Assembly (NCBI GenBank): GCA_022703645.1
Contig: JAKLDG010000001.1
Location: 338,814 to 402,813 of the forward strand
Source: Patescibacteria group bacterium
Lineage (GTDB): Bacteria; Patescibacteriota; JACPGU01
Reading direction: 5' to 3'
DNA length: 64,000 nt
The translations under genes and the position numbers were made by a program. Positions 1 through 64,000 of this stretch are shown here, one piece after another; within the stretch, counting starts at the first letter, position 1; the number at the start of each line of letters is the position of its first letter. Below the pieces are notes generated by a model. The model saw only the letters and a program-made list of their open reading frames with translations. It had not been told where the DNA came from and ran no database searches.

Positions 1-181
1 AAGGTAAAATTGAGTTATATTTAAAAATTTAGGGAGGGCGAGAATTAAAAATAACTAACAAAGGAATCTATACAATAAAATATATAGTAGGATTTCTTTG
101 TAAAGGAGAAATTTACGAAGTACTTGTAGGGAAATCTTCTAACGAAGATTTTGCGAAAAGTACGTAGTGAATTTAGACGCC

Positions 182-601
182 ATGAATGAATTAGCAAAAA
201 GTCTTATGCTACCACAACAGTATTTTATCGCGTTTAATGTACTCTTGATTATTGCGCTTGTAATAATCCTTTTATTAAAGGGTTTAGCTCTTTGGAGATC
301 AGCAAGAAAAGGGCAAGTCGTTTGGTTCTGGATATTACTATTTGTTAACACATTGGGAATTTTAGAAATAATTTATCTTTTAATCAGCAAAGAAAAAGTT
401 GAAACGATTGATAGTGTTGAAGAATTGGATCAATTAAGCAAGAAAACAAAGAATCAAGAAATCAAAGAAGAAAAGACGGAGAAGGAAGAGAAAAAGGATG
501 GGAAAGTAGTTGAAGAGCCAAAGAAAGAAGAGATAAAAGAGAGTATAATGATTGAGCACGAAACTATTGAAGCACCACAAGAAGAGATAAAAAGCGAATA
601 A
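182..601 (+). CDS. hypothetical membrane protein with lysine/glutamate-rich C-terminal tail
   Basis: ORF track 167..601; hydrophobic TM segments followed by a charged KE-rich tail. ATG at 182 aligns with the start position of the conserved leader motif seen at two other genes. Intrinsic terminator follows. Confidence 0.5.
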   Translation: MNELAKSLMLPQQYFIAFNVLLIIALVIILLLKGLALWRSARKGQVVWFWILLFVNTLGILEIIYLLISKEKVETIDSVEELDQLSKKTKNQEIKEEKTEKEEKKDGKVVEEPKKEEIKESIMIEHETIEAPQEEIKSE

Positions 602-620
602 GATTTAAAAGAATATAGAA

Positions 621-656
621 AAAACTGCTTTCATAAAAAGCAGTTTTTTTATTTTT
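621..656 (+). terminator. intrinsic terminator (aaaactgcttt / aaagcagtttt) plus T-run
   Basis: 11-bp stem, 5-nt loop, T7 run, right after the stop at 601. Confidence 0.65.
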
Positions 657-669
657 TAAAAATGATACA

Positions 670-1221
670 ATGAAATCAAGAAAACAAAAAATCAATAAAA
701 CAACAAATCAAATGAGCATGCAAAAATTCTTTCCAAAAGGAAACCCAAAACCAATTTATGGTAAGATTGCAGATTATGTAAAACAAGAGAAAGAAGAAAG
801 AGGCCAAAAATTTCTTACGGTTTGTCCTAAATGTGGCGCTATCCGCGAGAAGAAAAGATGGTTTTGGGATTCTGAGATAAAAGAAAGTAAACGGGTAGAG
901 CATACCGAGGTACTATGCCCTGGTTGTGAAGCGATTGAAAATGAGTGGATTGAAGGTGAAATAACCCTAAAAAACAAGGTTTTACAAGTAGTCCCTTGGC
1001 AAATTGAGGAAATGATAAATGATATCGAGGAAAAAGAAAGGCATGTAGATACAAAGAATCGGGTTGTAAAAATTAGAAAATCCAAGACCTTTTGGAAAGT
1101 GTATACTGCGAGTGTTTTTTTGGCTGAGAGAATAGGAAAGGAACTTGATCATTCTTATAATGGCAAAACTCATTTTAAGTGGTCAAAAGGGGATAAATCC
1201 CTAAATGTTATCTGGGAATAG
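670..1221 (+). CDS. hypothetical zinc-ribbon protein (CPKCG...CPGCE)
   Basis: 183-aa ORF with two CxxC pairs; no confident family assignment. Start could be an internal Met. Confidence 0.4.
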   Translation: MKSRKQKINKTTNQMSMQKFFPKGNPKPIYGKIADYVKQEKEERGQKFLTVCPKCGAIREKKRWFWDSEIKESKRVEHTEVLCPGCEAIENEWIEGEITLKNKVLQVVPWQIEEMINDIEEKERHVDTKNRVVKIRKSKTFWKVYTASVFLAERIGKELDHSYNGKTHFKWSKGDKSLNVIWE

Positions 1222-1288
1222 CGAAAACCAGCAATAAATAGAGGCTCAATATACTCAGCTTTGAGTCTTTTTTTTTATGAAAAAAGTA

Positions 1289-1317
1289 TTGACATATTAT
1301 AATATTTATGATAAAAT
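1289..1317 (+). promoter_or_regulatory. sigma70-like promoter (TTGACA - 17 nt - TAAAAT)
   Basis: TTGACA at 1289-1294, 17-nt spacer, TAAAAT at 1312-1317, about 55 nt upstream of the ATG at 1373. Confidence 0.5.
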
Positions 1318-1372
1318 TAAAGTATAAAAATAAATACCCTAAATATATATTTTGGGGATAGGAGGAATAAAT

Positions 1373-2254
1373 ATGAAAAGAAGCAACATAACAAAAAAAG
1401 TCGTTATTTTACTGGTTGCGATATCGGTCCTTTTTACTGTTTTTGGTACTTTTCCAAGTTATGCTGGAGCCGCAACTATATTGCCAAGCGATACTTTCAC
1501 GGTCGGGATATTAAATAAAGGTACTTACGGGTACCTTGGCGGAATTTCAAAGAACAGTTCAAAGTCGCTTTCTGCGCGAGTTTATAACTTTTCAACGGGT
1601 AAGATAGCTGATGACAGAAACATTACTTATAAATGGACTGCGGTTGCTCAAGACGCGTCATACAATGGAAGATTAATTTTTAATTTTACAAACCCAAATT
1701 CTCGTAATACAACTTTAAAGATCGTTGATGCCAGCAATATTGGAACAAACGCCAAAATAATCGTAACCGTTAAAGCATATAATTCAGGTGGTTTAATTGG
1801 TTCAGATAGTGGATATTTTGGTGTTTCAAAATTTACGGATAGTTATGACAAAACCCCAAAAACAATTGCCGTTCAAGTAAACAACATTGCTTATGCAAAG
1901 AATATGGTTGTGAATGTAGGTTATAAAGGAGATATCTTGATTGACGCAAGAGTTTTGAATGGTAGCTATAAAGATATGAGTTCCAACTATGACTATAGAG
2001 TTGAGATAACTAATAACCCAAAAGGGCTTGATCTCGATCCAAGAGATACAAAAACTTATGATGCAAAATTCCGAGTATATTCCGCAAATGTTCAAGACGC
2101 GCCGCTGACACTAAAAATTTATGCAGTTAGCAAGGTTGATCCATATCTATCAAAAACCAGTTATGCGTATATAAAAGTAAATGTATCTGGAGATGCTGAT
2201 ACTAAAAGAAGCATACCAAGTAAAATCAGTAAATGGTTTAAGAAAGTATTCTAA
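1373..2254 (+). CDS. secreted hypothetical protein (signal peptide, beta-rich)
   Basis: GGAGG RBS before ATG 1373. N-terminal MKRSNITKKVVILLVAISVLF...SYAGAAT looks like a signal peptide. Terminator hairpin follows. Confidence 0.55.
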   Translation: MKRSNITKKVVILLVAISVLFTVFGTFPSYAGAATILPSDTFTVGILNKGTYGYLGGISKNSSKSLSARVYNFSTGKIADDRNITYKWTAVAQDASYNGRLIFNFTNPNSRNTTLKIVDASNIGTNAKIIVTVKAYNSGGLIGSDSGYFGVSKFTDSYDKTPKTIAVQVNNIAYAKNMVVNVGYKGDILIDARVLNGSYKDMSSNYDYRVEITNNPKGLDLDPRDTKTYDAKFRVYSANVQDAPLTLKIYAVSKVDPYLSKTSYAYIKVNVSGDADTKRSIPSKISKWFKKVF

Positions 2255-2287
2255 GATCTAGAAAAACAAGTTATATTGAAATATAAC

Positions 2288-2320
2288 AAAAAGAGTTCTA
2301 TAAGAACTCTTTTTGTTTTG
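2288..2320 (+). terminator. intrinsic terminator (agagttct-ataa-gaactct + TTTTGTTTTG)
   Basis: Hairpin with T-run after the secreted-protein gene. Confidence 0.6.
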
Positions 2321-2382
2321 TGTAGATTCTGTTATAATAAGAACAATTAAACAAGAAAGAAAAAAAACAATAAAACAAGGAT

Positions 2383-3129
2383 ATGAATGAATGTAATCCG
2401 GGTTTGGTTAGATTAAATAAATTTTTATCAAAGAATAGTTTGATTTCAAGGAGAACTGCTGATAAGCTGATAATACAAGGTAAAATTACGGTAAATGGTG
2501 AAAAGATTAAAGAGCTGGGAATAAAGATTAATCCTGAAAAGGACAGTGTTTTTATTGACGGAAAAAAGATTAAAATTCAAGACGATAAAGTTTATTATAT
2601 TCTCAATAAACCTGTTGGGTATATCACAACTATGAGCGACCCAAGAGGAAGAAAAAAGGTAGTTGATCTAGTGCCGAAATACCCAAAAGTATACCCCGTA
2701 GGACGTCTTGACTATGATTCCAGTGGTCTGCTGATTCTTACAAACGATGGCGACCTAACATATAGACTAACTCATCCAAAGTTTGAAAAAGAAAAGTCTT
2801 ATGAGGTTAAATGCAGAATTATGAATTATGAATCAGGGATTATGAACGATAAAATAATTGTGGGGAAATTTTTAAAGGGAATAAGATTGAAAGAAGGGGT
2901 TGCGAAAGCAGATAATGTAAAAGTTTTAAGCCAGAAAGGCGATATAATAACATTTAATATAACACTTCATCAAGGCTGGAATAGGCAAATTAGACGCATG
3001 TGCGCTACTGTAGGTTTGGACGTGATTTCACTGAAAAGAGTAAGGATTGGTAAATTACTATTAGGAAATATAAAAGAGGGAATGTGGCAAAAAATAAATC
3101 CAAAAGACACAAAAAAGTATTTCGAATAA
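2383..3129 (+). CDS. pseudouridine synthase, RsuA/RluB family (S4 domain + PseudoU synthase)
   Basis: S4-like N-terminus (LNKFLSKNSLISRRTADKLI), catalytic region PVGRLDYDSSGLLILTNDG, and C-terminal NRQIRRM motif typical of the RsuA family. Confidence 0.85.
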   Translation: MNECNPGLVRLNKFLSKNSLISRRTADKLIIQGKITVNGEKIKELGIKINPEKDSVFIDGKKIKIQDDKVYYILNKPVGYITTMSDPRGRKKVVDLVPKYPKVYPVGRLDYDSSGLLILTNDGDLTYRLTHPKFEKEKSYEVKCRIMNYESGIMNDKIIVGKFLKGIRLKEGVAKADNVKVLSQKGDIITFNITLHQGWNRQIRRMCATVGLDVISLKRVRIGKLLLGNIKEGMWQKINPKDTKKYFE

Positions 3130-4070
3130 GAAAAAGATATCTGCTACTATTAACATTATTAATAGTAGGTGGTTTTTGTATTTTTTCACGCGATAAAGCT
3201 TATTCCAGCGCTTCCGCCAAGATTTTTTATGGTGAAAGTTTTATGAAAGAAAACGGTTCCGAAACAAAACTATCGTCTGTCGATAGCGTCGAAATACCAT
3301 TTCAAAAAGAGGGCGCAAATGAACATGTTGCTATAAAAGCGCAAACTTATATTGCAGCTGATCGCGCGACTATGACGCCATTACTTGAAAAAGATGCTGG
3401 AAAAAAGGTCCAAATTGCCAGTATCACAAAATTGATGACCGCCGTTATCACGGTTGAAAACTCAAAACTGGATGATGTGGTTACGATTAACAGCACATTT
3501 AAAGACGCTCCGGATGGCAGAATGGGGCTTTACGTGACAGAAAAAATTACAGTTGAGAATATTCTCAATGGTTTGCTTATCTCTTCTTCAAATGATGCTG
3601 CTGAAGCTCTCGCATATTATATCGGGAAAGGTAATTATAAGTCTTTTATTCAAATGATGAATACAAAAGCGGCTGAAATTGGGATGAGTAATACGCGTTT
3701 TTCGAACGCTATGGGACTTGATAATGGCGAAAACTACTCAACTCCACAAGACCTGGTATATCTAGCAAATTATGCTTTAAAGAATGAATTTATTGCTAAA
3801 ACAGTTAAAACTCAAGAAAAGAGAGTAAAGAATATTGAAGGAACAAGCACTCATTACCTGAAAACTACCGACGAATTGCTCGCTGATAAAGACTTTGAAT
3901 TTTTGGGTTTGAAAACCGGTTCTACACCTGAAGCGGGGGAGTGCCTTCTATCTTTTGCGAAAACAAAAAACGGTCATGAAATCATAACCGTTGTGCTTGG
4001 TTCTATGGATAGGTTCGGTGAAACCAAAGAAATTGTAAAATGGGTAGATGCAAACATTACTTGGGAATAA
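3084..4070 (+). CDS. D-alanyl-D-alanine carboxypeptidase (peptidase S11, PBP5-like)
   Basis: SxxK (SITKLMTA), SxN (SSSND) and KTG (KTGST) motifs. N-terminal TM anchor. Overlaps the upstream gene by 46 nt, so the start is uncertain. Confidence 0.8.
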   Translation: MAKNKSKRHKKVFRIRKRYLLLLTLLIVGGFCIFSRDKAYSSASAKIFYGESFMKENGSETKLSSVDSVEIPFQKEGANEHVAIKAQTYIAADRATMTPLLEKDAGKKVQIASITKLMTAVITVENSKLDDVVTINSTFKDAPDGRMGLYVTEKITVENILNGLLISSSNDAAEALAYYIGKGNYKSFIQMMNTKAAEIGMSNTRFSNAMGLDNGENYSTPQDLVYLANYALKNEFIAKTVKTQEKRVKNIEGTSTHYLKTTDELLADKDFEFLGLKTGSTPEAGECLLSFAKTKNGHEIITVVLGSMDRFGETKEIVKWVDANITWE

Positions 4071-4434
4071 GGTTTTTCCGCAAGTTTTTCAGTATTCCTT
4101 TTATTGTCGCGGGGAGTGTAGTTTTGGTACAAGTATAGTCACAGTATCCTAATTTAAGTAGTTCTCCCCCCTTCTTTTCAAAGGATGTGGGTATAATAAT
4201 TCTTACTTTAGGGTTTTTTTCGCGGATTTTTTCAACTAATTCTTTATAACGAAATCCGCGAATAGCGTCCTTTGAGGTGTACTTCAAAACGATAATGTCA
4301 TACTTAAATTCTTCCAAAACGCTTATATCCTTATTACTTCTTTTGAAAAAGATATCATGTTCCTTTAGTGAGATTGCATAGTGGGCTCGATAATAGTCCT
4401 CTCGTTCAACAATCAAAATCCCTTTCTTTCTCAT
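4057..4434 (-). CDS. pseudo-receiver (REC-like) domain protein lacking the phospho-acceptor Asp
   Basis: CheY-like layout (ILIVERED ... IIVLKYTSKD ... RIIIPTS ... KLGY), but Lys sits where the phosphorylated Asp is expected. Confidence 0.4.
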   Translation of the reverse strand: MRKKGILIVEREDYYRAHYAISLKEHDIFFKRSNKDISVLEEFKYDIIVLKYTSKDAIRGFRYKELVEKIREKNPKVRIIIPTSFEKKGGELLKLGYCDYTCTKTTLPATIKGILKNLRKNLIPK

Positions 4435-4526
4435 AGATATTATACCCCCCTTGTTTTTTTTAAATGAGCATCAAATAAAAAATAAAAAACCAGCATTTTG
4501 GTTTTATTTGTGTTATGTAATTTATA

Positions 4527-5219
4527 TTACAGGTTTTCTTGCCAAATGTCAAGAGCAATCCTTGCTGCCTCCTGTTCCGCAGCTTGTTTTGAAGACCCGG
4601 TTCCATCGGCAATCTTTTTATCTTCAAGATAAACACCCATTACAAAAACTTTTGCATGGTCTGGGCCCGATTCTTTTTCAACCTTATAGATTGGTGTAAT
4701 ACCTACTTTTTCCTGGGCTATTTCCTGAAACTTCGATTTTGGATCATAGTAAAGTTCCTTTGAAATAATCTCCGGTAAATAGGGAATTAAATACTTTTTA
4801 ATAAATTTACCCGCTGCCTCATACCCTTGATCAAGATATATTGCGCCAAGTACTGCCTCAAAGGTATTAGCAAGTATTAACTCTCTTGCTTTTCCAGTAG
4901 ACCTTGATTCTCCGCGCGATAGGAGTAGGTGGCTTTCATAACCAAGTTCCTTTGCTATTTTTGAAATCATAGTTCCTCTTACCAATGCCGCGCGCCAGTT
5001 TGTCAATTCTCCTTCAGGATTTGGGTAATTATTGTATAAATAGTCTGTAACAATTAATTCCATACATGCATCGCCAAGAAATTCAAGCCTTTCATTATGA
5101 TCAAGCTTGAAATCTTTATTTTCATTCAAATAGGATCTATGTACAAAAGCCTGCTGGAGTAAATCTTGATTCTTAAATTTTATACCTATTTTCTTTTCTA
5201 TTTCATTTAAATTGCTCAT
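4527..5219 (-). CDS. rnc: ribonuclease III
   Basis: ERLEFLGDA signature and a C-terminal dsRBD. Terminator hairpin with T-run downstream on the minus strand (about 4478-4506). Confidence 0.9.
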   Translation of the reverse strand: MSNLNEIEKKIGIKFKNQDLLQQAFVHRSYLNENKDFKLDHNERLEFLGDACMELIVTDYLYNNYPNPEGELTNWRAALVRGTMISKIAKELGYESHLLLSRGESRSTGKARELILANTFEAVLGAIYLDQGYEAAGKFIKKYLIPYLPEIISKELYYDPKSKFQEIAQEKVGITPIYKVEKESGPDHAKVFVMGVYLEDKKIADGTGSSKQAAEQEAARIALDIWQENL

Positions 5220-5306
5220 TTGAAATTCGCTTTGCTGAAATTCTAAGAAATTGAGGAAATTCTAATATCTAATTTCTCCAATTTCTTTTAATTTCTATTA
5301 ATTTTA

Positions 5307-6152
5307 TTATTTTAGTCTGCCGATATCTTCTACTGCCTTTTTGAATAAATCTACTAAGTTTGGATAATCTAGGTGATTCAAAACCTCTCCTTCTTCCACC
5401 CATTTAATTTCTTTAATATGAGCTTCCGGATTAATTATAGTATTTACCTGAGTAGTTCGTATAAGATAGAAGTGCACGCTTTTTTTGATAACCTCTTCGC
5501 CGCTTTTATCAGTAAATTTAATTTCGCCAACTTCACCAAGAATTTCAGCCTCAGTTATACCTGTTTCTTCTTGAATTTCTCTTACAGCTGCTTCTTGCCA
5601 AGTTTCTCCTTCTTCAACTTTACCTTTTGGAAAAGTCCATTTATCATAAGGGTTTTTGACAATTATAAAAAAGTTTTTCCCATTTTCTACGCGGTATATT
5701 ATTCCACCAGCGCTAATTATCAAGTTTTCTTCTTCATACTTACTACTTGCGCGGTAAATTGTTCCCAATACACCATTAATGAACTTACCACTGTTTTCTC
5801 CGCCAAATTCCTTACCAAGCTCCACAGCCTCATTAATAACCGCTTTTGGAGGCACTTCTGCATCATAAATCAACTCATAAATACCAATTCGCAATATAGA
5901 GCGGTCAATAGTGGCAATCTGTTCAAGAGGCCATTCGGGAGCAGTCTTTTTGATTAAGTCATTGATCTCTGATATTTTTTCCACCGTTCCTTTTATAATC
6001 TTACGGCAAAATTCCTCATCAACCTTAAAACCGGAATTTTCAATATTCCGTTTTAAAATTTCAGCAATATCTCTTTCTTCATCAAAATCCCACTCGTAAA
6101 GAGATTGTAAAACAACCATTCTTGACTGATGTCTAATAGATAGGTGAGACAT
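5307..6152 (-). CDS. nusB: NusB antitermination factor fused to a C-terminal Nudix hydrolase domain
   Basis: N-terminal 135 aa match NusB (VDRSILRIGIYEL..., INEAVELGKEFGG, FINGVL). The C-terminal 140 aa carry the Nudix box GKVEEGETWQEAAVREIQEETG. Confidence 0.85.
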   Translation of the reverse strand: MSHLSIRHQSRMVVLQSLYEWDFDEERDIAEILKRNIENSGFKVDEEFCRKIIKGTVEKISEINDLIKKTAPEWPLEQIATIDRSILRIGIYELIYDAEVPPKAVINEAVELGKEFGGENSGKFINGVLGTIYRASSKYEEENLIISAGGIIYRVENGKNFFIIVKNPYDKWTFPKGKVEEGETWQEAAVREIQEETGITEAEILGEVGEIKFTDKSGEEVIKKSVHFYLIRTTQVNTIINPEAHIKEIKWVEEGEVLNHLDYPNLVDLFKKAVEDIGRLK

Positions 6153-6160
6153 TTTATTAA

Positions 6161-6373
6161 TTATTTAGTTTTTGTTTTTACTTTACCGCTAGCAATACCG
6201 GGTTTCTTCATTTGTCTGCCATTATAAGTACCGCAAACTTTACACACTTGGTGTGATATTTTTGGTGACTTACATTTTGAACAAATAGAAACGCCTGCTA
6301 ATTTTACTTTGATATTCTGCCCTCTGCGACTCGCAGTACGGGACTTACTCATACGTTTTTTGGGTTCTGCCAT
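6161..6373 (-). CDS. rpmF: 50S ribosomal protein L32
   Basis: MAEPKKRMSKSRTASRRGQN... with CxxC...CxxC, typical of L32. Confidence 0.8.
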   Translation of the reverse strand: MAEPKKRMSKSRTASRRGQNIKVKLAGVSICSKCKSPKISHQVCKVCGTYNGRQMKKPGIASGKVKTKTK

Positions 6374-6511
6374 AGCGTCAGGATCGCGTTAAACATTTCC
6401 AGCGATCTTATTCTCCTTGATTAAATTAATATTCTGTTAACTAATACATTTTACAATAAAATAAAACTTAAGTAAACCCCTTAGAATCCATTTGTATTTT
6501 ACGCTTTTAGT

Positions 6512-6546
6512 AAAAAAACCGCCTTTTGGGGCGGTTGGGGTTTTTA
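6512..6546. terminator. bidirectional intrinsic terminator
   Basis: Hairpin aaccgcc-ttttgg-ggcggtt with an A-run upstream and a T-run downstream. Confidence 0.5.
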
Positions 6547-6578
6547 ATTCCAATTTTCTCAAAACTATTTTACGTTTT

Positions 6579-7145
6579 CTAAGCTCTTTTTGCAATATTC
6601 TTAGGGTTATTCATATCCCGACCCCACGTTGATGGATTTGATTCTATATAAGAATAAATTTCATCGTAAGATTTTTCATTGCGGATAATGTGTTCATAAT
6701 AGTTGCGTTGCCAGATACGATTTTCAAATGGTATTAATATATTTTGTTTAACCCCATCAATGCATTTTTTCGTTGTTAGTGATTTAAAACGTTGAATTAT
6801 TTGCGGCAATGACAGTTGTTTTTCTGTAGGGGCAAACCCCCGTGTTTGCCCGTTTTTAATTGGGCGGACACAGGGGTCCGCCCCTACGATACAGATAATC
6901 AAATGTATATGATTTGGCATAACAGAAAATATATCTACCTCGATATTTGAATAATACTTTGGGATTTCTTCTATCGTTTGGAAAATTATTATCCCAATAT
7001 CATTCAATCTCATCCCTCCATCAACAATTTCTCCGAACAAACACCCTCTATCTTGTGTACATATTGTAATAAAATAATCTCCGGGTTCGGAATAATCATA
7101 ACCTTTTATTCGTATTGACCTTCTGTTTTTGTTTTCTTTTTACAT
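6579..7145 (-). mobile_element. IS200-like Y1 HuH transposase of the REP-associated (RAYT) type, probably inactivated
   Basis: NHIHLII HuH motif and C-terminal YY catalytic region. The N-terminus (YDYSEPGDYFITICT...LFGEIVDG) matches its paralog at 20.9 kb. The ancestral ATG (7145-7143) is followed immediately by an in-frame TAA; the intact ORF only restarts at TTG 7040. A 66-bp GC-rich palindromic element sits in frame at 6824-6889. Confidence 0.65.
6824..6889. repeat. REPIN-like GC-rich palindromic element (two inverted REP hairpins with GTAG-containing termini), in frame inside the RAYT gene
   Basis: CTGTAGGGGC-[gggcaaac/gtttgccc hairpin]-gtttttaatt-[gggcggac/gtccgccc hairpin]-GCCCCTACGA. 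Far GC-richer than the flanks. On the minus strand it encodes VGADPCVRPIKNGQTRGFAPT. Confidence 0.7.
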
Positions 7146-7160
7146 TAGAACAATTGAGAA

Positions 7161-10070
7161 CTATCTCACAAAATTTACCAATCGATTTTTGACGTAAATT
7201 ATTTTTTTATAGTTTGTTGAAATTTCCTTGAATTTCTCCGTATCTTGAATGACTTTCAATGCGTCTTCCTCGCTCGCATCAAAAGGCATCAGAATATTAC
7301 CGCGGTGTTTGCCGTTTTCTTGAATTACTATTTCAATCATATCTTCTTTTATTTTTTCCGGGTCGTGTTTTGGCCAAGTAAATTTTCCGCTAAAAATACT
7401 TTCTTCAAATCCGAATTGTTGCCAGATTTCCTCCGCGATATGAGGGCAAATAGGAGATAGAAGCAGAATCAAAACCATGTATGGCTGCGGGTAATTATAT
7501 AACAGATCTTTTTTGCTAATTAAAAAGTTGGTAAATTCCATTAATGTCGATACGAGAGTGTTTAAGTGCAGGCGATCCAGATCTTCATTAAATTTCTTGA
7601 TTGTTTTATGTGTCATCACTTCCAGTTCCGTTTCTCCAATTTCAAAAGAATCGGTAATTATTTTTGCCGGATCTTTTTCTTCAACCCGAGGCGCAATTTC
7701 TTGGCCAAGATTCCAGACTTTATTTAGAAATCTCGAAACACCCTCTATTCCTTGGCTGCTCCATGCCGCATCTTGCTCGAAAGGACCGATGAACATTTCA
7801 TAAGCGCGGGCGGTATCAGCACCGTATTTTTCGACAATTTCATTCGGGTTTACTACATTTCCAAGGGATTTACTCATCTTTTTCCCATCTTCTGCTAATA
7901 TCATTCCATGATTAATTCTTTTGGCATAAGGCTCAGAAGTTGGCACAAGCCCAAGATCATGAAAGAAAATATTCCAAAATCTAGAATAAAGCAGATGAAG
8001 CGTGGTATGTTCCGGTCCGCCCTCGTAAATATCCACCGGCATCCAATATTTCAACTTTTCAAAATCAGCGAACTGTTTGTCATTATGAGGATCGATGTAG
8101 CGCAAGAAATACCATGACGAACCTGCCCAGTTCGGCATAGTATCTGTCTCTCTTACAGCAGGTCCATTGCACTTTGGGCAAGTCGTATTTACCCAGTCTG
8201 TAATCTTTGCAAGAGGGGATTGCCCGTCCTCGGTTGGTTCGTAATTTTCCACTTCAGGCAATAGCACAGGCAATTGATCTTCCGGTACAGCAACTTCACC
8301 GCAATTAGGACAATATACAATTGGGATAGGCTCGCCCCAATAATGTTGGCGTGAAAATATCCAGTCGCGCAGATGGTAGGTGGTTATAAAATCACCAAGC
8401 TTCTCATCTTTTAATTTTTGGGTAATCTTTTTTCGAGCTTCCTCAGAGCTTAATCCGGTAAAATCTTGCGAATTGATTAGTACACCATCTCTGGTATACG
8501 CCGGGATTTTCGCGCTCATTTTTTCCTGCCAGATGCCAACCTCGGCATGCGTCATATTAGCATAATTCAATTGCGATTCATCAAGCCAAATCACATCGTG
8601 GTCATCTTTTTCTTTTTGCGAAATATCTTCTTGTGTGTGGTCGACTAATTCAAATAGCACAGCAGTGGTATAAGAAATTCGATTTAAATCTTTGTGATTA
8701 GCAAAATACTCGGTTCGCGTTTGACCGAAAAGAACCCTGTCTAATTTTAAGTTTGTAAACCCAGTTTCTTCGGCAACTTCTCTTTTTGCAGCAGTTACCA
8801 CGTCTTCGCCTTCTTCAATGCCACCCATTGGAAAAGTCGTCCAATCAAAGTTTTTCCATTTAAGTCCAAGATATTTTCCAGTTTTTGGATCGCGAACTAT
8901 GGCATGAATATTTTTTCTTTCAACGGTCTTTTTACCCTCAACTGGCGGGTTTCTTTCATCAATAATATTTGGTACGACTACTTCTTCGATTTTAATTCCA
9001 TATTTAACGGCAAAAGCATAGTCGCGTGTATCGTGAGCGGGAACTGCCATGATAGCGCCTGTACCATAATCTGCAAGCACATAATCAGCAACCCAGACCT
9101 CTACTTTGCGTCCATTTATAGGGTTTATAGCAGTAATACCTTCTAATTTTACGCCCGTCTTTTCCTTATCCTCAACCATTCTTTCAATATTTGACTTTTT
9201 CTTTGATTCATTAATGTATTCCTTGACCTCTTCTAAATTCGAGATTCTATCTTCTAAATTCTTTATGTATCCCGATTCCGGTGCCAAGACAATATATGTA
9301 CAACCAAACAACGTGTCTACCCTAGTAGTGAAAACCTTTATACTAGATTCTAAATTCTTTATTCTAAATTCTATTTCGCTTCCTTCAGATTTTCCTATCC
9401 AGTTTTCCTGCATGAGTTTTACTCTTTCCGGATAATCAACATTTTTTAGCCCTTCGAGTAACTTATCTGCATAAGCTGTAATACGCAACATCCATTGATC
9501 AAGTTCTTTTTTACTTGCGGCAGTTCCGCATCTTTCACATTTTTCATCGATTACTTCTTCATTGGCTAGCCCTATTTTGCAGCTTGGACACCAGTTAATC
9601 GCCATTTTCTTTTTGTAAGCAAGGCCATTTTCATAAAATTTTAGAAAAAACCACTGTGTCCATTCGTAATAAGCCGGATCAGTAGTATCGATTTCGCGAG
9701 ACCAATCAAAAGAATAACCAAGACTTTTTTGTTGTTTCGTAAAATTTGCAATGTTTTGAGCGGTAGCAACCGACGGGTGGATTTTATGCTTTATTGCGTA
9801 GTTTTCAGTGGGCAGACCAAAAGCGTCCCATCCAACCGGAAGCATCACGTTGTAACCCTCGAGCCTTTTCTTGCGCGCAATAATATCAGAAGTAGTCTGA
9901 CCTCGAAGATGCCCCATATGCAGACCATCTCCGGATGGATAATTGAACTCAAACAACATATAGAACTTTGGTTTTTTATCAAAGTCTTTCGCATGATATA
10001 GATCGGGAATCTTTTCCCAGATATCCTGCCATTTTTTTTCGATTTCGTGAGGATTGTAGTTGGTTGACAT
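7161..10070 (-). CDS. leuS: leucyl-tRNA synthetase with an inserted Nudix hydrolase domain
   Basis: HMGH and KMSKS class-I motifs, CP1 editing-domain signatures (TTRVDTLFG, AHDTRDYAF), LeuRS-like termini. About aa 383-515 carry a Nudix box, GGIEEGEDVVTAAKREVAEETG. Confidence 0.9.
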   Translation of the reverse strand: MSTNYNPHEIEKKWQDIWEKIPDLYHAKDFDKKPKFYMLFEFNYPSGDGLHMGHLRGQTTSDIIARKKRLEGYNVMLPVGWDAFGLPTENYAIKHKIHPSVATAQNIANFTKQQKSLGYSFDWSREIDTTDPAYYEWTQWFFLKFYENGLAYKKKMAINWCPSCKIGLANEEVIDEKCERCGTAASKKELDQWMLRITAYADKLLEGLKNVDYPERVKLMQENWIGKSEGSEIEFRIKNLESSIKVFTTRVDTLFGCTYIVLAPESGYIKNLEDRISNLEEVKEYINESKKKSNIERMVEDKEKTGVKLEGITAINPINGRKVEVWVADYVLADYGTGAIMAVPAHDTRDYAFAVKYGIKIEEVVVPNIIDERNPPVEGKKTVERKNIHAIVRDPKTGKYLGLKWKNFDWTTFPMGGIEEGEDVVTAAKREVAEETGFTNLKLDRVLFGQTRTEYFANHKDLNRISYTTAVLFELVDHTQEDISQKEKDDHDVIWLDESQLNYANMTHAEVGIWQEKMSAKIPAYTRDGVLINSQDFTGLSSEEARKKITQKLKDEKLGDFITTYHLRDWIFSRQHYWGEPIPIVYCPNCGEVAVPEDQLPVLLPEVENYEPTEDGQSPLAKITDWVNTTCPKCNGPAVRETDTMPNWAGSSWYFLRYIDPHNDKQFADFEKLKYWMPVDIYEGGPEHTTLHLLYSRFWNIFFHDLGLVPTSEPYAKRINHGMILAEDGKKMSKSLGNVVNPNEIVEKYGADTARAYEMFIGPFEQDAAWSSQGIEGVSRFLNKVWNLGQEIAPRVEEKDPAKIITDSFEIGETELEVMTHKTIKKFNEDLDRLHLNTLVSTLMEFTNFLISKKDLLYNYPQPYMVLILLLSPICPHIAEEIWQQFGFEESIFSGKFTWPKHDPEKIKEDMIEIVIQENGKHRGNILMPFDASEEDALKVIQDTEKFKEISTNYKKIIYVKNRLVNFVR

Positions 10071-10109
10071 GGTCTATATTTACTTAATAATTATTTCGCA
10101 GCTAACAAA

Positions 10110-10197
10110 AATATCCAATACTCAATATCCAATATCCAATCAATAACCAATAAATTAAATATCCAATTGGGTATTGGGTGTTGGATATTGGTCATTC
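10110..10197. repeat. array of CCAATA/TATTGG palindromic repeats (ATATCCAAT ... ATTGGATAT) in the leuS upstream region
   Basis: Direct and inverted ATATCCAAT units. Shares the 17-mer GGATATTGGTCATTSSA with the sites at 15.8 kb and 61.25 kb. Confidence 0.6.
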
Positions 10198-10252
10198 CAT
10201 CGTATTATACTACAAAAACTTATTTTTAGAACAGACTTTTGAGAACAAAAAA

Positions 10253-10483
10253 TTATTGAGAAATTATAAGCGCCGGGTTTTGATTTGATGCAAGGTAGAA
10301 GGCAATAAAGGAAACTACAATAATTAGAAATGCCCAGATCCAAACCGGAATCTTTTTCTTTTTTTCCAGGAATTCGATTTCCTCATCAACTGTATCGATC
10401 TCTCCTTCGATATTTGGAACATCATAGTTCTCTGGTTTATCTTCTACATCGTCATCTTCTTGTAAATTGTTTTCAGTTTCCAT
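10253..10483 (-). CDS. small hypothetical membrane protein (acidic N-terminus, C-terminal TM)
   Basis: 76-aa ORF with one hydrophobic helix; weak support. Confidence 0.35.
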   Translation of the reverse strand: METENNLQEDDDVEDKPENYDVPNIEGEIDTVDEEIEFLEKKKKIPVWIWAFLIIVVSFIAFYLASNQNPALIISQ

Positions 10484-10613
10484 AAATATTAATTAATTTT
10501 CAATTTTACAATTCTCAATTTCCAATCAATTCTCAATGATTCAATTTCTAAATGCTATCGCAAAGCGATACCTACAATGAAAATTGCAAAATTGAGAATT
10601 GAAAATTTCCTTA

Positions 10614-11561
10614 TCATTCTACTCTAAAATCATACACGCCGTCAACGATAGGATAAGTTTTTTCGCATTCTTTACATCGTACTTCGGGTTTGAGAAAAAT
10701 CAAATTTTGGCAACCGCACTTTGGGCATTTTAAAATATCTTGGATAGTCAACTCAGTTGGAATTACTTCCGGAATATTCGGATGCTTTTCGGCAAAAATA
10801 TAAATACTTGGCCCAAATTTCAATAAACTAAAGATTGGTTGAAAGAGTTTATCAATGCCAACCATTATAGGCACTGGAAGAATTTTTTTAACCAAAGTAC
10901 TTCTTAAATTCGATACCGAAACCTCTTTGTTGATTTGAAGTTCTTTATTCTTAACTTCATTTCGCATGAATTTTGGATGAAAACCATAAAAAAGATCGCC
11001 CCGCTGTGAAGGTTCGAGTGAAAAAGGCTTCATTTTCGATCTGCCAAATAAAGCGCGGATGACTTCAAAGAAATGCTTTTTATTTGCAAATTCGAGCAGT
11101 AATTTTCCTTTTGGCTTTAGAACTCTTGAAATCTCACTTATCACGCTTGGCACATCCTCCATGTGGTGCATCATACGGATAGAAAGCAGATAGTCCAAAA
11201 CATCGGATTTAAAAGGCGTATGGTACGCATTCATCGCGATAAAAAAAACATTCGGATTAGGATTGCCCTTATCCATAATTCCTAACTCGTGATTCATTAT
11301 TCTATTATGCGCTTTTTTCAAACTGTCGAGTGAATAATCGGCAATAATTGTATTGGTATAAGAGTTCTTATAAACATCATAGAGCCGTCCAAACCCACCG
11401 CCAAGGTCACAGAACCAGCCATCAGTAGTTTCTTTTGGCAGAAACTTTCGGATCGTTGAGCTCTCAATGCGATTTTCATAACCACGCGCTACTTTTTCGT
11501 CCTGCCAATATTTTTCATAGTCATACCCGGCTTTATCATAGTCTGCAATGTTTTGGTTCAT
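10614..11561 (-). CDS. class I SAM-dependent methyltransferase with C-terminal Trm112-like zinc ribbon
   Basis: Motif I DLGGGFGR; C-terminal CPKCG...CKEC. Confidence 0.7.
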   Translation of the reverse strand: MNQNIADYDKAGYDYEKYWQDEKVARGYENRIESSTIRKFLPKETTDGWFCDLGGGFGRLYDVYKNSYTNTIIADYSLDSLKKAHNRIMNHELGIMDKGNPNPNVFFIAMNAYHTPFKSDVLDYLLSIRMMHHMEDVPSVISEISRVLKPKGKLLLEFANKKHFFEVIRALFGRSKMKPFSLEPSQRGDLFYGFHPKFMRNEVKNKELQINKEVSVSNLRSTLVKKILPVPIMVGIDKLFQPIFSLLKFGPSIYIFAEKHPNIPEVIPTELTIQDILKCPKCGCQNLIFLKPEVRCKECEKTYPIVDGVYDFRVE

Positions 11562-11702
11562 AGTGATAAATTTAAAATTTCTAAATTATAAATTATAATA
11601 TCTAATAAAATGTCCAAAGAAAAATTCTAAATATTTTGATTTTTTGTCATTAAGATTTTTATTAGAAATTATAATTTAGATATTATGGGAAAATTATTAT
11701 TT

Positions 11703-12260
11703 TTATGGGCAAATAATCTCATTAATCTTCCATTGGTTATCTTGAAGGATCAACTCTAATTTTATTTTCCTGGATTTTATATAATTCAGATTCATTTCTA
11801 CTGTAGCTGCATCATTTTTAACAGTAATATCACCAAAAGCTACTGTGTCTGGCATCCCAACACCGCAAATAACGGGGTCTATTTTTTTATCAGACTCTTT
11901 TTGCTCAGCTACGTTTTTTTCGATTTTGGCAATTAAATCCGGAGTCAATGTGCCGCGATCTTTGTAGCTAACATCTGAAAATACATCGGTATTACCATGA
12001 ATATACCAGTTATAAAAACTATTTACTGCCACTTCCACAGTCATTTTCTTATCCTGCAGCATGGCAGCTTCTTGATTGGCTTTTTTTGTATTGTTTTTTG
12101 TGCTTGCCATACCTGCAATAGCTATGACCACCGCAGCAATAAACAATATCGCTGCTAGAGAAAACATAGATAAAAGTATATAGAACTTTTTATCCCGACC
12201 AAAAAGTCTTTTTATCTTTGGAAACATTTGAGTGGTTTTCTGAATAATTTGCTTTATCAT
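11703..12260 (-). CDS. membrane-anchored hypothetical protein
   Basis: N-terminal TM (YILLSMFSLAAILFIAAVVIAIAG) followed by a soluble domain. Confidence 0.5.
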   Translation of the reverse strand: MIKQIIQKTTQMFPKIKRLFGRDKKFYILLSMFSLAAILFIAAVVIAIAGMASTKNNTKKANQEAAMLQDKKMTVEVAVNSFYNWYIHGNTDVFSDVSYKDRGTLTPDLIAKIEKNVAEQKESDKKIDPVICGVGMPDTVAFGDITVKNDAATVEMNLNYIKSRKIKLELILQDNQWKINEIICP

Positions 12261-12454
12261 GCTAATATTATAACTTATATTTCAGTAATTAGTCAATTTA
12301 TTTACGAATTATTTTTTTGTCATGTGAAGTTAAGTCTATAATCTGCGAAGGATCCCCATTCCCAGACTTTTTGATGAGTACATCTATGAGCCTGCCTGCC
12401 GGTAGGCTGGTTCTGGGATGACAGCTCTAAGACGATTATATCTTAAATCCCGGT

Positions 12455-12492
12455 ATAAAAAAAGTTCCGCTTTTGGAGCGGAACTTTTGAAG
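12455..12492. terminator. intrinsic terminator (agttccgc/gcggaact hairpin) after the CapA-family gene
   Basis: Perfect 8-bp stem with a T-run on the minus-strand reading. Confidence 0.6.
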
Positions 12493-12510
12493 TTTGTAAA
12501 TAAACCGTGT

Positions 12511-13542
12511 TTAAGGAAGTTTGACTGTCAGTGAATACTTATTAGAATCAAACTTGGTCCCGAAACCCTTACTGATTGATGTGATTCGGTTGATAAGTCT
12601 TGGGTCGTATTCCGGAATCGGACGGCCGTTTTTATCCCAAGCCGGAATAATCTCAATCTTATTGAGTTTATAATCTTCGTATACAACGCGCAGAATCATA
12701 CTTTCAATAATCGAAGACTTGCCGGTAAAAAGGAAATTTCCGAGAGAATAGGCGATAACCTTGCCTTTGTAGATTTCAATTCCCTGAATCCGATGTGGAT
12801 GGTGGCCGATGACGATATCGGCCCCGGCGTCGATAAGCTTGTGAGCGACCACCTTATGATATGCATTTGGATAGTACATGCATTCCGTGCCCCAGTGAAG
12901 CGTGACGACCACTATATCTGCTTTCGTTTTGAGGCTTTTTATCGCATCAGCCATTTCAGGGGAAAAGCCCTTCATCGCGGTATTTAAACCGGGTGAATTT
13001 ATACCGGCCTTTGAATATCCCGGAACTACCATGGTGTAACCGAGATACCCGACGCGGTAGCCTTTCTCAGTAATTATTGCAGGCGCAGCTGCTTCGGCGG
13101 CATTCTTCCCAGCTCCGACATATAGTATCTTGTGCGCTTTCAGAGCTGCCATAGTATCCAGCAGCCCCTGCGCACGATAATCCATCATGTGGTTATTCGC
13201 CAGTGTCATTATATCGAATCTGGCGTTGGGAAGTATCTCAGCGTATTTCGGCGGGGCTTTAAAAATAAAATTTCTTCCGGCCCGCAGCGATGCGGCTGAC
13301 TTTCCCAGCGTTGCATGCGGGTATTCAGTCAGCGGACATTCGAGGTTCCCGAAAGAAATATCGGAATCCTGAAGTGTTAAGCTCGCGAACTCGTACGGGA
13401 AATCATATCCGTTTTTCGCTATGTAACCCGCCATCCGCGCGCCGAGCAGATTGTCGCCCGTAAAAACGAGTTTTAATTTTTCGGCTCTGACGTTCGACGC
13501 AATCACAATGAATATTACGACAAATAGAAAAATTTTTTTCAA
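12511..13542 (-). CDS. CapA/PgsA-family metallophosphoesterase, secreted
   Basis: Signal peptide; motifs GNLECP, ANNHMMD, GHHPHRIQG, YSLGNF typical of the CapA (poly-gamma-glutamate synthesis protein) family. GC-richer than neighbouring genes. Confidence 0.75.
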   Translation of the reverse strand: MKKIFLFVVIFIVIASNVRAEKLKLVFTGDNLLGARMAGYIAKNGYDFPYEFASLTLQDSDISFGNLECPLTEYPHATLGKSAASLRAGRNFIFKAPPKYAEILPNARFDIMTLANNHMMDYRAQGLLDTMAALKAHKILYVGAGKNAAEAAAPAIITEKGYRVGYLGYTMVVPGYSKAGINSPGLNTAMKGFSPEMADAIKSLKTKADIVVVTLHWGTECMYYPNAYHKVVAHKLIDAGADIVIGHHPHRIQGIEIYKGKVIAYSLGNFLFTGKSSIIESMILRVVYEDYKLNKIEIIPAWDKNGRPIPEYDPRLINRITSISKGFGTKFDSNKYSLTVKLP

Positions 13543-13603
13543 AGAACTTTACCTCTCTTTTCTTTAGATTTTGGCTAACTAAAGAGATATTATCACGTTA
13601 GAA

Positions 13604-14923
13604 CTATTTTGTCAACTCGAGTACTACTAAAGCCTCAATATGCGGAGTGCGGGGAAAAAAATTATAGAGCTTCATAAATTTTATATCGTATTTATCTTTG
13701 AGAATACTGATATCGCGGGCTTGTGTGGCGATATTGCATGACAGATAAATTATTTTTTTGGGGGTTACTTCAATCAGTCGATCTAATACTTTATCATGGA
13801 GTCCAGCTCGAGGCGGATCAAATATGATGGTTTTATCTTTTTCAATATAATCAAGAGCTTTTTCAGCAGGGGATAGAGTGGCTTCGCAATTACCGATTTT
13901 ATTTAATCCAATATTTTCTTGCGCAAAACTAACTGCCTCCATATTAGATTCAACTAGTTGGTTCGCGCCTATGGATAAACCAATAGCGCCAACGCCGGAG
14001 TAAAAATCGATAATACGCGAATTACTCGAATTTTGCGAATTTTCGCGAATTGAATCGGAAATGTCTTTTAATGCCATTTCAAAAACGGGAATATTTACTT
14101 GGAAAAATGAATTTATCCCATATTTGAATTGTTTGCCCGCGATTTCCTCTATTAGAAAATCTTGTCCTTTCTGGTATAAAACTTCCGTAATCACAGAAGC
14201 AGGGGACTTGTGTGTCGAATAGTACAGATTAAATCCGATAAATTTTTTATCGAGCATAGGATAGTTATCGAAAGTAAGTTTATCTTTTATAAATAACCCT
14301 GCGACAGTTTCGCCCTTCATATTCGAACGAACGATCAAAGCCTTCATATTGCGCATGGTTAGCGATGTAGAGTTAACCCAATCCAATATCTTTTTTGCGG
14401 TATCGTTTATCGCGTCTGTTGCAAGCTCACAACTTTCGATAGGAATTCTAACCTTTTGTCCGCGTTTGAAAAATGCAAGTGAAATTTTTTCATCCACCCC
14501 TTCAACAAAAGAAAATTCCATTTTATTGCGATAACCGGATTCAACATTGTTGGTTTCGATCTGTAGGGGCAACCCTTGCGGTTGCCCTTTTTTGGCAGGG
14601 GCAAGCCCTGCCCCTACGGATATCCCTCCAATTCGTCGGTATGTTTCGTTCGCGGCTTCTTTCTTCATTTCGTTTTCATAATCAATGTCCATCATTGCCC
14701 AAGCAGAGCATGATAGAAAATGATCTTCATTTGGTTTAATTCGATGGGGCGAAGGTTTGACAAAGTTTACCGCAAGACATTCGTAAATTCCTTTTCGTTT
14801 GTTAATAATTTCCGCTTCAACTTCTTCTCCCGGTAAAGCATTCCAAATAAAATAAGTGTAATCATTCTCATGCGCAATACCCTGGCCGCCATCAACTAAT
14901 TTTTCAATTTTGAGTTTAACCAT
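13604..14923 (-). CDS. RNA (uracil-C5)-methyltransferase, RlmD/TrmA family, carrying an in-frame REPIN-like insertion
   Basis: N-terminal TRAM-like domain; SAM MTase motifs DFYSGVGAIG, FDPPRAG, YLSCNIAT. The element at 14561-14619 encodes VGAGLAPAKKGQPQGLPLQ in frame. Confidence 0.8.
   Translation of the reverse strand: MVKLKIEKLVDGGQGIAHENDYTYFIWNALPGEEVEAEIINKRKGIYECLAVNFVKPSPHRIKPNEDHFLSCSAWAMMDIDYENEMKKEAANETYRRIGGISVGAGLAPAKKGQPQGLPLQIETNNVESGYRNKMEFSFVEGVDEKISLAFFKRGQKVRIPIESCELATDAINDTAKKILDWVNSTSLTMRNMKALIVRSNMKGETVAGLFIKDKLTFDNYPMLDKKFIGFNLYYSTHKSPASVITEVLYQKGQDFLIEEIAGKQFKYGINSFFQVNIPVFEMALKDISDSIRENSQNSSNSRIIDFYSGVGAIGLSIGANQLVESNMEAVSFAQENIGLNKIGNCEATLSPAEKALDYIEKDKTIIFDPPRAGLHDKVLDRLIEVTPKKIIYLSCNIATQARDISILKDKYDIKFMKLYNFFPRTPHIEALVVLELTK
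14561..14619. repeat. REPIN-like GC-rich palindromic element, in frame inside the RNA methyltransferase gene
   Basis: CTGTAGGGGC-[gggcaacc/ggttgccc hairpin]-tttttt-[gcagggg...cccctgc hairpin]-GCCCCTACGG. Same termini and two-hairpin architecture as the element at 6824-6889. Confidence 0.7.
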
Positions 14924-14949
14924 ATGTATAGTTTATCAGAAAATTGGTA

Positions 14950-14990
14950 AAAATAAAAACGGTTCCTTTTTTAAAGGAACCGTTTCGTTG
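14950..14990 (-). terminator. intrinsic terminator (aaacggttccttt/aaaggaaccgttt)
   Basis: 13-bp perfect stem followed by a T-run on the minus strand, downstream of the L,D-transpeptidase gene. Confidence 0.6.
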
Positions 14991-14999
14991 TAAAGATTT

Positions 15000-15620
15000 T
15001 TAATAGATATAAACTTGGGGATAGCTTTTCCCTGATTTGAGAAGCGCTACAACCCAGTTATAAACCACTTCTGCATTCGGCCGTGAGAGACGAATGCATC
15101 CGTGAGATGCGGGGCGTCCGAGTAATCTTTCATACCCAGACATGAAAAGTCCATGGATACCGACTTTTCCGTCCGGAGTTACCGCAAGCCATCGATATAA
15201 GTGACATTTATACATTCTCGAGATAGGATTTGGTGCATGATTATAAACTCTTGAAACACCTTTTGGAGTAGATCCTTTGTACCTTCCCGTAGAAGTTTTG
15301 AATTCGTGGATAATCCGGTAATTCTCAATGACCCGCAGTCTCTGCTCCTTTATGGAAATATCTATGCGAATGCCATCCAGAAGCATTCCGCCCGGTGTTG
15401 CAGTGGCTACTTCGGGAGGCAGAGCTTTTTCGGCTTTTTTGGGTGGCTCGATAATGCCGTCCAAAATTGGCGTTCCCGTTGCGTCAGTTGCCGGCACCGG
15501 TGTAAAAAGAATGGTTCCCGGCACAGCTTTTTCCGTGTCGTTTTCAGCCGCGAAGGCTGGCGCATTATTCAAGATGAGTAACATCAAGAATACGACACAA
15601 TATAGCTTCATACGCATCAC
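15000..15620 (-). CDS. L,D-transpeptidase (YkuD domain), secreted
   Basis: Signal peptide; catalytic HGCIRLS motif. Confidence 0.8.
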   Translation of the reverse strand: MMRMKLYCVVFLMLLILNNAPAFAAENDTEKAVPGTILFTPVPATDATGTPILDGIIEPPKKAEKALPPEVATATPGGMLLDGIRIDISIKEQRLRVIENYRIIHEFKTSTGRYKGSTPKGVSRVYNHAPNPISRMYKCHLYRWLAVTPDGKVGIHGLFMSGYERLLGRPASHGCIRLSRPNAEVVYNWVVALLKSGKSYPQVYIY

Positions 15621-15730
15621 CCCTTTCTGTTTTTAAAATAACGCGCAACAAGTGCGACTTGCATATTATACTACTAATTTTTTGACTTAACAAGAAGGTT
15701 TTTGTAAAAAAAGCGCAGAGGAGGTATAAT

Positions 15731-15838
15731 AAATATCCAATACCCAATACGCAATACTCAATCAATTTTATAATACTCAATACCCATTGGATATTAAATT
15801 ATTGGATATTTATTGGTCATTGGACATTGGAAATTGGG
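15731..15838. repeat. array of CCAATA/TATTGG palindromic repeats between divergent genes, overlapping a candidate promoter
   Basis: aaatatccaatacccaatacgcaatactcaat ... attggatattaaattattggatatttattggtcattggacattggaaattgggtat. A candidate TTGGAC ... TATAAT promoter pair sits at about 15817-15845. Confidence 0.6.
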
Positions 15839-15864
15839 TATTATAATTTTTGCATAAAAATACT

Positions 15865-16347
15865 ATGTATAAAAAAGAAAAAAAAGAGGTTGACAAAAAA
15901 TTACTTGCCGAAGATAGGGCTGGTGGTTTTAAATGTATTAACTGCGGACAGTGGGTAAACTTGGCCGACAGCATCGGCACGGCGCATCGCAACCACTGTC
16001 CATTTTGTTTTTGCTCCTGTCATGTTGACCGCGATAAAAGCGGGGATCGCAGATCTGATTGTTTTGGAAAAATGAAACCAATCGGATTAACTTTCAAAAA
16101 TGAAGGTTTTGATAAATATGGCAAAAAACGCCAAGGCGAGCTGATGTTTATTCATCAATGTACCAATTGCGGTAAAATATCAATTAACCGCATAGCGGGG
16201 GATGACGATGAGAAAGGGATTATGAGATTATTTGAAGAGTCGCAAAAAATAGATCCAAAGATTATTGGTGAAATAGAGAAGGAGGGGATTGTGGTTTTAC
16301 GCGAAAAAGATCGGCAAGCATTAATAAAACAATTGCCAAGTATATAA
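15865..16347 (+). CDS. RNHCP domain-containing zinc-binding protein
   Basis: Literal HRNHCPFC motif with multiple Cys pairs. Start taken at the MYKKEKK Met. Confidence 0.7.
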   Translation: MYKKEKKEVDKKLLAEDRAGGFKCINCGQWVNLADSIGTAHRNHCPFCFCSCHVDRDKSGDRRSDCFGKMKPIGLTFKNEGFDKYGKKRQGELMFIHQCTNCGKISINRIAGDDDEKGIMRLFEESQKIDPKIIGEIEKEGIVVLREKDRQALIKQLPSI

Positions 16348-16380
16348 AAACCCTCGTAGTAATCCCACGAGGGTTTTTGA
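16346..16380. terminator. bidirectional intrinsic terminator between convergent genes
   Basis: aaaccctcgt ... acgagggttt hairpin, flanked by an A-run and a T-run. Confidence 0.6.
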
Positions 16381-16391
16381 AACTTTATAGT

Positions 16392-17141
16392 TTAATTATT
16401 TAATCTGGTTCCTCCGACGACCCCATCAGAGTTAATTGTGGCTGAAGAAACTATTCTTGCAGTAGCGGTGTTAATAAGAAGGGCTGTGCTTGTTACATAT
16501 TTAGTTCCAACAATATAATCCCAGCCATCATTCTCATCGACTGTGTCGGTATTTCTGATGTAAACAATGCAATCATAATCTTTCTCTCTGACCGACTTTC
16601 GCGCGTAAGCGTAAGCTCTCGAAAAGGAATCGCTGTTGGAAGTTTTTGCTCTCTGATCCGCATTGGCCATAATCAAATAGATCTCATATTTTGAGTCAAA
16701 AACTACGGCATGATCTGCCCCTCTGATTTCAGCCTTGGTGGAAGCGGAAAAAGTTATAGCTCCGCTAGAGAGAAAAAATGGCGCCCTTCCCACAACATTA
16801 ACCCCGATTATTTTTGAATACTTGCCGGTGGTATAGTTGAGATAATAGACGCTAATTTGATCGTCCCAACTGGGAGACCCTGATTCGCGAAAGACGAAAA
16901 GCGCGTTTTTGCTCCCTGAAATCTTTAAGTCCGTTACTCCAAAACTACTCAGTCTTTCTTTTTCTGTTTCTTCAACAAATTGCGTATAAGGCTTGATAAA
17001 AGTTATTTGTTTCGCGCCATCGAACAGCTGCCAGAAACCGTTTCCGTCGCGTTTGCGTTCAAGCTTCGCTGATGAGCTGGTTGCGCAAGTGGTGATGAGC
17101 ACGATGACTGTAAGGACTGCAAATAACCATTTGCTTTTCAT
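16392..17141 (-). CDS. putative lipoprotein or secreted hypothetical protein
   Basis: Signal peptide ending in a lipobox-like LITTC. Confidence 0.5.
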   Translation of the reverse strand: MKSKWLFAVLTVIVLITTCATSSSAKLERKRDGNGFWQLFDGAKQITFIKPYTQFVEETEKERLSSFGVTDLKISGSKNALFVFRESGSPSWDDQISVYYLNYTTGKYSKIIGVNVVGRAPFFLSSGAITFSASTKAEIRGADHAVVFDSKYEIYLIMANADQRAKTSNSDSFSRAYAYARKSVREKDYDCIVYIRNTDTVDENDGWDYIVGTKYVTSTALLINTATARIVSSATINSDGVVGGTRLNN

Positions 17142-17292
17142 TATTATTGTCTCCTTTTTTAAGATTGCACGGGCTTTCCCGAATACATAAATATTAGCAA
17201 AAAATGGCTATAAATGCAAGTAAATTATAAAATTAAAAGTGGCTTGACGTTTTGGCGTCAAGCCACCTAAGAACCGTGATAAAAAAATAAAT

Positions 17293-17886
17293 TTATTTTT
17301 CAAGATCATCAATCATTTTGTCGCATTCTTTTCTAATTAATTTGATACCATTATTGCCCTTAGTATTAAGGCAACGTGTGTCAACTTTGTAGGATGATTC
17401 GCAAATTGTAGCTGCACAACCAGAACCGAGTAAGTCGAAGGTCGGTTCTTCTTTGGAATTAAGGCAAAGGTCTATCTTTTTCATAAGCATATAAGCATTC
17501 TTGCAAGATGGCTCTACTCTGTACGCTATCGACACTGGCTTTTTTGCATTATTGCTCAAGTTTCTCAACATTTTAATGCTTTTATCTTGAGAATTCTTAA
17601 TCTGTTTTACCTTTCCGTTAATTTCTTTCGTAGTATTATATAATTCATCAATTTTCTGCGACTGTTCAGGCGTAAAACCTATGCCGAACATGCCCGTGCT
17701 AATGATATCATTACCATTATGCGTGATCCTGTTCATAATTTTACTATGCGCAATAAATGGTATCGCCGGAATCATCAAAATAAAAGCGATAATGACAATC
17801 AATGCTCCGATAGGAAACTTATTCATTTTCACCTCATTCACCTCTATGAGTAGAATTGTATCCTCCAACTGGAGGAGGCCAAACAT
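17293..17886 (-). CDS. membrane-anchored hypothetical protein with a Cys-containing ectodomain
   Basis: N-terminal TM (FPIGALIVIIAFILMIPAIPFIA). Terminator hairpin at 17232-17268 downstream. Confidence 0.5.
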   Translation of the reverse strand: MFGLLQLEDTILLIEVNEVKMNKFPIGALIVIIAFILMIPAIPFIAHSKIMNRITHNGNDIISTGMFGIGFTPEQSQKIDELYNTTKEINGKVKQIKNSQDKSIKMLRNLSNNAKKPVSIAYRVEPSCKNAYMLMKKIDLCLNSKEEPTFDLLGSGCAATICESSYKVDTRCLNTKGNNGIKLIRKECDKMIDDLEK

Positions 17887-18087
17887 TTATATAAGCGAAA
17901 AAATCTTCGCGTTGAACTGATTGTTAGGGTACAAATGTTACACTCGTAATATTATCATTTTTATTTAACATTGTCAAGCCTTTCGTATAATATTCTCGAT
18001 CATATTGCATTATTCACTTATAATCCGCTTTTTGCTTGCGAACCGAACAGAAATATGAGATGATAAAAAGAAAACAAAAATTATAAA

Positions 18088-18507
18088 ATGAAATTCCACA
18101 GAACAAAATTAAACAAATTAGTTGGTAGCACATACCCTGAAGTTTACAGAAATTCACAAACCTTTTATAAGAAAATAGTAAGTAAATCAAAACGAAGACC
18201 TTATATTCGCTCAATATATTTTAATAAGGAGAAAATATTTTTAGGAATATTCTGGCCGCATTTATTTCAAAAAGTCGGATGGGGAGATAGAGAAAGACGG
18301 CTAAAATTATTCCCATGCGCAATAGATCTAATGCAAAATACAAAATTCAATCCAGAATCGAAAGATAACCCAAATAAAAAGTCTGAAATTTTACATCGAT
18401 TTTATGGAATCACTCCGGATGATGAAAAATTTTGTGTACAAGTCAAGGAGGATAAGAAAACCGATGAAAAATTTTTTGTTTCGGTATTCCCATACGATGA
18501 CAAATAA
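18088..18507 (+). CDS. hypothetical protein
   Basis: 139-aa basic protein; no confident family. A perfect terminator hairpin (18612-18646) follows. Confidence 0.4.
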   Translation: MKFHRTKLNKLVGSTYPEVYRNSQTFYKKIVSKSKRRPYIRSIYFNKEKIFLGIFWPHLFQKVGWGDRERRLKLFPCAIDLMQNTKFNPESKDNPNKKSEILHRFYGITPDDEKFCVQVKEDKKTDEKFFVSVFPYDDK

Positions 18508-18611
18508 AAAAGAATCTCCGCCCAAAAGTGTAGTGTATAAACTACGGCTGAAATTCTCTTTATGCGATAAGTATATATCAAATCTCAATTTTTGTCAACA
18601 ACTTTTTGTCA

Positions 18612-18646
18612 AATAAAAAAGCATCGGATTTCTCCGATGCTTTTTA
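18612..18646. terminator. bidirectional intrinsic terminator (aaaaagcatcgga/tccgatgcttttt)
   Basis: 13-bp perfect stem, 3-nt loop, flanking A and T runs. Confidence 0.65.
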
Positions 18647-18665
18647 AAATTTAAAAAAATTAAAT

Positions 18666-19361
18666 CTATTTCGTCGGGATCACGCCGACCATGAAACCTG
18701 TTTCCAACGAATCGCCCTTCCTTTTCTGGAAATACGGTCCGACGTTGAAAATAAATCCGTCGGTTACGATAGCCCCTGTCATGCGGATATCCGTCGTATG
18801 ATTCTTGCTCCGGGATACTTCCACCAACGGCAATTTTTTGCCGGCATAGGAGAATCCGATAATCGAATCGTTCGCGCTTTTTTTCACGTCCATCGTGGAA
18901 AAAACTGTGAGACTGGTCAGAGCTTTCGGCGAATATCTACCCGTCACTCTTACCGTACCGCCTTTTTGCAGCGGCATCAAAACGCCGATACCCGCGCCGT
19001 TCGCGTGGTAATCAACCGCGGTCGTGTGTGTAATCACGGTCGGACCGCCCGTCACCTGCAGAGACATCGTGTAAATCGTCGCGTCCACGCGGCTTCCGAG
19101 CTTCGCGCTCAAAGAGATGTGGTTGCCGGAAAGCATGTCGCGGAAAACGTACTGTTTCACACCGACGCATGCTTTACCATTGAGTACATTCAGGTTCCCG
19201 AAGACGATTTTGCTGCCTCCGTCAGGAATCGAGTAGTACTGCACCAGCGAGGGCATTACTCTGTAGAAAGCCGTGGCGTCCGCTTCGTTGTAGGCGAACG
19301 CTTTCGCTGAAACGAAGAGCAATCCGAACACAAACAACATAAACAGCTTTTTCATAACCAA
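18666..19361 (-). CDS. secreted beta-rich hypothetical protein
   Basis: Signal peptide MKKLFMLFVFGLLFVSAKAFA. GC-richer than the genome background. Confidence 0.55.
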   Translation of the reverse strand: MVMKKLFMLFVFGLLFVSAKAFAYNEADATAFYRVMPSLVQYYSIPDGGSKIVFGNLNVLNGKACVGVKQYVFRDMLSGNHISLSAKLGSRVDATIYTMSLQVTGGPTVITHTTAVDYHANGAGIGVLMPLQKGGTVRVTGRYSPKALTSLTVFSTMDVKKSANDSIIGFSYAGKKLPLVEVSRSKNHTTDIRMTGAIVTDGFIFNVGPYFQKRKGDSLETGFMVGVIPTK

Positions 19362-19513
19362 TCTCCTTTGAAAGGTATTTTGTTAAACAACTTTGTTTGT
19401 CCTTGTGGACACCATAATAATAGCACATTTTTGGCTCTATGTCCAGACTTTTCCTCTCTTGCGCGGATTGTTGAAATGTTGTATATTACAAAAACAATAA
19501 ATAATAAATTCAT

Positions 19514-19837
19514 ATGGGAAATACAGACGAACAAAAAGATAGTATTATGGATGATGAAAAATTCATTAATTTCATGGAATCAAGAGATGAAAAACTTGTA
19601 GATTTTTTAACTACTAAATTCGGCGCAATCGATGGTAGATTTGAGAAAATCGAAGGACGTCTCGATAGAATCGAAACAACTATGGTTACAAAATCCTTTC
19701 TTACTGATGTAATGGCAAATTTCAGAGTTGAAACAAACGAAAAAGTATATAAAACCGTAGAGATTTTGAAAGAGAAGAAAGTTTTTGATGATAAAGATAT
19801 AAAGAGGGTAAAAGAGGCGGGCGTTGCAGTAAAATAG
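19514..19837 (+). CDS. hypothetical coiled-coil protein
   Basis: 107-aa charged, helical protein. Strong terminator hairpin at 19867-19890. Confidence 0.4.
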   Translation: MGNTDEQKDSIMDDEKFINFMESRDEKLVDFLTTKFGAIDGRFEKIEGRLDRIETTMVTKSFLTDVMANFRVETNEKVYKTVEILKEKKVFDDKDIKRVKEAGVAVK

Positions 19838-19854
19838 ATTTTTGGGATATTTTT

Positions 19855-19900
19855 ATTAAAAAAACAACCGCGAAGGCTAAAGCCTTCGCGGCGTTGTGTT
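19855..19900. terminator. bidirectional intrinsic terminator (ccgcgaaggc-taaa-gccttcgcgg)
   Basis: Perfect 10-bp GC-rich stem between convergent genes. Confidence 0.65.
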
Positions 19901-19911
19901 TCAAGAGAAAT

Positions 19912-20508
19912 TTAGGGTTGATTCTGCTCGGGGTGGTCCCAATCCTTTCCGTAGATTTCCGCATTGGGAATGTTTGCGAAATTCTGCCCCTTGGGATAGC
20001 GGCGCGCCGCCATGAACTGCGAAATAGTCATCTTTGTGTTTATCGGTGTGGCATTTGATGACTTTCTCCAACGGTCCATCTCCGAAAAGTACTGCATTTG
20101 GACGCCAGAGAATTCCTCACTGTCGCCGGATCGCCATTTGCAGGTTACTCTGCCGTCTGGGATGGTTTCGCAGTCGTACGCGAGACCAACGGCAGTGAAA
20201 AGATCGTCTTTTGACAGAGATACTGTGAAATGGTGACCGCTCTCGATATCCTCTGCGCTGAGCGTGCGGGTCTTGCAGTGTTTGTTAAGTCCTATCCATT
20301 CGGGATCTTTCAGCCCGCAGTCAGACCCGACCAGAGTGTAGTAGTAGCGGCCGGTCTTGGGTGAATCCGTGCGTTCCATGGACTTTTCCGTTCTAATGAG
20401 CATCAGGACAACTAAAATTAAAATACCCGTAGCAAGCATGGAAAATAGCACTATTCGTTTCATTTCTTTCACCTCGATTTTTCCCATTTTTGGGAGATTT
20501 GCCCGCAT
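19912..20508 (-). CDS. membrane-anchored hypothetical protein
   Basis: TM helix (IVLFSMLATGILILVVLMLI) and a Cys-containing ectodomain. Start may be the internal Met at about 20463. Confidence 0.45.
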   Translation of the reverse strand: MRANLPKMGKIEVKEMKRIVLFSMLATGILILVVLMLIRTEKSMERTDSPKTGRYYYTLVGSDCGLKDPEWIGLNKHCKTRTLSAEDIESGHHFTVSLSKDDLFTAVGLAYDCETIPDGRVTCKWRSGDSEEFSGVQMQYFSEMDRWRKSSNATPINTKMTISQFMAARRYPKGQNFANIPNAEIYGKDWDHPEQNQP

Positions 20509-20599
20509 AAATGCGGGGGATATTGCAGATTGTTATGGTGCAAAATAATACATTTATAATTATATCATAGATAACGCGATGTGTCAAGTACTTTTGTAG

Positions 20600-21183
20600 G
20601 TGTTGGCAATTATAAATTCATGGTATTTTTCCTTAAAATATTCTTAGGATTATTGCTGTCTCGTTCCCACATTTGCGGATTGGATTCTATGTAACTATAA
20701 ATTTCATCGTACGATTTTTCATTGCGAATGATGTGTTCGTAATAGCCGCGTTGAAAAATGGGGTTGCCTGTTTTGTCTAAGATAATATTTATCTTTTTCG
20801 TTGATTGATATTTAAAATACCCAATTATTTGTCCTAATGTTGGTTTTTTATCCCGTAGGGGCGGGGTCTCCCCGCCCTGAATTAAATTGTTTTTGTTACC
20901 TACAAATATCGTTTTTCTCTTCTAATATCCGCAATATAAAATGAATATGATTTGGCATTATCTGAAAAATATCTAATTTTGTATTTGGGAAATGATTCGG
21001 AATTTCGTACCAACATTTTTCTGCAACATTTCCAATCTTATTTAATTCCATTTTCCCATCCACAATTTCCCCAAACAAACATTCTCTGTCTTTTGTGCAG
21101 ATCGTAACAAAATAATCTCCAGGTTCGGAATAATCATATTCTTTAATCCGTATCGATTTTCTATTTCGTTCGATTTTTGACAT
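20600..21183 (-). pseudogene. degraded IS200-like RAYT transposase paralog (N-terminal 95 aa intact, C-terminal part out of frame)
   Basis: MSKIERNRKSIRIKEYDYSEPGDYFVTICT...MPNHIHFIL aligns with the 6.6-7.1 kb copy. DNA downstream (20600-20850) is highly similar to 6579-6830 but no longer in frame. A GC-rich REP-like hairpin sits at the equivalent position. Confidence 0.6.
20851..20903. repeat. truncated REPIN-like element (single GC hairpin plus GCCCCTACGG terminus) inside the RAYT pseudogene
   Basis: On the minus strand: tgtaggtaac-aaaaacaatttaattc-agggcgggg-aga-ccccgccc-ctacggg. Lacks hairpin 1 and carries the stop codon that ends the ORF. Confidence 0.55.
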
Positions 21184-21352
21184 TTTTATTTTGATTATAG
21201 CATATTTTCATTTCCCTCTTGACAAACACTATGATTTTGTAGTAAAATAATGGCTATGTAGGCTATTTTTCGTTTACATGCACGACCCTTAAAAACATAT
21301 TGAGTCAAATACTGTCCTCCTTGAGGGGACTATCAAACAAGGAGGCAACACA

Positions 21353-22270
21353 ATGTCTGAAAACGGAAGGAAGGAAAGATTCGAGGAACTGATGGAAATG
21401 TACGTTGATTACTCAAATGTAGAATGTTTCCCAGAAAGGATAAGGCGGGAGCTTTCATCTACGGAACCTTATGACGAGGATCTTATAAAGTTTTTTAAAC
21501 AAAACTCGCCTGTGGCTGGAGAGATCGCAACAAACCCTGCAAGCGATTTCATAACTCGAACTGTTTACGCTTCTACTCTGCCACAGATGCCGCCTCGTTA
21601 TTCAATTGACGACCTGCTTGTTTATAGCCCTGGCGGCCGCGCACTATTTAACCGGTTGCCAGCCGCAAGTAAAATACTCGCAAAATGGATAACCGAACAC
21701 GAATCGTGCGACATAGTAGACCTCGGAGGCGGTTCCGGTTCTTACGCATTTAAGACAATAGAAATATTGTCAAAAATGAAAGGGTTCAATTCGATCGTCA
21801 AAAGGATTTCATGGACAAGCGTAGATATTGACTCCGGCGCAATCGAACTCGGTAAGGCACGGTCTAAAGCTGATGGACTTACGGGACAAGTTTTTTTCGA
21901 GGAAGGAAATTTTATGTCAAAAAAGTTTCCCACTATCGACGCAGACCTCGTAGTATTAATCGGTGTTCTATGTGGTATGACACCGGAGGTTGCGGTAACA
22001 TGCCTCGAAAAAGTGAGACGCTTTATCGAAACGCGTAACGGCGAAATTTACGCTGCTACACTTCTGACTAGGAGTTTTGAAGAGGATCCGATATGCTTCA
22101 GAATCTTCGCGAAACTCGGCTGGCATCTCAAACCGAAAACCGAGGAAGAGGTCAGAAAGGTCTTTAATGATGCCGGATACGAAATTATCGACATCCACAG
22201 TGAGCGCGACACGGAGACAGAAAGAGTCCCCGGGCAGTACGCAATTGTCAGAGCGCGTTTAAAAGCTTAA
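21353..22270 (+). CDS. class I SAM-dependent methyltransferase
   Basis: Motif I VDLGGGSGSYAF; GC-richer region. Confidence 0.7.
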   Translation: MSENGRKERFEELMEMYVDYSNVECFPERIRRELSSTEPYDEDLIKFFKQNSPVAGEIATNPASDFITRTVYASTLPQMPPRYSIDDLLVYSPGGRALFNRLPAASKILAKWITEHESCDIVDLGGGSGSYAFKTIEILSKMKGFNSIVKRISWTSVDIDSGAIELGKARSKADGLTGQVFFEEGNFMSKKFPTIDADLVVLIGVLCGMTPEVAVTCLEKVRRFIETRNGEIYAATLLTRSFEEDPICFRIFAKLGWHLKPKTEEEVRKVFNDAGYEIIDIHSERDTETERVPGQYAIVRARLKA

Positions 22271-22343
22271 TACTAAAAAAACATCTTTTATTACAATCCC
22301 AACTTTGTTATAATTCTATTATAACTTAGGAGGGATTGTTTTT

Positions 22344-24521
22344 ATGTATTTGTATTTTGCATTTACAGGATTATTTAATGCTATAGTTAGCACTTTATTA
22401 GGTATTTTTGTATTTTTCAATAATTCAAAAAACAATATTAATCGCTCGTTTGCTCTTTTCTGTTTATTTTTTACGATGTGGTCTGCCGCATATATATTTT
22501 GGCCATTATCGCAAAACGCTGAAGGTACACTTTTGTCTTTTAGATTACTGCATATTGGCGCTGCTTATGTTTCTGTTGCTTATTTACATTTTGTTTGTAA
22601 TTTCCTGGATGTATATAAGCAAAAAAAAGTAATAGTTATAATTGGATATATTTTAGCATCTATACTAGTTCCATTTATTTTCACTCCATATTTTATTGCT
22701 GATATGGTTCCAATATTCTCAATGCGCTTTTGGGCAGTTCCTGGGATATTGTACCATTTTTATCTTGTGCACTTTTTTGGATATTTTGCATATTCGTCTT
22801 ATTTGTTATTTAAAAGTTATAAAAAATTATTGGGAGTAAAAAAGGTCCAAATTCTATATATTTTAGTTGGTTTTGTTTTGGCTTTTTTCGGGGGATCAAC
22901 AAACTATTTTTTATGGTATAAAATTAATATACCTCCTTATCTCAATATTCTTGCTTGTTCATTTGTAGTATTTACTGCCTACGCGATTGTAAAGACGCGG
23001 TTTTTAGACATCAAATTCGTTCTTCGTTCCTCTTTTGTTTACATTTCATCTCTTATTACAATTATTATCCCTGCAGTATTAATTAAGTTTATTGTTGGTG
23101 GGGAATCAGTTTTTAAAGCAACTGGATGGATTGATCTAATCATTGTTATTTTTGCCATTGCTGTATTTCCAAAAGTTAAAGAATATTTTTACAAAATCGC
23201 GAATAAGTATTTTTTCTCATCACTCTATGATAGCGCCGAAGTGATTGCAGACCTGTCTGATAAACTGCGATCAACCCTTGATATAAATAAAATTGATGAC
23301 TATATTACGAATGCTTTAATCCAAGCATTTCATTGCAAAGCGATTGGAATTTTGAATTATTCCAGAAGAACCGGGGACTACAACCTTGTCCATAATAAAG
23401 GGTTTGCGTTCAAGGGAAGAAAGAGATTTCTCGGCGATAAGGGATTGCACAAAAAATATGTTATGAAAGATGAACCTTTCCTGACATCCGAAATTAGAGA
23501 TAATCGCAAATATAAAAAGACGGTTTCTGTATTGGAAAAATTTGACGTAGAAGTTTTAACGCCGTTAAACGTTAAAGATAAGACAATCGGCCTTATCGCA
23601 ATCGGAGCAAAAGAATCCGGTGATTCATATAATCAACAGGATATTGAGCTTTTGGGAATTGTCAGCGCGCAGTCGGCAATTGCTATTGAAAACGCTATTT
23701 TATATGAAAAAACACGCAGATTTACAAAAACTCTGCAAGTAAAGGTTGATAATGCAACGGCTCAAATTCGCCACAAGAATGAAGAATTGAAAAAACTCGA
23801 TAAGCTCAAAGACGAATTTATTTCCGTCGCCAGCCATCAGCTGCGAACTCCGCTGACCGCCACGCGCTGGGCGCTGGAATTTCTGATTAAAGATAATAAA
23901 GGAAAACTCAACCGCAAACAGCTTGAGAGCGTTCATGAGCTGGAAGACACAAATTCAAAACTTATAAAACTCGTCAATTCACTTCTGAATGTCTCCCGTA
24001 TTGACGAGGGACGCCTTTCTATCACGCCAGTACCAACTGACATAGTTGCCGTGATGAAAGAAATCATGCATGAATTTGAACCGATTGCGCGCCACAAGAA
24101 TTTGAAAGTTATCACACACTATGATAAATTGCCAAAAATCAAATTTGATCCTGTTGTTATTAATAAAGCGATACATAACTTCGTTTCAAACGCGATAAAA
24201 TATAATAAAGACGAAGGCCGTCTTTGGATAAATGTCGAGAAATATGATAAAGATAATCTGGTTATCAAGGTTCGCGACGAGGGAATCGGAATACCAAAAG
24301 CCGAGCAGGCAAATCTATTTGCGAAATTTTACAGAGCATCTAATGCTGCTACTTCAAATACCGAAGGAACCGGACTTGGACTTTATATTGCCAAAAGCGC
24401 CGTAGAAAGCTCCGGAGGAAAGGTTTGGTTCGAATCAAAAGAAAATGAAGGGACAACTTTCTTTGTGACATTACCACTGAAAGGCAGTAGGGCGAAGAGA
24501 GGAGAAAAGAGCCTGGTCTAA
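22344..24521 (+). CDS. membrane sensor histidine kinase (multi-TM sensor + GAF + HisKA + HATPase)
   Basis: AGGAGGG RBS. About seven N-terminal TM helices, a GAF-like region, H-box SVASHQLRTPLTA, and G-boxes GTGLGLYIAKS. Confidence 0.85.
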   Translation: MYLYFAFTGLFNAIVSTLLGIFVFFNNSKNNINRSFALFCLFFTMWSAAYIFWPLSQNAEGTLLSFRLLHIGAAYVSVAYLHFVCNFLDVYKQKKVIVIIGYILASILVPFIFTPYFIADMVPIFSMRFWAVPGILYHFYLVHFFGYFAYSSYLLFKSYKKLLGVKKVQILYILVGFVLAFFGGSTNYFLWYKINIPPYLNILACSFVVFTAYAIVKTRFLDIKFVLRSSFVYISSLITIIIPAVLIKFIVGGESVFKATGWIDLIIVIFAIAVFPKVKEYFYKIANKYFFSSLYDSAEVIADLSDKLRSTLDINKIDDYITNALIQAFHCKAIGILNYSRRTGDYNLVHNKGFAFKGRKRFLGDKGLHKKYVMKDEPFLTSEIRDNRKYKKTVSVLEKFDVEVLTPLNVKDKTIGLIAIGAKESGDSYNQQDIELLGIVSAQSAIAIENAILYEKTRRFTKTLQVKVDNATAQIRHKNEELKKLDKLKDEFISVASHQLRTPLTATRWALEFLIKDNKGKLNRKQLESVHELEDTNSKLIKLVNSLLNVSRIDEGRLSITPVPTDIVAVMKEIMHEFEPIARHKNLKVITHYDKLPKIKFDPVVINKAIHNFVSNAIKYNKDEGRLWINVEKYDKDNLVIKVRDEGIGIPKAEQANLFAKFYRASNAATSNTEGTGLGLYIAKSAVESSGGKVWFESKENEGTTFFVTLPLKGSRAKRGEKSLV

Positions 24522-24525
24522 AGTA

Positions 24526-24560
24526 AATTAAAAATTAAAAATCAAAATGTAAAATGACAG
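24526..24560. repeat. AT-rich repeat (AAATTAAAAATTAAAAATCAAAATGTAAAATGACA family), left flank of the 4HB gene
   Basis: Matches inverted copies at 24921-24985, 26872-26985, 28725-28765 and 30576-30685. Confidence 0.55.
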
Positions 24561-24919
24561 ATGCAAATTTTAAAAATGAATTTAAGAAAAGATTGTACTC
24601 GTTCGTTTTACGATTAATTAAATATATAAATAGTCTCCCAAGATCACAATCAAACGATGTTATAGGAAAACAACTGTTAAGAAGTGGTACGAGTATATTG
24701 GCTAATTTTATAGAAGCTAATTCAGCCAGCAGTAAAAAAGATTTTACGAACTTTTTTAATCATAGCTTAAAATCTGCCAATGAATCAAAGGTTTGGTTAA
24801 CACTTTTCCGCGATACAAACCCTATAAACAATGAGAATGTTTTTTTGATAAAAGAACTTTGCGAGATTGCAAACATCTTAGCATCAAGTATATTAACTTT
24901 AAAAGGAAAAAAGAAATAA
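24554..24919 (+). CDS. four-helix-bundle protein (23S rRNA intervening-sequence protein family)
   Basis: Family-like helices (GKQLLRSGTSILANFIEANSASSKKDF ... SANESKVWL). Bracketed by inverted AAAATGTAAAATGACA-type repeats; the start codon lies inside the left repeat. Confidence 0.65.
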   Translation: MTDANFKNEFKKRLYSFVLRLIKYINSLPRSQSNDVIGKQLLRSGTSILANFIEANSASSKKDFTNFFNHSLKSANESKVWLTLFRDTNPINNENVFLIKELCEIANILASSILTLKGKKK

Positions 24920-24920
24920 T

Positions 24921-24985
24921 TTTACATTTATTATATGTCATTTTGATTTTTGACATTTACATTTTACATTACATATTTTAACCTT
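24921..24985. repeat. AT-rich repeat (TGTCATTTTGATTTTTGACATTTACATTTTACATT), right flank of the 4HB gene, upstream of cysS
   Basis: Near-identical to 26941-26985. Confidence 0.55.
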
Positions 24986-25047
24986 TAAATTATCGATAAA
25001 TTATGCTAATATTACTATAATTTACAAAAACTAAGCAAACCGACACT

Positions 25048-26397
25048 ATGATTAAAGTATATAATACACTTTCAAGGTCTAAAGAAGAATTCAAACCTAT
25101 CGAAGAAGGTGAAGTTGGCATCTATTCTTGTGGACCTACGGTTTACAACTTTGTTCACATTGGGAACTTAAGAGCATATATTTTTGCTGATATATTGCAC
25201 AGAACTTTCCTTTACAACGGATATAAGGTGAAACACATAATGAATATTACTGATGTTGATGATAAAACGATTCGTGATTCTCGATCCAATGGGTTGACAC
25301 TAAAAGATTTTACAGACAGATATACTACGAGTTTCTTTGAAGATTTAGAAAAATTAAATATTAATAAAGAAGAATATATCTTTCCACGCGCAACTGAAAA
25401 TATTGATGGTATGGTGAAACTAATCAAGAAGCTTTTGGATAAAGGGTTTGCTTATAAAGCAGAAGATGGATCAATATATTTTGCTATTTCGAAATTCAAA
25501 GACTATGGTAAACTGTCCGGTGTCGATTTTGAACGCGACACTAAATCGAGAATATCAAATGATGAATATGCAAAAGATGAGGCGCATGATTTTGCTCTTT
25601 GGAAGGCTTGGGACGAGAAAGATGGGGATGTTTTTTGGGAAACAGATATTGGTAAAGGTAGGCCCGGTTGGCACATAGAGTGTTCAGTAATGTCTGAGGA
25701 TAACCTTGGACAGCCCTTTGATATTCATACTGGTGGAATTGATCTTATATTCCCTCATCATGAGAATGAGATTGCGCAATCTGAAGCTGCTAATGAAAAA
25801 ACTTTTGTAAATTATTGGATGCACAATGAAATGTTAATGGTTGATGGACAAAAGATGAGCAAGTCACTAAAAAACGATTACCGACTGAATGATATTATTG
25901 AAAAAGGTTATGAACCCTTAGTTTTTCGCTATTTAATGCTTTTTACGGGATATAATCAGAAACTTAACTTTACCTGGGATGCTCTAGAAGCGGCAAAAAA
26001 TGGTCTGGGCAATCTAAAAAATAAGATTTTATTATTAGGAAATGATATAGGGGAGGTTAGCGCAAGTCTTGTTGATGATTTCAAAAATGAGATTAACGAT
26101 GATCTTAATACTCCGAAGGCTCTCGCAGTCCTACAGGAAGTCTTGAAATCAGATATTACAAATGCGGATAAGCTCGCAACGGTTCTTGATTTTGATAAAG
26201 TTTTAGGATTACGGCTCGATGAAGTAAAATCAGAAACCATCGATATTCCGGAGGATGTGATTAAATTTGCAGAAGATAGAAAAAATGCTAAACAGGAAAA
26301 AAACTTTGAGCTTGCAGATAGTCTTCGCGCAAAGATAAGCGAAGCCGGATATGAGGTAGAAGATACGAAAGATGGTTATAGGGTTGTGAGAAGATAG
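25048..26397 (+). CDS. cysS: cysteinyl-tRNA synthetase
   Basis: HIGN and KMSKS motifs; CysRS-specific GRPGWHIECS zinc/cysteine-binding region. Confidence 0.9.
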   Translation: MIKVYNTLSRSKEEFKPIEEGEVGIYSCGPTVYNFVHIGNLRAYIFADILHRTFLYNGYKVKHIMNITDVDDKTIRDSRSNGLTLKDFTDRYTTSFFEDLEKLNINKEEYIFPRATENIDGMVKLIKKLLDKGFAYKAEDGSIYFAISKFKDYGKLSGVDFERDTKSRISNDEYAKDEAHDFALWKAWDEKDGDVFWETDIGKGRPGWHIECSVMSEDNLGQPFDIHTGGIDLIFPHHENEIAQSEAANEKTFVNYWMHNEMLMVDGQKMSKSLKNDYRLNDIIEKGYEPLVFRYLMLFTGYNQKLNFTWDALEAAKNGLGNLKNKILLLGNDIGEVSASLVDDFKNEINDDLNTPKALAVLQEVLKSDITNADKLATVLDFDKVLGLRLDEVKSETIDIPEDVIKFAEDRKNAKQEKNFELADSLRAKISEAGYEVEDTKDGYRVVRR

Positions 26398-26464
26398 ATA
26401 CATTTGTAATTTGTCATTCAAATCCATTATGCTATAATCAAGCTATTAGAAATAAACAAAAACT

Positions 26465-26857
26465 ATGCCAACAAAAACCATAAAGAAAAAAAAGAAAGTC
26501 GCCATACTTGAAGATGATAAAATGCTGAATAAATATCTTGCGGCGAGTTTTGCGAAAGAGGGGACTTATGATGTTTGCGCGGCGCTAAATGGGGAAGAGG
26601 GGATAGCGATGATAAAAAAAGAAATGCCTGATCTAGTGCTTTGTGATATCATAATGCCAAAGAAAAACGGTTTTGAGGTTCTTGAAGCGGCAAAAAAAGA
26701 CGCGAAAACGAAAAAAATAATTTTTATAATGTTATCAAATCTTTCCCAAGAATCTGACGTGAAACAAGCAAAAAAAATGGGGGCAAAAGATTTTTGGCTG
26801 AAAGTAGATTTCGATACGGAGGCGATAGTAAAAAAAGTTAAAGATATTTTAAAATAA
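26465..26857 (+). CDS. stand-alone response regulator receiver (CheY-like)
   Basis: EDD acidic pocket, phospho-acceptor LVLCDIIMP, conserved Ser and Lys positions; no output domain. Confidence 0.8.
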   Translation: MPTKTIKKKKKVAILEDDKMLNKYLAASFAKEGTYDVCAALNGEEGIAMIKKEMPDLVLCDIIMPKKNGFEVLEAAKKDAKTKKIIFIMLSNLSQESDVKQAKKMGAKDFWLKVDFDTEAIVKKVKDILK

Positions 26858-26871
26858 CTTTTTTAACTTAA

Positions 26872-26985
26872 ATAAAAAATTAAAAATCAAAGTGCAAAAA
26901 ATTGGGGTTCCTGCGGAATGATATCTAATTTTTAATTTTACATCTGTCATTTTACATTTTGATATTTACATTTTACATTGCATGG
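26872..26985. repeat. AT-rich repeat cluster (AAATTAAAAATCAAAGTG ... TGTCATTTTACATTTTGATATTTACATTTTACATT) upstream of pilB
   Basis: Same family as 24526-24560 and 24921-24985. Confidence 0.55.
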
Positions 26986-27020
26986 GATAATTATTAAAAT
27001 AAAAACAAAACTTTTTAATC

Positions 27021-28724
27021 ATGTTAATTGACGAGAAAAAACTAAAATCTATTCTAATAGACGCTGGAATAGTTGACGAGGCTGCTTGGGAAGATGTGAT
27101 AAAAAACGCTCACAGATTGGAGGTCTCTCCTGAAGATATACTCCGTCAGAAAGACATTATTTCCGGTCATCTTTATTATGAAATATTGGCGAAAGGCTTG
27201 GGAGTAAAATACGTAAACTTGAAGCGCCTCGAGGTTGATGAAGGAGTTCTCGATATTTTCAATGGCGACACTGTTAATAAGTACGGCGCTATTCCATTCG
27301 AGATTTCAAAAGAAAAAGGCTTGGGCAGAGCAAAACTGAAGGTTGCTTTTACCAAACAATGGGACAAGCAGATCTTAAGAACTTTGCAAATTAAAGCAAA
27401 AAGAAAAATCGAGCCTTATTTGACAGACGATATCAGTTTCCGCTCAATATTTGTTTATTACAAAAAAGAAGTCGCCGAAAAACTGAAAGTTCTTATTGAT
27501 AAAAAATCTCACGATCATACACAGTGCGAGGACTGTTTTGATCTTCTTATGGAATACTGCTACTACACCAGACCTTCCGACATTCATGTCGAAGAATTTG
27601 CAAATAGCGGTGTGGTAAAATTCCGTATCGACGGTTTTCTCCATGATGAATTTGAAATGGCGCCGCAATTGATTCAAAAGCTGGTTGAGATAATCAAAAA
27701 ATCTTCTGAAACCACTACCGACGAAGACAATCAAACTGACGACGGAAGATTTAGCGTAGAGGTATTCGATGAAGAATTAGCTTTCCGTGTTTCAATAATA
27801 CCGACTTATTTTGGTGAAAAAGTTTGTCTCAGAGTTCTTGATGATTCCAAACAAAAATTATCTTTGCACGATCTGGGTTTCAACGACTCGGATATTGTGA
27901 TGCTGAAAAAAGAATTCGAAAAACCTTATGGACTAATATTAATCAATGGTCCAACCGGCAGCGGCAAATCTACGACACTTTATTCTGTTTTGAAATTTTT
28001 GAATATTGAAGGCACCAGTATTGCGACAATCGAGGATCCGGTGGAATATCCGATCAAGCATATTAATCAAAGCCAAGTGGATGAGGAAAATGGGTTTACC
28101 TTTTCGCGAGGGTTGAAAGAGCTTCTACGCCAAGATCCTGATATTGTGGTGATTGGCGAAATACGCGACAATGAGACTGCTAGCATCGCCGTAAACGCCG
28201 CTCTGACGGGTCATATAGTGCTATCAACTATTCATTCGAATACTGCCGTAGGGACGATTTCAAGACTGGAGAATATGGGAATTCCAAACTATCTTCTATC
28301 CCCAACGCTCGACTTGGCGATTTCGCAAAGATTGATAAAGAAAATGTGTATTTATTGCCGGGAAAGTTTCACACCGGAGAAAAAATACCTTGATAAATTG
28401 GATCGCGATGTTGGGGTTTACGCATCTCTCGCAAAACTGAAAAAAATGGGGCTGATTAGTTATAAAACCTACAAAGACATTATTTTATTCAAAAACCATG
28501 GCTGTCCAAGATGCGGGGGCAAAGGTTTTACCGGTAGAATCGGTGTATTTGAAATTTTGAATAGCAACAAAGACATTCAAGAAATGATTTTGACCGGTAA
28601 AAGTGAATCACAGATCGCAAAACATGCCGAAAGCCAAGGAATGCTGACGATGTTTGAAGATGGACTTTTGAAGGCTCTAAACGGCATGACAACGATTGAA
28701 GCAGTAATAGATGTGGTCAGGTAA
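27021..28724 (+). CDS. type IV pilus / type II secretion assembly ATPase (PilB/GspE family)
   Basis: Walker A GPTGSGKST; GEIRD; His-box LSTIHSN; tetracysteine CPRCGGKGFTGRIGVFE; N-terminal GSPII_E_N-like domain. Confidence 0.9.
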   Translation: MLIDEKKLKSILIDAGIVDEAAWEDVIKNAHRLEVSPEDILRQKDIISGHLYYEILAKGLGVKYVNLKRLEVDEGVLDIFNGDTVNKYGAIPFEISKEKGLGRAKLKVAFTKQWDKQILRTLQIKAKRKIEPYLTDDISFRSIFVYYKKEVAEKLKVLIDKKSHDHTQCEDCFDLLMEYCYYTRPSDIHVEEFANSGVVKFRIDGFLHDEFEMAPQLIQKLVEIIKKSSETTTDEDNQTDDGRFSVEVFDEELAFRVSIIPTYFGEKVCLRVLDDSKQKLSLHDLGFNDSDIVMLKKEFEKPYGLILINGPTGSGKSTTLYSVLKFLNIEGTSIATIEDPVEYPIKHINQSQVDEENGFTFSRGLKELLRQDPDIVVIGEIRDNETASIAVNAALTGHIVLSTIHSNTAVGTISRLENMGIPNYLLSPTLDLAISQRLIKKMCIYCRESFTPEKKYLDKLDRDVGVYASLAKLKKMGLISYKTYKDIILFKNHGCPRCGGKGFTGRIGVFEILNSNKDIQEMILTGKSESQIAKHAESQGMLTMFEDGLLKALNGMTTIEAVIDVVR

Positions 28725-28897
28725 GGGTCCAATTTTTAATTTTATAATTTTTAATTTTTAAAATTGTCTAAAAAAACACGTACCAAAACCAAAACTTCAA
28801 CCATAACTGGTGTTCAAATGGGGCTTCTCATTTCGACTATTTTTATTATAGTTGGACTTTTTTATGCTGTTTTTAGCTTTTTTCAATAAAATAACAG

Positions 28898-29383
28898 CTA
28901 ATTTAGAAATATTAGAGCTATATTAATCATGATCTCGTAAATAATAACTATCAGATAGGGGACTAAAAGCAGTTCTGCTATTTCTGATATTTTTGAAAAT
29001 TTATATATAGTTAACGCGATAAAAACCAATAAAAGAATTAGGATAATTAAGCTCGCTCCCAAGGATCCTGCGACAAATAGTGATAGCGCAACCATCATAT
29101 TCAGAACGAACTGAGCTATGAAATATGGCATTGCATGAGAAATCTCTTTTGATTTATGATTTTGAACTAAAACAAAAAACAGAGACAGTCCCATCATTAT
29201 GTATATCACAACCCAGATGGAACTCAACGCCCAAGCAGGAGGCATAAAAAATGGCGTATTAGTCTCAGCATACCAGGCGGCTCTATGCGGAATAGCAAAG
29301 ACCGCGCCAAAAAAGGCTGGTATTTGGCATATCAGCATGCTCGAGAGTAATTTTGTACCAATCATTAGCCGGCTATTTTCCAT
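28898..29383 (-). CDS. TspO/MBR family tryptophan-rich sensory protein
   Basis: Five-TM protein with PPAWALSSIWVVIYIMMG; TspO-like. Confidence 0.7.
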   Translation of the reverse strand: MENSRLMIGTKLLSSMLICQIPAFFGAVFAIPHRAAWYAETNTPFFMPPAWALSSIWVVIYIMMGLSLFFVLVQNHKSKEISHAMPYFIAQFVLNMMVALSLFVAGSLGASLIILILLLVFIALTIYKFSKISEIAELLLVPYLIVIIYEIMINIALIFLN

Positions 29384-29422
29384 GTTCTGAAATATTACTG
29401 CTAATTAAACGAAAAGAAGACC

Positions 29423-29647
29423 TCATAAATCGAGGTCTTCTTCGTTGAATTTTAGTTGGAATGAACCTTCTTTTATAATTCTGCCACCGCCGTTTATGCC
29501 ACGAACTAATGTCGCATCATTTAGTTCGATATCGAATTGTTTGGGAGTCCAAGGATGATCTTCCCCAGTTAATTCAAGCGCAGCCTTCTTAATTGCTTCC
29601 CACCCAGGTTGAAATTCATCTTCTTTTTGGGTGTTAGTGTTTTTCAT
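29423..29647 (-). CDS. small hypothetical protein
   Basis: 74 aa; sits downstream of the PspC/LiaF-like pair. Confidence 0.35.
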   Translation of the reverse strand: MKNTNTQKEDEFQPGWEAIKKAALELTGEDHPWTPKQFDIELNDATLVRGINGGGRIIKEGSFQLKFNEEDLDL

Positions 29648-29668
29648 AGGCGTTCCTCCTAATTTTTT

Positions 29669-30085
29669 TTAACTCTTTGTTACCGGTCCATTTTGCAACT
29701 CAAATGGTAAAAATTCCTGTCCAAAAGGATCATTGTTACCAACTGATCCATTCAACCTCATATCTTGATTAATAGGCTTTTGCTCTCCAATAGTTACAGC
29801 GCCGCTTTTGATAACCATAAAGGCTATTGCGGCAATAACCATCAGAAGCACTACAAAACTTGCGATATTCGCCAAGATATTTTTGAATTTCAGCATTGAT
29901 AATCCCAAAAAAACGATCAGAATTGGCCAGAGCTTCCACCATTGGATATCGATATTGAGACTTAGCAAACCGGTGTTTTGTCCTAAAAGTATTAAACCGA
30001 TACCAATAATTAGGATACCGATCAACCATCTATTTGGTGAAAACCCACGATCATGATTACAATTTTCGTTGCATTGATGAGTCAT
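29669..30085 (-). CDS. LiaF/LiaI-like transmembrane protein
   Basis: TM pattern RWLIGILIIGIGLILLGQNTGLL ... WPILIVFLGLSML, as in PspC-associated LiaF-family proteins. Confidence 0.5.
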   Translation of the reverse strand: MTHQCNENCNHDRGFSPNRWLIGILIIGIGLILLGQNTGLLSLNIDIQWWKLWPILIVFLGLSMLKFKNILANIASFVVLLMVIAAIAFMVIKSGAVTIGEQKPINQDMRLNGSVGNNDPFGQEFLPFELQNGPVTKS

Positions 30086-30089
30086 TTTT

Positions 30090-30548
30090 TTATTTTTTAA
30101 AAATAATTGCTACGCCTAATAAAATAATAATCAATGGAAGGAAGATATCCCAAATATTCCAATTAAGAAATTGCTGAAGGAGCAATCCCACACCAATAAA
30201 AATCAGTATAACTGCCACAATATTGCGAGTCTTGGAATAATCTATCTCGCGGTTTTGGGTTTTGATTTCTTTTGCTATATCATTCACTTTGTCTTTTACA
30301 TCCTGCCCAAAATCCTTCAGCTTTTCTTTGATTTCCGGTTCTTTCGCATCAACAGCATCTTCTTCCGGTACAAAAATCGCTAAAAGAATATAAATAATAA
30401 TTCCAACGCCACTAAATAATATTAATAAAACAAAAATGACACGAACCAAAGTTGAGTCCATGTCAAAAAATTCGGCTAATCCTCCGCAAACGCCTAAAAA
30501 AATTCGGTCTTTTTTACTGCGAAATAAAGTTTTCGATTCTTTTTTCAT
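30090..30548 (-). CDS. PspC-domain membrane protein
   Basis: RIFLGVCGGLAEFFDMDSTLVRVIFVL matches the PspC domain consensus. Confidence 0.75.
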   Translation of the reverse strand: MKKESKTLFRSKKDRIFLGVCGGLAEFFDMDSTLVRVIFVLLILFSGVGIIIYILLAIFVPEEDAVDAKEPEIKEKLKDFGQDVKDKVNDIAKEIKTQNREIDYSKTRNIVAVILIFIGVGLLLQQFLNWNIWDIFLPLIIILLGVAIIFKK

Positions 30549-30575
30549 AGTTTTATTATTATATCATAAAAACAT

Positions 30576-30685
30576 ATCAAAATGCAAATATCAAAGTGTA
30601 AAATGACAAATTAAAATTAAAAATGTATAATATGCCAAAGGCATACCAAAATTTTACATTTTGATTTTTAAATTTTAAATTTATC
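30576..30685. repeat. palindromic AT-rich repeat unit (GTGTAAAATGACAAATTAAAATTAAAAATG ... CAAAATTTTACATTTTGATTTTTAAATTTT) with a central tatgcc-aaa-ggcata hairpin
   Basis: Both arms match the AAAATGTAAAATGACA family. Lies between divergent genes (the PspC-domain gene and xth). Confidence 0.55.
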
Positions 30686-31450
30686 ATGAAGATTATTTCT
30701 TTCAATATTAACGGCATCAACTCGGCCATCAAATATGGTTTGCGGGATTTTATATCTCTAGAAAATGCCGATATCTACTTGTTCCAAGAAGTAAAAAATT
30801 CCTGGGATACTATTGATGACTCTTTGCGGAAAATTCCGGGTTACGAAACATATTTTTACCAAGCAGCAAAAAAAGGATATTCCGGACTTCTTGCATACGT
30901 GAAAACGAAGAACAAACCAATCGGATACAAGGAGGGTATAGGGTTTAGGGTTATAGACGAACAAGCGAGAGTGCAGACATTAGAATTCCAGGATTATTAT
31001 TTAGTTAATACCTATCTACCACATTCAGGAAGGGAACTTGAGAAACTTCCATTCAAACGTGAAGTAAACGAAAAATTCCTCGAATACTGTGAGTCTTTGA
31101 AAAAGAAAAAGCCACTTATAATTGCAGGGGATCTGAATGTTGCGCACAAAGATATTGATCTCGCCAATCCTCGCGCCAATATGGGAAACGCCGGATTTAC
31201 GACGGATGAGAGAGATTTTTTCGATAAATTCTTATCCCACGGATATATCGATACATTCCGCGAATTTGTAAAAGAAAATGGCCACTATACCTGGTGGAGC
31301 TGGCGGACAGGGGTACGCGAAAGAAATATCGGTTGGCGCATTGATTATTTTCTCGTCTCTGAAAATATTTCAAAACGAGTGAAAAAGAGTTGGATTCTGA
31401 AAGACATTCTCGGATCCGATCATTGCCCGATAGGATTAGAAATCCTGTAG
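30686..31450 (+). CDS. xth: exodeoxyribonuclease III (AP endonuclease)
   Basis: ISFNINGI; YTWWSWRTG ... WRIDYFLVS; GSDHCPI. The stop codon TAG lies inside a CTGTAGGGGC REP-like terminus. Confidence 0.9.
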   Translation: MKIISFNINGINSAIKYGLRDFISLENADIYLFQEVKNSWDTIDDSLRKIPGYETYFYQAAKKGYSGLLAYVKTKNKPIGYKEGIGFRVIDEQARVQTLEFQDYYLVNTYLPHSGRELEKLPFKREVNEKFLEYCESLKKKKPLIIAGDLNVAHKDIDLANPRANMGNAGFTTDERDFFDKFLSHGYIDTFREFVKENGHYTWWSWRTGVRERNIGWRIDYFLVSENISKRVKKSWILKDILGSDHCPIGLEIL

Positions 31451-31500
31451 GGGCGCAAAATTTTAAGCCCTTTTTTTGGGGCGTTATGTGTAGCATTCCT
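31445..31500. repeat. degenerate REPIN-like element (CTGTAGGGGC-gcaaaattttaa-gccc-ttttttt-ggggcg...) at the 3' end of xth
   Basis: Shares the 10-bp 5' terminus and T-rich spacer with the elements at 6824 and 14561; the 3' half has decayed. Confidence 0.45.
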
Positions 31501-31626
31501 ACAAAACCGTTCTTTCTTTGGCTTTTATAACGTAAAATTAACCATGCGCTTTATATTGGACTTTTTTTAAATTTAGCATAGAATAGGAGATAAGAAAACA
31601 AAAAAGCAATAAATCAATAAATCAAA

Positions 31627-33006
31627 ATGTCTATGCCTAAAACGAATTTGAAATTTGTTTGTAATAATTGCGGGGCGGAGTTCCTTCGCTGGCAGGGGAA
31701 ATGCTCAGCATGTAATGAATGGGAAACCCTCGAAGAAATTAAAATTTCTTCTCGAGTTCAAAGTTCAAAGTTAAAAGTTCAAAGTGGCGGTGTTGCTGCG
31801 CAACTTATTTCTTTAGATAAAGTTGATAGTAAAAATTTTGAAAGAATCAAAACTAATATAAGTGAATTTGACCGCGTGCTTGGCGGGGGGATCGTACTCG
31901 GTTCGCTGGTTCTCTTAGGTGGAGATCCGGGGATAGGAAAGAGTACTTTGCTTCTCCAATCTCTCGTTGGAATTTCACAAAATAAAAGTCTGACGAAAAT
32001 TCTTTACGTCAGCGGCGAAGAATCAGCGCAACAAATAAAGCTTCGCGCGGAAAGACTGAAAATTAAAAATGAAAAGATATTTCTGCTTGCTGAAAGCGAT
32101 CTGGAATCAATCCTTGCAACTATTGAAATGGAAAAACCAAACCTGGTTATTATTGATTCTATTCAAACCGTATATTCCGATCAAATTGCTTCCGCGTCAG
32201 GCAGTATAGTACAGGTGAAAAACGCTACCGAGTCCCTGATGCGCGTTGCAAAAGCCACGAATGTGCCGATTTTTATTATCGGACATGTGACAAAAGATGG
32301 GGGGATAGCGGGTCCAAAAACGCTTGAGCATCTTGTTGATGTTGTTCTTTACCTCGAAGGAGACCGCTATCAATCTTTCCGAATCCTGCGCGGGATAAAA
32401 AATAGATTTGGCAAAACTTCCGAGGTTGGAATATTTGAAATGGAAGAAAATGGCATGACTGAAGTTGCAAATCCTTCAAAGGTTTTTCTCGAAGAACGTC
32501 TTGAAGGGGCGAGCGGTGTTGCAGTTAGTTCGATTATCGAGGGTAACCGTCCGTTTCTGGTTGAAATTCAAGCATTGTGTTCCAAGAGTTATTTTGGTTA
32601 TCCAAAAAGAACGTCTTCAGGAATCGATTTAAATAGATTGAATTTGTTAATTGCAATTATTGAAAAACGCGTGGGTGTGGATATGAGTCAATTTGATTGC
32701 TATCTCAATGTTGTTGGAGGCATCAGAATTCGTGAAAATTCAGTTGACTTGGCAGCTGCTTTATCGATAATTTCGGCGGCAAAAAACAAGCCAATAGACG
32801 ACCACACAGCCATTTTCGGAGAACTCGGGCTTTCGGGCGAAATTCGCTCTATTCCAAATCTGGAAAAAAGAATCGAGGAGGCAATCCGCATGGGGTTTGA
32901 CAAAATAGTCATTCCGAAGCAAAATAGTCAAAGCAAATTGAAGCCTGTGGGAAAAGTGAAATTTATTGAAGTAAGAACGCTAAAAGAGTCAATGGGAAGG
33001 GTATAG
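31627..33006 (+). CDS. radA: DNA repair protein RadA/Sms
   Basis: N-terminal C4 zinc finger; Walker A GDPGIGKST; KNRFG motif; C-terminal Lon-like domain. Confidence 0.9.
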   Translation: MSMPKTNLKFVCNNCGAEFLRWQGKCSACNEWETLEEIKISSRVQSSKLKVQSGGVAAQLISLDKVDSKNFERIKTNISEFDRVLGGGIVLGSLVLLGGDPGIGKSTLLLQSLVGISQNKSLTKILYVSGEESAQQIKLRAERLKIKNEKIFLLAESDLESILATIEMEKPNLVIIDSIQTVYSDQIASASGSIVQVKNATESLMRVAKATNVPIFIIGHVTKDGGIAGPKTLEHLVDVVLYLEGDRYQSFRILRGIKNRFGKTSEVGIFEMEENGMTEVANPSKVFLEERLEGASGVAVSSIIEGNRPFLVEIQALCSKSYFGYPKRTSSGIDLNRLNLLIAIIEKRVGVDMSQFDCYLNVVGGIRIRENSVDLAAALSIISAAKNKPIDDHTAIFGELGLSGEIRSIPNLEKRIEEAIRMGFDKIVIPKQNSQSKLKPVGKVKFIEVRTLKESMGRV

Positions 33007-33025
33007 GGGATAGGGTTTAGAAAAT

Positions 33026-33343
33026 ATGGACAAAATTAGTTTTCCAATAATAATTATTATTACAACGATAGTTTCCTATATATTTATTAGGAAATATTTT
33101 AAGATGAACCCAAAATACCTTACTTACGCTGTAATTGGAATTTTCTTCGGGCTCATCTTTGGCCTGACTGTCGGCTGGCCTGCTCCCGCAATACTTGGCG
33201 CTTATGGAATGGTGATAGCGCCATATATAATGGGGATTGTTTTGATGGGTTTTGTAGAATTTTTTATAATTGATGGTGGTGGAATATTAAAATATCTTAA
33301 AAAGAAAATAGCTTCAAATGATCACAATTCTTTAATAGTTTAA
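33026..33343 (+). CDS. small hypothetical membrane protein
   Basis: Three predicted TM helices. Confidence 0.4.
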   Translation: MDKISFPIIIIITTIVSYIFIRKYFKMNPKYLTYAVIGIFFGLIFGLTVGWPAPAILGAYGMVIAPYIMGIVLMGFVEFFIIDGGGILKYLKKKIASNDHNSLIV

Positions 33344-33361
33344 TAATAATAAATATAAAAA

Positions 33362-33838
33362 ATGAAAACAAAAACACATTATTGGGCGGTTCCTTTGGCT
33401 GTCATAGCCGTAGCAGTGCTGGGCTCACTGGCAACGAATGTTGGAATGAGCTGGTATTATTCACTAAATACTCCGGACTTAACGCCACCGGGAAGCTTTA
33501 TCGGCACAATGTGGACGATAATTTTTACGCTTTCCACTATCGCGCTGATTCTTTTTTATAACTCCAAAACGCTATCCAAAGACAAAAACAAAGCATTATA
33601 TTCGGATGCCTTTATTACCAATGCCGTTTTGAATGTATTATGGAGTGTGCTTTTCTTTGGTCTTAATTCACCATTCATGGGGCTGGTTTGTATCCTGTTA
33701 TTAGAAGCTTCAAATATTTGGATAGAGGTGATATTATGGAAAAAGAATAAAATTGCTTTCGCGCTTTGGTTGGTTTATACCGCATGGGTGTTAGTAGCGA
33801 CTTATTTCAATTTTATGATATGGATACTAAATAAATAA
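33362..33838 (+). CDS. TspO/MBR family protein (second paralog)
   Basis: [25 protein letters not shown] ... [11 protein letters not shown]; same family as 28898-29383. Confidence 0.7.
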
Positions 33839-33857
33839 TACCATTAAATTTAACTGT

Positions 33858-34400
33858 ATGTCTAAAACTCTCGCAATCATTTTCGTGCTAATAATTGGCG
33901 CCGGAATTATCATCGGCTACTTAGCTCTGAATAGTAAAAAAGTTCCTGAAGTAAAAAAAGAAGCAGTAAACAATACTGTTGCTTTGAACCCTGTTGAAGA
34001 AGAGGAACCAACTGATGATACTACAGTAGAAGAAGAGACTGCAACGACTGATTCTGATACCGCAGCAGAAGCAACGGAATTAAAAATCGAGGTGTTGAAA
34101 CAAGGGACAGGGGATGAAGTTACAAAGGTTGGCGACGGTGTCAGCGTTAATTATACCGGCACACTGGTTGATGGAACAAAATTCGATTCTTCTTATGATC
34201 GTGGAACGCCATTCAAATTCGATCTTGGGGCTGGACAGGTAATAAAAGGCTGGGACCAAGGGTTGATCGGTATGAAAGTAGGGGAGATAAGAAAACTTAC
34301 AATACCGCCTTCACTTGGTTATGGTGCAACTGGAGCAGGAAGCAAAATCCCACCAAACGCCACTTTAATATTCGAAGTTGAATTGATGGAGATAATTTAG
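33858..34400 (+). CDS. FKBP-type peptidyl-prolyl cis-trans isomerase, membrane-anchored
   Basis: [38 protein letters not shown] ... LIFEVEL; N-terminal TM and acidic linker. Terminator at 34424-34460. Confidence 0.85.
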
Positions 34401-34524
34401 GAAAGAATTATATAAATATACCGGAGAAAGTCAATATTTCTATTGACTTTCTTTTTAATTTATGTTAGAATTATTCTATTCGCATATTGTGCGCGAACAT
34501 TAAATTTTATAGAAAAAGGAGAAA

Positions 34525-35982
34525 TTGAAAATGCCACTTTCTAAACTTAGAAAACACTTTGCGCAGTTTTGGCCGCATGAGGTGGTTATAGCGATTTTTC
34601 TGCTTGCGATTCTTATGGTTATCACTTTTCGTGACAAAGGATGCAATCAGTCTCCTCGGGAGCAAAAAGTGATTCTACCGCGGTATTTTACCTCGGACTA
34701 TCCGGTTAAGTTCAGCAAAGAGAATTTGATTGCCGGGGCTATCAAAACTTACGATCCGATTATTTTCAATGTAAAAAGAAATGGCGGGCCGCAGGCAATG
34801 ATGGAACGAATCGATCAATACGACTTGGCTATTAATGCTGCAGCCAACAAACACGGCGTCGATGCGCTGACGCTTAAAGGAATTATTTATCTTGAAAGCG
34901 GCGGGGATATTTACGCGCTTTCCGGGTCATCTTGCGCAGGAATTGCGCAGTTTTCTCCCTCCACGGCACGCGGATACGGACTGAAAGTGGCGGGAAACTG
35001 GTATCGATTTTACCTCCGGTTTAAAAAAAGCGGCGCAGATAAGGACGCCATCACGCTTTCACGCATCGATGAACGCTTTGATCCCATAAAAGCAATTGGT
35101 GCTCAAGCCGCGTACATAGCTTCCTTACAGCAAAAATATGGCGAGGTCGATTTCGCGGTTGCGGGATACCATATGGGTGGAAGCAATTTGAGTAATGTTA
35201 TCAGAGAATATCGAGCCGGTTGGCAATCACCCGAAAAAATTACTTGGGAAGATATCGTTTTTGACGCTTCTCCTTCAAAACACCCCAAGACCCATCGGCT
35301 GCTTTTCCATGAGTTGGAAGATTACTCGTGGTCCTACTATTTTCGCGTCCGCTCAGCTATGAAGGCTAGATCTCTTTGGAAAATGGACAAGGCTGTCTTT
35401 GCGCAAAAAGTAGAGCAGCTAAATAATCCAATTCGCAGAACTCAACTGGTAACTGAAACCATCTGGTATCCGGAAGAAAAAATGCCACAATATACAATGG
35501 CGCAGGTAGAGAGGTGGGCTCAGTCGGGACTTTTTGCAAAAATAGAACCCAGTGATTTTCTAAACATCCAGCTTAATAAAGTCAGCGCGCCATATCTGTC
35601 CCAGAATGCTGCCGGCGTGCTTTACCATCTTGCTGGTCAGATGAGGCAAGTAACCGGACACGGAATTACGGTAAATTCTGCTCTGCGCACATACGAAAAG
35701 CAGATACAGTTAGTTCGCCAGGGACTTTCTCCTTCGGTCTATTCATCGCATCTCTGGGGAGAAGGTATTGATATCGATCCTTACAATTCCGACAAGTTGA
35801 ACGATCAGTTGTCATGGTTTCTTGATCAGCTGAAATGGCGCGGCGATATCGTCTGGTATAGAGAAGGCAATCATTTTCACATTACTGTCGCGCCAAATGA
35901 GAAATTCGTTACCCTCGCTAGCAGAGCGATCTTGAACCTTCATGTAAAACAAGCGGAGGAATCTCGTTTCGCCAGCAAGTAA
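34525..35982 (+). CDS. peptidoglycan hydrolase with a lytic transglycosylase (SLT-like) domain and a C-terminal LAS/M15 metallopeptidase domain
   Basis: Glu-containing SLT-like motif (YLESGGD ... CAGIAQF); M15 signatures SSHLWGEGIDID and EGNHFH. N-terminal TM. Terminator at 36003-36034. Confidence 0.6.
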   Translation: MKMPLSKLRKHFAQFWPHEVVIAIFLLAILMVITFRDKGCNQSPREQKVILPRYFTSDYPVKFSKENLIAGAIKTYDPIIFNVKRNGGPQAMMERIDQYDLAINAAANKHGVDALTLKGIIYLESGGDIYALSGSSCAGIAQFSPSTARGYGLKVAGNWYRFYLRFKKSGADKDAITLSRIDERFDPIKAIGAQAAYIASLQQKYGEVDFAVAGYHMGGSNLSNVIREYRAGWQSPEKITWEDIVFDASPSKHPKTHRLLFHELEDYSWSYYFRVRSAMKARSLWKMDKAVFAQKVEQLNNPIRRTQLVTETIWYPEEKMPQYTMAQVERWAQSGLFAKIEPSDFLNIQLNKVSAPYLSQNAAGVLYHLAGQMRQVTGHGITVNSALRTYEKQIQLVRQGLSPSVYSSHLWGEGIDIDPYNSDKLNDQLSWFLDQLKWRGDIVWYREGNHFHITVAPNEKFVTLASRAILNLHVKQAEESRFASK

Positions 35983-36029
35983 CCAATTCAAATTAACTCT
36001 TCAAGCCGTTCTGGTAAAGAACGGCTTTT

Positions 36030-36707
36030 TTGTTTATAATTATATCCATGAAATTAAAAAGATCATTTTTTAATCGCGATACAAATATAGTTGCGCAAGA
36101 GCTTCTCGGCAAAAAAATTGTCCGGGTTCTGCCTGATGGCAGTAGAATTGAGGCTATTATAACCGAAACCGAAGCTTATCATGGATTTGATGATAAAGCC
36201 TCTCACGCAAGCCGCGGTAAAACTGAAAGGAATAAAGTGATGTTCGATAAGGCAGGGTTGGTTTATGTTTATTTAATCTATGGAATGCACTATTGTTTGA
36301 ACTTTACAACAATGGGAAAAGGGTTTCCAGCAGCAGTACTGATTCGAGCTGTTGCTCTCAAAATCCCAAATCATAAATCCCAATGTCCAAACAAATCTCA
36401 AACCCGAAATTCCAAGTTTAAAAATTTAGATTTTGAAAATTATTTAAAAATTACAAAATTAAAAATTAAAAACTTAACTCAAATAAACGGTCCTGGCAGA
36501 ACCTGTAAAGCGCTCCAAATTGATAAATCTCTTTATGGCGAAGATTTGGTTGCCAGTAATCATATTTGGATCGAACCTGTAGAAACACAGATTCGTGTGT
36601 CTAAAAAAATTATCTCATCAAAACGTATAGGAGTTGATTATGCGGGTGAATGTAAGAACTGGGAATGGAATTATAAAGTAGATGCGAAAGCGATAATATT
36701 GTGCTAA
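36030..36707 (+). CDS. mpg: DNA-3-methyladenine glycosylase (Mpg/AAG family) with an AT-rich in-frame insertion
   Basis: ETEAYHG, ASHASRG, NKVMFDKAGLVYVYLIYGMHYCLN, AVLIRA. A low-complexity insert of about 40 aa (NHKSQCPNKSQTRNSKFKNLDFENYLKITKLKIKNLTQI) lies between conserved blocks. Confidence 0.85.
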   Translation: MFIIISMKLKRSFFNRDTNIVAQELLGKKIVRVLPDGSRIEAIITETEAYHGFDDKASHASRGKTERNKVMFDKAGLVYVYLIYGMHYCLNFTTMGKGFPAAVLIRAVALKIPNHKSQCPNKSQTRNSKFKNLDFENYLKITKLKIKNLTQINGPGRTCKALQIDKSLYGEDLVASNHIWIEPVETQIRVSKKIISSKRIGVDYAGECKNWEWNYKVDAKAIILC

Positions 36708-36739
36708 AATAAAATTATAAAAAGTAATATATTTCAAAT

Positions 36740-37165
36740 ATGAATAATGAACAAAATAATATGTCAAAACTGAATGTTTCGGAAATAAAAAAGAGGATGG
36801 CTTCAAGAGAAGGCTTTACTGAAGTTTCGGATAAGATCAAGAAATTTGGTGAGCTCGGGCTGAATATAAGAGAACATCATAGTATTTATAGTACGCCACC
36901 TGGCGATCTGATTCGTAGAATAAAATGCAAAGAAGACGAGGATAAGACTCTTGGGGAGCTAATGAGCGATGAGGAGATATTGGAACGTTTGGATTATTCG
37001 ATAAAATTTTATAATTATTTTAAAGATGATATAATTGATAACCTGCCTGATGATGTAGCTAAAGATACGGTAATGGGCGTCAGAGAAAATCTACCAAAAG
37101 ATATAGCCTACCTTCGCTCAATAGGGCGTCTTCCGGAAAAATACCGTGATTTTCTAAAAGAATAA
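36740..37165 (+). CDS. hypothetical protein
   Basis: 141 aa, no recognisable family. Confidence 0.4.
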   Translation: MNNEQNNMSKLNVSEIKKRMASREGFTEVSDKIKKFGELGLNIREHHSIYSTPPGDLIRRIKCKEDEDKTLGELMSDEEILERLDYSIKFYNYFKDDIIDNLPDDVAKDTVMGVRENLPKDIAYLRSIGRLPEKYRDFLKE

Positions 37166-37193
37166 TATTGTTAATGTAAAAAAGGAGGGGATT

Positions 37194-37613
37194 TTGAAGA
37201 AACTTTGGAAGTGTCCGAAATGCAAAAGGGAGTTCAAAAACCAGAATCAATCACATTCTTGTGTTAAATTTCCTTTGGAAAAACATTTTAAAAATAAAGA
37301 ACTTGCCAAAGAACTATTTTTACACCTGAAAGATGAAATAGAAAAAAATATTGGCAAAGTAAAGATTGAATCTCCGCCTTGCTGCATTCACTTTGTTAGT
37401 AATTACACTTTTGGCGCGGTTTTTCCGATGAAAGATCGGATTAGAATTGATTTTAGAACTGATTTTGAAATCAAAAGTAAAAAAACATGGAAGATGGTAA
37501 AGATCTCAAAAAACCGCTATCTTTATTACCTAGATATTAAGGATAAAAAAGAAATTGACAAAGAACTTATTGGCTGGATCAAAAAAGCTTACTGGATGAA
37601 TAAAGATGAATAA
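37194..37613 (+). CDS. hypothetical protein with an N-terminal zinc ribbon (DUF5655/DUF4287-like)
   Basis: WKCPKCKREF ... HSC, then a conserved-looking alpha/beta region. AGGAGGGG RBS with a TTG start. Terminator at 37611-37640. Confidence 0.45.
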   Translation: MKKLWKCPKCKREFKNQNQSHSCVKFPLEKHFKNKELAKELFLHLKDEIEKNIGKVKIESPPCCIHFVSNYTFGAVFPMKDRIRIDFRTDFEIKSKKTWKMVKISKNRYLYYLDIKDKKEIDKELIGWIKKAYWMNKDE

Positions 37614-37713
37614 AATCCGCAAAAGCGGATTTTATTGTCTCATTGAATATTTTTTTAATTTGACGGGATAAATGCTATAATGGATTTGATTTTAATATTA
37701 ATAAAATTTTTCT

Positions 37714-38025
37714 ATGAAAAAAATGAGCCTGTATCTGCAAGGTCTTATCAACGCGGTTTTGGCAGCGGCCTATGTCTCTCTTATAGCATTAATTATGTCT
37801 CATGGTGAGAACATTTTTGGCAAAGAGGATGGTTTTTTGGTGCCATTTATCATGCTACTTATTTTCGTTCTTTCCGCTGCTGTTATGGGAATTCTAGTCT
37901 TTGCTAAACCGATAATGTTATACATCGACGGACAGAAAAAAGATGCTGTCAAATTACTTGGTTATACTGTTGGATGGATTTCTGTAGTTATCATTATTAC
38001 TATCCTACTAAAAATTGCGATATAA
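37714..38025 (+). CDS. small hypothetical membrane protein
   Basis: Three TM helices. Confidence 0.4.
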   Translation: MKKMSLYLQGLINAVLAAAYVSLIALIMSHGENIFGKEDGFLVPFIMLLIFVLSAAVMGILVFAKPIMLYIDGQKKDAVKLLGYTVGWISVVIIITILLKIAI

Positions 38026-38126
38026 ATATGCGCTATTAATGTTTGCAGGGTGGTTCAATATGAAAATTTCAATAGAGTTGTATGATGCCTCTCGACAAGG
38101 TTTTCGACAAGTGATATTATGCGTTT

Positions 38127-38657
38127 ATGGAAAATAAATCAAATAAATTCGTAATTCTTTTCGCTGGCGCAGTAGGCAGTTCCAAAAGCCCGATTGCGAC
38201 TTATCTCAGTTTCAAACTTGATCTGCCGATTTTTATTCATGACGTCATCCGCACGGAAGTGAAGGAAGACTTGGGGAAAATGGACGTGAATGAATATGCA
38301 AAGCGCAGAGATGAGAGGCTGCGAGAGATTATTGCAAAAGGAGATTCTTTTATTTATGATGCGAGCGTGGATCGGTCTTGGGAGATGAGAAAAGCGCAGC
38401 TGTTGGCTGCCGGGTATAAATATTGCATTGTCAGTCTTGATCTTTCTATTTCATTTCTAGAACAATTATGTAAGATAAAAAACTATACCGAAACATTGAC
38501 AGTCATTGATAATTTTGTTTTGGAACACAATACTTTTTTGAATAGGTTTAAAGACGACGTCATAGTGCATATTACGGATGAAACTTTTCCCAGCCGTCTG
38601 AATATCGCTTATAACGCAGTGAAAAAATGGATTGACGAAAATAGTAAATTAATATAG
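38127..38657 (+). CDS. P-loop NTPase / predicted kinase (AAA_33-like)
   Basis: Walker A GAVGSSKS near the N-terminus. Confidence 0.5.
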   Translation: MENKSNKFVILFAGAVGSSKSPIATYLSFKLDLPIFIHDVIRTEVKEDLGKMDVNEYAKRRDERLREIIAKGDSFIYDASVDRSWEMRKAQLLAAGYKYCIVSLDLSISFLEQLCKIKNYTETLTVIDNFVLEHNTFLNRFKDDVIVHITDETFPSRLNIAYNAVKKWIDENSKLI

Positions 38658-38680
38658 TAATATTATTAACATAAAAACAA

Positions 38681-38890
38681 ATGGTAAAAAAAGACGAAAA
38701 ATGTGAATGCCGCTGTCATCATAAAAAGATGGGCGGTGGATGGAGTGTTTACAGTTTAGGATTTATAGGCGCAGCGGTTTATTACATTGGAACCGCGGCA
38801 ACTTTTTGGATTGGAGTTTTGGGATTTTTGAAAGCGGTTGTTTGGCCGGCACTTCTGGTTTATACATTGATGCAATATATTGGAATGTAG
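38681..38890 (+). CDS. small hypothetical membrane protein
   Basis: 69 aa; N-terminal CECRCHH plus two TM helices. Confidence 0.3.
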   Translation: MVKKDEKCECRCHHKKMGGGWSVYSLGFIGAAVYYIGTAATFWIGVLGFLKAVVWPALLVYTLMQYIGM

Positions 38891-38931
38891 AAGACTAATA
38901 TTATATTAGAAATATTAGTAAAAATAAAAAT

Positions 38932-39333
38932 ATGGCAAAAGGATTTAACGCAAACATCGAGAAGGATACTCTCGAGAACTCTAATTTTCGCAAAGTGCTT
39001 TATACGGCAAAGCATTCACAATTGGTTTTGATGGCTTTAAAACCAAGCGAAGACATCGGGATGGAAGTGCATCCTGATAATGATCAGTTTTTTCGTTTTG
39101 AAGCAGGCGTAGGCAAAGCAATTATTGATGGCAATGAATATGAATTGGCAAACGGATCTGTGATCATCGTTCCAGCCGGAGCGCAGCACAATATTATAAA
39201 TACTTCTGCAACCGATGAATTGAAATTGTACACTATTTACTCTCCAGCTCACCACAAAGATAGGGTGGTCAGAGCTACAAAAGCAGAAGCTGAGGCTGAC
39301 AGTCCTGAATTTGACGGGGCAACAACCGAGTAA
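38932..39333 (+). CDS. cupin domain protein
   Basis: GMEVHPDNDQFFRFEAG ... IIVPAGAQHNIIN, a cupin_2 pattern. Bidirectional terminator at 39349-39382. Confidence 0.7.
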   Translation: MAKGFNANIEKDTLENSNFRKVLYTAKHSQLVLMALKPSEDIGMEVHPDNDQFFRFEAGVGKAIIDGNEYELANGSVIIVPAGAQHNIINTSATDELKLYTIYSPAHHKDRVVRATKAEAEADSPEFDGATTE

Positions 39334-39396
39334 AAAAATCATGAAAAATAAAACCTCCGGAAATTTCGGAGGTTTTTCAATTTGTAAATTGAAGTT

Positions 39397-40479
39397 TTAA
39401 AGTAAATTGAGTACAGAATTGAGCGTTGATCCGATAACCAGCGACATATCAACATCTTTTATCAATCCGCCCGTACTTTTCTCGTATGAACGATAGATAG
39501 TATTGCCGCCGAAAATATGAGTGTACGGAGAATTATCAGTGATATTTCGGCGCCAGCCGGGCGAGAGTACCAAGTGTGTAACTGCGAGGTAGAGTTCCGC
39601 TACGCCCATTTCACGATACCAACGCCCGCGCATTGCTGCTGTTCCGCCGGTATCCAGCTCATCTTCCCGTGAAATTACGACGCTTCCGGAAACCAAATCC
39701 GGCTTCATTAATACTGATTCAACGCCATAATCCTGTTTGACTTTTTTAATTAATGACAGAATCTGTTCGTCAGCCTCTTTATCCATAGTGATTTTGCCTG
39801 TTTGGGATCGTGTCTTAAATTTCTTTAAGTCGAACAATATCGGCAAATTCAGCTCTTTCGCCAAGCTTGCCGCGCGCGGTATAGAACCTTTATCTGGAGC
39901 ATCAATAAATGTCGGGATCAATTCGCCCCGCAGCCGAGAAACCAGATCAAACATTGCCTTTGCGTAAGCTGGAGTCGGATCTACATTGAAAAAAACCAGA
40001 TCGATTTTTTCGGCATTTTTTCTGGTCTGATCCGAATGAACATCGCAAACTATTAGACGGTCAACCCCATTTGCTTTTAGCATCTCCATAAACCAGAGAT
40101 TGCGGTGAATCTCATGTGTTACTTCAGGATGGTCCTGTCTGCGGTAGGACATGAAAGGCATCACGACCGTGAGGCTCTCCGCTTTATATTGGCGCTTGAT
40201 AGCCCACATCAGTTGCAGCGCTTGGGTTACTAAAGGAGTGGTAGAACAGTTGACAAAAAGAACCGCGTGTCTGCCGCTAATTTTAGCCGGAGTGGCAATG
40301 CGGTCGTCCGGCTCGCCATCGCTCCAAAAACCAAAATTAATATTAGAAAGATTAAGGTCTTTTTCTCCGGGACGCGAATTATTGACATTGCGCAACACCA
40401 GATTTGCGAGGCGATTGACCCTGCCCGCGCCGCAAAAAACCACGATTTTTTCCGATCCAGCCATTTTTATACCCTCCAT
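39397..40479 (-). CDS. ribose-phosphate pyrophosphokinase (Prs)-family protein, divergent
   Basis: Aligns with Prs blocks: WSDGEP, VVMPFMSYRRQDH (vs IPYFGYARQDR), CDVHSDQ, REDELDTGGT. GC-richer than flanking genes. Confidence 0.6.
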   Translation of the reverse strand: MEGIKMAGSEKIVVFCGAGRVNRLANLVLRNVNNSRPGEKDLNLSNINFGFWSDGEPDDRIATPAKISGRHAVLFVNCSTTPLVTQALQLMWAIKRQYKAESLTVVMPFMSYRRQDHPEVTHEIHRNLWFMEMLKANGVDRLIVCDVHSDQTRKNAEKIDLVFFNVDPTPAYAKAMFDLVSRLRGELIPTFIDAPDKGSIPRAASLAKELNLPILFDLKKFKTRSQTGKITMDKEADEQILSLIKKVKQDYGVESVLMKPDLVSGSVVISREDELDTGGTAAMRGRWYREMGVAELYLAVTHLVLSPGWRRNITDNSPYTHIFGGNTIYRSYEKSTGGLIKDVDMSLVIGSTLNSVLNLL

Positions 40480-40665
40480 TTTGATTTTTTAAAAAACACG
40501 CAGAATATTCAGATTTAATAATTAAATAATAGTACAAATAAGAGTTTTTTTCAATGCCTTTTGCATTTTATTATTTATGCTATAATGAAAAAATAGATGT
40601 ATTTCTTAAAATATTATTTAACCAAGAAAAAATTTATGCCAGATTATTTGGTATGATTTTTTCTT

Positions 40666-40747
40666 AAAAGGAGGATTTTCACGAAAGCTTACGGAGAATA
40701 AAACTGAAATTTTTTTCTCAAAAGTGGGAGTGGAATTACGACGGGTG
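40666..40747 (+). promoter_or_regulatory. conserved leader motif (GATTTTTTCTTAAAAGGAGGATTTTCACGAAAGCT ... AAAGTGGGAGTGGAATTACGACGG) ending at the mscL start
   Basis: Near-identical over the first 37 nt to 59305-59340 (nusA) and related to 101-184. The GTG start at 40745 aligns with the ATGs of the other two copies. Confidence 0.5.
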
Positions 40748-41056
40748 GAAGGTTTTATTAATTTTATTAAAGAGCAGGGGGTTGTCGGGTTAGCTGTTGG
40801 TTTTATTCTCGGCGGCGCAGTATCAAAAGTTGTTTCGGCTCTCGTAACAGATATTATTAATCCATTTATTGGGTTAGGGCTCGGTGCGGTAGGGGATATT
40901 AAATCCGCTTCTTTTTCCGTAGGTTCGGCTACGATTCTTTATGGAGATATGATTGGCGTGGTTATTGATTTTCTTGTAATCGCGCTCGTTGTGTATTTTG
41001 GAGTTAAGATATTTCGCTTTGACAAGCATGATAAAAAGCCGGTTAAGGCAAAGTAA
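40745..41056 (+). CDS. mscL: large-conductance mechanosensitive channel
   Basis: (M)EGFINFIKEQGVVGLAVGFILGGAVSKVVSALVTDIINPFIG fits the MscL consensus. The track ORF starts at GTG 40724; the biological start is more likely GTG 40745. Confidence 0.8.
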   Translation: MEGFINFIKEQGVVGLAVGFILGGAVSKVVSALVTDIINPFIGLGLGAVGDIKSASFSVGSATILYGDMIGVVIDFLVIALVVYFGVKIFRFDKHDKKPVKAK

Positions 41057-41084
41057 TTTTGTGTTATACTTATTATATTAAACC

Positions 41085-42788
41085 ATGACTCAAGCTGATG
41101 CTCTCAAAATTTTGAAATCCGGAGCTAATGTTTTTATTACCGGAGAACCGGGATCTGGGAAGACTTACACGATTAACCAATATGTGGCATATCTGCGTTC
41201 TCACGGAATTGAACCGGCGATCACTGCTTCAACCGGAATTGCTGCTACGCATATTGGTGGGATGACAATTCATTCCTGGTCTGGTATTGGAATCAAAAAT
41301 CATCTAAGCAAATCGGATTTTCATAACATTATCACGAACGATTATATCGAGAAAAGAGTGGGGGAGGCCAAAGTCTTGATTATTGATGAGATATCCATGC
41401 TCCCTCCCGAAACTTTACAAATGGTAGACGCGATTTGTCGTGGGGTTAAGAAAAACCAAGCTCCATTTGGCGGTATGCAGGTGGTTCTGGTAGGAGATTT
41501 TTTTCAGCTTCCGCCTATCAAAAAAAATGAGTTTAGTGGATATTTACAGGATAACCTTTTTGACGAAGGAGCGCCCGCGCGCTTTGCATATGATTCACGC
41601 ACCTGGCGCGATATGGAATTTATCGCTTGCTATATTGATGAGCAGTACCGTCAGGATGATTTTGAACTTGTTAATCTTTTATCGAAAATCCGTTCCAATT
41701 CTTTTGGAGTTAATGAGTTAGCTCTTATTCAAAGACGACGGGTAGATGCGGTAAAGGCTCCTGATCATGCGCCAAAACTATTTTCGCATAATATCGATGT
41801 GGACACTGTTAATAATCAGATGTTAGAAAAAATTCGCGAGCCAAAACAGAGCTTTCCCATGATTACAAAAGGTCATGAAGCGCTGGTTGCCATAATGAAA
41901 AAAGGTTGTTTATCACCGGAAAATCTGGAATTAAAAATCGGCGCTGCCGTCATGTTTACCAGAAATAATCCGAAAGACGGATATGTAAATGGAACTTTGG
42001 GAGTAGTTGATTCATTCAACCATGATAATGGAATGCCGATTGTAAAATTGAGAAACGGACGTAAAATCGAAGTTTCTTACGCGGATTGGACGGTTGAGGA
42101 AGATGGTAAAGTGAAAGGACGCCTCACACAGATTCCTCTAAGGTTAGCTTGGGCGATAACGGTGCATAAAAGCCAGGGGATTTCGCTCGATGAAGCGGTT
42201 ATTGATCTTTCGAGCGTATTTGAATTCGGCCAAGGGTATGTGGCATTATCACGTGTGCGCAGATTACGCGGAATCTACATTCTAGGATGGAATGATAAAT
42301 CCTTTCAAGTTGACCCTGAAGTACTGAAAAAAGATCAAGAGTTTCGACGCGACTCAAAAGAAGCCGAAGCTTTTTTCTCGCGTTTTTCCGAGCAAGAGTT
42401 AGTAAAAACACAGAATGATTTCATTATATTTTGTGGCGGTGCAATAAATACCGAAGACGTCATTCCAAAGAAAAAAGGTAAAAAAACGCATACGATTAAC
42501 GAAACATTGAAGCTTTGGAAGGAAGGGAAGGGGATTACCCAAATTGCCGAAATCCGCGCCTTGAGTGAAAATACTGTTTTTTCACATATTGAAAGATTGG
42601 TTGAGAAAGGAAAAGTGGAACGCAAGGAACTAATGCGTCTTGCAAGCACAGACCTGAAACGCGCGCTGCCAAAAATTGAAAAGGCTTTTAAAGATTTAAA
42701 AACTAGAAAGCTAACTCCGGTTTTTGAGTATTTTAAGGGCAGACATTCTTATGACGATTTGAGATTAGCACGAATGATAAATAGTTAA
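41085..42788 (+). CDS. Pif1/RecD-family ATP-dependent DNA helicase with a C-terminal HTH domain
   Basis: Walker A GEPGSGKT, DEISML, VVLVGDFFQLPPI, HKSQG. Confidence 0.8.
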   Translation: MTQADALKILKSGANVFITGEPGSGKTYTINQYVAYLRSHGIEPAITASTGIAATHIGGMTIHSWSGIGIKNHLSKSDFHNIITNDYIEKRVGEAKVLIIDEISMLPPETLQMVDAICRGVKKNQAPFGGMQVVLVGDFFQLPPIKKNEFSGYLQDNLFDEGAPARFAYDSRTWRDMEFIACYIDEQYRQDDFELVNLLSKIRSNSFGVNELALIQRRRVDAVKAPDHAPKLFSHNIDVDTVNNQMLEKIREPKQSFPMITKGHEALVAIMKKGCLSPENLELKIGAAVMFTRNNPKDGYVNGTLGVVDSFNHDNGMPIVKLRNGRKIEVSYADWTVEEDGKVKGRLTQIPLRLAWAITVHKSQGISLDEAVIDLSSVFEFGQGYVALSRVRRLRGIYILGWNDKSFQVDPEVLKKDQEFRRDSKEAEAFFSRFSEQELVKTQNDFIIFCGGAINTEDVIPKKKGKKTHTINETLKLWKEGKGITQIAEIRALSENTVFSHIERLVEKGKVERKELMRLASTDLKRALPKIEKAFKDLKTRKLTPVFEYFKGRHSYDDLRLARMINS

Positions 42789-42919
42789 TATTTTATCGAA
42801 CTGAAAAAAACAAAAAATAAGATATAAAGTACCTTGTTTATATTTCAATTTATAGTATATTTTAATAGACCGATATTTAACTGTGGATATCTTTATTTTC
42901 GTATAGATAAAAAGCCCTC

Positions 42920-45001
42920 ATGATAATAAAAAAGAAAGTAAAAAATGAATTTTTCTTCGGATTTATTTCTGTTGCTGTTCTTGTTCTTTTTTTGGGAATG
43001 CTTTCCATGTTTGCCGCCAGTAATGTCGATACCACGGTTAATATAATTTCAGCTGCTCCGGCAATTACTTTTTTTACTGCGACGCCAACATCTGTGAATT
43101 CGGGGGATTCATCGCTATTAACATGGAATTCTACTAATACAACATCTTGCAATAGTAGTGATTTTGCAACAGGCGGCGCGATTAGCAACTTGATCGGTGT
43201 TCCAACTGGCGCGTTAACCACTGCAACTACCTTTACTATTACTTGTTCTGGTCCTGGAGGTCCTGACGCAACTAGTAGCGTTACGGTAACAATCTCCGCG
43301 GGTGGCGGACCATCTTATACTTCTACCCCCCCAACTCCAACTGTTCCAAAAATTACTTCTTTTATTGCGACGCCAGCTCTAGTTGATTCTGGCGGATCAT
43401 CCGTGCTTTCGTGGACTTCGCAGGATGCCACTTCTTGTAGCAGTCCTGATTTTTCAGTTGGATCAAGCTCAAATACAAACGGTTCTATTACATTAAATAA
43501 TATTACTTCAAATAAAATATTTAATCTAATTTGCACTGACGGAATCAGCTCAGACATGGCTAGCGTGGAGGTAAAGATTAATGTGGTTCCAATATTAATC
43601 GCAAATAAGACTTTGGTTGCCCCAGGTGATAGCATTTCTTTGAGCTGGACTGCGGCCGGGGCTGCAGTATGTACCGCTTCGGGAGTTGCTGGTTGGTCCG
43701 GTAGCAAATTTGTTCCAAGCGGAGCGCAAGATGTGGTTTTACCAAGTTCCCCGGGTATTTATGTTTATACACTAACTTGCGATGAAAGTTCAACTTTTGT
43801 AACGATAAACGTTGGATTGCCGCCGGTTTTTATCAGTTTTAATTCAAATAAAACTACTACTGCTCCCAGTGATACCGCATCACTCGCTTGGGATGTAACC
43901 GGAGCTGACACCTGCGAGGCTTCCGGAGCATCTGATTGGAGCGGAAACAAATCTTTATCTGGTACAAGTAGTATAACTTTACCAGACACTATTGGGTTTT
44001 TCTCATATAAATTAAGCTGTTCAAATGTATTTGGCTCTATCAGCCGTACGATCAATATCAATGTTTCAACTGCTGAAAAACCTCCAATTGAAGAACAACC
44101 TCCAATGCCAATTACTAACCCAATAGAAGTTACTAAACCAACTGAAGAAACATTTGGCGGCGCAGGCGGCGGTATTGAAGTAACGATGACAACCGAAAAT
44201 CCTCAGATAGAAATTGGGGCATTGGGAACAACCAAAATATCCTGGACTTCCAAAGGAGCTGATAGCTGCAGCGCTTCGGGTGTTGACGGCTGGGCAGGAA
44301 ACAAGCCAGTTAATGGAAGTGAAACTGTTACAGTTCCGGCTGAAACCGGAATCTATACTTATGTATTGACTTGTGAAAATCAAAAAGGACAAAAAACAGT
44401 TGCTTATGCTAAGATTACCGTAACCGAACCAAATAAAATTGAGGGTTTTTTCAACATCATAGAATCAGAAATCATTCCGGAAGCAGCGGTAACGTCTGGT
44501 GAAGTTTTGCAATATGTTCCAACCCCATCTGAAATAATAGACAAGCTAGGCCTGACGGAAGCTTTTTTGATTTCTGGTCCGCCAAAAACATTTGCGCAGA
44601 ATGTTTTATCCACTATCATTGCCGCTTTGTTGTTGTTGATGGTCCTTTACTTATCGATTTTATACTATAAAAATTCCAAAAACTGGGGTTATATCTTTGA
44701 TGCAGATTCAGGTCGCGCCATATCGGACGCAAAAATTGAAATCCGCAAAGCGTCCAATGGCGAGATACTCCAAACGACTTTATCCGACCATAAAGGAAAG
44801 TTCAGATTTATTTTAAAGAATCTTAAAGATGGGGATTATATTGTTGCGGTTGAAAAAAGAGGGTATCTTTTTCCATCCAAAGTTTTTGGAAGAAAGACTA
44901 CAATACCAAAATTAGTCTATCTCGGAAGAAAAACTAAATTGATTATTAAAAAAGGATTTAAGATGAAAATTCCTATCGACCCAATATCAAAACAAATATG
45001 A
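42920..45001 (+). CDS. surface protein with five tandem Cys-pair Ig-like repeats, a TM anchor and a carboxypeptidase-regulatory-like domain
   Basis: Signal/anchor; five modules of about 90 aa, each with two conserved Cys and W; C-terminal TM; DADSGRAISDAKIE ... KGKFRF ... DYIV CarbopepD_reg-like domain. Confidence 0.6.
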   Translation: MIIKKKVKNEFFFGFISVAVLVLFLGMLSMFAASNVDTTVNIISAAPAITFFTATPTSVNSGDSSLLTWNSTNTTSCNSSDFATGGAISNLIGVPTGALTTATTFTITCSGPGGPDATSSVTVTISAGGGPSYTSTPPTPTVPKITSFIATPALVDSGGSSVLSWTSQDATSCSSPDFSVGSSSNTNGSITLNNITSNKIFNLICTDGISSDMASVEVKINVVPILIANKTLVAPGDSISLSWTAAGAAVCTASGVAGWSGSKFVPSGAQDVVLPSSPGIYVYTLTCDESSTFVTINVGLPPVFISFNSNKTTTAPSDTASLAWDVTGADTCEASGASDWSGNKSLSGTSSITLPDTIGFFSYKLSCSNVFGSISRTININVSTAEKPPIEEQPPMPITNPIEVTKPTEETFGGAGGGIEVTMTTENPQIEIGALGTTKISWTSKGADSCSASGVDGWAGNKPVNGSETVTVPAETGIYTYVLTCENQKGQKTVAYAKITVTEPNKIEGFFNIIESEIIPEAAVTSGEVLQYVPTPSEIIDKLGLTEAFLISGPPKTFAQNVLSTIIAALLLLMVLYLSILYYKNSKNWGYIFDADSGRAISDAKIEIRKASNGEILQTTLSDHKGKFRFILKNLKDGDYIVAVEKRGYLFPSKVFGRKTTIPKLVYLGRKTKLIIKKGFKMKIPIDPISKQI

Positions 45002-46476
45002 AAAAAACAACGTTTAAAAAAATAGCCTACTTATTTTTGTCCACATTGATTTTTTGCGCTCTGATGACGCCTTTTAGCAGCTATGCGGCTGATTTGGCCA
45101 AAAAAAGCGGCAACAATTTTGGTATTACAAGAATTTCTATCGCGGATACTGATTATCCTTTAACTATTTCTATTTCTTCGGATAAAAATATAGTATTTAA
45201 TAATGGTTTAGACATAGCAAATTTAAAAGTTAGAATCGCAAATAGTAAAAAACAAGGCATTTCTGGAATTAATATTAAATTCAGTTCAGGCGGTAGGGAT
45301 ATAATTAATCCACCGGAAAATACCACAGACAATAATGGCATTGCATATTTCAAAGTCAGTTCTACCCAAGAGCATATCTCCAATTTTCAATTTAGCCTTA
45401 GAGACCCTACCAGCGGTGAGATTTATTCAAGTAATGTGGTAGCAATAAAGTTTTTGAGCCAAAGCCGCTTTAGTATGACCGTTAACTCTATCGCGGATTT
45501 CAAAAATAATACCGCCACAAAAGAGGCTGCTGCTTATGTTGTCGCTCCTGCGGCTACAGCTGTAATCGCCGTAAGCGCCTTTTCTCCAATTATTAATTTA
45601 TTAAGTTCTATTTTCCCATATTTGAATTACCTATTTAACGTAATATTACAGTTTTTTGGTATCAGAAGAAAACAAAAACCTTGGGGAATACTTTATGACA
45701 GCATGACAAAAGAGCCGATTGATCTTGGCACTGTCAGATTATTTGACGCAAAAACAAAAAATATCGTTCAAACCGCAACAACCGATAAGTCCGGAAGGTT
45801 TGGTTTTCCACCTTTATCAGGCAAATACTATTTAACAGCTGCTAAATACCAGTTTGGGTTTCCTTCAAAATTACTAAAAGGAGCGGTAGTTGACGGTAAA
45901 TATCACGGTTTATATTTCGGAGATAAGTTTAATTTAAAAAAGAATCAAAAACTTACTATTTCTGTACCAATTGACTTAGCAACCGCGGTAACTGCTCGGT
46001 TAAGATTGATAGACAGACTAAAAGCATTTTCAGAAAAGATATCGCGTCCTTTTTTGGTGGTAAGTCTGATGGTCACGTTGGTTATGCTTTGGATAAATAC
46101 AACCCTATATAATGAAATATTGATCATACTATATATATTGATGATTCTTACTATGAGGCGCATTCGCACATCAGCCATTATTCCATGGGGTATTATTTAT
46201 GATTCAAAGACTAAAAAACCGCTCAAGAGTATGCCGATTAAAGTATTTGATAAAAAATACAATAAATTGTTGGAAACGCGCGTCAGCGATGAAGCTGGCA
46301 GATTTACTTTCATATTACCGAAAGGGGAGTATTATTTCAAAATTGCTGATTTTCATTATCAGATAGATTTAAAAGCAAAAGAGTTAGGCGGCAATAAAAA
46401 CTATCATGGCGAGATTTTCAAGGTAGAAGAGAATGAGGTTTTAAGGTTTAATATTCCATTAAAAAGTTTAAAATAG
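44998..46476 (+). CDS. surface protein with a Big_1-like Ig domain and two carboxypeptidase-regulatory-like domains
   Basis: Signal peptide; invasin-like Big_1 segment; TM segments; two YDS.TK.P ... GRF.F repeats. 4-nt overlap (ATGA) with the upstream gene suggests translational coupling. Confidence 0.55.
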   Translation: MKKTTFKKIAYLFLSTLIFCALMTPFSSYAADLAKKSGNNFGITRISIADTDYPLTISISSDKNIVFNNGLDIANLKVRIANSKKQGISGINIKFSSGGRDIINPPENTTDNNGIAYFKVSSTQEHISNFQFSLRDPTSGEIYSSNVVAIKFLSQSRFSMTVNSIADFKNNTATKEAAAYVVAPAATAVIAVSAFSPIINLLSSIFPYLNYLFNVILQFFGIRRKQKPWGILYDSMTKEPIDLGTVRLFDAKTKNIVQTATTDKSGRFGFPPLSGKYYLTAAKYQFGFPSKLLKGAVVDGKYHGLYFGDKFNLKKNQKLTISVPIDLATAVTARLRLIDRLKAFSEKISRPFLVVSLMVTLVMLWINTTLYNEILIILYILMILTMRRIRTSAIIPWGIIYDSKTKKPLKSMPIKVFDKKYNKLLETRVSDEAGRFTFILPKGEYYFKIADFHYQIDLKAKELGGNKNYHGEIFKVEENEVLRFNIPLKSLK

Positions 46477-46500
46477 CATGAGCAATAAAAACAAAAAAAT

Positions 46501-49500
46501 ATGATTGTGGTAAAGAAAAAGAAAATACCTTTAAGACCGTTTTTAATCCTCTTAGTGTTAATAGCTGGGTTTACTTTGAGTTTGGGTTTAAAACCAAATG
46601 AAAAAATAAAAGCGGCTTATTCTAATCCTTGCAAGACAGCTGGCACGTATGCTGGTTATGTAGTTGACGCGAATCTTAATGTTATTATTCCGGCTTACAA
46701 TAATGCTGTGTTTGGTGACACTTTCTATGATAGTACCAGCAAAGAAATTCATTGTAAAAGCATAACGATAGAAACGGGAGCGACTTTAGATATATCGCCA
46801 AAAACTACCGGTGCAAGTAAAACAGGCGGCACAAATTATAGAAGATTGGTTCTTGATGGTGATTTGAATATCGCAAGCGGTGGAACGCTAAATCTATATG
46901 GCGGCAATATATATAATACCGGCGGACTCAATGGCACTGGGATAACAAATGATGGAAAAGGATATGGTATGAATGTTATGGTTGGTGGAAATGTTTTGGT
47001 TGAATCCGGCGGATGGATATCAGCTGATGGCAAAGGGTATGAACATAGTAAGGGGCCGGGAGCAGGTGTGGCTGAACCCGGTTCACAAGGCGCTGCATAT
47101 GGTGGGGCTGGTCCGGATGGAACCAATTGTTATGGGAAATATTACGGTTCGGTTTCTGACCCGATAGAACTCGGCAGCGGCAGTAGTTTGGGAGTAGGAG
47201 GCGGAGTAGTTGATATAACTGCCGCGGGAACAATATTAATTCGCGGCGTAGGCAAAATTACGGCAAACAGCATTGGAGAGGGATCGGGCGGTTCAGTAAG
47301 ACTCAGCGCCAATACTATTAGTAGTACAATTGACGGCGTAAATATACCTTCTATTACAGCAAATGGCGGTAGTGGGTCTTATTACAGTGGCGGCGGCAGA
47401 ATCGCGCTTTTTTATAATTCATCAAATTTTGGCGGTGATATCAAAGCTATTGCTAACGCCTATGGAGGAGCTGGCACTGTATTCAAGAAAAAAAATATCG
47501 AGGCTTATGGTGATTTAATTATTACAAATAATTATCAGGATCATACCGATAACCCTCCGGACTATACTCCATATGCATATACAAAAATTGGCAAAACAAA
47601 AATCGATTCTGGCACATATAAGAATATCACAGTTAATAAAAGAGCAAACGCTATTATTGAATCTAGTAATATAGTAAACATCAATGGTGGTACTTTTGAA
47701 GTAAATAATTCCAAACTTGAAAATAAAGGCACTTTAGCTTCACAGACTTCCGCAGAAAAATTTCTGGCGAAAAATACCGCTCGGATACTTAATAGCGGTA
47801 CAGGGTTATTTAGCCTGTCCGCGAACTCAAACGCTATATTTGACGGCATAGACACTTATTTTGAGAACCAAAATAATATTATCCAAAATTTCGCCAATTT
47901 AACTATCTCTAACGGGGCTGTCATGAGCCATGCCGTCAATGATGCTACCGGTGTGACAAATTGTCTTAGGAATTCAATTGATAATCCAGTTGGCGGCGCG
48001 ATCCCTCCTTGCGAATATAAGGATTGGGGTGATGGCTATGGGAAACATTGGAATCAAAAATATACCTTAAGGATAAATGCCACAAGTGTTAATATTGATA
48101 ACAAAAGTTCGATAGATGTTTCACAAAAGGGATTTCAAACATTACCTGGAACATCAGGTTTTGGGCCGGGAGGGTCAAGTACGGCTTACTCAATCGGTGG
48201 TTACGCGGGAGGTTCTTATGGTGGCAGAGGTGGTAACGATAATACTGGGGGAGTAAGCGCAGATATTTATGGCGACTCGGATGGAGACCTGAATAATCCA
48301 AATGATCTGGGAAGCAGCGGTGATACCGGCTATACTGCCGGAGGATTAGTAAGAATAACAGTTTTGGGCGATATTGTTAATAATGGCTCTATATTATCAA
48401 ATTCAGGTACGGTTTCAAATGGTTTTGCCGGTGGGTCAGGAGGAGGCATAAGATTGGATGCAGACCGGATTCTCGGAGCTGGAAAAATTTCTGCCAACGG
48501 CATGCCCGGAACGATAGATCTTGCGAAAGGCGGCGGAGGAGGCGGAAGGATCGCGATCACATACAAAACCACAAAAGATTTTTATGGTCCAATTACCGCT
48601 TATGGAGGGTCTACTGATGGGGGACCCGGTACGATACTTTTTGCAAACAATAGCTCGGGAGCCTTAATTGATAAAGAACTTGTTATTTCTAATTCAGTTT
48701 TAAACGACAATCCAACCAAAATAGGAGGCGGTACGTATAAAAATATTACCGTAAAGAATACCTCGCCAACTCTTACTGACCTGACTTTAGCCGCAATCGT
48801 TTCTGGACAATCCGTTGTCATGCAAGATGGTGGGAATTTTGAAGTTAACCAAACTAATTTAACTAATAGCGGAACTATTTCTTTATTAGCCGGAACGTCA
48901 AATTTAGTTATAAAGGGAAAATCAAATTTTATTAATATCGGACCTACCGCCTCTCCTGGCATTAACGCGAATAGTACTTCTAAAGTTATTTTGGACAATG
49001 CCAATTTTGAAAATAAGAATAATATTGAACAGAATTTTGGCAATCTTTATATCCAGAATGGAGCAATATTAACGCATACTCAAAATGATTACTTAACGGT
49101 AAATTGCGTGAATACTTCCTGTACCAACCAAGACCTGGGTGATGGCAATGGAATGCATTACAATCAGGCTTATACATTAAGAATACATGCAAACAATGCT
49201 TTAATTGATAAATTTAGCGCTATTAATGTTGATGGCAAGGGCTATGACATGGGTAGAGGACCGGGTAATAATGGGTCTGCTAATTCTGCCGGAAGTTATG
49301 GCGGAGCTGCGTCAAGCGGCGACAGTACCTATGGTTTAGCGGATAACCCTAATGATTTGGGCAGTGGAGGTTATTCCGGTAGTTATGGTGATAATACCGG
49401 CGGCGGTTTAGTAAGAGTTAGGGCAGACGGTAATATAACAGTTGATGGCTTTATTTCTTCGGATACAACATCTGCCGGATCTTTTGACGGCGCTTCAGGA

Positions 49501-52500
49501 GGCGGTATAAAATTAATAGCAAATAGTATTCTTGGCTCCGGTTCTATTTCCGCTAGTTCTAATTTGACAAGCGGGAATATTGGCGGAGGTGGCAGAATAT
49601 CTCTCATAGCTACGCAAAAAAATTACAGCGGCACCGTCTCTGTGAATAGAGGTGGAACTGGAGCGAATTACGGTACTATTTATGATTCTCTGGCTATCCC
49701 TACGACTTATGGTCCGAGCGCAACACCATTAACTTATAATACAAAATTAAGTAATAATACTCCATATATAAAAGCCGATAGTTCAGCAACAACGATAGGT
49801 GTTGATGAAGGCAATGCAGTTAGCACTGGATATACTCCAGATTCTGATACCTCACTTCTTTTGAAAATGGATAACTGGGGAGATGGTCTTATTTATGATT
49901 CTTCCGCAAAATCAATACCTGTTATTAAATATGGCACAACTTCCTTCTCTGATACTGTTTTGAAAACTGGAACGCATTCACTATTATTTAATGGTTCCAC
50001 AGGTCGTTTAATACCTGATGGTACTTTTACATCAAATTTCCAGTATGGCACCGGAGCTTTTACTATTGATACTTGGATTTATCCAAAATCTGTTACGACA
50101 CTTCAAACAATTTATTCTCAAAAAAATAGCGCGACACCAACAACTAATGCATCATCATTACAAATTACTACTACCGGTCAGCTAAAATATACTGAAAATG
50201 GAGTTTCTATTATTTCTCCTGTCAGTACTATAAAACTAGGCAGTGATGTCGGATGGCAACATGTTGCTTTAGTTAGAGATAATTTAGGGGTTGAAAGATT
50301 ATTTTATAATGGTTCCGTAGTAGGAACACAGTCGTCTACATACTCCAAATTCAGCGATGTCGGTATCGGATGTTTATACCAGTCTACTAATACATTATTT
50401 TATAATGGCTATATGGATGAGTTCCGTATCAGTAAAGGAGTGGCGCGCTGGACCTCTGATTTTATTCCATTATCTGATGATGGCAACTGGGAAAAATTAA
50501 ATTTGAGAGCAACAAGGACTAACCCTAGCTCCGATACTAAGCTTTTGCTTCATCTCGATGGAACAAATGGATCAACTACCTATACTGACAGTTCTCCTTC
50601 AAACCATACAATATTGCGTTACAACACACCAACAATTTCCACTAACACTAGTAAATTTGGCGGCGCGTCAGGCGCTTTCCCGAGAGTAACCTCTCCATAC
50701 TTTGATTATATTTATGCTAATGATAATGTTAATGATTGGACTTTTGGCGCGGGTGATTTTACGATAGATTTTTGGGCTAACTTTTCAGATAATGTCAGGC
50801 AAGGTGTTCTTGCCATCGGCTCCGGCGCTTATGCTCCAATTGCTTTTGAAGTAGTAAGCAACAATCTTAACGTCTACATGACTAGTAATGGTAGCAGTTG
50901 GGATATCGCTAGCGGTCAACCAGTTGGCCAAACATTTGGTCCGGTAACACCAGGCGTTTGGGTACATTATGCGCTAACAAGGAATGGAAATACTTTTTAT
51001 CTTTTTGTTAATGGTACTACTGTAAACTCTTTTATGTCATCATTAAGTTTATGGAATAATAGCGGCGCTTTATATATAGGGCAATATTTTGGGTCTGTTA
51101 CAGCCTTTAAGGGCTATCTGGATGAATTTAGAATTATAAAGGGAAGAGCGGCTTGGAGTAATAATTTTACTCCTTCTACAACTCCCTATGAAATTTATGA
51201 TGACCCGTCTTTCAATGGAACGGTAGATATTGGCATAATAGATAATCTTGCAGGTGAATATGTTTTTTCCGGCTGCAACGGAGCGAACTGTACTTTTTCA
51301 GATTCAAAAGTTACAGCGAGATTCATAAATGGTATTGCTAATTTAGCAGTAAAAGTAAAAGACAAAAGAGATGGGCAGATAAAGCATCACGGTTTTTCAG
51401 GGCTAAAAATTAACTCCGTTTCAAATGTATCTTATATAAATAATAATCAAATAACCGGAGCTATCGAAATTCAAGATAGAACCCCAGAAAGATCAATACC
51501 ATCAGGTCCTGCCCCCGCAGGAAGTATTACTAAAGGAACTGCTGGCGCTACTATTTTTCCAATGGGAGCCGGTTTTAGTATTATAAATAATTCCAAAGGA
51601 ACCAGTCAGAGCCAACAAGATTTGGGTGGTAATTTAGTGGTTCGAGGTCCATTAGCATCCGCGCCATATCGTCTTTACCTTGATAAAAACATAATGTATA
51701 AAAGAGGTGATTATTTGAATAGCGACGGAACTATTAGCAGCGTGGCAACAGATTATCAAGTGGTTTGTGTTAATACAGCGGACTATACCCAAACAAAAAT
51801 AAGATGTAATGATGATCTGAGCACCAGCGCTATTCCATCAGGATTGCGAAATTATGGTATATATACATTTAATAAAACTTATAATTTCTATACCCAGAAC
51901 GAAACCTCTAATTATTCAGCGCCTTCAATATCTCAAGTTCTTATACCAGCTAGCAACCCAACTGTGCCTGTTATTTCTCCTTTAACAATAACTCCGACTA
52001 ACGGAAAATTAAATCTCAGCTGGAATAATCCAATTGATAATATCGGGCAAACAAAAACTTTGATCGTTAGAGGTATCGATAGTATTCCTACTTTCGTTCC
52101 AAGTGATGGGACGGATTATAATACCTGGTCAAATACTACTGTAACCGGAGAAGAGATGATCTATGACAGCACTAATGTCGGGGCGGGAAGTGAAGTAAAA
52201 AACTTTGACGATGCCAATGTATTTTTTGGAACCAGATACTGCTATACAATCTATGCTCAATATATTGGTTATATTTATTCGGTAGGGACTTCTGCTTGCA
52301 GCACTCTAACATCAATTATTGATCCGCCAGTCAACCCAACTATCACGATTCAAGGAATGATGATAAATATCGGATGGACAGCGCCACCTTCCGGCAATCC
52401 TGATAATTACCTGATTGTTAGAAAAAAAGGCACAACAGAACCAAACTGGAATCCAACCGGGGAAACTGCTGACTATAATATTGGTGATACGGTTGGCGAT

Positions 52501-55500
52501 GGTGTTGTTGTCTGTAAAGGATTTTCATGCACTGATCAAAATGTAAATGTAAATACTTTGCCAACCCAGTATTATTATAAAATTTATGCTCAGTATGGAA
52601 CCGCGGCTCCCTTCAGTTATTCTGTCGGTTCAACGGCAGTAAGCGGAAATCCTAACCCGGAAAACCCCCAAAAGTTTGATAATACCAATGAAGCAACACC
52701 AAGTGTAACACTGGACAATCTATCAGGACCTTACACGCCTCTTAATACATTTAAGATTGCAAATTATCTTGTCTGGAAAGCAACAACTCCGGCTGATTGC
52801 TCAGGGGCTTGGACGCCAACCAATGGAGCTGACTATTCAGGAGTGCAAGGAACTGGAAATATCATTTACAAAAACCCAGCAGCGCCAATATCATATATTG
52901 ATACTGCAGTTACAAATGGCGTTGGTTATTGTTACAAAATCTTTGTCCAATATAATGGTGAAACAATCAATACTACTGATCTAATGTATTCTTCTGGATT
53001 AAGTCTTTGGACTCAACCGCCAAATCATAATCCAACAATTAGCGTAAATAGCATCACCCAAACGATCGGCACGGATAATGTGGTAATTAACTTTAATGTA
53101 AATGATATTGATCCATCTGATAATGGCAAGCTTTCTGTTGGCTTTGCTGTTACAAATCCGGTTTCAGGATGCAGTATTAGCACTTTAACCGGACCAATAA
53201 CTAACCTCGGTGTCGGAGCTCATAGCGTTACTTGGACCGCCACTACCACTAATGGAACCGCGGGGGATTGTCCAGGCGTAGAAATGTTAGCCGGTTCTGC
53301 TCAACTGACAGCCACTGTTTCCGATTTTATCGGAGCCACCGGTACCGCTAGTCCAACTTTCTCTCTTGACACCAAAGCTCCCATTGCAAGTTCCAGCCTT
53401 ATTTTGTCCTCCAAAAACAGCAACTCCATTACTGTCGCTACCGGAGCTACCGGGGCTACTGATGGAAACATAAAAACTACCGCTGCCTATAAAGTCTATT
53501 ACAAGCAAGGATCAACGGTAGACGAAGTAAGCGGTACGCAAATACTACCAAATATTAATAGTTATGTTGCGGGACAGATATTTACTGCTTCCTCGCTAAT
53601 AACTAACCAGCAATATTCATTTAATATCTGGGCTTATGATAACTATGGACATAAAACTGCTGCTACGGTATTAAATGTCAGCACAAAAGGAAAATCTGTT
53701 ACAGGATTTACAGCTATAGTTCAAGGTATGAGAGTCCATCTGAGTTGGGACGCAATGCTGCCGGCGCCAGATAAGCATCTGGTTATTCGTAAGAAAGGAA
53801 CATCCGCGTCTACTTGGACGCCAACAGATGGTATTGGAATATATGCTGCTGGCAACACGGTAGATGCAGATACGATAGTAGTTTACCATGGCACAGGCGT
53901 CACTCTGGATGATGATGCAGTTGATGGAGCAGCCTATACCTATACTATCTTTGCCAACTATTCTGGAAATCTATATTCAGAGGGGGTTTCAGCTCCATCG
54001 ATAACACCGAATGCTCTGAACGCGTCGTTATCTGCTCCTGCCTATATACCAAATGGATCAAATTATGATATCGCACTCAACTGGGTAGCCCCCACACCAA
54101 GTTACAGTTTACAAAAATATGTAGTAGTTAGAGAAGTTGGGTCTCCTACTTGTTTAATCGAATGGACGCCAACCAAGGATAATAACTATAATGCATTAGA
54201 TCCAACCGGCTTTACTAATGAAGAAATTATCTATTCCGGAACCGGAACCACTACTACTGATAATATGGGAGGAACGGGAGTTTCTTCTGGTACAAATGTT
54301 TGCTATAAGATCTTTACTCAATATCTGGGAGATGATTTAGCGGTTCCAACAAACTTAGTTTATTCCGCTGGAATTGCCGCTACCTATGTACCGCCAAATC
54401 TGCCTCCAGAGATAGAGATTGGTTCAGTCACAGCGCTACAAACTACCGGAACTGAAAATATTGTTATAGCTTACCGTGTTAGAGATTCCGACTCAACCAA
54501 TTTGAATATTACATTTAGCATGATTGATCCGGGAGGCTCCACTTGCCAAATGAATTTAACTGATAATTTGGCGGGGATTGATGGCACTTACTATACTCAT
54601 ACCGCTACTTGGAATGCAGGGCTGGCAGGAGAGTGCCCGGGATTTGAAGTAACAAATGCTGTTATCCAAGTAACTGCCAGCGATAGTCTTAATTCTGTTT
54701 CGCAAAACTCCGCTCCATTTCTGCTTGATACTCTATCCCCAAGGCTTCCAACTCCAACTGTTTCTAACTTTAATTTAACTAATTTTTCATCAACAGGAGA
54801 TAAGATATTCTTCAATCTAGGATCTAATTCAACAACTGATACTAATGCGCTTAACTACAAGATATACTATGCTTCTGGGGGAAGTGTTGATGAAACAGGA
54901 ATACTCATAACAGGAGCTCCTATAGCATTTACTCCTGGAGCTGCATATTCGGTAACCGGATTAACACCGGGACAAAACTATACATTTAATATTTGGGCTT
55001 ATGATAAATATGGGCATAAAACTTCTGCGACTTCCGTAACATATTCAACTATTGTGCCTGCTCCGGCAAGCTTCTCTGTAACTCCGCATGGAATGAGATT
55101 ATCACTTACTTGGACGGCTCCTGTCGGTGGAACCCCAGACTATTATCTGATAGTTAGAAAAGCTAATTCAGATCCAATAATAGCTCCCGCTAATGGTTCT
55201 ACATACAACCTGGGGGATATTTTGAGCGGGGGAATGGTAGTCTACAATTCAACCGGGACAAGCCTTGACGATGATAATATTGATGACGGTCCTTACTATT
55301 ACCGAATTTATGCGCATTATTCAAATGGCAATTTCTCACCAGCCTTGGCTGGCAATGCGATTGCAGTGGCGGAAGGACCAAATACATTCAGCGCAACCTC
55401 AAGCCCAGCGCCAGTAGTCACATACATAGACACTCCACCAACAAATAATTTCAGTTTCGAGAACTATCTTATTTGGAAGAAAGAACAACCTAGCTGTACT

Positions 55501-57534
55501 ACTGATGGCAATCTGGTAGACGGTACGGTATATAATTATCTTGATTCAGTAGATGGGGGAACGATTATTTATAAATCAAACATTGATCCTAATGGTATGT
55601 CTGATATCTCAACTACAATAACTGGCCATACTTACTGCTACAAGATGTTCGTAGAGTATAATGGAGAAACTACTAATACTATCTATTCTAATGAAATGTA
55701 CTTTCAAATCACTCCTCCAAATAATCCTCCGACTCTTTCCGCTCTTTCTGTTGTTCAAACAATAGGTAGTGACGATGTTGTAATCGGATTTACTATTAAT
55801 GATCCGGATGGAATTGACGCTGGCAATCTCTCAGTCGCTTTATCAATTGTTAACCCTCCAGAAGGATGCAGTATCGGTACAATATCTGGTTCTTTGACTG
55901 GTTTATCAAATGGTAGTTATTCGGTTACTTGGACTGATGCCGATACTACTTGCCCTGGGCTTGAATTATCTAATGCTGGTTTAGAGTTTATTGCTCACGA
56001 CCTGATAGATTATTCATCTGCGCAGATAAGCAGTTTTTTACTCGACACTAAAGCGCCTACACTAATAGAGGGGCTAACATATGACCCACCAACCGCAGAT
56101 ACTATTGTAGTACGCCTAAGCACCAATACATTCTTCTTAAATCCTTTGAGTGTTGATCAAAATCTAAAAGGAGGAGGAAATAGCTTTAAGATTTACTACA
56201 AACAAGACAGTACCGTTTCAGAATCCGATACACAATTAGCTGCCTTTGATAATTATATCTTAGGGCAAGACTATACGGCCACACCATTAGGATCTAATTC
56301 ACAATATTCATTTAATATCTGGGCTTATGATAACTATGGACATAAGACAGCATATACTGATCCAGTCAAGCCAACTACCAGCGGTCTCAACGGACCACCA
56401 GTAGTACAATATGTTGCTCAACCAGTCCAAGCTGCTGGTACTGGTAATATCAATTTCAGTTTTGAAGTAAAAGATCCAGACTCGGATGGTTTAACTATCA
56501 CATTCTCACTAATTAATAATCCAGTCGGTTGCAGTATCTCTGGCGTTACTGGGTTTACCAATCCTGTATCCTCCACCAGTACTTTTGCAACAATTATCTC
56601 CAGCTGGAATGCGAAATTAACTTGTGATGGAGCGGATCAGTCTGACCTCAAGATCAGAATTAGCGCGGATGATGGAAACGGACATACAGCAACTATTGAT
56701 TCAGATCCATTTACTATCGATACGAAAAATCCTGTCTCTCCAGGAAACCTATCATTCCCAGCAGGAACTACTTTTGCGAATCAGGTTAGTGTAAAGACAA
56801 ATACTATTTCCGGTAGCGATACTAATGCCGATGATTGGCATGTATATAGGGTTGATGGAAATACTTTCCCAACGGATCCATTCTCTCCTGCTCTAACTCC
56901 AATTAAATTATATGATCCTTATATACCAGATGACGTATTTATTGATTCGGGGTTAACGCCAGATTCTGATTATACTTATAATATCTGCCTGCATGATACT
57001 TTTATGAACTTTACCTGCGCAACATCGCAAACTATTCATACACCAGCTTCAATATTAAGCTTTAATATTCTTGGTATTGCCAGTGGAATATCGGTTGGAG
57101 TTGAAACAACTAATATCACTACTACTTCTACAACAATTCCTTTTGGCAGTACTACAGTAGGGGATACAAAGGTTGGAGCGCTTGATCTACAAGGCACAAC
57201 AAATCTGGTTAATGGATATACTATTGATATCAGACAAGACCAAGATTTAACATCAGGAGGCAACACTATTCCTGCCCTTACCTCTACTAACGCTAGTCCG
57301 CAAGTATGGCCACCAACTCCAATTAGTTCTTTCTTTGGATATTCATCAATCAATCTTTCCAGATTTTCAAATGGCGTTAATTGGGCAGGATTAACTTTGT
57401 CTGACCTACCGATAGTAACACAGATAAACGGGACTCATGATGATGATGTTTTATTCAAATTATCCACCAAGAGTCCTCAACCAGCAGGAACTTATCAAAA
57501 CACCATTACTTTCTCAATAATGGCGAATCCGTAG
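46501..57534 (+). CDS. giant surface/adhesin-like protein (3677 aa): signal-anchor, Gly-rich beta-helix-like repeats, two LamG (Laminin_G_3) domains, tandem Ig/FN3-like modules
   Basis: Single uninterrupted ORF. N-terminal TM; duplicated ~400-aa Gly-rich module; LamG motifs (LLLHLDGTNGSTTYTDSS ... DFTIDFWANF; AFTIDTWIYP); four ~120-aa modules plus three FN3-like modules ending ...NIWAYD.YGHKT. Confidence 0.7.
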   Translation: MIVVKKKKIPLRPFLILLVLIAGFTLSLGLKPNEKIKAAYSNPCKTAGTYAGYVVDANLNVIIPAYNNAVFGDTFYDSTSKEIHCKSITIETGATLDISPKTTGASKTGGTNYRRLVLDGDLNIASGGTLNLYGGNIYNTGGLNGTGITNDGKGYGMNVMVGGNVLVESGGWISADGKGYEHSKGPGAGVAEPGSQGAAYGGAGPDGTNCYGKYYGSVSDPIELGSGSSLGVGGGVVDITAAGTILIRGVGKITANSIGEGSGGSVRLSANTISSTIDGVNIPSITANGGSGSYYSGGGRIALFYNSSNFGGDIKAIANAYGGAGTVFKKKNIEAYGDLIITNNYQDHTDNPPDYTPYAYTKIGKTKIDSGTYKNITVNKRANAIIESSNIVNINGGTFEVNNSKLENKGTLASQTSAEKFLAKNTARILNSGTGLFSLSANSNAIFDGIDTYFENQNNIIQNFANLTISNGAVMSHAVNDATGVTNCLRNSIDNPVGGAIPPCEYKDWGDGYGKHWNQKYTLRINATSVNIDNKSSIDVSQKGFQTLPGTSGFGPGGSSTAYSIGGYAGGSYGGRGGNDNTGGVSADIYGDSDGDLNNPNDLGSSGDTGYTAGGLVRITVLGDIVNNGSILSNSGTVSNGFAGGSGGGIRLDADRILGAGKISANGMPGTIDLAKGGGGGGRIAITYKTTKDFYGPITAYGGSTDGGPGTILFANNSSGALIDKELVISNSVLNDNPTKIGGGTYKNITVKNTSPTLTDLTLAAIVSGQSVVMQDGGNFEVNQTNLTNSGTISLLAGTSNLVIKGKSNFINIGPTASPGINANSTSKVILDNANFENKNNIEQNFGNLYIQNGAILTHTQNDYLTVNCVNTSCTNQDLGDGNGMHYNQAYTLRIHANNALIDKFSAINVDGKGYDMGRGPGNNGSANSAGSYGGAASSGDSTYGLADNPNDLGSGGYSGSYGDNTGGGLVRVRADGNITVDGFISSDTTSAGSFDGASGGGIKLIANSILGSGSISASSNLTSGNIGGGGRISLIATQKNYSGTVSVNRGGTGANYGTIYDSLAIPTTYGPSATPLTYNTKLSNNTPYIKADSSATTIGVDEGNAVSTGYTPDSDTSLLLKMDNWGDGLIYDSSAKSIPVIKYGTTSFSDTVLKTGTHSLLFNGSTGRLIPDGTFTSNFQYGTGAFTIDTWIYPKSVTTLQTIYSQKNSATPTTNASSLQITTTGQLKYTENGVSIISPVSTIKLGSDVGWQHVALVRDNLGVERLFYNGSVVGTQSSTYSKFSDVGIGCLYQSTNTLFYNGYMDEFRISKGVARWTSDFIPLSDDGNWEKLNLRATRTNPSSDTKLLLHLDGTNGSTTYTDSSPSNHTILRYNTPTISTNTSKFGGASGAFPRVTSPYFDYIYANDNVNDWTFGAGDFTIDFWANFSDNVRQGVLAIGSGAYAPIAFEVVSNNLNVYMTSNGSSWDIASGQPVGQTFGPVTPGVWVHYALTRNGNTFYLFVNGTTVNSFMSSLSLWNNSGALYIGQYFGSVTAFKGYLDEFRIIKGRAAWSNNFTPSTTPYEIYDDPSFNGTVDIGIIDNLAGEYVFSGCNGANCTFSDSKVTARFINGIANLAVKVKDKRDGQIKHHGFSGLKINSVSNVSYINNNQITGAIEIQDRTPERSIPSGPAPAGSITKGTAGATIFPMGAGFSIINNSKGTSQSQQDLGGNLVVRGPLASAPYRLYLDKNIMYKRGDYLNSDGTISSVATDYQVVCVNTADYTQTKIRCNDDLSTSAIPSGLRNYGIYTFNKTYNFYTQNETSNYSAPSISQVLIPASNPTVPVISPLTITPTNGKLNLSWNNPIDNIGQTKTLIVRGIDSIPTFVPSDGTDYNTWSNTTVTGEEMIYDSTNVGAGSEVKNFDDANVFFGTRYCYTIYAQYIGYIYSVGTSACSTLTSIIDPPVNPTITIQGMMINIGWTAPPSGNPDNYLIVRKKGTTEPNWNPTGETADYNIGDTVGDGVVVCKGFSCTDQNVNVNTLPTQYYYKIYAQYGTAAPFSYSVGSTAVSGNPNPENPQKFDNTNEATPSVTLDNLSGPYTPLNTFKIANYLVWKATTPADCSGAWTPTNGADYSGVQGTGNIIYKNPAAPISYIDTAVTNGVGYCYKIFVQYNGETINTTDLMYSSGLSLWTQPPNHNPTISVNSITQTIGTDNVVINFNVNDIDPSDNGKLSVGFAVTNPVSGCSISTLTGPITNLGVGAHSVTWTATTTNGTAGDCPGVEMLAGSAQLTATVSDFIGATGTASPTFSLDTKAPIASSSLILSSKNSNSITVATGATGATDGNIKTTAAYKVYYKQGSTVDEVSGTQILPNINSYVAGQIFTASSLITNQQYSFNIWAYDNYGHKTAATVLNVSTKGKSVTGFTAIVQGMRVHLSWDAMLPAPDKHLVIRKKGTSASTWTPTDGIGIYAAGNTVDADTIVVYHGTGVTLDDDAVDGAAYTYTIFANYSGNLYSEGVSAPSITPNALNASLSAPAYIPNGSNYDIALNWVAPTPSYSLQKYVVVREVGSPTCLIEWTPTKDNNYNALDPTGFTNEEIIYSGTGTTTTDNMGGTGVSSGTNVCYKIFTQYLGDDLAVPTNLVYSAGIAATYVPPNLPPEIEIGSVTALQTTGTENIVIAYRVRDSDSTNLNITFSMIDPGGSTCQMNLTDNLAGIDGTYYTHTATWNAGLAGECPGFEVTNAVIQVTASDSLNSVSQNSAPFLLDTLSPRLPTPTVSNFNLTNFSSTGDKIFFNLGSNSTTDTNALNYKIYYASGGSVDETGILITGAPIAFTPGAAYSVTGLTPGQNYTFNIWAYDKYGHKTSATSVTYSTIVPAPASFSVTPHGMRLSLTWTAPVGGTPDYYLIVRKANSDPIIAPANGSTYNLGDILSGGMVVYNSTGTSLDDDNIDDGPYYYRIYAHYSNGNFSPALAGNAIAVAEGPNTFSATSSPAPVVTYIDTPPTNNFSFENYLIWKKEQPSCTTDGNLVDGTVYNYLDSVDGGTIIYKSNIDPNGMSDISTTITGHTYCYKMFVEYNGETTNTIYSNEMYFQITPPNNPPTLSALSVVQTIGSDDVVIGFTINDPDGIDAGNLSVALSIVNPPEGCSIGTISGSLTGLSNGSYSVTWTDADTTCPGLELSNAGLEFIAHDLIDYSSAQISSFLLDTKAPTLIEGLTYDPPTADTIVVRLSTNTFFLNPLSVDQNLKGGGNSFKIYYKQDSTVSESDTQLAAFDNYILGQDYTATPLGSNSQYSFNIWAYDNYGHKTAYTDPVKPTTSGLNGPPVVQYVAQPVQAAGTGNINFSFEVKDPDSDGLTITFSLINNPVGCSISGVTGFTNPVSSTSTFATIISSWNAKLTCDGADQSDLKIRISADDGNGHTATIDSDPFTIDTKNPVSPGNLSFPAGTTFANQVSVKTNTISGSDTNADDWHVYRVDGNTFPTDPFSPALTPIKLYDPYIPDDVFIDSGLTPDSDYTYNICLHDTFMNFTCATSQTIHTPASILSFNILGIASGISVGVETTNITTTSTTIPFGSTTVGDTKVGALDLQGTTNLVNGYTIDIRQDQDLTSGGNTIPALTSTNASPQVWPPTPISSFFGYSSINLSRFSNGVNWAGLTLSDLPIVTQINGTHDDDVLFKLSTKSPQPAGTYQNTITFSIMANP

Positions 57535-57575
57535 AAACAATTAATCAAGAAAACAAAAAAAACAACAAATCAAAT

Positions 57576-58289
57576 ATGCTAAAAAAAATATCTACAACCC
57601 TTCTCATTACTGCTTCCATATTAATATTCTCCAACCAAGCCTTGGCGCAAGAAACTACTAACACTATCAGCTCTTCTGTTTCTCCAGCGTTAATTAGTCT
57701 CAAATTAGATAAAGGAGAAACTAAAAGCTCTTCTTATGAGTATGTCAATGGTACTGATGATAATCTTATAATTACTATTAGCACTAGAGCCTTTGCTCCT
57801 AGTAATGGGGAACATGGAACCCCGCTATTTATAGACAAAGATGGAAAAAAGGTTACTTCACCCTTAACCAGTTGGATTAAATTAAATGAGAGTAGTATGA
57901 GTGTTAAGAAAGGGGAGAAAGCAACTGTAAACTTTCAGATTAATGTTCCTTCTGATGCAAAAGAAGGCAAATACTTTGCAGCTATATTTAATACAGAAAC
58001 TGATGGGGGGTCAGATAGCGGTTCATTAGTAAAGAAAGAGTTGGGAGTTACTCTGGTTGTTGAAGTTCTCGCCCCCAAACCAATACCAGGCACTACTACA
58101 ACCACATGGCAGAAAGACAATCTTCTTTCCTATATTATTTTTGGTGCTGCGTTATTGGCATTACTATTATTAATTGCTGCGATATTTAAGAGGAAAAAGA
58201 AAACTCCAAAATTCTTCCCGGAAGAGGAAAGGAAAGAGTTAGTAAAGAAAGTAAAACGAAAAGTAAAAATCACCAAAAATAAAAAATAG
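57576..58289 (+). CDS. secreted protein with a C-terminal TM anchor and basic tail
   Basis: Signal peptide, beta-rich body, C-terminal hydrophobic helix plus KRKKKTPKFF. Confidence 0.5.
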   Translation: MLKKISTTLLITASILIFSNQALAQETTNTISSSVSPALISLKLDKGETKSSSYEYVNGTDDNLIITISTRAFAPSNGEHGTPLFIDKDGKKVTSPLTSWIKLNESSMSVKKGEKATVNFQINVPSDAKEGKYFAAIFNTETDGGSDSGSLVKKELGVTLVVEVLAPKPIPGTTTTTWQKDNLLSYIIFGAALLALLLLIAAIFKRKKKTPKFFPEEERKELVKKVKRKVKITKNKK

Positions 58290-58321
58290 CTCTAATTCGC
58301 TCTAAATGATATAATATAGCA

Positions 58322-59179
58322 ATGAGCAATCAAGACGATGTCCGCATAAATATTTTAGGAATTCCTATCGATCGGGTAGGTTATATTGATGTTTTAGATA
58401 AGATTGAATACTATATAAAAAAAGGCGGGTATCACTATATCGCAACGGTTAATCCAGAGTTTATTATGCACGCGGCGCAAGATAGCGAGTTTAAAAAAGC
58501 ACTACAAAATTCGAACTTAAATACAGCTGATGGCGTCGGAATCGTATGGGCAAGTAAATATCTTGCGAAAACTCAAAAATCAAATCTCAAATCTCAAAAT
58601 TTAAGCATCACTTCGCGATTTATTTATAAAATCAAAAAGATATTCTGGTTGAAAATTTCTTTGTTCTCAATTTTATTTAACCGTCGTTGGCTCTATTCTG
58701 AAATTCCGGAGCGTGTTACCGGAGCAGACCTGATCTGGAAAATAGCAAAAAAAGCGCAAGATGAAGGCTGGAAAATTTTCCTACTTGGAGCAGGGGAGGG
58801 AGTCGCGGGAAACGTTGCGGGAAAATTGAAATCAAAATTCCCGAAAATTAATATTGTCGGTACTTATTCAGGCCGCCCGGAAGAAGAGGGGATTGCTGAT
58901 AGAGTTGCCGGATATGAACCGGATATTTTGTTTGTTGCTTTTGGCTCTCCTCGACAGGAAAAATTCATTTATAACAATTTGGATAAGCTCAATGCAAAAG
59001 TTGTTATTGGAGTCGGTGGAACATTTGATTTTATTGCTGGGCTAGCAAGAAGAGCGCCAAGATTTATGAGGAGATTCGGAATTGAATGGTTATGGAGACT
59101 TGTCTGCCAACCATTTCGAATCGGCAGAATTATCAACGCTTTTCCAAAATTTGTCTGGAAAGTTTGGAGGGGTAAATAA
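58322..59179 (+). CDS. WecB/TagA/CpsF-family glycosyltransferase with an AT-rich in-frame insertion
   Basis: ILGIPID, ATVNPEF, ADGVGIVWASKY, ILFVAFGSPRQEKF, GVGGTFDF, GIEWLWRL. An insert of about 45 aa (KTQKSNLKSQNLSITSRFIYKIKKIFWL...) lies between conserved blocks. Confidence 0.85.
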   Translation: MSNQDDVRINILGIPIDRVGYIDVLDKIEYYIKKGGYHYIATVNPEFIMHAAQDSEFKKALQNSNLNTADGVGIVWASKYLAKTQKSNLKSQNLSITSRFIYKIKKIFWLKISLFSILFNRRWLYSEIPERVTGADLIWKIAKKAQDEGWKIFLLGAGEGVAGNVAGKLKSKFPKINIVGTYSGRPEEEGIADRVAGYEPDILFVAFGSPRQEKFIYNNLDKLNAKVVIGVGGTFDFIAGLARRAPRFMRRFGIEWLWRLVCQPFRIGRIINAFPKFVWKVWRGK

Positions 59180-59310
59180 TTTGACAAGTAAATTTGGATG
59201 TTGTAAAATAGAAATATAATAGAGTAGAAATACTCTGTTTTTTTGTTTTTAAAATTAATACGAAGAAAAAATCTATACCAATAATTAATATACTATAATA
59301 GGATTTTTTC

Positions 59311-59396
59311 TTAAGAGGAGGAATTTTACGAAAGCTGGAGCAAACAAAATTTTTTAAATTTTGGATGCGAAAGTGAGAGTAAAATTGTGACGAATG
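59311..59396 (+). promoter_or_regulatory. conserved leader motif (GATTTTTTCTTAAGAGGAGGAATTTTACGAAAGCT ... AAAGTGAGAGTAAAATTGTGACGA-ATG) in front of nusA
   Basis: TATAAT at 59294-59299 places a likely transcription start at the conserved GATTTTTTC. Internal AT hairpin caaaattt/aaattttg. Matches 40666-40747 and 101-184. Confidence 0.5.
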
Positions 59397-60602
59397 AACG
59401 AAGAATTTATTTCCGCTCTCGAACAAATCGCTGAAGAGAAAAAAATTAGCAAAGAATCTATTCTGGAGGCTACTGAATCAGCCCTAGCGGCAGCATACCG
59501 TAAAGATTATGCAAAGCCGTCCCAGACAATCAGATGTAAAATCGACCCCGTAAAAGGTACTACAGAATTCTGGTTGGAGAAGAAGATTGTCGAAGAAGTT
59601 GCCGACGAAAACGCAGAAATATTGCTTGCTGACGCGCTAAAAGAAGACAAAGATGCGGTTATCGATGGTGTTATCAAATACCCGCTGCCAACCAAAGAAG
59701 ATTTTGGCAGAATAGCAGCGCAGACTGCAAAGCAGGTTATTATCCAGAAGCTTAAGGAGGTTGAGCGCGAAGTTGTATTTGATGAATACAAAACACTTGA
59801 AGGCAAACTTTTAAATGGAGTTGTCCAACAGATTGAAGGCGGAAATATTATTGTTGATTTGGGAAGAGCAAATGGCGTTATGTTTCCATCAGAACAAATC
59901 ACCGGTGAAAATTACCGGGTGGGACAAAGAATAAAAGTACTACTTCTACGAGTTGAACAAACAAACAAGGGTCCGCAAATTATGGTTAGCCGCGCGGCTG
60001 ATGATGTTATTAAATATTTATTTATGATTGAAGTTCCAGAAATTGAAGCTGGGTCAGTCGCTATAATGGGAATCGCAAGAGAAGCGGGGGTAAGAACAAA
60101 AATGTCAGTGCGAGCGCTTCAGGAAGGTGTTGACCCAGTTGGATCTTGCGTTGGACAACGTGGCACACGCGTACAAGCAGTTCTTGGTGAAATTGGCAAC
60201 GAAAAAATAGACATTGTGCTCTGGAATGAAGAACCGGAAACATATATTGCAAATGCATTATCTCCGGCCAAAATAGATAGTGTTAAATTAAATAAGAGAG
60301 CAAAAGAAGCTTTAGTTATTGTAAACCCAGACCAATTATCTTTAGCAATCGGTAAAAACGGACAAAACGTTCGCCTTGCCGCTAGATTAACTGATTGGAA
60401 AATAGATGTTATTGAAGTTGGTTCTGAGGCGGCAAAAAGTTTTAAAGAAGATAAAGATGAAGAACAAGAAAAGAAGAAAGTAAAAAAAGAAGAAAGTAAA
60501 AAGAAAAAGAAAAATATAAAGGAGGGAAAAGAGAAAGAACCGGAGAAAAATAAGAAAGAGAAAAAGTCTGCAACAAAGAAAAAAGAAACTGAGAAAAAAT
60601 AA
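59394..60602 (+). CDS. nusA: transcription termination/antitermination factor NusA
   Basis: N-terminal domain, S1 and tandem KH domains (GSCVGQRGTRVQAV ... ALSPA); Lys/Glu-rich C-terminal tail. Confidence 0.9.
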   Translation: MNEEFISALEQIAEEKKISKESILEATESALAAAYRKDYAKPSQTIRCKIDPVKGTTEFWLEKKIVEEVADENAEILLADALKEDKDAVIDGVIKYPLPTKEDFGRIAAQTAKQVIIQKLKEVEREVVFDEYKTLEGKLLNGVVQQIEGGNIIVDLGRANGVMFPSEQITGENYRVGQRIKVLLLRVEQTNKGPQIMVSRAADDVIKYLFMIEVPEIEAGSVAIMGIAREAGVRTKMSVRALQEGVDPVGSCVGQRGTRVQAVLGEIGNEKIDIVLWNEEPETYIANALSPAKIDSVKLNKRAKEALVIVNPDQLSLAIGKNGQNVRLAARLTDWKIDVIEVGSEAAKSFKEDKDEEQEKKKVKKEESKKKKKNIKEGKEKEPEKNKKEKKSATKKKETEKK

Positions 60603-60629
60603 AACACTATAAAAGGAGGTTACCTTTTA

Positions 60630-60851
60630 ATGGCGTATTTTAACATCGCGCTATTTTTGAAAGCATTTGTACCTGCGTGTGTGATTGCCAGTGCTTATGA
60701 TTTTTTATTTATATGGATATATAGAAAAAAGGAAAAAGATGTAAAATATCTGAGGTCATACATCTATGTAATCCTAATCTTCGCAGCGGTTTTTCTTGTT
60801 AGTTATTGGGTTAATTCCGACATAACGGTTTTTACGGATAGTTTAAAATAA
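60630..60851 (+). CDS. small hypothetical membrane protein
   Basis: AAGGAGG RBS; two TM helices. Confidence 0.4.
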   Translation: MAYFNIALFLKAFVPACVIASAYDFLFIWIYRKKEKDVKYLRSYIYVILIFAAVFLVSYWVNSDITVFTDSLK

Positions 60852-60872
60852 ACCGAAAAATTAGAATAGGAG

Positions 60873-61091
60873 GTGGTTGCTATCGATATCAATCTATATC
60901 TTATATTTATTTTTATTGCCGCCTTTCCCGCCTCATATATCGGATTATTAATTAAGAATTATATAGATTATAAAGAAAAAAGAGGGTGGCAGTGGAAGGC
61001 AGCACACCTTCTAATTGATCTTACTGTCTGGGCGCTATTTTTCTTGATTATTCAATTTATTGCAATCCATATTTTTAAATTAAAAGTCTGA
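60873..61091 (+). CDS. small hypothetical membrane protein
   Basis: Two TM helices; no internal Met, so a non-ATG start; terminator at 61110-61140. Confidence 0.35.
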   Translation: MVAIDINLYLIFIFIAAFPASYIGLLIKNYIDYKEKRGWQWKAAHLLIDLTVWALFFLIIQFIAIHIFKLKV

Positions 61092-61151
61092 GATTCAAAG
61101 ATATAATTTCCTTAGCCGCTTTAAAGCGGCTTTTTATTTTTCAATGAAATA

Positions 61152-61180
61152 TTGACAAATATTTTGCGTATTTATATAAT
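61152..61180 (+). promoter_or_regulatory. sigma70-like promoter (TTGACA - 17 nt - TATAAT) for clpC
   Basis: TTGACA 61152-61157, spacer 17 nt, TATAAT 61175-61180; immediately followed by CIRCE. Confidence 0.6.
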
Positions 61181-61184
61181 AGAG

Positions 61185-61211
61185 TTAGCACTCAACAGGA
61201 CAGAGTGCTAA
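61185..61211 (+). promoter_or_regulatory. CIRCE element (HrcA operator) TTAGCACTC-N9-GAGTGCTAA
   Basis: Perfect match to the CIRCE consensus inverted repeat with a 9-nt spacer, 4 nt downstream of the -10 box. Confidence 0.75.
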
Positions 61212-61221
61212 AGCACTCTAA

Positions 61222-61286
61222 ATAACCAATACCCAATTGAATATTGAAAAATTGGATATTGATTGGATATTGGTCATTGGATATTA
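61222..61286. repeat. CCAATA/TATTGG palindromic repeat array in the clpC 5' UTR
   Basis: ataaccaatacccaattgaatattgaaaaattggatattgattggatattggtcattggatatt; shares GGATATTGGTCATTGGA with 10.18 kb and 15.8 kb. Confidence 0.6.
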
Positions 61287-61362
61287 AACATTTTTATTCA
61301 AACAAAGTATTACTTAAATAAAATTTATATAGTAAGATTATAACTACAGGAGGATTAATTAT

Positions 61363-63876
61363 ATGAATATTTTTGGTTTTGATCGATTTAGCTCAAACGC
61401 TCGCAATATCCTTACTGAAGCGCAAGGCATCGCGGGAAACAACTCTGGAGTCATCGGAACAGAGCATATTCTGCTTGCAATATTAATGAACAAAAACTGT
61501 CTAGCAAATTCTATGCTGGAAAGTTTTGGCGTTGACCATGACAGAGCTGAACTCGCGATGAATTTTATGCCACAGTTTAATAATATCTATACGAATAAGA
61601 AAAGTGTCAATATTAATGAAGAAGTAAAAAAAGCTCTCGAAGCCGCGATTTTGACTGCAAAAAGATTTAACCATTTTTATCTTGGATCTGAACACTTGCT
61701 TTTGGGAATATTAGCAGACCCGAGCTTCAAAGCATTTCAAATCATTCAAAACATCGATGTTAATCCTGATAGCATAAAAAAACAATTAATTGAATTATTG
61801 CAAAATGCACCTCAACAGGACATTGAAATGATGGGTGAAACATCAGGAATGGGACCGGATAACCAGAATAAGAAAAAATCAATGCTCGCCCAATATTCAA
61901 TTGATCTGACAGCTGAAGCAGAAAATAATAGATTTGACCCTGTAATTGGTAGAACAACTGAAATCGAAAGAATAATTCATATACTTTCGCGCAGAACCAA
62001 GAACAATCCTGTGCTAATCGGCGATCCAGGCGTTGGAAAAACTGCTATTGTCGAAGGGTTAGCTTTGAAAATTATAAAAGGCGAAGTACCAATAAAACTA
62101 AAAAATAAAAAGATTTATTCGCTCGACTTGGGGAGTATGATAGCCGGTACGAAATTCCGCGGTGAATTTGAAGACCGCTTAAAAAAATTAATTAATGAAG
62201 TAGAGAAAGACCGCGATGCGATTCTTTTTATCGATGAAATTCACACGATAATTGGTGCTGGAGCAGCTGAGGGTTCAATGGATGCGAGTAATATGTTAAA
62301 GCCTGCTCTTTCTCGCGGTAAGATTACTTGCATTGGCGCGACTACGATTGAAGAATACCGCAAAAATATTGAAAAAGATGCGGCATTCGAAAGAAGATTT
62401 CAGCCTGTTGTAATTGAAGAACCGACAGTAGCTGACACCATTGAAATTTTGAAAGGTATTGCGCAAAACTACGAAGATTTTCACCAAGTTGTGATTGAAC
62501 CGGAAGCTGTCATGATCGCAGCAAAACTATCGCATAGATATATTGCCGATAGGTTCCTTCCTGATAAGGCAATTGACTTGATTGATGAAGCTGCGTCTGG
62601 TGTAGTAATAAAAGAAAAGATAGGGGAGAGCGCTGAAATTAAAAAGCTTGAAATAAAACTCAAAACAACTATCGAAGGGAAAAACAAAGCGATAGCTGAA
62701 CAAGCATACGAATTGGCTGCTCAGCTACGCGATCAAGAAAATTTCATAATAGAGGAAATTGAAAAAAAGCGAAAAGAAAAAAATGACATCCCAAGAGAAA
62801 AAAGAAAAATAGTTACTAAAGAAGATATTGCTAGGGTTGTAAATACTTGGACTGGAATTCCAGTTTCGAAATTAATTGAATCAGATTATGATAAATTTTC
62901 AAATATTGAAAATATCCTGAAAAAGAAAATTATCGGACAAGATGAAGCTATTGAAGTTATCGCCAAAGCGATAAAAAGAAGCCGTGCTGGAATTGGCAAT
63001 CCTAGAAGACCGATCGGATCTTTTATATTTCTTGGACCGACTGGGGTAGGAAAAACAGAATTGGCAAAAGTCTTGGCATCTGAAGTTTATGAGAGTGATA
63101 ATGCATTGATTAAGATTGATATGAGTGAATTTATGGAAAAGCATAATGTTAGCCGCCTTGTTGGCGCGCCGGCAGGTTACGTTGGTTATGAAGATGGCGG
63201 AAAGCTGACTGAAGCTGTGCGCAAAAAACCATATTCAATAATTCTTTTTGATGAAATCGAGAAAGCGCATCCGGAAGTTTTCAATCTTTTATTGCAAATT
63301 CTGGAAGATGGGGTTCTAACGGATGCTAAAGGAAGAAAGGTTGATTTTCGTAATACAATAATAATTATGACTTCGAATATTGGCGCGAATGAGCTAACAC
63401 GTTCCGCCGCGCTTGGATTTAAGATTGAAGATAATGATTCCGTAGAGATACAAAATCTTGCGTCTAACAATACCGATTATGAGAAAATGAAAGACATTGT
63501 TCTTGAACAGGTAAAGAGAAAATTTAATCCAGAGTTCCTAAATCGTATTGATAAAGTCGTTGTTTTTAAACCTCTTGGTAAAAAAGAGATCGCAAAAATT
63601 GTTGAAATAAATCTTGCTGAGTTAAAGTTACGATTGAAAAACGAAAAGGGAATAACTCTTGAAATCACAAAAAAAGCGATTGATTGGATCTCAAAAAACG
63701 GTTTTGATGCGGAATTTGGCGCGCGTCCAATCAGACGCTTGATCGAAAATGAAGTCGAAAATCAAATAGCAGAAAAAATCGTGAGTGGCGAGATAGAGGA
63801 GGGAGAGAAGGTTTCTATGGATCTGAAAAACGATAAAATAGTTTTTGTAGAAAAGAAAGTTTCGGTTCGTAAATAA
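61363..63876 (+). CDS. clpC: ATP-dependent Clp protease ATP-binding subunit ClpC (class III heat-shock AAA+ chaperone)
   Basis: Two Clp_N repeats; two AAA+ modules ([15 protein letters not shown]; [17 protein letters not shown]); short linker between D1 and D2 (ClpC-like rather than ClpB). Confidence 0.85.
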
Positions 63877-64000
63877 AAATACCTCCCCTTAAGTAATTAA
63901 AGAGGAGGATTTCTAAGAAAATCGAAAAAGGGTCCATTATCCCTTTTCATCAAATTTTGAAAAAGGGGCGCGCAATGAGCAATCATCACGCGCCAAATCC

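Follow-up and report, generated by a model that had tools for sequence, protein, structure and literature searches.

Systems related to the clpC control region

In Bacillus subtilis, the CIRCE/HrcA system acts on groESL and hrcA-grpE-dnaK, while clpC is placed under CtsR and not under HrcA. The CtsR operator of Firmicute clpC operons is a tandem heptad, RGTCAAA-NAN-RGTCAAA. As for HrcA, the established model states that the repressor, which is kept active by GroEL/ES, binds CIRCE, and that folding stress titrates GroEL (Mogk et al. 1997, cited in PMC7737663). In Mycoplasma pneumoniae, the HrcA regulon comprises clpB, lon, pepA, dnaJ, dnaK and groESL, and clpB, together with lon and pepA, offers the nearest earlier example of a Clp ATPase controlled by HrcA (PMC7737663).

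The clpC locus described here lies in a 64-kb stretch of DNA from a Patescibacteria MAG (hereafter the window) and carries the same inverted repeat as B. subtilis, TTAGCACTC-N9-GAGTGCTAA, likewise located between a sigma-70-type -10 hexamer and the coding region; the predicted logic, a repression relieved by GroEL titration, is also shared. It differs from the B. subtilis system in its target, clpC, and in the repressor to be expected, which in Patescibacteria is a short protein (about 225 aa) that scores below the TIGR00331 cut-off. With the Mollicutes regulon, the locus has in common a reduced genome, few regulators and a Clp-family AAA+ ATPase predicted to be under HrcA/CIRCE (proteases are included as well in Mollicutes), whereas the Mollicutes target is the disaggregase ClpB and the present one, a ClpC-type ATPase from an unrelated phylum, is marked by its short middle domain, UVR motif and LGF loop. 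Its likeness to the CtsR operator of Firmicutes, i.e. heptad repeats between the promoter and clpC, is superficial, the array units being palindromic and unrelated to the CtsR heptad. Almost nothing is known of gene regulation in Patescibacteria (CPR), which live as episymbionts, have reduced genomes and are uncultured. A promoter-CIRCE module conserved on clpC, and present on hrcA-grpE-dnaK in other Patescibacteria, provides for them a concrete and testable heat-shock regulon. It extends a well-understood system and involves no new mechanism, and HrcA acting over a CtsR-type target gene would have its parallel in the Mollicutes.

Several classes of short repeats were also compared with the heptamer array found in the clpC leader. 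REP/BIME elements are imperfect palindromes of 20-40 nt with a conserved GTAG end, present in many copies and flanking their cognate RAYT gene, and the cyanobacterial STRR are reportedly heptamer repeats. Intervening sequences (IVS) of 23S rRNA are found with ORFs of the S23p/four-helix-bundle type (PMC4990558). The TIGR guide-RNA arrays of CPR and phages are made of 5-15 units of about 36 nt, each with two alternating repeats of 8-12 nt and two variable spacers of about 9 nt, next to a Nop-domain Tas gene (PMC12045711).

Like REP/BIME, STRR and 23S IVS, the arrays of the present genome are short, strictly intergenic, hairpin-forming and present in many copies per genome. The 7-nt periodicity is shared with STRR; one family, of the TTTTACA type, lies on both sides of a PF05635/TIGR02436 ORF in the manner of IVS stems; and, as with REP/BIME, the window contains a RAYT-like gene, with a score (54 bits) below the cut-off of 80. 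On the other hand, the arrays are AT-rich and inverted, have no GTAG and no rRNA context, and use several unit sequences per genome. A TIGR or CRISPR-like nature of the clpC array was considered and rejected: its units are of about 7 nt, it has no variable spacers, measures about 65 nt and is palindromic, and it is flanked by clpC and small membrane ORFs.

Promoter, operator and product of clpC

The positions of the clpC control elements and of the related repeats are given in Table 1.

Table 1. Elements of the clpC control region and repeat arrays, with positions in the window unless another locus is named
Feature	Position	Strand	Remarks
Terminator-like hairpin AGCCGCTTT/AAAGCGGCT and T run	61114-61131	+	Ends the upstream small-ORF unit
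-35 hexamer TTGACA	61152-61157	+	Read from the sequence; invariant in 8 aligned lineages
-10 hexamer TATAAT	61175-61180	+	17 nt after -35; TA-AAT invariant in 8 lineages
CIRCE operator TTAGCACTC-N9-GAGTGCTAA	61185-61211	+	Predicted HrcA binding site; arms TTAGCACTC 61185-61193 and GAGTGCTAA 61203-61211, loop aacaggaca 61194-61202
Third arm AGCACTCT	61212-61219	+	Partial extra copy of the left half-site; abuts the right CIRCE arm
CCAAT/ATTGG array at clpC	61221-61286	+	AT-rich, palindromic, units of about 7 nt; in the clpC 5' leader
Shine-Dalgarno AGGAGG	61348-61353	+	9 nt ahead of the clpC ATG; read from the sequence
clpC	61363-63876	+	837 aa; Clp_N, AAA, AAA_lid_9, UVR (432-462), AAA_2, ClpB_D2-small (Pfam)
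Second CCAAT/ATTGG array	10109-10195	-	Spacer upstream of leuS (7161-10070, minus strand)
Third CCAAT/ATTGG array	15731-15840	+	Directly follows a TATAAT box; an RNHCP-domain ORF (15850-16347) lies downstream
Fourth CCAAT/ATTGG array	15757-15825 of L001		hisS-PPIase spacer, just outside the window
CAATTTT/AAAATTG array	10495-10612		Around a small GC hairpin
TTTTACA/TGTAAAA family arms	24515-24560 and 24915-24985		Flank ORF 24554-24919
TTTTACA/TGTAAAA family, copies without ORF	26860-26990, 30575-30690		

The clpC promoter matches the consensus at 12 of 12 positions, and only two copies of a perfect TTGACA-17-TATAAT were found in the 64-kb window. Four nucleotides (AGAG) separate its -10 hexamer from the CIRCE element, so that the expected transcription start is covered by the operator. 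All 18 positions in the arms of the latter agree with the HrcA consensus; when up to three mismatches were allowed, the CIRCE pattern occurred once in the window, against 0.02 copies expected. A preliminary description of this DNA had reported a TTGACA-17-TATAAT promoter followed by an exact CIRCE upstream of clpC, which was confirmed (61152-61211), and the second palindromic array that it placed after CIRCE is indeed present, with ATAACCAATACCCAATTG at 61222-61239 and TTGGATATTGGTCATTGGATATT at 61263-61285. The terminator-like hairpin located ahead of the promoter closes the upstream unit, which makes clpC a separate transcription unit.

The third arm had been missed in the preliminary description. 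It can pair with the right CIRCE arm (GAGTGC-TAAA-GCACTC, or GAGTGC-UAAA-GCACUC in the RNA), and was seen in the window only, being absent from all the relatives compared at clpC.

Control by CtsR through a heptad box was considered as well and rejected. No CtsR box was found in the 61092-61362 region, and over the whole window the 13 matches obtained at three mismatches compare with 11.6 expected; concerning the genes, no ctsR-mcsA-mcsB was found upstream of clpC.

The predicted clpC product is a double AAA+ ATPase (Hsp100) whose short middle domain carries a UVR motif. Against the ClpB equivalog model it reaches 942 bits for a cut-off of 1232, and it lacks about 45 positions of that model in the middle domain. 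At the position of the ClpP-docking loop, an LGF tripeptide can be read. Judged from these features, it is a Hsp100 ATPase of the ClpC type. The protein is identical to HRY60383.1, and the nearest ClpC proteins are 60-70% identical, the named ones belonging to CPR3, Microgenomates or Patescibacteria. The gene order wecG-nusA-(x)-clpC-lactamase_B-hisS-PPIase is conserved among the relatives. Copies of the contig in ENA (ERZ27257455, 207 kb) and JGI are identical over 20.5 kb.

Conservation of the operator and distribution of HrcA

The clpC loci of relatives were retrieved via their ClpC proteins and by one metagenome pattern scan. The motif TTGACA-17-TA[TC]AAT-N4-TTAGCACTC-N9-GAGTGC[CT]A was found upstream of clpC in nine lineages, i.e. 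the window, L082, L216, L233, L189, L083 (= L170), L086, L272 and L276, the ClpC proteins being 60-70% identical. In an eight-way alignment, variation is absent only from the -35 hexamer, from five of the six -10 positions and from the two CIRCE arms; the CIRCE loop, the promoter spacer and all the downstream sequence vary freely. Such a conservation of CIRCE in the clpC promoters of nine lineages, within a spacer that is otherwise unalignable, points to a functional operator of the HrcA type, and the promoter-CIRCE footprint as a whole supports HrcA-type repression of clpC. Of the HrcA-type heat-shock control that had been proposed for this gene, possibly layered with control by a second factor, the first part finds support in a genuine and conserved CIRCE; the second part is not supported, as detailed below for the array.

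The association is not universal, two relatives, L275 (ClpC 68% identical) and L273 (57%), having no CIRCE at clpC, which indicates that clpC either can do without CIRCE or has lost it more than once. The comparison loci amounted to 1.59 Mb and took in 80 distant clpC/clpB loci; when up to three mismatches were allowed, CIRCE turned up there only at these CPR clpC genes. In a scan of genome contigs, none of the ClpC relatives at 43-49% identity (Dehalococcoidia, Melainabacteria, Actinomycetes and others) has a CIRCE at clpC.

The preliminary description had noted the absence of hrcA, groEL and dnaK genes from the window, and tblastn agrees with it: HrcA (long and short forms), GroES/EL, DnaK, Hsp20 and HtpG gave no match in the 64 kb. 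The hrcA queries were ten short CPR HrcAs and an approximate B. subtilis HrcA sequence. With the 10-kb flanks added (about 84 kb in total), as in 242 kb of loci from the clade, no hrcA, groES/EL, dnaK, hsp20 or htpG was found either. Among the best 120 matches of the profile search and the best 120 of the P0224 search, no HrcA homologue came from a contig carrying the ClpC of this clade, and the ClpC and HrcA proteins share no NCBI accession block.

At the level of the phylum, the situation was approached with a metagenome scan for TTG-N20-TATAAT-N4-TTAGCACTC-N9-GAGTGC, which returned 120 contigs. The genes located behind the motif on these metagenome contigs include groES-groEL, htpG, hsp20, hrcA-grpE-dnaK and clpB-like genes or other Clp ATPases. 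On ten low-GC contigs, the TTGACA-17-TATAAT-N4-CIRCE geometry precedes a gene for a short HrcA, which is followed by grpE and then by dnaK or hsp20. Nine of these ten proteins measure 222-234 aa, and the last one (L174) was called at 252 aa, or 228 aa when counted from its second ATG. The short HrcAs score 178 bits against a TIGR00331 cut-off of 197, and the alignment to Thermotoga HrcA (1STZ) extends over residues 16-136 only.

At E <= 1e-20, a profile built on the short HrcAs retrieved 7998 proteins. Each of the 120 best matches measures 222-248 aa and contains PF01628; of those with a taxon name among these 120, nearly all belong to Patescibacteria, Magasanikbacteria, Falkowbacteria, Buchananbacteria and Parcubacteria, and most are annotated as 'hypothetical protein'. 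Given the short HrcAs behind promoter-CIRCE modules and their 7998 relatives at this threshold, HrcA and CIRCE are, by these predictions, common in Patescibacteria, while the hrcA of the present clade was not found in the loci searched. In the literature searched, no paper linking HrcA or CIRCE to Patescibacteria was found.

CIRCE-clpB-like arrangements were also observed in low-GC metagenome contigs. Scans of viral contigs, either for the array pattern or for TATAAT-N4-CIRCE, gave scattered matches, among which cyanophage hsp20 promoters, one htpG and one Firmicute-like hrcA, and nothing from this clade.

It could be argued that, in a lineage devoid of hrcA, the palindrome serves another protein as its site or is conserved as an RNA hairpin. 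The failure to find hrcA in the searched loci of this genome or of any clade member would fit such a view, and in some metagenome contigs CIRCE-like palindromes with consensus promoters also precede genes that do not code for chaperones. We nevertheless regard it as extremely improbable. The arms, identical to the HrcA consensus throughout, are invariant and are kept as sequence: the loop varies and no compensatory change was seen in the eight-way alignment, position 3 (A) and position 7' (C) even forming an uncompensated A/C in most lineages, which fits a protein operator and not an RNA helix. Moreover, HrcA is widespread in Patescibacteria with an identical promoter geometry, and the target, clpC, is a classic heat-shock gene.

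The reading that we favour, with a probability of about 0.7, is that clpC forms a single-gene unit controlled by HrcA through CIRCE, and that the CCAAT array is a generic genome-wide repeat. The anatomy of the sequence, its conservation pattern and the distribution of the arrays were observed directly; HrcA binding, heat induction and any effect at the RNA level are inferred. In this scheme, clpC would be transcribed alone from the consensus sigma-70-type promoter, with its start covered by CIRCE. By analogy with B. subtilis and the Mollicutes, an HrcA dimer bound to CIRCE would block the RNA polymerase under normal conditions, and unfolded proteins would, on the same analogy, titrate GroEL, leaving HrcA inactive and clpC derepressed. 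HrcA would then hold in this clade the role over clpC that is held by CtsR in Firmicutes. As for the array, it would form a hairpin in the 5' leader of the clpC mRNA, any effect of which would be generic (stability or processing) and outside the conserved control.

The CCAAT/ATTGG array and other heptamer arrays

The array at clpC is composed of CCAATAC-type units followed by ATTGGAT-type units, with spacings of 7, 11 and 14 nt. When one mismatch was allowed, 33 copies of TTGGATATTG were counted in the window, against 9.0 +/- 2.8 expected, and copies of this type cluster at three intergenic loci of the window, namely those of leuS, of the RNHCP ORF and of clpC. Together with the copy in the hisS-PPIase spacer, each CCAAT array follows the same plan, in which CCAAT-type units precede a CCAATTGG-like centre and ATTGG-type units come after it; the number of units, their spacing (7, 11, 14 or 15 nt) and their orientation differ at every site. 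At leuS and at the RNHCP gene, a TATAAT box lies a few nucleotides ahead of the array, an arrangement that would also be compatible with a common role as operator or leader. Concerning the metagenome contigs that bear hrcA, none of them contains the CCAAT arrays of this genome.

At clpC, even close relatives do not share this array. From CIRCE to the ATG, the leader varies from 14 to 185 nt and is unalignable among relatives: heptamer arrays with unrelated units occupy it in L082, L083, L086 and L274, GC-rich hairpin inserts are found in L233 and L276, and the leaders of L216 (closely related to L082), L189 and L272 are short and contain neither array nor insert. With leaders that cannot be aligned and arrays that are unrelated or absent, the array at clpC appears to be a fast-evolving intergenic repeat and not a conserved partner of CIRCE. 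We read the CCAAT/ATTGG array as a member of a class of AT-rich palindromic intergenic repeats that is spread over the genome and turns over quickly, and not as a second clpC operator.

The preliminary description had suggested a possible layered control of clpC by a second factor binding the CCAAT palindromes. In its full form, this proposal implies a second DNA-binding protein recognising CCAAT/ATTGG palindromes, with CCAATTGG as core and repeated half-sites, that would co-regulate clpC with HrcA and define a small regulon with the leuS, RNHCP and PPIase genes. The enrichment of the motif, the start of two arrays right after a TATAAT box and the occurrence, within about 84 kb, of four arrays built from the same units, all upstream of genes and each with a CCAATTGG-like palindrome, are what could be expected from such a regulon. 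However, the variable layout of the units from site to site, the lack of an obvious common functional theme among the genes concerned and the presence, in the same genome, of equally built arrays with unrelated units all speak against it, as do the relatives that keep CIRCE at clpC with other units or with no array; no regulator gene is linked to the arrays. Since the units recur elsewhere in the genome, ahead of leuS and of the RNHCP and PPIase genes, and are unrelated or absent at clpC in close relatives, control by a second factor is not supported, and we hold it to be very unlikely.

The preferred reading of the array as a generic repeat is in line with the abundance of similar structures in the window. 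Period-7 arrays, defined as 28-nt stretches with at least 19 period-7 matches, were found in 8 of the 32 intergenic spacers, i.e. a quarter of them, against 0.15 in dinucleotide shuffles. The same count gave 0-2 spacers for periods 5, 6 and 8-11, and in the intergenic DNA of both the window and L086 the autocorrelation shows maxima at lags 7, 14 and 21. These heptamer arrays are also a warning, in that palindromes located beside an operator can be genome-wide repeats and not regulatory sites.

Folding of the clpC leader gave a z-score of -3.95 against shuffles, with separate hairpins predicted for CIRCE and for the array, and the related arrays fold with z-scores from -4.7 to -0.1. The array might be viewed as an RNA element with a function of its own in the clpC 5' leader, a long AU-rich hairpin serving mRNA stability or processing (e.g. 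as an RNase III target, like rRNA intervening sequences) or melting with temperature, on top of HrcA. The leader fold itself, analogous arrays at z-scores of -2.9 to -4.7 and the hairpin-forming inserts that several relatives have at the same place are compatible with this view; an RNase III gene is present in the window, and one array family flanks an ORF for a 23S-rRNA-IVS protein, the classic context of stems excised by RNase III. We consider it distinctly unlikely all the same. The insert is conserved neither in sequence nor in structure, three relatives have short leaders with no hairpin, and some of the arrays fold no better than shuffled sequences (z = -0.13, -1.8 and -2.05). Close relatives lack the array, and no Rfam family reached the gathering threshold in the window, the matches in the clpC leader being at chance level only. 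A generic repeat, with at most a generic effect on the mRNA, therefore remains the reading that we retain for the array.

A broader view, rather unlikely in our estimation, would be that the inverted arrays of about 7-nt units form an undescribed intergenic class of Patescibacteria, made of IVS-like hairpin modules, some with a 23S-IVS-protein gene, that spread into 5' leaders and are processed as RNA. According to it, clpC would be controlled twice, by HrcA/CIRCE and by the hairpin. In the TTTTACA/TGTAAAA family, the six arms align to a single consensus of about 40 nt, and the ORF enclosed at 24554-24919 codes for a 23S-rRNA-intervening-sequence/four-helix-bundle protein (PF05635/TIGR02436). 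The units of the clpC array differ from those of this family, and no ORF is enclosed. The clpC array is also AT-rich, without GTAG, and does not flank RAYT-like genes; as for the latter, the RAYT-like ORF of the window is located at 6579-7040, and a second, degenerate copy was found at about 20640-21170.

Short HrcA forms and genes behind CIRCE

In Patescibacteria, HrcA occurs in a short form of 222-234 aa, encoded by the first ORF behind CIRCE, the HrcA heat-shock operator, in ten contigs, whereas the Bacillus and Thermotoga proteins count about 340 aa. Its alignment to the Thermotoga structure 1STZ is confined to residues 16-136, and its score against the NCBIfam HrcA model TIGR00331 is 178 bits, under the cut-off of 197. 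Relatives of the short form are numerous (7998 at E ≤ 1e-20) and, among the matches listed, "hypothetical protein" is their usual annotation.

Concerning other genes, TATAAT-N4-CIRCE lies immediately 5' of hsp20, a gene for a small heat-shock protein, in 18 of the 21 IMG/VR viral contigs (L129-L149), and the hsp20-bearing contigs look like those of cyanophages. From the same viral set, L138 carries htpG and L146 a bacterial-type hrcA. A consensus promoter and a CIRCE-like palindrome also precede non-chaperone genes in 12 contigs, the products being nucleotidyltransferase-like, HNH-like and unknown small proteins as well as a sugar-nucleotidyltransferase. Other regulators may use the palindrome there, or it may have been recruited to defence-island genes.

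The clpC leader and gene starts in relatives

In the window, the right CIRCE arm of clpC and the adjoining AGCACTC form a second palindrome, GAGTGC-TAAA-GCACTC, which is restricted to this genome when set against the relatives compared. It could provide an RNA pairing that rivals the CIRCE hairpin, or a third half-site. In the relatives L233 and L276, GC-rich hairpin inserts, e.g. GGTTCCGAGTTATACTCGGAACC and GGTTCTGGGTGCAACCCAGAACC, replace the AT-rich arrays of the leader; this site seems to attract insertions of differing repeat types. As for the Microgenomates relative L086, G-free heptamer arrays touch the ATG of clpC, of a poly(A) polymerase-family gene and of a NYN gene; they occupy the expected Shine-Dalgarno place, and no Shine-Dalgarno sequence is visible at these three genes.

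Repeats and RAYT-like genes of the window

Period-7 tandem arrays, frequently laid out as inverted pairs, are in strong excess in the window, being present in 8 of the 32 intergenic spacers vs. 0.15 in shuffles, while each other period was found in 0-2 spacers. The period-7 signal is also displayed by L086, and the window arrays are reminiscent of the cyanobacterial STRR heptamer repeats.

Inverted arms of about 40 nt (consensus CTGTCATTTTACATTTTGATATTTACATTTTAAATT) form a repeat family. One pair encloses an ORF for a 23S-rRNA-IVS-protein (TIGR02436, four-helix bundle), two other pairs hold a short GC hairpin alone, and the third copy has a near-consensus promoter within its left arm. The family resembles an IVS-type or MITE-like element, but lies outside rRNA.

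Both copies of a RAYT-like Y1 transposase gene (67% nucleotide identity across 555 nt) have a GC-rich palindrome, GTAGGGGC...GCCCCTAC, separating the HUH motif from the Tyr motif. The first copy reads through it in frame; the reading frame of the second is disrupted.

Location of the features, in window coordinates unless a contig is named
Feature	Location	Strand
Short hrcA, first ORF after CIRCE	L174, L180, L198, L220, L221, L235, L237, L255, L264, L267	
CIRCE-like palindrome at non-chaperone genes	L165, L190, L201, L217; L194, L199; L177, L228, L243, L247; L160, L249	
GAGTGC-TAAA-GCACTC	61203-61219	
G-free arrays (AATACTT, CTATCCA x5, ACCTAAA)	L086: 9970-9996, 17427-17460, 19049-19080	
clpC-leader inserts	L233; L276: 9840-9960	
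Spacers with period-7 arrays	10071-10252, 10484-10613, 11562-11702, 15621-15849, 24920-25047, 26858-27020, 28725-28897, 30549-30685	
Inverted-arm family	24515-24985, 26860-26990, 30575-30690	
IVS-protein ORF	24554-24919	
Promoter in third left arm	30603-30631	
RAYT-like gene, first copy	6579-7040	-
RAYT-like gene, second copy	about 20640-21170	-
leuS	7161-10070	-
NusB-like gene	5307-6152	-
Giant ORF	46501-57534	+

Other proteins of the window

Residues 407-506 of LeuRS (969 aa) are an inserted NUDIX domain, and the neighbouring NusB-like gene is likewise fused to a NUDIX domain. The N-terminus of a giant ORF of 3677 aa is signal-like, its repeats are Gly-rich and beta-helix-like, and it has a match to Laminin_G_3, an architecture typical of CPR surface proteins.
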